Shown: piece after piece, positions 1 to 64,000 of the stretch
Numbering within the stretch: position 1 is the stretch's first letter
Layout of the letters: every line of letters starts with the position of its first letter
Assembly (NCBI GenBank): GCA_977030845.1
Contig: OZ365111.1
Location: 9,796,001-9,860,000, forward strand
DNA: 64,000 nt
Direction: 5' to 3'
Source of the DNA: Fimbriosthenelais zetlandica
Taxonomy: Eukaryota
Notes under the pieces: model-generated
What the model was told of the DNA's origin: nothing
Database searches by the model: none
Seen by the model: only the letters and a program-made list of their open reading frames with translations
Translations under genes and position numbers: made by a program

Positions 1-101
1 AGTGTGCCAAGATAGTCCTAAAATATATTTCACATTAATCCCATTTAATAAATAGGAATAAAATGATGTCATGTTCTGGGGCAGAAAAAACTTGAGCTTA
101 C

Positions 102-210
102 CTTTTCCAGGTTCAATTGGATATGGCTCCATTTTCAGGATATCATCGATAAAAAGACGGGGGAAGGTTTTGAACATGGGGTCCAACCCCCATTTATCCA
201 CTGAAAGCAT
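102..210 (-). CDS. STN1: First coding exon of CST complex subunit STN1-like gene (gene continues left, out of the window)
   Basis: Minus strand from ATG at 210 (in-frame stop just upstream) reads MLSVDKWGLDPMFKTFPRLFIDDILKMEPYPIEPGK then GTAAG donor at 101. Resembles the STN1/OBFC1 N-terminus as I recall it (WGLDPVFLAFAKLYIRDIL). Only 36 codons are visible. Confidence 0.65.
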
Positions 211-719
211 TTTACCTTACACACTCGCTGTCGTTGGCCTGTTACTGTGTTAGAGTAGAGACTGTGTGTCAGTGGTTCGCCAAACCCAATGCCGAGCTGC
301 TCGGGAAGTACCGGTAGCCTAGGCCTAGGGGGGCCTAGTTACTTATTATCGTCTTAGTTATGGTTTTGTTGATCCTACAAACACAAACGATAAAATGGTC
401 ATACAATATTGGTTTCGGTGTGAGGTAGTTAGTTACAGTTCGTCACCTTTGTAAAACACATGCATTGAATGACAGAAAAAACAAACGATAGGCCGCTACC
501 ACGTGCGGAGTCCCGGAGCTATTCTTGCCCTCGGCCTCGCCCTCGGGGCCAAGCATCACTGCCGGGAAACTCGCATTTTGAGAATATTTGAGTATGATTG
601 TATCATACAAAAACGGAAACTCATTACTATGAAATACGAGACACTTTCCTATCTACTATTTATGAGCTGCCACTGATTATATGACTATGAAATCAAGGAA
701 AATCCAATGTTCAACTTAC

Positions 720-800
720 CTTTCCCGCTGCACTCCCTTGGCAAGCAAGTTGCTAACTTCCGGCGGAAGTGACCTAGCGGGCCGTCCCACGGCACATTCC
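720..800 (-). promoter_or_regulatory. Probable promoter and non-coding first exon of the STN1-like gene
   Basis: CpG-rich patch, palindromic double ETS-type site ACTTCCGGCGGAAGT at 756-770, strong donor AAG|GTAAGT at 720/719. No ATG is in frame with the exon at 102-210. Confidence 0.45.
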
Positions 801-2496
801 AGAACTAAAAGTTGCCGCGCTCTGTTCCATGCTGCAATCACATGTATGCATATGATATGACCTTTGCTTCTTAATTTTAACACCCTTGATTCTAACATTA
901 ACAAGAAAACCGAACGAGGTACAGTGGCATAGATCCCGTAGATCTACCCTAGGAAAATATGGCGTCGGCCAAAGCCCCTATTATCGCTCACCTCACAATT
1001 AACTTTATTGCCATGCTGTTTACAGGTTTACAGCCAGACTAGCTCTGTTCTTTTGGATGCGATAAATTCTTCATGAATTTCCATCGACGTATTTCAGTTT
1101 TGATTCATTTTGGTGCTTTTATAGTCATACATGTAAAGATTTAGCATTGAGCGTTAGTTCCCTCTTTTGCCGGTGGCGGGGTAGTCGTACGGGACAGAAA
1201 GTGACATTATCTTCAGCATCGACACGGGACAGTCGACAGTCTTTGAATATATAGGCATAGTAAATTAAAAATAAAATTTACCGAATAAAAAAAAACGAAA
1301 AAAACTATTTGGAACGAATATTATCATTTCTGAGAACGACAAAAAGCCATACAAATCAGTTCATGTATTTATTGATTTATAGATCAACAAGTAGTATAGA
1401 CATTCATTCCTTAAATCTAATTCAAGCTTCATCTAAAGATATATATGAAATAATAGCATACTTATAATCAAACAAAGGATATACATGTACATTTATAATC
1501 GTAAACTGCACACACTTAGGAAGGGCGACACTTCCCGAAAACAAATTTCCCTTCAAATTCACACTTGAGTGATTACAGATATACCAGGGGTGATAACACA
1601 GTTATCACAGACACGGAGGACTGGTTTTTTAAACTCCAGGTTTCATTGTAAGCCTACCTGATAAATTTCTTGATTAAACATTAAACGCAGTAATACGTTT
1701 AACACGCAATTATTAAAATAGATCCATCCAATATAGCCTTTCATTGTAAAGCTTAAATATCCTTAACCCCTTTGCTAGATCAGAGAAATTGCTCTACTAA
1801 AATAGAAGCATAGACCATACATCCTTCTTGGAGTTGTACGGCTTTCCTTAGTCATCTTCACATGAACGATGAGCGATGGGAAGGCTTAATAAAGTGGAAG
1901 TCCAGTTCAATGTTTGAAAGGCGGATACACGGAGTCATAACGTGCTTTTTGCTCCGGAACAAAGTTATTTGACATAACGAAAACATAATATTAAGAAAAT
2001 ATCGACCAGAACAGAGGGAAACAAATCCAGCTAGCTACAATGATCGAGTGTAAAATATTGTCTTTTTATCATTCAATGTAGAGGAAAAAAGGCTGAAATA
2101 GGGCTGCCGTTTTTCTCTGAAACTTGTCATGAAATTACAATTCATAGCAAAATAATTAGAGGAATATTTTACGTCACACATTTGTCGTGTCAACTGTTAC
2201 AACTTACACCATTTACCTGCAAAAACAGTCAACAGATTTGAGATTTTCAAAGATTCAGTAAAGATTTCTGGTCTCCTTATATCAGTGAGAAGGAAGTTCT
2301 GGACAATAGTCAACATATTCCATTTGGCCTCACATCACTTTTTCAGTCCCAAGTCTTGAGGAATTTCGACAATGCCCAACACATCATTTAAGTTTGGTAA
2401 TCTCAGATTGGGCATGGTTATGTAACCATTCACCAGACTTTGTGTTAGTTTCTCTTAGGGATTGTTTTTTTTGTGTGTGTTGGTGTGTGGCGCTCC

Positions 2497-5400
2497 TTAC
2501 TGAAGAGGAGAGAAAGGCGTGGGGATCAAAATCCTCGTGGTCATGTGTCGAATCAAAGGTACTGTAAATAGAGAAGAAATATGGAAGAATATCAGTGCAT
2601 GAGGAATGTATAGAAAAATTAAAAATGTAAAGTTAAAGGGATGCTAAACACTTGATAGAAAGTATTTTTCTAGGTAGTTTTTACCTCAGAACTACATAGG
2701 AAAATATTAAAAATACCTTTATACCTAGTGTTCGGTCTCCCTTTAATAAGTAAGTTAAGAAATAGATCTGAGAATGCAAGTTAGCTCACCGGTGTAAGAA
2801 ACACATTCATCCCATCCAGGTCGGGCCCAGGCTGCTTCACGAATCTCCTTCCGTGTTAGTAAATCTTCATAAGCTGCAATCAAATCTTCACTATCAGTTG
2901 GACTGGTTTCATAACTTAGAACAACAGGTCAACAATACAATACTGGCACAATGAACAATATTATTTTGCATAACACAATGCACCATAGAGAGATTTAAAG
3001 TAAAGACAAAGTAAAAGTGTGGCTACAAAGTTGCTAGATAAACTTACGCAGGAAAATAAAAATACGCATGATCAAAAAAATTCTCATTATACATAATATA
3101 CAAGATCAGTAAAATTCAAATTGTAAGCGGAAAACCCTTTGGAACGTGCCACCTATATTGAGGGACGCAAATGTTCCAAGCTTGTGACAATTAGTACCTA
3201 CCCAAGATGCTAGGTTAGTAAGCCCAAGTTAAGATCAGAGAGACCATTGCAAGTGAGACCTCCATGACTGGAAGTAGATAGAGTGAGACCCCTTGTGTTT
3301 CTGTGTCAGAAGATTCTACTCACCCCACAAATGATGCACATGATTAATATCACCAAGGTGACTGAAATATCCAGCGACTGGCTCATTTCCCGCCCGGCGA
3401 AATTTTATACCCCGGGCCCTAAAGATTCAATCACAATTTGCGATCTTTTTTGAATATTACTTCAATACATTCTTTACACAAAGGACCTCTGTGTAAGGCA
3501 AATCAACATGCAATGAATATACCTAGTCAGAAAAAAATACTACGAGGAAAAACACACTAGAAATCTGTTGAGAGAAAGGGAAATAAATTAGACAATGAAC
3601 AATATAACTTCATTCCACTTCATCTTTTTACACTGCACTGGAATTTCCTTTAAAAAATAGTATTTTTTTAATTCGATAATTTTGTATCGCATGTTGAACA
3701 TATATATGTACATGTATGTTGAACATATTAATATATGCCATGATTACGGGGAAAACTTTACATCTTCAAATTATCCGATGAAGTTAGAATTAAATTTGTT
3801 CATTGCCTGAAAACACTAAAGTGGAAATAATTAAAAGTGTGAAGCTTGAATGTTATTGAAGAATAAATCTTTCTATCAGAAAGTGTAATCAAGGAAAGTA
3901 ATTACCCGTATATAGAGCAAGAAATTTGTTAGTAGCACTTAACACGGACTTGAATTGAATGGAGATTGAGAGAAGAAAGGTTTTACATTAAGTTTATGAT
4001 TAATAACTGTATTCATCTAAATAAGGATGTATGAAGCAATTTAGAAATCAGTAAAAACACATCTCCTTTCAAATCAAATCCTATGAATTTGCAGGCGAGT
4101 ATTACTCAAATATTTCTGTAAATTTCGCCATTAAAAAAAACATACATCCACAAAAGGCAAGCTATACAAGACCAGAGAAAACAACACAAAGATCAAGGAT
4201 GCAAGGCTGATTAGTCAAATAACTAAAAATATCCTGAAAATTTCAAAGTTTAATTTATATTGAGCATTTCCGATAGATTCATATCCTCGGATACTTTAAA
4301 TTATTATTTCTTGTATATTGGGACATTTATCTTTCCTGATTCAACGGAATTGCATGAAATCCGGAAATTTGCTGAAAAATTGCATCCCCGTAAGAGTGTT
4401 TTCCAAGTAAAAACAAGAGAAAAAAGCCAGAAAATCAATGAGGAAACAGTCATAAATTGCTCATGCTGCTGGTGATTACTGGTATAGGCTCAGGGCCAAC
4501 TAGGCGGGAGGACCCATTGTGTGACTATGACCAATAGGCTGGACCCATGACACCAGTCATTAGACTTACCCCAGAAATGATGGACATTGTATAAATCGCC
4601 AATATGGGAGAAATAACCAGCAACTGCCTCGTCGGATTCTCGCCTATTTGAAATTCCTCGTGCCCTATAGAAATGTGTTGGCGATAGTAGATATTGTAAT
4701 AAAAATAGATTAATAGAAATCTTACAGGCTCTTTCTTAAAGTTGAAACAAATATTATATATCAGGAGAACATTTTAAAACTAACATTCTAATTTCCTCAT
4801 AGTACGATGTCACCTACAACATAATATATACATCTGAAGAAAAAGAGCGCTTACCGGACCCAATGGGAAAAAATCTTTAAATAGCAGATAAAATTTTCAA
4901 TCTGAACAGAAAAATATTCAAATGTACAATCATTTTAAAAAGGGCAAAATTTAATCTTAGCCAAAAATATAATAAATTCATCGAGTTCTTAGCTTTAAAT
5001 ATTTTATAATCTTTCAAATTCGGTTCGAAAACCAAAAATGATTTACATTGTGATAGAAGGTTACTTAAACCTAGACTTGTATTTATCATGTACTTATTTA
5101 TTAGCAGGAATAAACACTGTTCTTACTACAACTATTTCAACTTACCAGTTGTTACCCCATTCAATCATCGTTCCTGGCTGTCAATCAAAAAGGAAACAAA
5201 CTACATTAAATTTTTAATACCAAGGAAAATCTATTTAGTGTCAGTAGACACAATATCAGGTCTTTCTAGATCACTCTCTTCCTATCTAAATCGCAAGAAA
5301 AAATAATTGTAATTTTTTTAGAATTGGAATTAAAAATTTAGAGGAAACATTTTTAGCAAGGAAATACCATGTTGACTAAATCATAATAATTGTTGAAAGG

Positions 5401-7548
5401 TTATAACCATGGAATTACTTACTTTGAGGACATAGCTTCTGAGTTCGTAGATACTGGATCCCGCTCTAGGTTGAATATCACCCCAGAAAGTGAAGGCGAG
5501 GAGGATCTGGTTCTTGCGCGACCGTAGCATTTTATTTCGATTGATGCGAAAATCAACAAACTCCTGAAATAACAACAAAATTTGGTGAATTGCCTAACAA
5601 AATCGCCTCCCTACATTACATACATTATACACAAAATAAGGCCGATAATACAAAAAAATTGATTTCTTTTATTCATCAAAATTATTTTATGTCTTTCTTC
5701 AAGGATAGAAATTCTCAAAGGAATCAATAAATGAAAAGATTCAGAAAGTGAGGAATTCAGGATCGCTGGCGCTTACTTTATCTGTCCGGTAAACCTGAGT
5801 TGCGGTATTAAGAGATGCATAGCCACCAGGGTATTTCCAGAGATGTACTAGAAAAATAACATAATATTACTAAAGTACATTTTATCAGTGTTCAGATTCT
5901 GGATATTTGGACGTACCAATGTATGTTCATTTAAGTAGAAATAAATATATCAAAATATATAAATAACACATTACGATCAATAGACACAAATCTACTGATC
6001 CATATTTTAGATTATCTTAAATAGTTGTCCTTACTGGCCTCGTCTTGGTCGCCTATTTCTACAGTCCAGCTACCACACAGCTCGGCGCCCGTGCCCTTTT
6101 CTTCGATTAAATTAACGAAATTTTGACTGAAAGTAGAATCATTTTTTATTTAATAAGAGTTACACTCTATATGAAACATAATCTTGTAAACACTGAAGTT
6201 GGAAAGATCAGGACAATTGGCTAATACATACATGTCTCTTTGTGTCAGAAGACAAAACTTAAGGAATATCATAGGTTAGATCTATGCTTATTAACCTAAA
6301 AGAAAAATCCACCTAAATTATACTTACTATTGCTGCAGATATGGTTCCATGAATTCCGGCTTTACACTGTGCACTATAATAAAAAAATATTTATGAATAA
6401 AGACGGGCCCTAATTCACTAAATTTACAACTCGCATGAGAGCCACAGGCCAATAATGATACAAGTTAGTTTTAAATATGGGAGATTAATTAGTGGAAATT
6501 CTATAAGTCTGATAATCCGTTTTAAGTATTCCACAGTGTTCTTCTTGCAGATTGAAATGCTAAATTTTTCTCTGAATACAACGAGAAATAACTTCTGAGA
6601 TAACAATACATTTTTAAACCCATAGTATAAGTTGAGTACATATATCCTTACTTTGGAGTTCATAGACGGTGTCTTTATCACCTAGAGCCTGAGAGTGGGA
6701 CTGAGTGCCGGGATCCACTGTTCTGATCCGCAGCATCCGACGCATCCAGCTCGTCTTCTCATCTGTCTCTGTGTCGCGCAGCACACAGGTAGAAGAAATG
6801 CTCCTAAAAATATTATTTTATAAAATATTCAGAAATGAGTGATACAACAGGTTTCTTTCAGATATGGGAAAGTCTTACTAAAGGAATATTATATTAGACT
6901 AATTCATGACTTATTATTCAAGTGGAACAGGCTTGCAATATTTATCTAAAATATAGAAATCTAGATTCTAAATTAGCCTACTAATTAAAACCGACCGGTA
7001 CTCTAATATTTTTTCATTCTTTCTTTTCAGAAGGTGTGTGTTATATAATTTTAAAGCTAATATAATATTATTAAGCAGCACCAAAATTTAGCAAAAAAAT
7101 ACGTATTTCGTCACTGCATTAGACTAGATAAATCTAGATTTACAACCATTTAATGGATAAGACAGTTACATGGAAAGTGGGAATAAGACTCCATCCTTGA
7201 TTTTAAAGGGTAGAAAAGGTGAAAGGCAGTCAAAACACCCAAAGCAGAGTGTAAGGTCAAGTCTAAGCTCCCTAAACACCACTGAGTATCCAAGGACTAC
7301 AGCAGAGGATGCCACAGCGGCAGCTGTCAAACTCAGAGGCCGAGTCAAGGACGAAGCGCATTTCCACGTAAACAAATGTGCATGGCAGCCTTTCAAACTG
7401 GCGCAAACTGAACCAAACTCTACGCAAATGAAGATAGTGTCTATAGGGACCTATTTCCTTACCTTGCAGCATTATTAATTAACTGGGGATTGTTTCTACT
7501 CAATGAGAGTAGTCCCCGTCTCCCCAGTCCTGCTAGTGTGGCCGCCAT
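2497..7548 (-). CDS. NIPSNAP: NipSnap family mitochondrial protein (NIPSNAP1/2-like), about 287 aa, 10 coding exons per isoform
   Basis: Exons 7548-7463, 6803-6652, 6373-6328, 6126-6035, 5847-5777, 5563-5423, 5177-5146, [4664-4570 or 3418-3324], 2873-2790, 2561-2497. All are GT-AG and phase compatible (864 nt). Motifs [94 protein letters not shown]. The Arg/Leu-rich N-terminus [18 protein letters not shown] looks like a mitochondrial presequence. Confidence 0.95.
3324..3418 (-). CDS. NIPSNAP: NIPSNAP alternative exon 8b (95 nt), paralog of exon 8a
   Basis: tttag|G GCC CGG ... TGG G|gtgagt; encodes [31 protein letters not shown]. Same length and phases as exon 8a. Confidence 0.9.
4570..4664 (-). 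CDS. NIPSNAP: NIPSNAP alternative exon 8a (95 nt)
   Basis: tatag|G GCA CGA ... TGG G|gtaagt; encodes [31 protein letters not shown]. Confidence 0.9.
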
Positions 7549-7610
7549 GTTGACCAGAGCCTCGTTCCCGGAAATCAGTTCCGTTTCCTGTCGCTAGGTG
7601 GGAGGTGAGT
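7549..7610. promoter_or_regulatory. NIPSNAP promoter-proximal region, possibly bidirectional
   Basis: YY1-like GCCGCCATGTT over the ATG, ETS-like CCGGAA and TTCC motifs at 7567-7590, and a plus-strand donor GAG|GTGAGT at 7604/7605. Confidence 0.4.
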
Positions 7611-10600
7611 AGTGTGTTGTTTTCCCGCCAAGAATCTAGCTATTTCCCCAGTCCACGCAGAAGCATCTCGTTGAACACAGCCTATTTGGAGTAAAGAAAG
7701 TATTTAAGTTAATGAAATATAACCATAAACTACATTAATTTATATTTCTTATACTTTATATCCATTTTCTCCGAAAAATTCACCTACGATTCATGGAAGT
7801 CCCATAGGCCCTATGGGGAAGAGTATTCTTCCTCCTTCAGAATGCCATAGGACATTTAGGCTAGATTTAGGTAGGCTATTCTGTATAGGACATAGGTCTA
7901 GGCCTTGTAAGTCATTATCTCATAGTCCATAAACTTAGATGAATTCAATTTAGGCCTACTATTAGGCCCATTTCAAGGACATGCCTATAGGTTTAATTTG
8001 ACAATCATAGCCGGGACGGAGCTGTATAATTTGAGCCTGGGAACATGCATTAACAGGGCAGGACCGGACCGGATTTACCAATAACCAAGATCAATCAGGC
8101 CTATTACGCCATGAATCATAACCATTTGGTCTTGTTCGAGAATTTTTTTCCAATCGATCTTATTGATCAAAAGATTATTTGACTGAGTGTTTGTGTAACT
8201 AACGTGTAGCATGCACAGTGCGAGTTCCGCGGTAGCTCTTCGAAGAGGAAGCTGGACATCAATCAATGGATGCTTAAATTGGCAGGCATAGGGGCCTATA
8301 TTATTATGACAACAAACTTATTAATTCAAATGAATTCATTTGTTAGACAATTGAAGACATAGAAGATCACTAGGCTAGGAAGGAATATACCCACTGATAA
8401 AACAGGGTATTGAAATATCTTAAGAAATAAATATTTATGTAAATTGAGACATAAATATTTATGTAAATTGAGACTAATTATTTCAATAATCTTTTAATAT
8501 ATCCATATTGCCATGCTCTGCAACCAAGGTCTAGGTCATCCACACATATACATGTATTTTACCCTACATGGTTGTTTATTATTGCCTGCGACATCCTGTA
8601 TAGGCCTCAGTTAACCCTTCTTATACATAGAAGTATATACTCACCTGAATCCTTAATTCTGTGTGTTCAGGGATCTGGAATCTGGTGCAGAGCTTACAGG
8701 TGCCATTGTTTACAAATCCCCCGCCAGTTTCCTCTCACCGTTCTTTCCATGCTGATCTCATGTACATGTATATGTATACATGGACCGATTTTACTATAAT
8801 ATAGCTTGGGAAATAACTATCACGGTCTGGGATACATATTATCACTGACTCACTGGTAGTAAATGTCCCACTTCCCGATATTTAAGGTCGCCATCGTTTT
8901 CATAAAGTAAAGATTTCTTACCATTTTGGTTCATCTTATAATGGCACTAATTATGCACTAATTCCTAAATTAGAGACGATGTGATTAACATGCCTGGATT
9001 TAAAAAAAATAACTTCGAAATTATGATCGACCTACTTTAACTCCTATTAACGAGAAAAAAATAATCTTCTGAAAATTACATCACCCAACATAAACTATAA
9101 CAATGCAATATAATGCACAAGAGCAATAATATGTGGCAATTCCATAGTAAATCAATAATTTCTGCCTCGAGCTGCTTTAATAGTCCGACCAGAGTTTGGT
9201 GATTTATAATTAAGTTGAACCACGGTACGGTGATAACATGGGAATGATAATAAAGCCAGGTGGTAGAGATATGGCCTATAGGAGTCACCTATCACACATG
9301 GGGCCTGTCCCTCCCACCTGGATGGACATGGCCGCGGGTAACTCACCAGAGACAACCCCCGCAGGGAAAAATCCAGGTGACAATAGAGAAAACTGTGATA
9401 AAATTTTAACGTTCAGTCTGAGTCACTGCATGGAACGAGGGGGTCTCTGCCTGGGACCTCAAAACACGGGAAAAATATATTTAAAAAAACTCATAAAATT
9501 AAATGGTTAAAGATCTATATTTTTTGCAAGTTACTCGAAAATGCAGCTTTAATTTGGTAATCACAATGCTCCCTGCAATGTTTTAGTCAATGAAACATTT
9601 TTATTGGTCATAATTTAATCACGGGGTTACATTAATATTCTCTGTGAATTTGATCCCGTGTAAATTAGTTCCTCAATCTGGTGAAGAGGAATGGATCCTT
9701 TAATCCCAACATCAATTTCCTACTTGATTAAATATTATTGAAGTTTCAAAAGCAGTTAATACATTTCTATGAAATATTTATCTCCACTGCACACATCGTG
9801 AGGCATTAATCCGTTGATTAAACGCGGAAAAAAATAAAATTGTTGTGGGAATGATCATTCAACCCAGAAAATCCCCAAGACATGAATCTAAAGGATGTCA
9901 ATATGCTTTAGCAGACTTTCCCGGGTGATAGTACCTTAAACTTCTGTACTTTCTATATACTACTGTAACTGCAGACATACTAGCCCACATGGATCTGGCA
10001 CAGAGCCAACAACCGACTTGTCAGACTAGTTTAGATGAGCACCCAGCCCGACTCTGCAGACAGTGTTGGAGACACTGACAAGAGGGTTGTATCATGTTGA
10101 ATTCCTATACAGAGATCCGCACTGACTTATATGAACTTGATTTTTTTTAAAGGCATGAGGATGATTGCCTCAATTTATTTTTACATCCTATAGGTATGAA
10201 AAGAATTTCCATCGTTTATATAATGGGTTGTAGGCCTACATATTCAGAAAAAGAAATAGAGCTTTCACTGTCTTGGTAATGGACAATGGATGAATGCAAT
10301 GATCTTTTTCTTGGTGGCATGAATAATGAACAATGTATGTCGTTCTAGGCAACCATTGTTTACGGAGAATAGCAAAAAAAATGATAACATGTGGCAAAAG
10401 GTCTCGCTATTGAATCCATTATATCAGCAAGGAAAGATAAGTTGATTTGTCCTCCAAGAATTTGAAAAAAAATCATCAGATATTGTTCTTCCCCACCTAT
10501 ATTGATGCCACTGGATCCATTGTTTAAATTATAGCAATCAATAGAGCTCATGGGGAATGATTCGTCCCCTGCTTTCCCCTCCCCCGGGAGAGGTGCGTGT

Positions 10601-13600
10601 GTTAATGATACCTGAAGGGAATGCACGCAGCATGACCATGGAGTTCACTCATCCATGAACCAGGTCACCCAAGCCAACAGACACACACACCTATCCTGCA
10701 TCCAGATCCATGGCCTTGTATGAGCTTCCACGTTAAAGCTGCACTGCACATTCTCTCCCTGTGGTGGTTCCACTTACACTACTGCTGTCCCTGCATTCCC
10801 GGGCAAACAAAGGTGAGGTTTTTTTCCCTCATTTCTACAAGCCGCTGAGGATATACAGTAAATATATAGAACCAGGGTATCCACTGTATGTTATATATGT
10901 TCAAGCTAAGTCTTCACCCGAATATATACACCCCTTTCACTATCACCAACCTGCAGCTCTCTGTCCCACGATAGAGATACACACCTGGCTCTTCCTACCA
11001 TATAGGATCATACACATGCAACTCAGCTACCAAACGCTCCCTGACCACTGCAGGAATTGCAAGGCCAGCAACATATATGGCTCATTGACAAACATTCTAC
11101 TGTATTTGCATGTCATTTATTTTCTTGGCTCCATGTCAGGCATTCTTGTCGGGGCAGATCAAGCAGCTGGCCAATACACCAATAGATCTTTTCAGGGACT
11201 GATTACTAGGACTCGGCTACACCCCTTTAGCTGAAACCACCTTATACCAGGTCCATACACCTGCCTTTTAAAGCTGCTTAAGGAGCCGGTAGGGTGTACC
11301 ATGGCCTGGTTATAACTGCATGTAGCTCCATATACCCTCATATCCTTATGTGAATTCATGAAACTGGGAGAATTTTGGCTTGAGGCATGTGGATATTAGA
11401 TTCAAGAAGTGACCAGAGGAATTAATACAAGGGATCCCTGTGGACACTATTTTATTCCTCCTCTTTTATTCCTCCCCCTGATCCTGCAGGACCAAGGGAC
11501 AATAGAGGAACTTAAAGGACTTGAGTCAAGATTTAGGCTCTGTATTGGAGAAGTAGCACCAATAATCAGTTGTACACTATAATATTCGTCCATTCAGGTA
11601 AGGGTTAAACTTTGAAACTTGTTTTCTAGACCAACGAATAGGTATAATTGACTGTGAAGAGTTCTCTCAAGTGAAAAATAACCTACTTATATTATAAGGG
11701 GAAAATAGATAGGATCACAATAGGATTTTTATTTGAGAGGACAATTTCCTTGAATAAATATTGATGAATATTAATGGTCTGTGGGAACATAAACATAGAG
11801 ACAACCTAATTAATCAATTTTTAATTGATATAATACACAATTTAGTAATAGCCAGCAAGTCAGGTATGTCTTTCTTAAGGACATGAAACGGTGTGTGGTG
11901 AAGAAGAAAAGGGGAAAATGAGTATGCTTTAACATTACACCCACTTATGCTTCTACTTGGACACCCTCCACGGGTCTTCCATGTTCTTGTGCCAAAAGAA
12001 ATGAGGGCTATGAATCGGTCTCTCTTACATATGGTTTAGACTAGATAGGATACTCACAATGAGTCCATACACCATGGGACAAAGCGAGACATACCTGGCT
12101 TTAGTCCCAGCAGAAAATCCTGCCTGTCCACAATTACACATTACGTGGCAATATTCCTAACATTTTGTGAACTAACCCGATTTTTATAAGCTTACTTAGG
12201 ATATGATTGCATTATAATAACATCCAAGCCAGAATATATAATTGAATTTGATATTTTCTGAATTCCAGCACAAATACTTATGATAAATTGAAGTCTAAGT
12301 TAAGTGGAGAGTGGTTAAGACTGTCATCTTCTCAACCCCATGCAGGAGTTAATGCATAAATCATAGCGTTGCATATTCATGTGACTCTATCCCTTATTCC
12401 TCTCATTCATATTAGGGCTGTAAACCCTGGGGCTACCTTGTCTCATGTCCCTCAAATGCTGTGATCATTGGAGCCAAGCTGTCACGATAGTCATAGCATG
12501 GCTCATCTAATTTTGGTTGAGCCAAAAATTTAAAGGGACCAAAATGGGCAACCATACATGAAATTAAATGTTTTACCGAGAAATGCCTATAATTTTTTCC
12601 GGGGACTACGGCTTCTGAGTTTGGCAAATGCCATGTTCCAATTTAAATCTGTCCAAGATCATAATCTAGATCAGGGGGATACAGTTTATAAATGTGTCAG
12701 GAACATGCATGATAAACGGTTGTTGGAAGGGAAAATAATGAAAAGAGAGTTCTACCAAGGAATTTGGGGAATGCAGTCAAACGGAGAAACCCACCCACGT
12801 GTGAGAGTAAGGGATGAGTCATATATACAATCATTTATGAAATTAAGAACATATATATGTACCCAGGTATATGATGCAAAAATATACACATTCATATTTT
12901 GTTTTCTCCAATATTTATCGATGCTTCAGAAATGATTAGGCAGGGTCTTAGGACTTGTATCCGTCAAACTGTTTAGGCTAATGTAATTAATATTCCGTAC
13001 TCAAAGCCGAAAATATATTGCAATGAGGCAAAAGGCAAGAACTGTAATACCGGGAAGTGTCGACAACGATTAAGTGCAATTATCTCATAGGTCTCCTTTG
13101 TATTGAACATAAAGAAAAGGGCTCTTGAATACTTGAATTTATGCACAACATCCTACATAACTGAAGCTCGCCTTGGTAATATCACTTGTATGGGTTAAAA
13201 AGGTCTAACCTGAGACCCAATAGTATAAACAGCTTAGCAAAGGTTTTATGCACATCTTTTAGTCGTTTTACAATAGGAGAAGTAACTCTATTTCCTGAGC
13301 ATCAATTGCCACAGGAAAACACTCGTACACCAGGTGGCAGGTAAAATACCAAAAGGTCCAAATATGCATGATGATTCAAAAGTATGCCAGGCAGTATTTC
13401 CCATGAAATCTTAGTATCTTTAACATGGGATGGGTACATCAACCCTGCATTGCTCTGAATCGATTACAAAGCAATGTATATATTGTTACCTTAGCTACGG
13501 TCTGATGAACCTCAGAAATAGACCCAATCAATAAAATCGATATCTATTTGAAATCATTGTGTGGGCCTATATACATTGTAAGCCAACAGAAAAGATTTCA

Positions 13601-16600
13601 ATCGGTTTATTTAGGGGATTAAAATTTAAATTTCATCATGGGAAGTTCCTCTCTGCATTAATATTTGGTGAAATATTGGTGTCGGGCTTAATAAGAGGCC
13701 TACTGAAAATATAAATTACCCTCGACTTTTCACTAATTTGGGTGAGTTATTGCCTTAACCTAGCCTACTCTTGGTATACTTTGATGTCAGATTGAAGAAA
13801 TACAAAGTATATAATGTTGGTTTAAACGAGTAGATATCAATCTTATTCCAGAAATAATTGATGTTGTGCAGCATGTCAGATGAAAGCTGACAATAAACAA
13901 TTAGCCCCATTGCTAAAAGATGCATGAAAAAGTACCACCCATCTAGTTAAATAAACCAAAATGACAAGTACTAAAGTCACAGTGCTATATCATCACCCGC
14001 TCCCCATTCCCCCTTTTGTTCGGGGAACAATATATGAAAACTGTGGTGGGATCTATTTGTTGATAAAGCGATCTTAATCTGAGTAATATGATCTCTGGTT
14101 ATATTTCACCAGGGAACTAACCGACTACCATCTCATATATAACGAGGGAATCTTCTGGCCTGTTTTCACACTTTTGCCTCTGTTTTCTTACTTTTATAAG
14201 TAGAAGGACTCACCTGTAGCCAACAATAGGTCAGGGATTCACCCAGTTTTATTGATCCTTCAGAAAAACCTCCCTGCACAAATAGATGCACTTTCTCTGT
14301 AGATCACCTAGACATCTCGATTTATATCGTCTAGGATCTTTGTGTGGCATTTTTATTACATATCCAATGTCATCCTATAAATGGGACACTAGGCTATAGG
14401 TAACTGAATTAGAATTCCAATGCAAATGTTAAAAACTATCATAAAAAGTATATCTTCGGCATAATATGCAATAAGTATGCACACAAGTACATCACATTGC
14501 GGTATTATATACCCGGTACAGATCTGATGATATGAACCCATGTATTTTCCATGCAATGTCATTACCAAGTCTTTAATTAATTGATTTTAATTAAGCATTT
14601 ATCTTAATTACCTATGTGTATAATTTGCAATGGAAGCTGGATGGGAGGCAGAGTTGTGCATGGTATGAGAAAAACAGGTTTAAACCCCGAACTATATCAG
14701 AGAGATTTAGTGGTGTTCTTTGAGTTAATTATACCTAATAACATAATTGCCTGGTAAGCCTTATATAATGAAAATAGTAATCAAAATTCCAGAGGATTAG
14801 AGCTCCCAGGATCTAATCACACAAGTGACTGAAATTAATTACCAACCCCATGTGGGATTTTTCAGCGAATTTACTCCCTAAACGTTTCCTTCTGTCTATT
14901 TTTTTCATCTCATTTGATTTGAAAATGAAAATTTAAAGTCGAAGAATACATGTATACAGACAGTACATACCTATATTAAAGGTAAAACTTTCACCTTGGC
15001 TGAGGACGAGCAGAGGAGTATAGCAATTGGTAGAAAGCACACGTCGTTGCTAATTTTTTCCTTCATTATATAGTCAGTCATGGATGAGAGGAAGTAGGGC
15101 AGAGATGGTACTCATAAAAGAAGAGTGACCAAGTTTTAGAGAGAATATTTGACTATAATGTATGACAAAAAATGCAAATTAGCATAATTTTCTTCTGCAA
15201 ATGACAAAGCTAATATGTACAATGTATGTTACATATAGACAAATCCTATGATGTTAAACACCCTTCGCTCCCACACTCTTTTTCCTTTTCAGTCAATTTA
15301 AAGTATTTGAGTATATATAAGACTCAATTATGCATGAAAATTACGATAATTTGAATTGCAAATTGCCAATGAAATACTGACAATGAAAGTATCTGCTTAA
15401 AATAAACATTGTATACATAAAAGAAGAAGAAAACAGCAACGCCTTCCCATAAGGAATGTTCATAATAGGCTAGAAATAAATAATTATTACACTTGATTAT
15501 AAAAGATAAAGTCCCCCAAAAGCTTGTTTTGATCGTCAGTGAACTTGATATTATAGTTATACATCAACTAGACAAACTGCCTTGAAAGTCAAAGCAAAGA
15601 AATGGGAAGAATGGAAATTAAGTTCTCATTTCATAGAATATTTACTTCAGAGTGTCGGATTTGAGCCACTGAAGCATTTACATAAGAATTCCTGATATAA
15701 TTTGATATAATGGGAATTTAAGCTTCAACATAGTCTCTGGACAAAGTTATGTTGTCTAGATTCAAGTGAAAAATATTGAGATAAAATGTATGAAAGCCGC
15801 CCCACAACTCAGGTTACAATAGACACAATACATAAGATAGATCACGTCAGAACACTGCTATTAATCTGCATCAAACGAGACTATTTAAACCTATATTTAA
15901 ATGATTAAATGTCTTGAGAATACAAGGACAACATTGCCCAATCATTTTGGAATACTGTACTCTTTACCAGAATCATTTTAGAATAGGATAATTTGCTTTT
16001 AAAATGTATGTTAGTCCTGAAGGAAACTCTCTCTTACAAAATCCCCCTCAAGTCAGATAATTAGAATGTCTCTTGTGACCTACTCCAGTTTACGTTAAAA
16101 GAAGGTAAAATAGATGAGAGTATGAGCAATCATAAAAAGGTAGTCGCGAGAAAGTTTTTACCTTTAGACAGACTGTCAACTTGCAAGAAGACCAGATGGT
16201 CTGTTATTGTTTGCTTGCCGTTTAGTTTTATACCGACTAGACAATTACTTTCTCAGAATATCTTTTTTATGTATCGATGTCTAGGTTTGTAATCATGAAC
16301 AAAAGAAAATTATAATGACAACAATTGTCAAAGAAAGAAGGAAAATTTCAATCTTCTGGTTTTAAAGCATTTAGATCATCGCTAAACTGCCAGTGTCTTG
16401 ATAATTGCTGAATGGACACGCCCAAATGTTCGGTTGTCAGAGAAAGCAAATATACTGAAGCCCTATAGGCATCAGAGGTCATGGAGATAAATTGATAACA
16501 ACCTCCATTTTCATTTCAAAACTGTCGAATGATGTATGTGACATTCCTTTGTTAACACCGATTAGAATACCATTATGGCTTCAAGTCATTAGGACTAAAA

Positions 16601-19464
16601 CAGAGATAACACCTCACAGCTGACAGCGTAACACATGACATAACCTTAGGGGCAATTGGAATGAGTTCACAATCCAAAGAAAAACTATAGTATGACTTAA
16701 TTGCTATATAGTTATATATAGAACATATAGCAATTAATACATGAATTAGTGTGTGGCAAAACCTAACATGACTGTACAGCAATTAGTTCTTTTGACCGGA
16801 GAGATAAAAGAGTATTTTCTCTTTTCTTCTACATGTATATGATTCATAATAAGTTTAAAGCCCTCGTTCACCCTCTTATAGCTGAAGTACAAACAGAAAT
16901 GGATGAATTAAGGGCTAGGCCTTCCTCAGGTTAGCCATATAGTAGGTTCCCAGAAGCTCCTCTGTACAGGACAGCTTCAAACTTGGACAGAATTGGACGG
17001 TGAAGCACCGAGTGATGGCACATTAGAAAACAAAGATACCCAATCTTTGAATGACTCACTTTGAATGTAATGTTAAACAACATAAGCCCGGGAACATAAG
17101 ATTTGGAAGCATGCCCCTTGTAAGTAAAGATCACAGTAGAATAAAGCAGCATATCCGTGTCAACTTTTACAGCATATACATCTGCATTTGTCATTCACAA
17201 TACAAGTGGATTATATGCTGCACCATTTATAGAATCTTATTACAATGTGTAATTTGAATGTGAAATACAGTATACTTTCTTCTTGCTAAAAATGACTATT
17301 ATACTAAGGTTACATGACATTGTGTTATGGTGATCTCTTGTGACATTTCCTATTGATATTGCATTGTGATATTGCATCGGGAGAACGATTCTACCGAAGA
17401 ATGAAAAAAAAGATTCATAGGTTCCTCAACAGCTGCATGAAATAAATCCTAATACTTGCCAAGAAATCAAGTTCCTATTTGAATCAGGATCTGTATTATA
17501 GCCGAAGGCCATGACAGAGAGGTAGAATGATTTAAAAGAAGCCTTCTTTCATTGTAGACAAGAACCTTGATAGAAATAGAGACTTTACAACTTTATACAG
17601 TTCACTGCTTCTGAAAAGGGATATTTTATTACATTGTGATGTATCCAGGTTAAGGAAATGAGAGTAGGACGGGTAAAGCAATCATTTAATACAAAAAATA
17701 TTTTGTTGTTCATATTTAAATGCAAGCTTAATTATTATAACGAATATCCCTTCAAATTTAAATAACAAGTGATTTAGTTCTGAAAGTATTTTTGGATTAC
17801 ATGCAGGAATAAATTCACCATGCAAATCAGTTCCACCATGCAATTACTTAGTGCAAATGACATTTTTTTTTTTTTTTTTACAAATAATTTTTAGTTATGA
17901 TATCCCTGTCTTTGTCACACATGCAATATCCACAAGCCTGAATGAACATATACTCCCCGTTCCCAGGGAAATGTTCATTCTCCTTTCACTAAATTTCCTG
18001 AAAATCATAGACGATATTGTTCCTCAGACCACCTGAGTGGTCTGAATGAACAGGATAGGCGAAAAAACAATGCCATTTATTTCAAGATCAGCCAGTAAAT
18101 ATTTGCCAGCAAACATGTGTAAATGTCAGAAGGATCACCAAGCCCTTTTTCTATTTTTAGTAATATTTTCTCCCTTTCTTATAGAGTAAGACCTACAGGT
18201 CATGCTTTTCATTGTCAGGTTTGGCTTGACCTCAGAGCTGCCATATTATATGGCTGTTAAATCCACATACCAAATGAACTCAGTATTTCTTTTTAAAAGT
18301 TGAATTTCAAATTCTATAGCTCAGCACAAAATGTTTGTTTTGATTCAAACAAAAGTAGTATCACCTGAGTTCTAGATATAATCACAAATCCATTTTTCAT
18401 CTTAATTAGAGAGATTTATAACCTATGTTGCATGTATGTATGTCAGACATGCATGACGCACTGAACCACACTTCCTCAGAAGAGGTATAGGCCTACATGT
18501 ACGTGGATTCATATACCAACAATGAGGGCCTTCTAGAATTTTAATAAAGCCCCGCCTTTGCTAGAGCAAGCAATTATATTGACTACCCCCTTTTGGACCA
18601 TCAACATGGACAATATTTCCACATTGTCTACCCCTCTATGCAAATTTAATTCGCAGAATTTGTTATGGCCTAAGTGTGGTTAAGTACCTTGTTTAGTGAC
18701 CTTGTTCATCAATGTGTTGTACCAAGCACATTCTAGGCCATTAAAATATTGAACTTTGCCCATGGTTGAGACTATAACAATTCTCATTGAAAATAGATTG
18801 GAGCACGATATATGTTACTCATTAAGTTAAGGAAACCATATCCTCAGAACGAATAATTAAATTTGGATGATTTTTAAGAGTACAGTACGTAATCTTGAGT
18901 GAGAAAAAAAGGTGTAACGATTTAGGGCAGTCTCAATGGCTTTCCCATTGCAGAACTTGTCCCTCTCCCACAAACACTAGGCTTTCCAACAGTAAATATG
19001 CTCGGCTTTATTGAAATAGAATACCTACCAAGGAGAAGGGGAGCAGGGAAACATGTGGATATCAAACATAGTAAATATAGTACATGCTGAAAAATCCACA
19101 CACTTTTGTCATGGAAATAAACCTTAAACTGTACCAGCATTTGATGTATTGAATTTACAAATGGTTAGCAATTCCTGGCACTTTGTACAATATTTGGAAG
19201 GAACAAGATTGATGTTATGTTAAACACATTTCTTGTTAAGGGAGAAATCTGACATCTGTTTGACTACCTTTAAATAATCTTCAACCTCAAAGGTTTAATA
19301 TTGGCTGAGGGGAAAGTTCACGACACAACGTTCTTCATGCATTTAGATAAAGCCTGCAAGATCCAGTCTCTTCGTTTCAATATCTAGTAAAACGATCCTT
19401 ATTATTGCTTCGTATTGATTCCTTCCTAAAATATATTATTTTTTTGTATTTTCAGATCCTAGTC

Positions 19465-22400
19465 ATGGCTGCTTTCATCTTATTCCTGGTTGCTGCCCTC
19501 TTACCGGAAGTACTCCCACAAAACTGCATCCCCAGTTCCGGCCAGACACCATTGAAGTTTGTCCATGTGCCAGCAGACAGAGCTAATGATGATTATTTCT
19601 ATATTGGGGGAATGTTCGGTGTTCACGAAGCCGGACCTTCACCCTATGAGTGTGGCAAGGTGAGGGAGAGGGGTATACAAAATTTAGAAGCTTTCATATG
19701 GGCCATTGGTAGTTATGGGTCCAGGCTCCAAAATGTGCTTGATGGCATTGACATTGGCGGTATTGCCTTTGATTCTTGCTCCAGTGAGGACAGATTGGTC
19801 ACCCAACTCATTAGTTTTGAAAACTGCTTTGTTGGGTTTGGTAACCCTTCTATAGAACCCAACAGAGTATTTGGCTATGTGGGCCCGGACAGGAGTAGTG
19901 AGGCCCTTCGTCTGGCACCACTTCTTGGCCAAATGAAAAAAATAACCATCAGCCATGCAGCAACCAGCACAGCATTAAGCAATCCAGAATTTAAATATTT
20001 TCTGAGAACAGTGCCCTCTGATGCGGAGCAAATCAAAGCAATAATTGGATTAGTTAAGCAACAAAACTGGAGATATATTCAAGTTGTGTACAGCATGAAC
20101 TCCTATGGCCAAACGGGTCTTCAAGGATTGATGAAGGAAGGAGAGAATGAAGGAATTTGTATCACTAATATGGAAGGGATTCCCTCAAACTACACAGATG
20201 CAGCCATGGATAGCATTGTTGATGGCCTAAGAGAGGAATCTAAAACAAGTGTCGTTGTTATGTTTGCCAATGATAACCTCGTCCGTGAATTTCTCAAAGC
20301 TGTTGGCAGAAAAAATGCAAGAGGGGAATTTACCTTCATAGGTTCTAACTCTTGGGGAATAAATGAACGTGTAGTTAAGGATGTGGAAGAGGAAGCTGAG
20401 GGAGCAGTCACCTTTACATTAAATGCCAAATGGAACCCAGTAGATGATTTTAGGCTTTACTATAGCAACCTTAAACCAGAGAACAATAAACACAACCCTT
20501 GGTTCAATGAATACTGGCAAGAGAAGTTCAACTGTTATCTTCCAGGGGAGCCAAAAGCTTATCCAGAGGCCTGTGACACAGATGTACAAAGCCTTACAGA
20601 TTTCTCTATGGATACTTATGTTCCTTATACCATTATGGCAGTGGATGCCATAATCAAAGGAGTAGACTTGGCAAAGAATGTCCAATGCCCTTATGCTGAT
20701 AACAAGCTCTGTTCAACCTTCATGAATAGTGCTGCAAAATGGGATTTACTGAAGAGCAAGATCTACACTGTACAGATGCCGTCTGTGGTTCAGTTCAATG
20801 ACACCACTGGAGACAATAGATTTGCTGATATGGATATGTACAATTACAGAGGCCCACAAGACGTTACAACTTGTGCAAATCATTGTTATACTAAGGTAGG
20901 ATAATTTCACATTTCTATTTTTCTTTAAAGCATTTCAATCCTTTCCTCATATGTGCTTCATAATCTTCAAATAATCTTCAGATAAATCTATTTATGCAAG
21001 GTGGTGATGAAGATTCATTTACAGATGTCCTTCTGGTACAAAATGCCACACAGGCAGAGCACTCCAAATGCATCTGGGGCATCGCTCTGTACCTAGGGTT
21101 TGTTTGATTGCATTTTTTGAGGAAGTCGGAATGTGGTCTTGTTTAGAGAAGGCTCTACACCAACTTTTACTTTGTTAGGGTTAGTGCGGTATAACCTAAG
21201 GGCGTATTTCAGGCGACCAGGCTTTCTTTACTAGTACAACATTTTATATGTAGAAGGGTATCCAATTTCTCTTCATGACTGTCATCATATCTTGGCAGCA
21301 ACCCATTAGATTTGAGATAAAACCGCTACTGAAAAGTCATGATTAATTGCTAAATAATAAATTGCCCCATACCCACATGATTTGCGGGGATGTATTTTGA
21401 GTATAAAACCAGTTATGGCCTGGCAATTATGGGCTGCATAACATTGGATCGATTGAAGTTGAATTAATTTCCTATGCAGAGCATGCATGTATTGTGACCA
21501 CTTGAGCTTGGCATCAGGGTTGGTCTTGAACATAGTTGACAACTGTTGATTGATTAAGATTGAAAATCTGCTCTCTGGGACATACTAATGCAACCATGAT
21601 ATATGGGTTTGAGAAAAGTTTGTTACAAAAAATACCTTTCTTGATTTGAAACTTGGTTTAAAACTTAACCTGGGTTGAAGGGAAAAATATTAATGTTTCG
21701 GCAAGAATTCTGCTTGAAATGGACTTGTTTGATTCAGACAAAAATTTGTTTACTTTTAAAAGTGTTTAGTAATTGAGTGATTTTGAGTGAAAATGAGTGA
21801 TTTTGTGGATCTTTGCATGGGACTTAACTAAAGAGCAAGGTTTAAAGGGTTAAATTCTGCAAAAGTTCCGCAATAGCTGGGCTAGATAATATTCAACAGT
21901 ACATGATAAAATCAGTCTTCATGAAAAAATACATTCCATTCATGGAGTACTTCACCCCATTTTGCACATTGTGGACCAACCCTTTATGCACCAAACCCCA
22001 TTCATCTAAACACATAGCTCTCGTATGTAAAAGCAAGTAGAGTTTGTAAGTTTGCTTTCTTTCTCTACCTACATTATGGAGAAGCAATCAGACACCTGGA
22101 TAAATATTAGTAAATGGCAATGCTATAGTCAAATGTAAGGAGGTCTTTATAAGAGATAATGAACCATCGGCTATATCTGTAATATTTATTCAAAAATTAG
22201 GCACCCTGGTCTAATATTTGAGTATTAAATGTCTTCCATAAGGCTAAAACTACAAAGATTCATGACAATTAAGTTTAGTGCTAAATATATTAATTTCCAT
22301 GACAATGACAACCAAAAAACGAATCACAACCTAAATAATATTATGTAAAGAAAATCTGTCTGTTTTCATGAATCAGAATATTGCAATTCGAAAAGGATTT

Positions 22401-25400
22401 CCCATTCGTTTACTTATGGGGCGCCAAGTGTTACCTTTTATATTTCGTACTTCAATTATTTATTTCGATACGAAATATTTTTTATTTTGTACCACATTTA
22501 TTTAATTCTGTTTCAATTTATTTTATTTCGTCTGGAATTAAAATTCCGTGGACGGAATTTTAATTAATTTTAATTCCGTGGAAGGAATTAATATTCCGTG
22601 GACGGAATTAAAATTAATTAAAATTCCGTCCACGGAATATTAATTCCTTCCACGGAATTAAAATTAATTAAAATTCCGTCCACGGAATTAAAATTAATTA
22701 AAATTCCGTCCACGAAATATTAATTCCTTCCACGGAATTAAAATTAATTAAAATTCCGTCCACAGAATTTTAATTCTGTAGACGGAATTAAAATTTCGTT
22801 GACGGAATTAATTAATTCCGTCCACAGAATTTTAATTCTGTAGACGGAATTAAAATTTCGTTGACGGAATTAATTAATTACGTCCACAGAATTTTAATTC
22901 TGTAGACAGGATTAAAATTTCGTTGACGGAATTAATTAATTACGTCCACAGAATTTTAATTCTGTGGACGGAATTAATTAATTACGTCCACAGAATTTTA
23001 ATTCTGTAGACAGAATTAAAATTTCGTTGACGGAATTAATTAATTACGTCCACAGAATTAAAATTTCGTTGACGGAATTAATTAATTACGTCCACAGAAT
23101 TTTAATTCTGTAGACAGAATTAAAATTTCGTTGACGGAATTAATTAATTACGTCCACAGAATTTTAATTCTGTAGACGGAATTAATCAATTCCGTCCACA
23201 GAATTTTAATTCTGTAGACGGAATAAAAATTTCGTTGACGGAATTAATTAATTCCGTCTATTTCCTTCAACCAACATAAGGTGGCAGCACGTTCAGGGGA
23301 CAGTGATTCACTCCATAGACGTAGACACTCCTAGCCTAGCCACCAAAGGTTTAGAGCTACAACTTGAATTTCAGGGCAATTTAAGCAAGGAAACATTTCA
23401 TAATTAAGGGAGAGTAGTCACATTTCTAAGATAATTAATCATAAACTGCATATTGAATGCTTAAAATTAATTGTAAAACCTAGAGAAACGAAGTTGTTGT
23501 CCTGCGATATCAAGACAACTAATAACGTTGTGTTGTCATAGCTCCCCCAGTGTTGCCATGAGTTCCCCGACGTCACCACCTTTGCCTCGCCCAAGAAAAG
23601 CACTCTCACCAATGATCAGTATCACATAATAAAAGTTGGTCCACTTAGAGCATATGCTAAGTCCCATTGGTAGATCCGATGACTATAATAAATAGCTTAA
23701 AAATAAGAAATAAAAGCGCCAGTAGCCCTGTCGGCGATCAGCACGTCATAGCGGACACGTGGCGGGGACGTCAGTGCTTGGGAGCGGCGCTTTGGTAACG
23801 GTGACCCCGTGACATCATAACTGGGTCCTGATCGCGCATGCGCAGTGGTAATGCCGATATGACTTACTATTGGCCAGATTCAGGTCACGTGACTATAGTA
23901 GGCCCATAGACGTAGCCTGACGTCTAACTCAACGTTAGCGTTGGTTCTTGGTAAGAAGATGGATGAAAAAGGTCTGAACAAGCTGATATCGGTACTTACA
24001 GAGGTGAGTAGACTTATTAATCAACTTTATTCAGTGTTCCCACTGTTATTTTCATCCAAATTAGAAGTGTAGGCATATCTTTGGAGCCACCTGGCACCTG
24101 GGGTAGGCCTACGGCTAGGCAGCCTCCGAGTGGGGCGACCCGGCGAGTCCTTGCCTGACCTCGGCCTAGCCATAGATATTATTACATTATTAGAGAACTA
24201 TAGCTGGGTATAGGCCTAACAGTTACAGTACAATTTAGAAACAAAATATTGGATTGGCATCTATGGCCGTATATTTGGTGGGATTTTAACACTCCAAAAC
24301 ATTCCTAAATAATTTAGGCCTAGTCCTAGAATAATAAAAAATAATACCGGCGCAAAGTTCAGCATATGCCGCCATCTTGGTCTTGGAAAACACGTGTTGC
24401 AAGATAAAATCTATATCAATCTAGGCGCCCATTTGACACCATTTGACAAATGGGCGCATAGATTTTTTCTTGCGATGTTGGTGATTGTTATGTTATGAAT
24501 ACAAGAACCAGATCAGATGCTCACTAGTTTTCACATTGAACAAGAAATTTTGCTGATACCAATGAAAAAGGTTTCCCTATGTCGGGCTAGTACGTCGTTA
24601 GACAGAGTATCCATCTCTACCAAGGTAGACCTGTACAGGGACAGGGCTGGTTATACTGGCTATAGTACGTCGTAGGCCTACATGACATATGATCTAGTAC
24701 TAGTAGTAGGCCTACATCTACATGTAGTGATGTAGGCTAGATGTGAAAACGTGGGAAGTTTTTAGGCCTAGATATATTATAAATATTTCTGCCGTAGCCG
24801 TAGGCTAGGGGCTAAGGCCTAATTAGCGTTATAATTATTATTAGGTTAATAAATTAATAGGTAATTCCCGGGACGGGGATTTAAGCTAAAAGGCTAATAA
24901 TACTACTAGGCCTAACTTTAGAAATCTAATAATAGTATTATCTATTATTAGCCCTAGCCTAGCCTACTACTAGTACTAGGCCTTACCATCTCTAGTAATA
25001 TCTACAGTATGGCCTAACATAGACAAAATATTCGCCTCGGGTCCCATTCGGGCTACCAGAGTGGGGACAGCTATGCAGGCTAGGCCTAACATAGACGTAA
25101 GCCTAGGAGGGCTAGCCTAGGCCTAGTGTCATGCCAGTATAACCAGCCTATATAATGTAGTGAAGTGACTATACTATGTCTATTATAGTATAGACACGAC
25201 CGTCGTGGCTCCACTGACACTGCCACTGAATAAAACAGGCCTTGGAGGCACAACCAAAGAGTGGGGAAGTTTAAGGGGCCCCCTTGCCCCTAAAGTTGAA
25301 AAATTCCAAATTCCGAACTAGGTTATTAATATTACTATTAGGGTTAGGTTAGGGTTAGGCCAGTAAGTTAGGGTTAGGATAGATAGAGTAAGCCAGGTAA

Positions 25401-28400
25401 AATATGTTTTTATTAGTTTTCTGGTCGGGGCCAGAGCGATTAATTCAGGGGCCTGTTTCAGAACAAATATTAGCAATGCTAAGTCTATGGGAAATTTTTA
25501 CGCTGAAACAGGCCCCTGACCTTATAGACACGTGGAGAATATAAGCAGGTCTAACCTTAGCATTATAATATGATTTTTTTTTTTTTTTTTTTTTTACAAA
25601 TTATAATCCTGCTGCAGGAATGATTATAGTTAATGGGAAAAAAATCGGAAAATGGGGGCCTTAGGAGCCCACTGGGGGACAGTTGGTGCCCAGGGGGCGA
25701 AACCCCCGGAAGCACATGGTTTCAGCTTCTTGAAGGATTTTTAAGGGAATCTCTGGACACATTTCTCTGTCAACTGAAGCCCTATGCAGTGTTTTTAGGC
25801 TAGTCCCTGCCCCTGAGCCTCTATCTGATTCTCGACTTGTAATTTTGAAAAGATTTTTTTACCAAAATAAAGCTGGTGATGTGCGCCCTATGGGCCTTTA
25901 TTTATTTGTGCGCGTCATTGGTGCAAAGTCTCTGCCCTGGACTACTCTAATGTCTTTTCTTCTATTTAGTTACGAGGAAATCCACAGCCAACAAATACCT
26001 CACACCATAATGAGCCTCAGCCTTCTACGTCTGGCACAGGCCATGACTCCGACTCTGATTTCCAGTTAACGGTGAGCATCCCAAAACATATTTTCTTCAC
26101 CAATGACAATCGGAAAGCCATCAACTGTCATGCAAATATATTAGCCTATGTAGGATAGAGGGTGTAAAATTGACAAGCGGGCGCATCCACATGGTGACAC
26201 GATGAATGCTAAAGTGTGTCCGCCCCGATTTAACGAGGAGGGCGGGGCGCCACCACGCCACCTAGCGAGTGCCGTCATAAATCACATAAGAGCCCATGTT
26301 TTTTTTAAAAAAGGTCCGTGACCCCTACTTTTTTATGTTTCATTTTAAAGCTATAAAATATATAATTTTTGCATTTTTTCATATTGTAATAGTTAATTGA
26401 AAGGGTGTTGGTGAGAGCAGGGAGGGTAGGCCTACATGTTCACGAATGGCTACATGTTCTTAATTACAGGGTCCTACATGGAGGATTTTGAATGTTTCTT
26501 TAAGCCAGATAGGCATGTTAGAGGGGTTGTGGTAGAGATAGGTATCTGACATGTTAATTGGGGATTAGACATGTAATGTTAGACGGGTTTTAGAGGTTGA
26601 ATATAATGAAAAATAGACATCTGGAACTCGATGGAGTACAGTATAAGCAGAGGGTAGATTAATGTTATTACAGTAATGAGTGTGTGTGGTAGTATGTTTA
26701 TAGTATATACTAGGTCTCTGGAAAATGGGAAGAACATTTTGTATCCGGTGCACTTTTGTCACAATAGAAAGATGAAAATTCTAACGGCAGATTTCCTAGG
26801 TTTAGTTCATCATAATTTAATATCTAAGATATAATTAATAACTATGATATAATTTCAAGCTTTAGGCTCCTAAGTTTAATAAGTGGAATTGCACCAGTTA
26901 AGAAATATTTGTGACAAGGGCAGGGATTTAGATAACGTGCGTATTTGCGTATATACGCTTCCCCACTCACTAAATACGCATCATCAGATCTTGTGCTAGG
27001 CGTACAATACGCAGTGATTTTCCATTAGAAAGCGTACCATAACTTTGTTTAATCTGAAGCTACGTCAAATAGGCATATAAACACCATTTAATAGGTCCTA
27101 ATAAGGCACAAATTCTTGACACAATGTAGTCTACTGTGCCGAATCCATCTGTGTATTCCATTTGACATTGAAGGAATGAAATAAGCAAAACCTAAGGGCA
27201 CAAAAAATTATACTGTACGCAACTTCGTGTAAAGAGGTGCGTACTGTACTCAAGTCTGAAAAAAATTATCTAAACCCCTGCAAGGGTGTATCCAGGAGAA
27301 ACGTAGATTGTGTGTTACTGCCTAATTCATGGGTAATTAATTGCAGATAATTCATTCATGATATACTTCTGTCCTCACATGTATGCTTTTCATGCTAGGC
27401 TAAGATCAAAATCATAAAATCTTAAAGTATATTTAAAATGCACAATTATAGGCTAAAGGAGATAATTATAATTTCAATGTTGGAAATGACCGGTTAATTA
27501 TTGCCCTCAACTTTATATGCATGCTCTGTGACAGAAGTTTATATTATTTGCTAAGTATTATAATAGTTTATTCTATGTTTGAAGTCATTTATAGTGTTTT
27601 TGGATATTGGAAATGGTTTGGAAGTATTTTGAACAAGGTATAACTGCTTTTCCTCCTCCTGACTGCTTTCCCCCATCCCAACTCGGGGCTGCCTCCCCGG
27701 GGTGGGGGAGGGAGGGTGATCACGTGGGTTAGTTGGTCGTGTCAGTGGGTAGTTGCCATTGGTCACTAATTTTGTACGAGTAGCTCCCCACAGACCAATC
27801 AGGGTTGAGGAATCGAAATGGGTAGAGAAGTTGAATGGTACCTATTAATACACCCTTGACCCTAATTTATGTCAGAGATGAATGAGCTCACCTGCCCACT
27901 TGGGATGGGAGGGGGTTCATTGGGTGCATGTGATTGGTTCTCGGGGTTTAATTAATAACCCATGTTCCTCTCGCTGATGTTACCATATCTTCTGATATCA
28001 TATCTTCAGCGAGAGGAGGCTGAGAATTTTCGCTCATGTTAACATATTTTCTGATATCATATCTTCAGCGAGAGGAGGCTGCTCCCCTCGCTCATGTTAC
28101 CATATCTCAGATATCATAACTCAAGCGTTGTTATACTAGCAGTTCCTGGAACTGCTAGTATAACAACGCTTTAGTCTATGGTTATACCATGGAGGGCATA
28201 TCTGCTGTTCCCCTCGCTGATGTTACCATATCTGAGATATCATATCTGATGTTCACTCGCTGATGTTCACCTCGCAGATCTCCTCGCTGGAGTTCAATCG
28301 CAGCATTTTTCGCAGGAAGCGTTTTCGTTAGCTGCCAGGCCAGCTAGCGCTCGCTGAACTTTTCGCAGCATTTTTCCTGCGATCATATCTTCTGCGAAAA

Positions 28401-31400
28401 ATCGCAGCCTCCTCTCGCTCTTGTTATACTACAGGGGATTGACTATTGCAAATTATTCAATGCGCCCGTCGGGCGCATTAGGCCATCACGTGGATGCGCC
28501 CAGGTAGAGCAAAAATAATGTGGCATGTCGCATCCCCAATTTTACACCCTGTACTGTAAGCTACATATTTCATAGTTGGTATTAATCTTTTTTAGAGGCG
28601 AGCACCCTGCATATTCCAAGTCAAAAATTAATCAATTATCTTACTTGGACATTTTCATTTCATAACCAACTAGTAGGCGAGCACCCAGTATAGAATTTAT
28701 AACAATGAAAATCAATGGCAGTATGGCCGTTGCCATCTATGAAATGGTCATTAATATTTGGCGGACCATGCCCTATATATTTCGTAAATTTAGTGATCAT
28801 TTATACAATTGTTTTGCAATACAGGGTCTAACGAAATTGGCGTTTGATTATAATTCCATTATTATTCGATAAGTACCATATAAATATATAGAAATGACAG
28901 AGAATCTTGAGACTGGAGAATCTTGGTGTGAGGTGTGAAATAATAAATCTAAAATTTATAATATATTAAATCTTTAAAATAATTATACATGTACATCAAA
29001 TAACTTGAATCAAGGCTTTATAATCATGTCACAGACACTTAGTATAACAGAGGACATTGCAGCAATGTTTTATTGTCGGATGTCCAACATGATTTTCTTT
29101 TTACACTAGAATGCACATTACCAATTTCTGTCTTTTGATAAATATATTATCTATTGCAGCCATCCGTGCAATTACCATCGATGTTTCGAAAACGGCAAGC
29201 AAATAAAGGAGGGAGACCCGGGAGACCCCCGGGGACGAAAAGCCGAAAAGTGATAAAAGAAGTTATATGCCTCATAAAGCCGAAGATCAGACAAGGACTA
29301 ATCTTTGCACCAAAAAAAGATGAATTAGCTCGACTGGGTAGTCGGGGCCTAATAGGCATTGTACAAATATGCTACAGCATGAATGAGGAAGAAGTCCAAA
29401 ATGAGTTGTCTTCATGCTTCGAAGGCTTCCCGCAGAATACATTTTCCTTCAAATTCCTCAAGGTAAAAGATAATTTCATAGAATTTTCATAGACCTATAT
29501 ACTTCTTATTGTTTATACCACGGCACAGTGTATCACATGTACTTAGGATGGGTGATCCCACTTGTCAGATCAAGGCCCTCGATGATGTTTCTGGCCTTGA
29601 TCTGAAAAGAAGGATCACCTAGCTACTCGTTAGATTTTACCTTTTATCTATTTGTTTATAGAATCAACAACTCAGCTTAATGCATTTGACTCTACCAGTT
29701 ATGAATGAACTCTTATGATACGACGTTTGTTTGTGATATTTTACAGATGCAACCCGGGAGTAGGCATCTGCGTGAACCACGACTGTCAGGCTCCATAAAG
29801 TTTACTGGGGAGGTAGTTTTATCGTTATGTGGTCAGGGAAAATTGTACATCTACTCATTAGTGGATCCTACAGAAATAGAGGTAATTCGATTATACAGTA
29901 TAGACGCTCAGTTCTTTTCATTCCCGACTCTTGACAACATGGATTGTTCATTTCATATGCCACTTTTGAGAAGTGTAGTCCTATTTTTCTAGTGTATCGA
30001 TAGGACTGCTTGAAATTGGATTTCAAGAGTCATTTAAAAAAAATGTTCGAAAGAGATTTAATTACATAGATCCCTAATCTTAAATTACTATACATCTCGT
30101 ATCGTAAGGCTTTCACTTGTTGTTATTTTTCGATGGGTTTTAAAATCCCTTATCATTGGTAAGATATTGTGTTCAACTTCAAAGCCAACTTTGCCCTACA
30201 CTTATTGTATTTATCCTGATCTCTTCAATTTTAATATATTTCCTGAACAGTCAACAAGTCCCTATGGAACATCTGAGGGTGATACATTGTCTACTACATC
30301 AGAGCCTACAGCGATATTAGCAAGTAATAGGCCTACTGTAACCACTGACAACATACAAGAGGAACATTCCACTAGTTCCGATGAGGTACAGACTAGAGAA
30401 TTGGACTCTCTTTTGGAAAGAAATGTAACTTATTCACATACAAAATGAAATATATATAATATATAAATTGCAAAAGTCCCTCCTTAATTTTCATAGTTAT
30501 AATTCTGCATTGCATGGGTAAATGTAGTAATTAAATATAATTTTGATTTAATTTTGGTATGTGTTTCAGTTTTTGCCTGATATAGATCCTCCTGTACAGC
30601 AAAGTTTACTGCCAACAGAGCCTGAAAGCACAGTATCGATTGAGGATGGGGCAAGACAAGTTCCTGATATAGATCCTCCTGTACAGCAAAGTTTACTGTC
30701 AACAGAGCCTGAAAGCACAGTATCGATTGAGGATGGGGCAAGACAAGTTCCTGATATAGATCCTCCTGTACAGCAAAGTTTACTGCCAACAGAGCCTGAA
30801 AGCACAGTATCGATTGAGGATGGGGCAAGACAAGTTCCTTATATACCACGTGAATATGTTGTAAGTGTTACATAATGTTGAGGGCAGATAATGAAATTTG
30901 CACTCTGAATTTTTCATTAACTGATATTATTAAGTTGAATTGTCTTATGTAAGGAGCAAAATTGTCAGACAATTTTCCCATTTCACTGTAAGTTAGTGCT
31001 TATACTCATAATAATAAGTCATTATGTGTCTCTTTAGATTGTGCTTGATTCAGACTCTGACGAAGCAGATGACAGAGCAAACCATGCGGTAAGGGCAATG
31101 TTTCTAATAGAACAAAGTAATGTAATATAACAGTATACTCTAAGGTACAGCAGGCGGCATGAAATAAGTTTATAGTATTTATTTAAGTGCTGGGAATCAG
31201 GAGAAATGTTTTTCATAAAACGTTCAAAAGTTTGAAAAAGGTTTTGTAAAGGAATAACAAAATTGTATTATGTATCAGGGGCACGTTATTTGAATATAGT
31301 GAGGATCATCAGCATTTTTTCAAAAATATTGTTTAACAGATAGTAATAATTATAGCTTATATTTTTGCATTATTGACTAGCCCCGTGTCGTGTACAGGAC

Positions 31401-34400
31401 ACGAAGACAAGCCCAGGTGGAAGCTGAGGAGGCTAAGTAAGTATTTGATTTTTAGTGAAAGTCTAGTCTAAATAATTTAATCAATGTCATATTGTTCCCC
31501 TGAATTGTACGCATTTCTAAAGAAAAAACATGCAGCATAAGTACACATAACCAAAAGTAATTAGGCTATTAAGTCTCCGATTTTCATAGCCCTGTAACCT
31601 GTTTTAAAAATGTATTTAAGGAGATTAATCTAAAAAAGACTGATTTTTGCATTTGCTTATTTTGCTTATTCCCAGCTCTGATACAAAACTGGACATCCTC
31701 TTTGGGCTTTATAGCCAGGTGAAGAATCATGAAGTCAGAAAAAATCATGTAAATGCTACCCGAGGAAATGTTCTGGACGCAGGGTTGAGGGCCTTTTCAC
31801 GAAAAAGCTTTAGGCCAGCAGTTCCACTCCATGTGCGCTTCGTCGGGGAGGTTGGGATAGATGGTGGGGGCCTCACACACGAGTTTCTGCAGCTTTTGCT
31901 CAGGGAAATATCAGATCGGCTGATGAGTGGACAGGACGATGCCAGATTTCTGGTGTTAGACCAGAGAGGTATACATTACTGTCTTACATTTACACTACTA
32001 ACCCACTAATTGAATTTGAGAGAATCAAAACTGTTTGTAATCTAAAGCGCGTTCTGCACTATACCGATCTGATCAGATTAAAATCTGACATGCAAGATCT
32101 GCCCCCAAATCGCATCATATCTGACATGCACAGCTCTATGAGAGAATCATCCCGATCATAATCTTATCTTAATACACATTATGCCGATTTTTAATCTTAC
32201 TTCAATTTGATCTGATGAGACCGTTAAGATCATGAAATCATACCCCAGATCGGCGTAGTGTAGAACGGGCTTTAAGCTAAATGATTTTCTGGAGCATGAC
32301 TAATTTCTTTCCTTTCTATTTTAAATAATACATTTTAAAACAATATTATAGATCTCTATATCTTAAGTAATATCTTTCAGCTCTAGCTTCTGGTCTCTAC
32401 CGAACTATGGGGAGTATTATGGCCTACAGCATTGTGCACCGTGGACCTACCCCCTGTTTTCTTCATATAAACCTGTACAGGACCATGACTGGTGGTGAAA
32501 CTGTGGACTATTGCCTGCAAGACCTGACGAACACTGACATTAAAGATAAACTAAAGAAGGTATGTTCACTGTAAATTATCTTCCTGGCTACCCCAGCTAT
32601 ATGATTAACTTCTAAACAAATCTCAATAGTTCGAGTGTCAACATCCAAGGCATTCCAGTCGCGTACGGGCTCGGAAAGGGAAAAGTACACATTGCACGGA
32701 AAATAATATGCACTTTATTACATGTTGTTATTGCCTTGAAACAGTACTTATAATGTAAAAAAAATTGTTCATTAGATAAGGGAATCAGAAAATGAAGCCG
32801 AATACAAGGAAGCGATCGACATGGTAAATGAACTCGTCGAAGTGTCTGGCTGTACGACATATTCTATGCGGTTTGCTGACAAAGATAAGATGTTCCAAGC
32901 ACTCTGTCAGCACTCACTAATAGGCAATTCTGCACAGGCTATGATTCAGTAAGTTATGCTAAAATTAAAAGATAAGATTTAAGACTGAATAAATATTTTC
33001 CATATAATCATTTTCTTTCTGCAAAGAATTATTTGAGGGAGATGAGAATTCTATACTTAATAGTACGTGAAGTATGTAAATTGGATAATGTAGATGTTGG
33101 AATGTGCTCCAAATTTAATGAGAAAGGAAATATTTTAATAACATGCATGTTTGAGATTCTTAATGTGTGAATTTGTTCACATTAGGTTATCTCAGGGCCT
33201 CAAGACACTGGGTCTGTACGAGGAGCTGATGAAGGCTCCATTAACTCTACAACCTTTGTTTGTATGCTGTGGTGAAAAACTCACTGCCTTAGTAGTGGAA
33301 GAGCTTTTTCCCCCAAGTGATTTGTCCGAAGTCGGGAGCAACAAATACCATATGGAGCTCCAGGCGCTCGCTTACTGGAGCGACTTCCTTATTGACATGG
33401 AAGGTAAGATAGCCACAAACAAATTAAAATCAACTCATGTTCATTGTAAAGTGGAACAAATGTGGATTTAAATTCCTGGCGTGCCATGGTACTTTCATTG
33501 CCATGACCATAATAATCATTGCATTATGAACCTTAAATGTTGGAACTTTACCCAACTACATAAATATCTTTCAAATCCTAACCATCTAGAAGAGGGATTC
33601 ATAATGAATCCCTTTAAAACATTGTGTGACAAGCATATTTCTTGTTATATTTGTCAGATGCTGATCGACTTGGAGAAGTGCTGATGTTTGCTACTGGTCT
33701 TGACAAACCACCACCACTTGGCTTTCATCCTGCACCCAAGCTGAGACTCAAAAATCCAGACGGTTATGATATCAAAGACAAATTCTGCGAGGCGAATACC
33801 TGTATTCATATTTTGTCGATACCAATTATACATAGAACATATGGAGATTTCCAAGAATATATGTTGCGAGGAATGCAAACCAAACTGTTTACAACCGAGT
33901 AGGTTGCATGGAAACTGTGACTAGACTGTCCCGGTGGGGGGGGGGGGGGGGGGGGGGGGTACTCGGAATTTAAGTGGGTACAAGTGCTCGTTCCCACTTT
34001 CGAGGAGAAGCGGGGTACTTTTACTGCTGACATCAAGGAGAAAAAGGGGTACTTTTTACAGTTTGTCCTCCTTGAAAATGTAAAAAATTGTATAATTCCA
34101 ATTAAAAGAACAGGACATTCCTCAGAAATTTGATAGGTATAAATCCTTGCCCATGCATATCCTTGTGGCTTGTTTGATGAATTTTTATTTCAAAGTGCAT
34201 ATTTCTCAATGTGTTAATCGAGCATATTTCATATAGTTGGCACAAACGATGGTATGTTCTCCTTGATTAGTTAAAAAAAAAGGGGTGCTTTTGGACGGGT
34301 AAAATCTTGTATTTTAAGAAAAAGGGTAGTTTTTTTAGTGTAAAATCCTTGAAAAGGGTCGGATTTTGAAGGTAGGGAACGAGCACTAGTACCCACTTTA

Positions 34401-37400
34401 ATTCAGAGTGCCCCCCGGGTCAATTGTTTATATTTTGAATGATTTGGTCACATTGTTACGTTGACTATCAGATCATAAATGGGTGGAGATACTGTCATAT
34501 ATGGCCATGTATTAGTTGATATGTACCAACAGTACGGGCAACGTCATTGAATAAATGGTATGCCTCTTCAAGAGTTGAAGGTTGTCCCAAAGCTGTAAGT
34601 TGCTCTTTGAGATGTCTTGAAAAAGAGGAAGCTATGTCGCAATGCACATGCGGTTGTGGTTGTTGGATGTTCCATGGTGTCGCGTCATCAGCTTCACAGT
34701 CATCCTCTGGTTGGTAGTCATCAACATGAAGTTCTTTCAGGTGCCTCTTAAGAACATAGAGTTGAAGTGGAGAAGAACCACCTTCAGTTGACAGACCATG
34801 TTGGTTGTGTGCAGCAGCATATTCCGATAAGTCCTGCTGCAGCAGAGATTTAAAAAGCCAGTGGAGACACATAATATCAACTTCATTATCAGGATCACTC
34901 ATTTCCTCATCAGACATCTTGGCAAACAAACGTTTGTACTTCCCAGTAACCTTTTCATTTACATCCTTCCATAATCTCTCTATCCGCTCATTATGGACTG
35001 AACTGCCAGTGAGGACGGATCTTGGGCCTCGTGCCTGCTGCATTTTTTCCCATATATCTCTGTTCTCACCACCGTAATCTGTTCTTATACGAAGTGGCCA
35101 TTCAAACTGCTCCACTGCCAAGTCAAACTGCTGCAGTACAGTTGATGCCCTATTGTTGTCACTGACATGCAGGAATGTTATTAACCTTGTGTAGCCATCT
35201 ATGGCACCATGGATGACAAACTTCCACTTTATAAGTTTGTGATTGCCATCTATATGCCAGATGTAGTGTGGACATGGGACCGAATACTTTCGTCGTTGAA
35301 TGGTGCTGGACCGTCTCTCCTCAACTCCTTCAGGATCAACCTCTTTTATAACTTTCCTTATGCGGCTGCGCTGTACGTGCAACCCTTGTTGCCTCAGGTG
35401 GCCTTTAATTATGACTTCACCACTCTCTGGATGGCGCTCCTTCAGAGCTGCAATATTGTTGTGTAGCTCTTCATCTGTCACCGCTGTGAACCTTTTGTAC
35501 TGGATTTTTTCTTTTTTTATGTATGCATATACTGTTTTTCGAGATACGCCAAGCTGTCGGGCAACTTCTGCTATAGGTATCTTTGCATCTAAGAGCTCTT
35601 TCAATCTGTCAACATCCATCTGAAAAAGATAGCCTACTTATAGTGTCAGGGTTATTAGCCTACAGCAGTAGCATATAGGGTGTGGGGGGAGGGGGTTATA
35701 CGTCAGGGTTTCATTGGGGTATGCATAAATTGGACAAGGTATATTCCCCCACCCCCCATCAACCCGATGAGTAATATAATATTTTTTTAATATTGTCAGA
35801 TATATAAGTTGACCCTGGGTAATTACACAAATCAATGAGTATCTGGTTCTATAAATCCCAAGGTTAATCATTAGGAGAAGTATGCATTGCTTTAATTGTC
35901 CAAGAGATAGAAACCTTGAAATTCATTTTTCATTTTTTTTCTGAAACCTGGAAAGTTTATTAAACTTCAAAGCAGATGATTTGTTATAGGCCTATCTGAT
36001 AATCTCGGTGACTCACTATACCCTTAATTTATAGGGGTAGGCCTATTGTTAAGGCTAGGCTTGGATCTAGGTTGCCCGAGGGTTGAAAGCTTGCCTATTC
36101 CTTAGCCTTTAAAACATGGTCATATTTGTTTGATCAATCTGTCTAGTGTCTTAAATATGCTTAGGCACATCAGCTGTATGGACCTGTTCCTGCTATTATA
36201 TTGTCCAGGAAAAGTCCTGACTCAGTATAGGTCTACTGTATACTTAGGCCTACAAAACCTAATATGTCCCTGGGCCATTTGGGATTTTCAAACTGATAAA
36301 CTTAATTTGAAATACCGGCACACCTGGAAATGAATGTCTCAGGTGGTTGCCCTGTTGGGCATACTCATCGCGTCGTCATGGAAATATATGAGACAAAAAG
36401 GCGCGAAATAATGAGTTGTAGGCTAAAAGAAAACGTAGATCTTGCTGGAGTAAGGCCTGGAGTCCGAGAGATGGTCGGACAGATTCGGACCAACAAAATA
36501 CTTTCTATAAACTTCAAATGAGGATACGGACGGTAAGAATCAATGTTGATAATGTGCTGAAGTAGTTGTTGATTTATAACTAATAAAAATAATATTAGGC
36601 CTATATATTTAATAAGCTAGAACTGGACTGAAGTCCGGTTCTAGATTGCAATTAATTGGGCCTAGTTTTGTAAAAAAAAAAAAAAAAAAAAGGAGAAAGA
36701 TGAGATTGGAATATAAAGGCTTATTGAAAATATGGTTTTCAATGGTGGGATGGCTTAATAATAGGCCCTGAGTTAAGCAGGCTTTCAGGCCTCAGACAAG
36801 CTAGATCCAGGCCTAGTATTAAGGCTTCCAGGACAGGAAGACTAAGGCCTACGAATCCTGAATTACCGAGGCTAGGCAAAGTATATATAGTGATCATAAT
36901 TTCTTGTCCTAGCATAGGCCTATATATAACCTACAGTGGATCTAATTTGAACGTCAATAAGCAACGTTTCATTAAAAAAGAAATGAAAACAAAAATAATT
37001 TCAAGGTTTCTATCGCTTGGAAAATTAGTGCAATGTCAGGTTTAAGCAATGTAATGTAGGCTTTCCCCAAATGGAATTTAAAAACCAGATAGGCCTAGGC
37101 ATAACATTGATGTAATTACTCCAGGGTCAGTTTATAGGCCTAGGCTACATCTAATTTATCCCCTTTCTAAATGAAAATCCATGTAGGCTAGGCCTATTAG
37201 CCTGACTATATTGTAACAGGCCTAGATTTATTAAAAATCCCCCATTTGAATGTGTTACAATAATATTGCCCCCCCCCCACCCTCCAAACTTCTGTCGATA
37301 TATTACATTATAAAAAATAGCCCCCCCCCCCCCCCCCGACATGAATAATTATACAACAAAACCGCCCCCTTCCAAGAATAGGTCAAAACAAAACCCCCTG

Positions 37401-40400
37401 TAAACGAAATAATATTCTTACCTTCAACAATCACTTGAATCAGTTGCAGTTTGAAATTGGAGCCTTCTGCAGAAAAATTTCACATTGGTCGCTAGGCTAG
37501 GAGTGAATCACTGTCCCCTGAATCAAGTAGGCCCTAGGCCTAACAGGTTTTTGAAGAGAGAGTGCTGCCACCTTATGGTGGTTGAAGGAAATAGACGGAA
37601 TTAATTAATTCCGTCAACGAAATTTTTATTCCGTCTACAGAATTAAAATTCTGTGGACGGAATTAATTAATTCCGTCAACGAAATTTTTATTCCGTCTAC
37701 ACAATTAAAATTCTGTGGACGGAATTAATTAATTCCGTCAACGAAATTTTAATTCCGTCTACACAATTAAAATTCTGTGGACGGAATTAATTAATTCCGT
37801 CAACGAAATTTTAATTCCGTCTACACAATTAAAATTCTGTGGACGGAATTAATTAATTCCGTCAACGAAATTTTAATTCTGTCTACAGAATTAAAATTCT
37901 GTGGACGGAATTAATTAATTCCGTCAACGAAATTTTAATTCTGTCTATAGAATTAAAATTCTGTGGACGGAATTTTAATTACTTTTAATTCTGTGGACGG
38001 AATTTTAATTAATTTTAATTCCGTGGAAGGAATTAATATTCCGTGGACAGAATTTTAATTAATTTTATTTCCGTGGACGGAATTTTAATTAATTTTAATT
38101 CCGTGGAAGGAATTAATATTCCGTGGACGGAATTTTAATTAATTTTAATTCCGTCCACGGAATATTAATTCCTTCCACGGAATTAAAATTAATTAAAATT
38201 CCGTCCACGGAATTTTAATTCCAGACGAAATAAAATAAATTGAAACAGAATTAAATAAATGTGGTACAAAATAAAAAATATTTCGTATCGAAATAAATAA
38301 TTGAAGTACGAAATATAAAAGGTAACACTTGGCGCCCCATATTTACTGTCTCCCGGGACTTATGAGTAGACCCCATTATGGTTGACAGGATGGAGGGATT
38401 TAATGGAGCTTGGAGTGCTTTTTAAGGCAATTTCCTTCATCTCCATTGACACATCTGAAGTCATGATTTTTGAGTAGCTTTAAATTGACGTATCCCCATT
38501 CATAAGCCTGCTGAAATAGATATTTGACTTTTCAAATAAAAACTCTTTCAAGTTTCTGATGTTCAGTTCTGGCAAGTGACTTAGACTCATAGTATCATCT
38601 ATGTATATGTGCACATAGCTGAAGCTGAAGAAGTTAAAGATATTAAATGTCCCAGGGAAGCTTAACATTTGGAACTGGCACAATGTCAAATTTTCTGACA
38701 AGCATTCCAATGCTATCCAAAAGTAAAATCTCTTTTATCTGTGACAAACCATTTAAAAGGTAAAAGGCTAAGGAAACTAGGTTACCTGAGGAGTTTGCCT
38801 CATGGATTCATTGTTGAAAAGACAGATAAATGACACTTCTTCCCAGGTATGTGTCCTTAAATACATCACGGTTGAGTGTGCATGATGACATGTTACATTT
38901 AGTGGTGGTAAAGATTTAAATAATGACCCACTTCCTCTAAGCCCCCCTTTACCAGACATTCGTTCTGTAATAATTTATAGATCTACCAGACCATTTTCTC
39001 GGGAAATCTCCTTCTTAATGAAGGCTTTAAATACAGTCTTTCCCTCGGCCTAGTTAGCCTCTGGCTTTGTAAGTATCTGTGTCAGATAGTTTGCAAGTCA
39101 CTATATTTATATTACTGGCTTATAGGTGGTGTATCTGTATCATTGACAATCCCGTATGATGGATGAAGCCAGAAAGACAGGAGCAATTTAGGAAATCTAA
39201 CCGCATCATTTCAGCCATCAAAAATAGACATGAAAGAGGTTAAATAGTATATAGTCAACGGATAATTCAAGCCATAGGTATGAGGTATATGAATCAGTGA
39301 CATGGCCTTTTAGACAGTTGGATCAGATGCACCTATGATCAATTTCAAGCCCTGGTGTAAACTGGACACCCTGATTTAAAACGGAACAGCCCCTCGCTGA
39401 GTTTTGCCAGAACACTGATGATTACAGTTGAGACATGAGTTCAGACTTCTTTCACGCTTGAAGAAACAAAGAGTTTTTAGTAATGATCAGGTTACAAAAC
39501 AACAAATCACCATGAAGTATTTGTAAGACTAATCTAAACTAACCATTATGCTGGCCTTCTACATAATTGAAACAATTTCGTGTGTCCACTTGTTTTTATC
39601 CGTCTGTGTATATAAATGTCGATGATGGTTTGAACATGTCGACTGTCAGAGCATACAGGACAGGAAATAAATTTAATGAACTTATCTATTCTTCGGTCCA
39701 CAGATAGGAACGTACAATACCCAAGGGAAAACAGTCCTCAATGAGCCCGTCTATTATTATGGACTTAGTGGTGAACGAATTGACCGTCCAACGTCAGTCT
39801 GCAGCAGAGATCCTTGCACCAATTGTGGAGCTATGATCAGCACATCAACAATGTCCACTCTTGATCCATCAGCTACCACCACAGCCATGGAAGGGACCAC
39901 CTTGGGGGCCCCTACACCACCCCCTGCAAAATTCAGGAAGGGTGGCTGGGTCATTGCATTAGTTGTTTTGGCTGGTAAGTGTCTGAAATGTTCACCTTTC
40001 ACTTGCAAAAGTGATTCAATGTTGTTAGTAATTACCCTTTGCTACAAGCCATACTAATGGAATTTATACAGACTACGTGTATGGCCAGGTTCCTAGGAGA
40101 AACAATAAATGAAATTGTGCTTCTGATTTTAGGTCTGGGAGTCCTGTTTACCTTCATCTTTGAGATTTATTTGATGTCCAAGATGTTTGGAACACCGGTG
40201 GTCAAGCACTGGAGGACCATGTGGCTTGGCCAGCTTCTCCTGCTTGCCATCTTTGTCTCCTATCTCACTCTCTTTGCCTTTGTACCAACTCCGACTAGAA
40301 CCACCTGTGCTATAATAAGGTATGTGCTTTGTCATCTGTCACAGAAGAGAGCAAGGATAATTGTGATAGTCTAAGAGTTGGTGTAAAGAGATCTGTGAAA

Positions 40401-42716
40401 AAAGTTGTGGCGAGGTTCCAAGAAGAATGCTCTAATCGAGATAAAAGAACTCCTTTGGCTTCCTTTCAGGTTCGGAGTTGGAGGAAGTTATGCCATGATA
40501 TTTTCAGTGCTCTTGGTGAAGCTGATGATAATTCTATCTTCAAAAAATGTTGGATATCTAAAGGGAGTTTATCAGGTAAGCAAATTTGAGAGGAATCAAT
40601 TCCTATTTATGATAAATCGCCCCAGAGTAACTCAGTAAGAGATTCATGAGAGTCAGTCATCTTTTGCAAACTTATGTCACAGGATGCACCAATCCGTTCT
40701 ATATTCTGATTGGCTAACGAGCACCATGTGACATCCTATGACATCATACTTGCTAAAATATGACTGCCCTGTGATTGGGGCGACTCGATTATCATGTTTA
40801 GGAATGGATTTCTCTCTGTGGAGACATCAATCAGCTATAATTTGTAGTGAAATCAACTATCTCAGCTCAGAACGACCTAGGGGAATAACTTTATAGCAAG
40901 TGTTTGGCATCCCTTTAAGAGATGAGAGAGACGCCTATTGACTTTAAAATGTAACTTTTGTGACAGGTCCTGATGTTCATATTTGCTTGGGGCGTTCAAT
41001 TAGTCCTTGATGCGGAGTGGTTAATCTTAAGGCCACCACATGTTGTCTATGACAATTCAACAGGTGAGTAAAGAGAAGATACAAATATAATTTTAAAAAA
41101 CTATTGGGTAATTTGGCAGAAAATTCACGTTTGATGAAGCTGTTTCATTGATCACCTGGATTTAGGCCTACTGGAGGTATAAACCTTAAAGTTTCACTGG
41201 TTTCTACCAATTTTCGGTCTAGAGTGTGTCATTTCATTTTGCAGATCCAGCAAGATGGGTTTGCTCTCAAGGATTTGTTATCCATGTGCAGACTTTAGTC
41301 TATGTCATGTTCCTTATTGCCATCACCACCATCATGGCTATGAGAGCGCATGGCATCATCACCAACCACCGAGAGGGCATCTTCATTGGCCTCACTGCTG
41401 GCTTTACCATCCCTATCTTCATAGGCTGGGTCCTGCTTGGCATGCTCAGTAATAACCCTGAGTTTGAGGACCCTGTTGTAGCCTTTGGCTTGTTGATAAT
41501 AGCCACTATGACTCTCTTTATTATGTACCTTCCGAAGGTAAGTGAGGGTTTTATATTATAGTATTAAATAAATTTCTCATTATGTGTTTATCCTTCGGTA
41601 AACCTTTGGTGTTCATCAATCAACCCAAACCCAGTTTTTGACTAAAATGAAGTCCTTAGGTTATTACTTTGTATCCCCAGAGAATTCTTTCAAATGCTAC
41701 TGCATTGAACAAACCAGAGCAGTTGTGCAGTTGCGCTAATGGCGCTTGCGATACTTTATAGATGCATCCGCCTTTGTCTTTCCCTTTATGCACCACTAGC
41801 CGAGAGAGTGCGCGCTTAATCAAGTGAACTCATACATAGCCTCTGGAACTTGATTGGAAAAATCTTATCAGAGATCTCGATTGCTTGCGTTTTTTCTGAA
41901 GTCACATAATTATCAAGAAAAACGCAAGCAACTGGAGTCGTCCGCAGTCTGTTCAAGGCATAATATTACCATACAATGTAGTTCTTATTGCTTGCAGGTA
42001 CGACAATTAAATTCTATGGGCGTGGAAGGCATCTATGCAGAAGATGATGCACCAGACTACACGTCCATAGCAGCACCCTCAGTTGCCCCTGGCTCCATTG
42101 TAGCAGGTTCTGTAATGTATGGACCACCCAGCTATAAAAGCAAAAATGGTTCCATGGTTTTCGCTAATGGTGGTGTCTATGCTGAACCACCTGCTGTGAA
42201 ACCTGCCCATTATCACTACGAGGGTGATCAAAGTAAGTCAATTGCTACTTTAAGAGGTCTAATTATTTATCGTATATATTGGCTAATTATTATTAAGAGC
42301 CATAATTGATCTTTCAGCAGTGACTGATTTTGGGTAAATCTGTATAGACTCCTAATTAATGAACCCTGTCACGCAAGACTGCATTTATTCGAAAGTAACA
42401 TTTGATCTTTTCGTTTCATTAAGGCGCTCTATACTTAAGGCATCCTGGAGTACCCCAAACTGAGCGGGCTCACAGTGTTCGCTCAGCACCTGTGGGAAGT
42501 GGCTTAGTATACACGTTGCCACGTCGGGGTGCTGCACCAGATTCCCTCTATGCTACAACCAGAGTTCTCCGCATGACTGGAGATCTGTCCGGCCGGAAGG
42601 CAGCATCAGAGTATGGAATCAATGACCAAGAGTATGGAACGCTCCGATCAAATCGCAGTGGACCTGCTGGGAGCTTATCAGGGACTTTAAGAAGTAAGAA
42701 ATTTAATTCTAATTAA
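19465..42716 (+). CDS. Class C GPCR, metabotropic glutamate receptor-like (signal peptide, Venus flytrap domain, reduced cysteine-rich region, S/T stalk, 7TM, C-tail), about 970 aa
   Basis: Exons 19465-20895, 39704-39974, 40133-40319, 40470-40575, 40967-41063, 41245-41537, 41998-42232, 42424-42716. All are GT-AG and phase compatible (2913 nt). VFT motifs IGGMFGVHE, RGIQNLEAF, ISHAATSTALS, FLRTVPSD, NPWFNEYWQEKFNC. 7TM motifs TCAIIRFGVG, NHREGIFIG, LFIMYLPK. An acceptor at 19455 implies an upstream non-coding exon. Confidence 0.92.
22415..23314 (+). repeat. Left terminal inverted repeat (about 900 bp) with internal AATTCCGT/ACGGAATT array
   Basis: The outer ~280 bp read as the exact reverse complement of the right end by eye. 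Array from ~22540 to 23265. The inner block TTCAGGGGACAGTGATTCACTCC (23292-23314) matches 37500-37522. Confidence 0.92.
23740..23958 (+). promoter_or_regulatory. CpG-rich promoter of the transposon-borne HECT gene
   Basis: GGCGGGG (GC box) and GACGTCA (CRE-like) at ~23761-23773, CGCGCATGCGCA (NRF1-like) at ~23833-23844, ATTGG (reverse CCAAT) at ~23870, palindromic E-box GTCACGTGAC at 23884-23893, all just upstream of the ATG at 23959. Confidence 0.55.
23959..33902 (+). CDS. Transposon-borne HECT-domain E3 ubiquitin ligase (G2E3-like HECT), about 741 aa, 13 coding exons
   Basis: Exons 23959-24003, 25970-26071, 29160-29462, 29747-29881, 30251-30385, 30570-30860, 31038-31088, 31381-31436, 31676-31968, 32381-32559, 32776-32948, 33186-33403, 33658-33902. 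All are GT-AG and phase compatible with no internal stop (2226 nt). HECT N-lobe motifs VRFVGEVGIDGGGLTHEF and YRTMGSIMAYSIVHRGPTPCFL. C-lobe VLMFATGLDKPPPLGFHP...EANTCIHILSIP with the catalytic Cys. The first two exons are the least certain. Confidence 0.85.
25445..25519. repeat. Mini hairpin / very short MITE-like element
   Basis: 17-bp perfect inverted repeat TCAGGGGCCTGTTTCAG ... CTGAAACAGGCCCCTGA around a ~41-bp spacer. A similar end (CAGGGGCCTGT) recurs near 61186. Confidence 0.55.
26159..28551. mobile_element. Possible degenerate non-autonomous hAT-like element nested in HECT intron 2
   Basis: Inverted ends AGGGTGTAAAATTG (26159) and CAATTTTACACCCTG (28551), plus a shared subterminal GGGCGCATCCAC. 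No TSD and no coding capacity seen. Confidence 0.35.
27960..28430. repeat. Cluster of short direct and inverted repeats with a central 49-bp palindrome
   Basis: Repeated CTCGCTGATGTTACCATATC and GATATCATATCTTCAGCGAGAGGAGGCTG units, an inverted copy CAGCCTCCTCTCGCT near 28405, and perfect 24-bp arms at 28123-28146 / 28148-28171. Confidence 0.7.
30576..30838 (+). repeat. Three tandem 87-bp coding repeats in HECT exon 6
   Basis: PDIDPPVQQSLL(P/S)TEPESTVSIEDGARQV three times; the copies are nearly identical (P/S substitution in copy 2). Confidence 0.95.
32046..32271. mobile_element. PIF/Harbinger-like MITE (226 bp) in HECT intron 9
   Basis: Imperfect TIRs AGCGCGTTCTGCACTATACCGATCTG / CAGATCGGCGTAGTGTAGAACGGGCT, flanked by TAA (left) and TTA (right), i.e. 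a TWA target. Confidence 0.65.
33930..34419. mobile_element. 490-bp MITE with CCCGG-polyG termini between the convergent HECT and transposase 3' ends
   Basis: Left CCCGGT(G)nTACTCGGAATTTAAGTGGGTACAAGTGCTCGTTCCC matches the reverse complement of right GGGAACGAGCACTAGTACCCACTTTAATTCAGAGTGCCCCCCGGG. No clear TSD, so the superfamily is not assigned. Confidence 0.7.
34495..35619 (-). CDS. IS3-like (IS3EU) DDE transposase with integrase core, 374 aa, intact
   Basis: N-terminal HTH IAEVARQLGVSRKTVY. Catalytic region WHIDGNHKL...GAIDGYTR...RTDYGGEN...NERIERLW (D-D-E). C-terminal HNQHGLSTEGGSSPLQLY. A splice acceptor (ttttcag) lies directly before the ATG. Confidence 0.93.
   Translation of the reverse strand: MDVDRLKELLDAKIPIAEVARQLGVSRKTVYAYIKKEKIQYKRFTAVTDEELHNNIAALKERHPESGEVIIKGHLRQQGLHVQRSRIRKVIKEVDPEGVEERRSSTIQRRKYSVPCPHYIWHIDGNHKLIKWKFVIHGAIDGYTRLITFLHVSDNNRASTVLQQFDLAVEQFEWPLRIRTDYGGENRDIWEKMQQARGPRSVLTGSSVHNERIERLWKDVNEKVTGKYKRLFAKMSDEEMSDPDNEVDIMCLHWLFKSLLQQDLSEYAAAHNQHGLSTEGGSSPLQLYVLKRHLKELHVDDYQPEDDCEADDATPWNIQQPQPHVHCDIASSFSRHLKEQLTALGQPSTLEEAYHLFNDVARTVGTYQLIHGHI
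37422..37490 (-). other. Probable non-coding first exon of the transposase gene, next to the right TIR
   Basis: Donor GAAG|GTAAGA at 37422/37421; the only ATG in it is followed at once by TGA. The transposase ATG is preceded by an acceptor, so an upstream exon is needed. Intermediate exons are not excluded. Confidence 0.4.
37500..38341 (-). repeat. Right terminal inverted repeat (about 840 bp) with internal array
   Basis: Reverse complement of the left TIR. Array from ~37593 to 38220 with a different unit number and order. An insertion of about 40 bp lies near 37523-37560 relative to the left TIR. Confidence 0.92.
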
Positions 42717-45700
42717 ATAAAATGTTAAATGGAGCGGATTAATTTTAGTGTACATGTAGTTAGTAAAAAAAAATGAGCACAATGTTCAAAAGACGATTCT
42801 TATATCATTTCTTGGAAAGTCTGCTATTAATCCAATCTGATCTATAGTATTAGATCTAAATTTGTTATTAATTATCTTTATTTATTAATTAATTTTATAC
42901 CTGCTTTTGGATGGTAGAGCACTTGACATGACTAGAAATTTATCCTTGTAACATAGCATTTACTGATGTTCACTAACAACCAATTCTATTAATAGAAAAA
43001 TTCGCTCATGGTTTGACTTAATGGTACAATATTTTTTGGGGGCTCATGGTAAAATTTTGAACATGGGTTTTGCTATTCCATTCTAATAGACCCCTCACCA
43101 TCTTGGGAATGGTTCTGAACATGATATAAGGTATGGAAACTGAGTGCATTGTTGATATCCAATTTGGTGAATTTCTCTCTGCACTTGGGCAACTCCTTTA
43201 CAGCATATAGTAAGGGCTTTGACCTGCCTTGTGCATTTCATTTTATTTCTAATTTCATATAGTGTACGTTTGTCCCCATCTAGATGTTTCCCTCATATGT
43301 ACCTCTTACTTTTAAGTGGACTGGAAACAATTACTGATATCATGTAGACTATTAGAAATGTAACTGCTCAGTATTATATAATATAAGATATTTTAAACGA
43401 AAGGATTTTTTTCCTATAAGTTGCATCAATTAAGTGAATCCTGATATATGAAACATATAGCATGAAAATCAGGTTGGAATTATTAACAAGTGTTAGCTGC
43501 AGCGAATCTGAGACCTTATCATAGTCAGACAATAATATATATATTGGATATGGCCACATTTATTTGCAGCATAATAAGAAACAGGTACTTTCTCTGGTAC
43601 ATTTGGATGGAAGCTTGTACTACTTGTGCTTTAAATTGTAAAGCAAAGCATAGATGATTGTTAACTCGCTCGTTTAACTTCCAAAACAATTGAAAAAGAA
43701 CAAATGTGTAAAAAAATAAACATGTAGGACTAAATGTTGCCCAATACACATTCACCCATGTTATAACATCACACATTTGTTTTGGCTACAAGGTAAAAAT
43801 TCACAAATTAATATCCAGGGTCCATCGAGCAATTAAATTTGATGAACACGGGTAACAAGGGTATATGACATGTTCACAATCTTGTATTAAAACATATTAC
43901 AATCATGTCTTTTCAATTCCCCATTCACATTCATACTTGCACAACCAACCCCAATCAACCAATCCACGCATTGTCTTTTCTCAGGAACTGGGCCTTTGCT
44001 TTAATCGAGATAAAAATCCATAGGTTATCTAGTGCATAACCAAATACCAAGGCATACTTAGATGTAAATCTATGTCCGCTGTTTACTATCATAAGTAAAT
44101 TATTATCATCCTGTTCTGTCCAATGCTTATTAACAGGAATTCAACACCCTTTACACACTTGCTATTTCCTTTGAACTGAATTACATTGCTGAAACTGTGG
44201 AACTGTTGCAAATGAATAGATTACATGTATTAGTACTCCTTCCTTATTAACAACCACCATTTGGATTCTCGGGGATTCTCCCCTGAGATTGACAAACATC
44301 TTTGGGATACTCCTCATTGATATATTCCCTTGGAGTACTCTTTATAGTTTTACAACCACCCTTGGAGTACTTCTTTCAGATTAACAACCCCCTTCCCACT
44401 TCAAGTACTAAGTGTGATATATTTATGGCATAGTTTGGACACCGAGAATGAATTATTTCATATTCGATCTACTTCCCTTTCCCTTTCTAATATATGAAGA
44501 AAAAACTAATGATCAAGTTTTGAGTGTGTAAAGAGTACAGGAATGATATGTGCATTACTAACAGGTTCTCATAATTCCTCCCTTGTATTTTCTGCTATAT
44601 TAGTTAAATAATTTTTTTCTAAAAACATTACATTAGAATAAATAATCAGTACAATAAACTTTATCCGGCAAATATGCTAGAAATTGATCCAAATTTTTCA
44701 AAATGTCCATTCCCCATAATGTATAGACAACGAACATTATTATTCTGGTTACATATTTACATATACTTAGCTGCCGTTTATGAAATATTGATATGAATGC
44801 TCAGTGACATTTTATTTACAATAATATCTTAATGTGAAGTCGCGCGTCTTGATTTGGATTTCAGAAAGTCCCTAGGATGTACGAAAAGAGTTCTTTTGCT
44901 AGATATACGATGGAAATATTGAGATATAAATGTTCTAATTAATGTTGTACGTTTTCTTTTCCAGAACCAAGATCTCTATTGGACTTAGGATCATTATAGG
45001 AAATACATCATAACAATATGTAGTTGACTTTGTCATCAGCTGACATATAAATGCGGCAGGGCTTGCCACCAAACAGTATCCACATATTACATATATGTAC
45101 AGTCGTGCTTCATGACATCTGTCAACAGAAACTAGAGTCCAAATTGATCTAAAATATAATTAAATTATACAAATTCATATAAGTCACCCAGGAAAAAATA
45201 TGAGCCAGAGCTTACTGCCATAATGTCTGGAATATCACGTCGATTATTATTAAGTCTTGAAGTAAATGATGAAGAAAATTCATCTAATATTCATGAATTA
45301 AAAATTTAATATATCACTTTGTCTATGTTATGTAACATAAAAGTTCATTCTAATTAAATTTATATGTATATGTCTTACTATATTATGGTAGTTGGGTGAA
45401 GATATTAGAAGGGAAAGTTGTGCAAACTTCTAAAAGCTTGTCTTTAACCATTTTAACGAGCAGAATTCTAATTTAACAAGGTTAATGACGGAGTCTTTAC
45501 ACCATTTCTTTTAATTGACTCATTACAAATACTAGGTTGTTGGTACAGTTAAACCCAACATAAGTGAAGGACTTTGCTTCATTGAATATTACACAACTGA
45601 GTGTATAATAATTTGAGACTTATGCAGTTGGATGTTCCGAGTCCAGTTGGAGTGAGGTCCCTTTCGCAACATTACCACTCAGACCATTTTGTTGACCTCA

Positions 45701-48700
45701 AATGTGTGTATGTACTCACATTGTAAAACAAAGTTATTTCAAGCCAGTGTGAATCAGAATGATACGTGTGTATTTGTGTTAGTGTGACAGATCAGAGGCC
45801 ACAATAGCAAATGACATCTGTGTAGGAGATGCCGGGTCCTATAATAATGTACAGTATGCCCTCACTTCAGCATTACCTTACCAGACCCCACAACACCCAG
45901 TGCTACCATATATTTGTATCTATAATGTAAGTGCTTGTGGGGTGTATATATATCAATTTAAAGCAGGGCACGCCTTTGTGATCCTATTATTCTATAATAA
46001 TAATAATTATAATATGTAAATTATCATTATTGATAGAAAATCTGTTCTAATTCTAATAATGGGTTGTTCATATTAATTTTATTCCATTCTCTTTTAGTGG
46101 ATAGTACTATTTTCCAGCTAAATCAAGAATATACGATTTTTTTTTATATAGCATTTGCATTTTTCATGTTTTCTACATGTTCTAAGAAATTGTAAACATT
46201 GATGGAATAAAAAAACATGTATGGACTTTTTGTGTGTTTGGGACTTATGATTGCTCATAAAAATGATGGATATGAATATAATTATATTGCCATCTAATTT
46301 ATTTCTCAGAATCAGAGACAGAGACTGCCAGATAAGCATGTGTAGAATACATTGCATTTCTCTGGGCAAGTACAATTACTTTGTGCATTTTTAAGATACG
46401 GATACATAGTCAATACAAAATTTTAACATAGGTCCATTTGACAGGAGGCAAAATTATATGATGTATACATTAATCGGTAATTGGATCGACTTTAAATCAT
46501 TGCATCAAACTATACGAAAGTATAAAAATATTTCCCTTTAACTAGTAAGGTAAAATACCACCAAGTAGGCCGATGTGCCATTCATAAAAAGCTAAGTATT
46601 AATCAAATTATATGTTCAAAAAGCACCTGATAAAAGGAAACTAAGTATCGGCAAGACAAACGACAAGCTTTGGTAAAAAAAAATTGCTGGACTTCAGAAT
46701 TAAGCCGTCAAATTATTCCCTCATAATAATATTTTCTTGGTCATAAAAACCAAATATAATTTGATATACTAAAAAAATTAGATAAAATATTTATATGATA
46801 AAAATGGCCGCCTGATGTACTCTCCAGAATGATTAGAAGGTAAAGTGATGCGACTAGGCATTTTTTTTGCAAGTTTCGCTAGGTTTCTACCAAACTATTT
46901 CTATTCTTCTAAAATAGATACAAAGCCCAACACATACCTTTGGATAATACTCACTTTGAATATCGCGCATGCAAACGAAAAATAATATCCGATACACGTA
47001 ATTAAAATAATTTAAACTTACACGTGCAAAATAATAATATACAAACGATCGCTCTATATAAATGTAATTCCCTGAACCCGCTTTTCATGTCTCTCTTCAA
47101 TATTCATTCAGCCATTAGAATTAGTGACAATGACTGACATGACATAGTGGGACTAACATTACAATACAGCTTCAACAAACAGCCCAGGTATACATGTACT
47201 CATAATCAACTGAACTATGATACATTTCAGAAATTAAATACAGGTGGAAACATGTTATGCTCTAAAACAGTATGCTTCCATTCTTCCAAATAAATCACTC
47301 ATAGGAATCAAATTTTAATTTGCCAAGCTGTAATTGCTCTCTCAAATGGCAGCAATTGCATACCGAAAATCAATGTCAAAATATGTAACAAAATTAAAGG
47401 AAAATAAACACATATCAACCAACTAGATCGATCTAAAAATAACAATCAAATCAACCATGAGACATACTAAAAAGTCATCTACTCATCAAAAAACAGTTTT
47501 ATATTCTCATAAAAAAGTTTTAGAATTCCAAATTGTCCAACATTCACTCAAAAGGAATGCATCCATGTGCGCTGTAGAAACACAGCAGAATCCCACAGGA
47601 TGGACAATCTGCTCCAGTCACAATACCACGGTATTATTTAACAAATACCAACTGAAATGCAGTTTTACAAAAACAGTTAGAAACTTAATATTTATCTGCA
47701 ATAGTATTAATGTAGTTAGGCCTATACTGTGTGCGGTTAGTGCTGCGATATTTATGATCATACCTGAAGATTGAGCAAATATTTTCAGTCCCGTCTTTTC
47801 ACCATTTCAACCTCTCATTTGTTTTATAGTTTACATCATGATAAAATATAAATAGAATGAAACCAACTTTTAAAGATGACTTGGTTAATGGTAAATGAAA
47901 AATGAGGCCCCGTAACCACTTTAATAGTTAACTACATACAGTTTTAAATGACTATCGGATATAAGCATACACATATAGAGGGTATAAGATATAAAGCACT
48001 TTTTGACATTTCAACTTTAGATCACATAGAATTCCAATGAACAGCATTGAGTCCAGCTCGAGGCTAAATTTTGATTACACGATTGAAAGACAGATTATGT
48101 CCCAAGTCTACTTTGGCAATGGGAACTTTCAGAATCCTATCTTTCAGGCACAGATTTTGCATGGAATGATAACAATTCCATCCATTCAAATATACTGGAT
48201 ATTGCTGGACCATTTAAAAGATTACAAAGTTAATGGATTGAGATTCTAAATCTAAGTATACCAACATAATGCTGGGACTAAGCATGGAGGTATAGGGACC
48301 TATATTTTCATGGACTAATCTACAGCCCTTGCTCTGAATATACATTAACATTCTAAGTAGAAAATCAGAAGGAAACCTTAACTGGAAGCCTCAATCACAG
48401 AAAAACACTGCATAGAAAAACCAGCTTCAAGTAAATGAGAATTAAAAAGGTGAACTTTCAGAGGTAAGAAAACGATTACCCAGCTGTGTTGATACAATAG
48501 TTATGGAAGCCTTGGGCAGCAGAAAGATTGAGACATTATTTGTTTCCTTTATAAATGTGGAACGTCGGTTTAATAGCAATGTTAGAGCTGCTACCATCAC
48601 CTCATTTCTCTTAGGCTAATATTATCCTGATTATAAGATCTTAATCAGGATTCAATCTGCAATAAAATTATAGAAGTGGTTAACTTGATTAATTGTAGAA

Positions 48701-49197
48701 AGTTTTGCCAGGCCAGTGTTTAATATACCCGTTAACAGTGCGCGATATCTCTGTTTTAGGTTAGACAAACATGTTATATACCAATGCCTTAAATAATTAT
48801 ATTTTTAAAGGAAAGGGTCAGCCAATTTAAAATGGGGACTCATTTGAAAGCTTATAAATATACAAACCTTTGTTGCTAGTCCTACTCCGATATTCGTCTC
48901 CGTATAAAAGAAATCGCATTCGGAAATTCCTGGCTAAAATAATTACGGCCGGGAAAGGGAGGCGCCATTTTCCCTAGCGATATTTGGGGAGGGAGTGTAA
49001 TGTTTGGATATTAATAAACCTTCCATTGAGTCCCATGTTAAATTTGACTTGCCTTTTCCTTTAATATTATTAATGTACTATCCAAGGGTAAATCATACAT
49101 ATATATATTTTTTGCAAATATTAACATTACAAGTATCTTGTGTATATGATAAGTAAATACTTGGTATCATAATTATTGCATTAAATTCTTCTCAATA

Positions 49198-52100
49198 TTA
49201 AACAAAAAGAAAACGACTACTCACATTAAAGAGATCGGAGAATGCCACAATGGACTTCCTGCTCTCGCTATAGTAGAAGAGTAGATGGGGACCACTATGA
49301 CCCACCAGATAGCCTTTATGTATGGTCACTTTATAACGGGTACCACTGGCCGACTTCACCATGGGTTCTAACACAGGCGCCCAGGCCCAGGTAGTGTAGT
49401 CTTGGAAATGCTTGAAATCAGCCTTAAATTTGAAACAGAGCAAGAAATCTATACGATTTGAAGGACATAACTTGGACCTGACAAAATCTAATAAAGAGTG
49501 GTACAAATAATATATATGATAGACGAGGCATAAAACACCACATTCGCCAATACAACCACTTTAATAAAAAAAAAAAATCTAATAAAAAAATCTAACTACG
49601 GGTAAGTACGGGCATATATAAAATTGAAAAGAATTTTGAAACGCAAAGACTGGTAAAATAGGTATTTACCCTTATCAATCCAATCCAGTCCCACCTATCA
49701 ATCGGAAGCTCAGGTGAGACAATATAAGCAAAGAGACCATCAAGATTATTGTTCCAGTTCCCGATTTCATCGAACGACACTAACGCCTCCCGTGGTTGCG
49801 ACGAGACCTATTGAGAATATGAAAGTTTAATTTTAACCCAGACAAAAATCGTTAGTCCTAAGTGTAAAACTATGAGAAGAAAAATGAGGCAAACCAAATA
49901 TTATTTGAGTGGAGTTTACCAATTCTAACCTTAAATAATATCCTATAATTTTTGTTAGTTGAACACCAAAACTCTGCACTAGAAACTGTTTCTATTTTGT
50001 ATTGGTTTTTATAGTCCAACGTTTCGGCAAGTTGGTGCCTTCTTCATAATACTAATACTAATGTATAATTCCTAATACTTTATTATAATACTATATGGAA
50101 AAGTAGTACAAACCTTTACGTCAAAACTAGCAGATACTGCCTTGTGGTCACTGTCTCTGAACTCGGGATGACCGGTGTAATGTTTCTGGGCCACTGACAG
50201 TGGTAAGTTCTCTATTGATGCCTTATGAGAGAGCCACAGAATCCTATCACACCACCCAGGCTTCCTCTTCTTATGACTGTACGAAGAGCAACAGTTCTCA
50301 ACTGTTACAAATCCATATTTGACCATTCTCTTAAGCCATTGGCGCGCACAAATTCGAAATGACCCATTAATAATTCGTTGGGTTATTGGGCCGACATGCT
50401 AATTACGATAAATACGGTATCGGTATATATAATGGGCTCAATACAATATATTGTATTGAGTCCATTCACCTGAATAATGACGTATCATTTTTATCAATCC
50501 TGGGCCATATGTTCCACGGGAAAATGTCAAAAATGTATCCAAAGTTTTTGGTCAAGTATAAAATTAAAATCCTACCTGGAGTCATAGTTATCAGTGCCGT
50601 AATCAAATTTGTATGTGGGATTGAAAGAAATGTGGCCTTCATTGAACTTGACGAAGATAACTTCTTCCTGCATCAGCTTCATGAGCTGATCGTATTTCTT
50701 GAGTGCCTCCAGTTCACCGCGTTTAATGTGGTAATACACTTCCTCGTTACCAATATCGTCCAGTCGGAAGTTGAGATCACCAATCCAGAAAACATAACTG
50801 AAAAAAACAAAAATGGTTTGGCTTAAATCGTGTTATAATTATGTGTTATATCATATTTCCTTTGTAGAAGATGATAGAGAAGTTCTGAGAAGCTAAGGTG
50901 AATTCCCGAAGTCCAAAAAATCCGAAGATAAAAAACTTCGAATTGCATATACTAAAGGTGCACACTAATCCGATACTAAACTAGCCATCATGTTACCAGT
51001 AATCATTAATAATCCCATTTCCCCTGCCAGACTAAGCTTTAAAAATCCACTAAGCCATTATAATGACATCATGACATACCCGGGAGAGTTTTACAAGACA
51101 GTCTCACACCTCAATGATTAACCTCGTTAAATCAGGCAGCGTTTATCTTTAGAGATCAAGTAATTCAATTTCATTACCAAGAATTCTGATGATTCATATA
51201 GAATATAATTATAGAATTAATTTATAGGAATAGACTGAAGGCAATTATCTACCTCACATTTCCAGGTCGCCAATTACAATCAGCCTAAAACCTGTGTACA
51301 TAACAATGACCCTCTGTGAGAGAAAGATGTGTATTGAGAGGCAGACTAAAAATCATAGATGAGTACCAAAAAACATACTTAAAACCTTAATATTTACTTA
51401 AAAACTTAATATATAAATCTATCTAATGCCTGTTACTCTGTTAAAATAAACTTTGAAATTTAAATATTTCAAAAATTCACTTTTTGACATAATTCCTCAT
51501 GCAAGGACTAAGTGCTTTCCAAACATAGAAAAAGTAATATCTTTTGTTCTAGGCCCACATAAACCAACTCCACACCTAAATCCATCTTTTTGTAATTCCT
51601 ATTCCACTATGTGTAAAGTGAACATTTTCAAACTTCTGTCTAGACTCTTGTCTCTAAGCAAAGTACTGGTACTTAACTGCTATAACAACACAGCCTCCTA
51701 GCCCTCTATTCTAATCCTCCAGTCTTGCACCCACCCACCATTCTGACCTGCTGCCACAAGAGAGTTTCCTCCTAGACTTGACCACAACACCTCTAAGCAT
51801 ACACACCAGTCAGGGTCTCCCCCTAGACTTGACCACAAACCCCTTGACTATATATAATTCTTTTGGATAATCACTTATTGTGTCAAAGTAATCAATTTCA
51901 GGCTAATGTTTTGAAATATGAGGATAGGTATTACAAATTGTAGATTCAGATATTCTCTATCTCATACTTAATTTAATTTCTCAGTGCCAGGAGGTATATA
52001 AGTTTCACTGTTACATGTGGACTCAAATGCTTCAATTACTAGAGATTTGTCATTGCTTTCATTAAAAAGAAGCTGAACATTTCATTTTGCAATCATTCTT

Positions 52101-64000: not shown

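What the first reader, a model, noticed from the sequence alone, without database searches (positions are those of the whole stretch)
22409..38347. A 15.9-kb IS3EU-type transposon that encodes its own spliced HECT E3 ubiquitin ligase
Seen directly: perfect TSD, TAT..ATA ends, long TIRs, an intact DDE transposase and an uninterrupted 13-exon HECT gene with catalytic Cys, arranged tail to tail between the TIRs. As I recall, IS3EU elements are described as a transposase plus a second, poorly characterised protein. Other DNA transposons carry Ulp1/OTU proteases or F-box modules, but I know of no characterised HECT-ligase partner. Inference: the ligase is a selected accessory factor, for example degrading host silencing factors or tuning transposase levels, rather than neutral cargo. 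Many loci annotated as G2E3-like in invertebrate and fish genomes may be parts of such elements.
Basis: partly seen in the sequence, partly recalled or inferred. Interest (0 to 1): 0.92.

Follow-up and report, generated by a model that had tools for sequence, protein, structure and literature searches.

The report
IS3EU transposon carrying a HECT ligase
This is an intact, young 15.9-kb IS3EU-type DNA transposon whose second gene is a complete HECT ubiquitin ligase, and the same transposase-plus-HECT pair turns up in fish, a nemertean, molluscs, a beetle and (as a remnant) a coral, so many animal genes labelled "G2E3-like" are probably transposon genes.

Summary
The target-site duplication is a perfect 6-bp TTTACT. 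The ends read TATGGGGCGCC..GGCGCCCCATA. The terminal inverted repeats match at 352 of 355 positions, and the first 273 are identical. A 374-aa HTH + rva_4 transposase is intact and keeps its D-D-E triad. A convergent spliced HECT gene lies beside it.

The first of these is an internal exon, so the 5' end and start codon are not located. The HECT domain is complete and keeps the catalytic Cys and the -4 Phe.

The one-off capture reading is refuted. Transposase and convergent HECT gene occur together in:
- medaka, inside 1.8-kb TIRs with nearly the same terminal motif
- sturgeon
- the nemertean Lineus
- Patella, three copies about 99.7-99.9% identical
- Mytilus, with a divergent HECT
- a firefly, three copies
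- a coral, as a 5.2-kb deletion derivative with a perfect TSD

What the ligase does for the element is inference only. No open paper I could search links HECT to IS3EU. Repbase and Dfam could not be checked.

The parts
22409..22414 (.). Left copy of the 6-bp target-site duplication (TTTACT)
   Evidence: Read directly, identical to 38342-38347
22415..22769 (+). Left terminal inverted repeat, begins TATGGGGCGCC
   Evidence: 355-nt arm, 352/355 complementary to 37987-38341, first 273 nt identical. The terminal 11-mer is identical in coral L011 and in L002, and near-identical in medaka and sturgeon
22534..23290 (.). Left subterminal array of 30/50/62-bp repeats carrying the palindromic motif TTCCGTSSACGGAA; putative transposase-binding sites (inferred)
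   Evidence: all 27 motif sites in the window lie in the two subterminal arrays; 0.05 expected by chance
29160..29462 (+). HECT gene, first exon that can be shown (internal exon; N-terminal region, in-frame ATG at 29181)
   Evidence: Acceptor ttgcag|CCA and 42% aa identity to L002:19155-19454, where the Met is not conserved; donor AAG|GTAAAA
29747..29881 (+). HECT gene exon 2 of the model (N-terminal region)
   Evidence: 55% aa identity to L002:20617-20736; GT-AG junctions in frame
30251..30424 (+). HECT gene exon 3 of the model (Ser/Thr/Glu-rich linker)
   Evidence: Best-scoring in-frame GT-AG junctions; no homology support
30570..30860 (+). HECT gene exon 4 of the model; contains 3.1 copies of an 87-bp in-frame tandem repeat (29 aa)
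   Evidence: repeat at 30576-30845, 98% matches
31719..31968 (+). HECT domain exon 1 (N-lobe start, GEVGIDGGG motif)
   Evidence: tblastn with HECT homologues; 260 hits in the representative search; junctions
32381..32559 (+). HECT domain exon 2
32776..32948 (+). HECT domain exon 3
33186..33403 (+). HECT domain exon 4
33658..33902 (+). HECT domain exon 5 (C-lobe with catalytic Cys in A-N-T-C, -4 Phe, stop codon)
   Evidence: Pfam HECT E=1.7e-5 on this exon alone; invariant residues kept
33903..34494 (.). Spacer between the two convergent stop codons; holds a 24-nt G run (33936-33959) and a 42-bp inverted repeat (33954-33995 / 34375-34416)
34495..35619 (-). Transposase gene, single ORF of 374 aa: N-terminal HTH + rva_4 DDE core (D124, D181, E214)
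37560..38222 (.). Right subterminal repeat array with the same palindromic motif
37987..38341 (-). Right terminal inverted repeat, ends GGCGCCCCATA
38342..38347 (.). Right copy of the target-site duplication (TTTACT)

Best explanation
The locus is one intact, recently inserted autonomous DNA transposon of the IS3EU/GingerRoot superfamily. It is 15,927 bp long plus a 6-bp TSD, and it sits in an intron of a class C GPCR gene.

It carries two inward-facing, convergent genes:
- An intronless HTH + DDE (rva_4) transposase.
- A multi-exon gene whose C-terminal 355 residues are a complete, catalytically competent-looking HECT domain. This follows a lineage-specific N-terminal region.

Shown here: the HECT gene is a conserved core gene of a pan-metazoan IS3EU clade. 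It is not captured cargo and not a G2E3 orthologue.

Inferred mechanism:
- The transposase binds the palindromic subterminal repeats, cuts at the conserved TATGGGGCGCC termini and integrates with a 6-bp staggered cut.
- The HECT protein uses its fast-evolving N-terminus to pick a substrate, either a host factor that restrains transposition or a component of the transposition complex.
- It then ubiquitinates that substrate through the Cys thioester route, to the element's benefit.
For: Anatomy: TSD, TIR, motif arrays; transposase, DDE; spliced HECT model, catalytic residues. A profile of the HECT clade matches solved HECT domains over their full length (HUWE1, Rsp5, SMURF2, E about 1e-23).

Family definition: TA..TA ends and a 6-bp TSD (PMC10045372); TAYGG..CCRTA ends in fungal IS3EU (PMC12730594).

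Conservation of the gene pair:
- Medaka L010: both genes inside 1.8-kb TIRs ending TATGGAGCGCC / GGCACCCCATA.
- Sturgeon L017.
- Lineus L012.
- Patella L013-15: three copies 99.7-99.9% identical, starting TATGGAAGCC.
- Mytilus L004-9: six loci with a convergent gene carrying a divergent HECT C-lobe.
- Photinus L018-20.
- Coral L011: 5.2-kb derivative with perfect TSD GAAATG, the same terminal 11-mer and a HECT last-exon remnant.

Co-inheritance: ((medaka, sturgeon), Lineus) is recovered in both the HECT tree (support 99/98) and the transposase tree (100/85).

N-terminus: not alignable between lineages, but conserved with the same intron position in the closest relative L002.
Against: - No expression, activity or copy-number data for this genome. 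Only one copy lies in the window, and the scan's notes hold no other.
- The start codon and first exon(s) of the HECT gene are not located, so this copy's gene could be 5'-defective.
- The closest transposase relatives do not show the convergent layout. L001 has no HECT within 3 kb. L002 has the orthologous N-terminal exons on the same strand 8 kb downstream. L003 has HECT exons upstream on the same strand, and that HECT does not track its transposase in the tree.
- Outside one clade the two trees are unresolved or differ.
- The Diadema HECT homologue has no transposase within 10 kb.
- Patella copies are too similar to test selection: 0 of 18 substitutions fall in the CDS, against 1.6 expected.
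- The function of the ligase is entirely inferred.
Confidence: 0.8

Rival explanations
1. One-off capture. This copy, or this species' family, picked up a host HECT gene as neutral cargo, and the ligase plays no part in the element's biology.
For: DNA transposons do pick up host fragments: GingerRoot elements carry acquired gene fragments (PMC6839031), and TET/JBP genes move between fungal transposon superfamilies (PMC12730594). The L003 HECT does not track its transposase.
Against: The same transposase/HECT pair, in the same convergent layout, occurs in teleost, sturgeon, nemertean, gastropod, bivalve, beetle and (as a remnant) coral. The gene is spliced and intact with catalytic residues kept. 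It has multiple near-identical copies in Patella and Photinus.
Confidence: 0.03
2. The ligase is a self-regulator. It ubiquitinates the element's own transposase, or itself, to limit or time transposition. It does not attack host defence.
For: There is no direct evidence. It is compatible with the strict pairing and short convergent spacing (595 bp here, 281 bp in Photinus). Autoregulation is common among transposons (general knowledge).
Against: The transposase core is highly conserved, whereas the ligase N-terminus changes beyond recognition between lineages. That fits a fast-changing target better than a conserved one.
Confidence: 0.2
3. The HECT domain acts non-catalytically, for example as a ubiquitin- or E2-binding or localisation module. 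As I recall, this has been reported for the HECT domain of mammalian G2E3.
For: Nearest named relatives are 'G2E3-like'. Mytilus copies are so divergent that Pfam barely sees the domain (E=0.053).
Against: Catalytic Cys, the A-N-T-C motif and the -4 Phe are kept in the window copy, and the Cys motif is invariant in the eight-protein alignment A1. The Mytilus exon also keeps a T-C motif at the aligned position.
Confidence: 0.12
4. Nothing new. Curated IS3EU consensus entries in Repbase/Dfam (for example the zebrafish, Hydra, beetle or acorn-worm families) already list the second ORF as a HECT protein.
For: 17 autonomous IS3EU families are in Repbase (PMC10045372), and curators normally record all ORFs. 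The hosts named for the first families (zebrafish, beetle; PMC11934779) overlap the taxa where I find the pair.
Against: No hit for HECT or ubiquitin in the IS3EU, IS481EU, GingerRoot, TET-transposon or Hydractinia papers, nor in four full-text searches. [quoted passage not shown] Genome papers still read G2E3 copy gains as host adaptation (PMC9700323).
Confidence: 0.35

Closest known systems
[quoted passage not shown] 2019, PMC6839031)
   Same: 6-bp TSD, TA..TA termini (here TATGG..CCATA), long TIRs, an IS3/integrase-like DDE transposase without an HHCC finger and with an N-terminal HTH. Host range is mostly aquatic animals, including medaka.
   Different: No published description that I could find mentions a HECT gene. 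This element is large (15.9 kb) and has dense palindromic subterminal arrays.
Fungal IS3EU families carrying alpha-kinase and TET/JBP dioxygenase genes (Kojima 2025, PMC12730594)
   Same: Same superfamily, same TAYGG..CCRTA ends and 6-bp TSD. There is a second enzyme gene in opposite orientation to the transposase, read as a counter-silencing or accessory factor.
   Different: The accessory enzyme is a kinase or dioxygenase, not a ubiquitin ligase. TET genes hop between superfamilies, whereas the HECT gene here travels with one transposase clade across animal phyla.
[quoted passage not shown]
   Same: C-terminal HECT domain of the same subtype, according to automatic annotation of the closest proteins.
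   Different: No PHD/RING-type fingers in the window gene or in eight TE-type homologues. It is multi-copy, lies between TIRs, is paired with a transposase, and has a lineage-specific N-terminus. A true G2E3 sequence could not be fetched, so the tree position is untested.
DNA transposons that encode ubiquitin-system proteases: Ulp1/OTU domains in Ginger, MULE (KI-MULE), hAT and Helitron elements (from memory, not checked here)
   Same: A mobile element carrying an enzyme of the ubiquitin or ubiquitin-like system next to its transposase.
   Different: Those are deconjugating proteases, often fused to the transposase. Here it is a conjugating E3 ligase encoded by a separate spliced gene.

Membership tests
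IS3EU/GingerRoot superfamily | 6-bp target-site duplication | tested here: met
   TTTACT on both sides. The related coral copy has GAAATG on both sides.
IS3EU/GingerRoot superfamily | TA..TA termini (TAYGG..CCRTA in characterised families) and TIRs | tested here: met
   TATGGGGCGCC..GGCGCCCCATA; 355-nt TIR at 99%. Criteria taken from PMC10045372 and PMC12730594.
IS3EU/GingerRoot superfamily | IS3/integrase-like DDE transposase, no HHCC zinc finger, first D 100-300 residues from the N-terminus | tested here: met
   Pfam rva_4 E=1e-66, rve E=9e-7, HTH_7 at residues 2-35. D124, D181 and E214 sit in columns >=98% conserved.
IS3EU/GingerRoot superfamily | Transposase groups with Repbase IS3EU / GingerRoot reference proteins in a tree | not testable with these tools
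   Repbase and GingerRoot reference proteins were not available. Indirect support only: homologues occur in the species listed for GingerRoot, such as Oryzias latipes (PMC6839031).
HECT-type E3 ubiquitin ligases | Complete bilobed HECT domain (about 350 aa) at the C-terminus | tested here: met
   Model residues 297-656 align to the C-terminal end of Pfam-HECT proteins. The clade profile covers solved HECT domains at positions 3-345.
HECT-type E3 ubiquitin ligases | Catalytic cysteine about 35 residues from the C-terminus, and the conserved -4 Phe | tested here: met
   A-N-T-C with Cys at model residue 618, and Phe four residues from the end. 33 of 37 invariant residues are kept.
HECT-type E3 ubiquitin ligases | E2-dependent ubiquitin thioester formation and transfer | not testable with these tools
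   Needs biochemistry.
G2E3 orthologues | N-terminal PHD/RING-like zinc fingers preceding the HECT domain | tested here: not met
   No zinc-finger family hit in any N-terminal exon or in TE-type homologues.
G2E3 orthologues | Single-copy host gene in conserved host synteny | tested here: not met
   The gene lies between the TIRs of a transposon. Homologues are multi-copy and paired with rva_4.
G2E3 orthologues | HECT domain nearest to bona fide G2E3 in a HECT phylogeny | not tested
Only the automatic names of neighbours point that way.

The most novel reading that the evidence does not exclude
A clade of IS3EU transposons spread across Metazoa (cnidarians to vertebrates) has kept a catalytically active HECT E3 ligase as an obligatory second gene. 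If so, this would be the first transposon-encoded ubiquitin ligase. It would use a rapidly evolving N-terminus to mark a host restriction or repair factor (or the post-cleavage transposition complex) for ubiquitination, and transposition would depend on it. A corollary is that a large share of 'G2E3-like' gene-family expansions in animal genomes would be transposon copies, and host G2E3 itself may share ancestry with this transposon gene.
Probability: 0.3. Interest if true: 0.85.

Novelty: new variant of a known kind. Interest (0 to 1): 0.62.

Why it matters
Mobile elements are known to carry proteases of the ubiquitin system, kinases, demethylases and DNA-repair enzymes. A conserved, separately spliced E3 ligase would be a new way for a transposon to act on host protein stability. 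It is directly testable, because near-identical (apparently young) copies exist in tractable species (medaka, Patella, firefly).

There is also a practical point. [quoted passage not shown] Their copy-number gains have been read as host adaptation, for example 20 G2E3 copies in a hadal sea cucumber (PMC9700323), and G2E3 blastx hits have turned up in unclassified fish repeats (PMC5638112). If these are transposon genes, such inferences and gene counts need revisiting. That link is my inference; I did not test those genomes.

The 11-bp terminus TATGGGGCGCC is conserved from coral to fish. Together with the palindromic subterminal motif, it gives concrete DNA substrates for studying IS3EU transposition, which recent literature calls largely unexplored (PMC11934779).

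Tried and rejected
- Looking for upstream HECT exons. tblastx and short-peptide comparison of window 23291-29160 against L002 found nothing credible. The start codon stays unlocated.
- A third gene. No Pfam hit for 12 other ORF pieces inside the element, no tRNA and no Rfam family.
- Other copies. There are none in the window. The scan's notes by words or sequence gave nothing.
- N-terminal domain identity. No Pfam hit and no similarity to other TE-type HECT proteins. The protein atlas gave only unnamed eukaryotic clusters (score 0.94) and weak ubiquitin-like-fold leads (about 0.6), which I treat as a lead only.
- Selection test on Patella copies. Too few substitutions: 18 in 18.9 kb, 0 in the CDS against 1.6 expected.
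- Word-indexed protein searches with Haliotis and Patella HECT proteins returned only 4 and 18 hits and no true G2E3. The G2E3-versus-transposon tree could therefore not be built.
- Structure prediction of the spliced HECT protein was not run. A multi-exon protein has no single reference, and I did not type it in.
- Element ends in Photinus. The 3.35-kb unit shared by the three copies has no clear TAYGG ends.
- Layout in L001-L003. It could not be resolved with the flanks held.
- Rejected: a host HECT gene merely flanked by chance inverted repeats. This is ruled out by the perfect TSD, the 273-nt identical termini and the cross-phylum recurrence.


Full report
**1. What is in the sequence**

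- The element runs from 22415 to 38341 (15,927 bp). It is flanked by a perfect 6-bp direct repeat, TTTACT, at 22409-22414 and 38342-38347.
- Its ends read TATGGGGCGCC... and ...GGCGCCCCATA. The two arms are identical for the first 273 nt and match at 352 of 355 positions.
- Inside the arms lie arrays of 30-, 50- and 62-bp repeats. They carry a palindromic 14-mer, TTCCGTSSACGGAA, at 27 sites. All 27 sites are in the two subterminal regions and none is elsewhere in the 64-kb window, where 0.05 are expected by chance.
- No related sequence occurs elsewhere in the window.
- The element lies in an intron of a + strand class C GPCR gene. An ANF_receptor exon sits at 19351-20901, and 7tm_3 exons at 40015-41558.

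**2. The transposase**

- A single ORF at 34495-35619 on the minus strand encodes 374 aa. It has an N-terminal helix-turn-helix (HTH_7, E=8e-8) and an rva_4 integrase core (E=1e-66).
- A search found 992 homologues with E<=1e-10, the best at 59% identity. Named ones come from Mytilus, Lineus, a coral, a sturgeon and many teleosts.
- In an alignment with the 120 listed homologues, the window protein keeps every residue that is at least 93% conserved. These include D124 (W-H-x-D-G), D181 (R-x-D-x-G-G-E-N) and E214 (H-N-x-R-x-E-R), the expected D-D-E triad.

**3. The HECT gene**

- On the plus strand, five ORF pieces match HECT proteins. The last piece alone hits Pfam HECT.
- I chose in-frame GT-AG junctions and obtained nine exons: 29160-29462, 29747-29881, 30251-30424, 30570-30860, 31719-31968, 32381-32559, 32776-32948, 33186-33403 and 33658-33902. 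They join into one open frame of 656 codons ending in a stop.
- Residues 297-656 align without a break to the C-terminal HECT domains of Haliotis, Argopecten and Patella proteins at 34-38% identity, with E down to 5e-73.
- Against an alignment of eight such domains, the window protein keeps 33 of 37 invariant residues. These include the A-N-T-C catalytic cysteine and the phenylalanine four residues from the C-terminus.
- The profile of this clade matches solved HECT domains (HUWE1, Rsp5, SMURF2, AREL1, NEDD4, E6AP) across their whole length, with E about 1e-23.
- The N-terminal 300 residues have no Pfam family, and in particular no PHD or RING finger. They have no detectable similarity to the N-termini of the other HECT proteins.
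- The first two exons are nevertheless conserved at 42-55% identity in the locus with the second-closest transposase (L002), with the same acceptor position.
- In L002 the only Met of the window's first shown exon is replaced, and similarity extends upstream of it. That exon is therefore internal, and at least one upstream exon with the start codon remains unlocated.
Exons 3 and 4 of my model (a low-complexity linker with a 29-aa triple repeat) rest on splice logic alone.
- The two genes are convergent, with stop codons 595 bp apart. I found no third gene, tRNA or Rfam family.

**4. Is the HECT gene cargo or a family component?**

I looked up the genomic context of transposase homologues at 41-48% identity and of HECT homologues (12 look-ups).

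| Organism (locus) | What was found |
|---|---|
| Medaka (L010) | Transposase followed by a convergent 527-aa Pfam-HECT gene. Both lie inside about 1.8-kb inverted repeats ending TATGGAGCGCC / GGCACCCCATA. |
| Sturgeon (L017) | Left end TATGGGGTGCC, a transposase, and unannotated convergent HECT exons. |
| Lineus longissimus (L012) | Convergent 757-aa HECT gene. |
| Patella vulgata (L013-15) | Three copies about 99.7-99.9% identical over >18 kb, beginning TATGGAAGCC. HECT gene followed by a convergent rva_4 gene. |
| Photinus pyralis (L018-20) | Three copies; HECT gene and a convergent rva_4 gene 281 bp apart. |
| Mytilus (L004-9) | Six loci with a convergent 842-aa gene that Pfam does not recognise. 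Its last exon matches my clade HMM (i-E 6e-5) at the C-lobe and carries a T-C motif there; Pfam HECT E=0.053. |
| Coral Desmophyllum (L011) | A 5.2-kb copy with a perfect TSD (GAAATG) and the same 11-nt terminus as the window. It holds a transposase and only a remnant of the last HECT exon, so it is an internal-deletion derivative. |

- Small trees built from HMM-aligned fragments recover ((medaka, sturgeon), Lineus) for both genes. Support is 99/98 for HECT and 100/85 for the transposase. The rest is unresolved.
- One-off capture is therefore excluded. The pair has been inherited together in at least part of the clade.

Exceptions:
- L001 has no HECT within its 3-kb flank.
- L002 has the orthologous N-terminal exons on the same strand, 8 kb downstream of the transposase.
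- L003 has HECT exons upstream on the same strand, and that HECT does not group with the window's HECT although the transposases are close.
- These three are low-coverage ENA contigs with short flanks. Adjacent or rearranged copies may explain them, but I could not resolve it.
- A Diadema HECT homologue has no transposase within 10 kb.

**5. How it most likely works**

- Shown: the anatomy is that of an autonomous cut-and-paste element, with intact catalytic motifs in both proteins.
- Inferred: the HTH of the transposase recognises the palindromic subterminal motif. The DDE core then cuts at the conserved TATGGGGCGCC termini and makes a 6-bp staggered cut at the target.
- For the ligase, the pattern is a conserved catalytic domain and an N-terminus that changes beyond recognition between lineages yet is constrained within a lineage. 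This fits a substrate-recognition module tracking a changing target.
- I therefore favour ubiquitination of a host factor that limits transposition, or of a protein that must be cleared from the transposition complex. Self-regulation of the transposase and a non-catalytic role are the rivals.
- None of this is tested. Selection could not be measured on the Patella copies.

**6. Comparison with what is known**

- The element meets the published IS3EU criteria: a 6-bp TSD, TA..TA ends of the TAYGG..CCRTA type, and an IS3-like DDE transposase without an HHCC finger (PMC10045372, PMC12730594).
- Fungal IS3EU families carry an alpha-kinase gene opposite the transposase and sometimes a TET/JBP dioxygenase (PMC12730594). 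An enzyme-coding second gene is thus in character for the superfamily, but a HECT ligase is not mentioned.
- I found no mention of HECT or ubiquitin in the IS3EU, IS481EU, GingerRoot, Hydractinia or DDE-survey papers, nor in full-text searches. [quoted passage not shown]
- Repbase and Dfam entries could not be inspected, so prior curation of a HECT ORF cannot be excluded. I put that at about one in three.
[quoted passage not shown] Other close relatives, in Capitella, Lingula and other beetles, are unnamed HECT or hypothetical proteins.
- They are not G2E3 orthologues: they lack zinc fingers, are multi-copy, and lie inside transposons.

**7. Verdict**

- The classification is right.
- The core idea, that the ligase belongs to the element and is not incidental cargo, is strongly supported and extended across animal phyla.
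- The proposed function is untested.
- I rate it a new variant of a known kind, with interest 0.62.

Noticed in passing
window 19351-20901 and 40015-41558 (+): The transposon sits inside an intron of a class C GPCR gene. The upstream exon carries an ANF_receptor ligand-binding domain (E=6e-39), and the downstream exons match 7tm_3. The HECT gene has the same orientation as the host gene.
   Followed up: partly
window 33936-33959 and 33954-33995 / 34375-34416: The spacer between the two convergent stop codons holds a 24-nt G run and a 42-bp inverted repeat (90%). This may be a shared 3'-end or terminator structure.
   Followed up: no
window 30576-30845: An 87-bp tandem repeat (3.1 copies, 98% matches) lies in frame inside a putative coding exon of the HECT gene. 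It gives three copies of a 29-aa Pro/Glu/Ser-rich unit.
   Followed up: partly
L011:9292-14521 (coral Desmophyllum pertusum): A 5.2-kb internal-deletion derivative of the same family, with a perfect 6-bp TSD (GAAATG). Its terminal 11 nt are identical to those of the window element despite the phylum-level distance.
   Followed up: yes
L013, L014, L015 (Patella vulgata): Three copies of a >18.9-kb element with only 18 substitution columns between them. This points to very recent activity. The HECT protein is identical in all three, and RefSeq names it G2E3-like.
   Followed up: yes
L017:16014-20487 (-) (Huso huso): HECT exons convergent with the annotated rva_4 gene are not annotated at all in this assembly.
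   Followed up: partly
P0281 (Gadus chalcogrammus), P0269 (Phaedon cochleariae), L019:12252-16595: Annotated proteins that mix transposon-type HECT or rva_4 parts with unrelated domains: PRDM2 PR + C2H2 zinc finger + HECT; TNP-like RNase H; DUF4371/ZBED5-like + rva_4. These are either chimeric gene models over nested transposons or real fusions.
   Followed up: no
L002:1457 and L002:18166: One clear element end (TATGGGGCGCCGTTTG) lies 8.5 kb upstream of the transposase. A degenerate look-alike (TATGGGGGGCAC) lies 1 kb upstream of HECT exons that are on the same strand as the transposase. These may be two adjacent or rearranged copies; unresolved.
   Followed up: partly
window 29160-29881 (exons 1-2 of the HECT model): The N-terminal region resembles many unnamed eukaryotic protein clusters (cnidarian, chordate; atlas score 0.94). 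It resembles several ubiquitin-like-fold families only weakly (about 0.6). This could be a UBL-type domain.
   Followed up: partly
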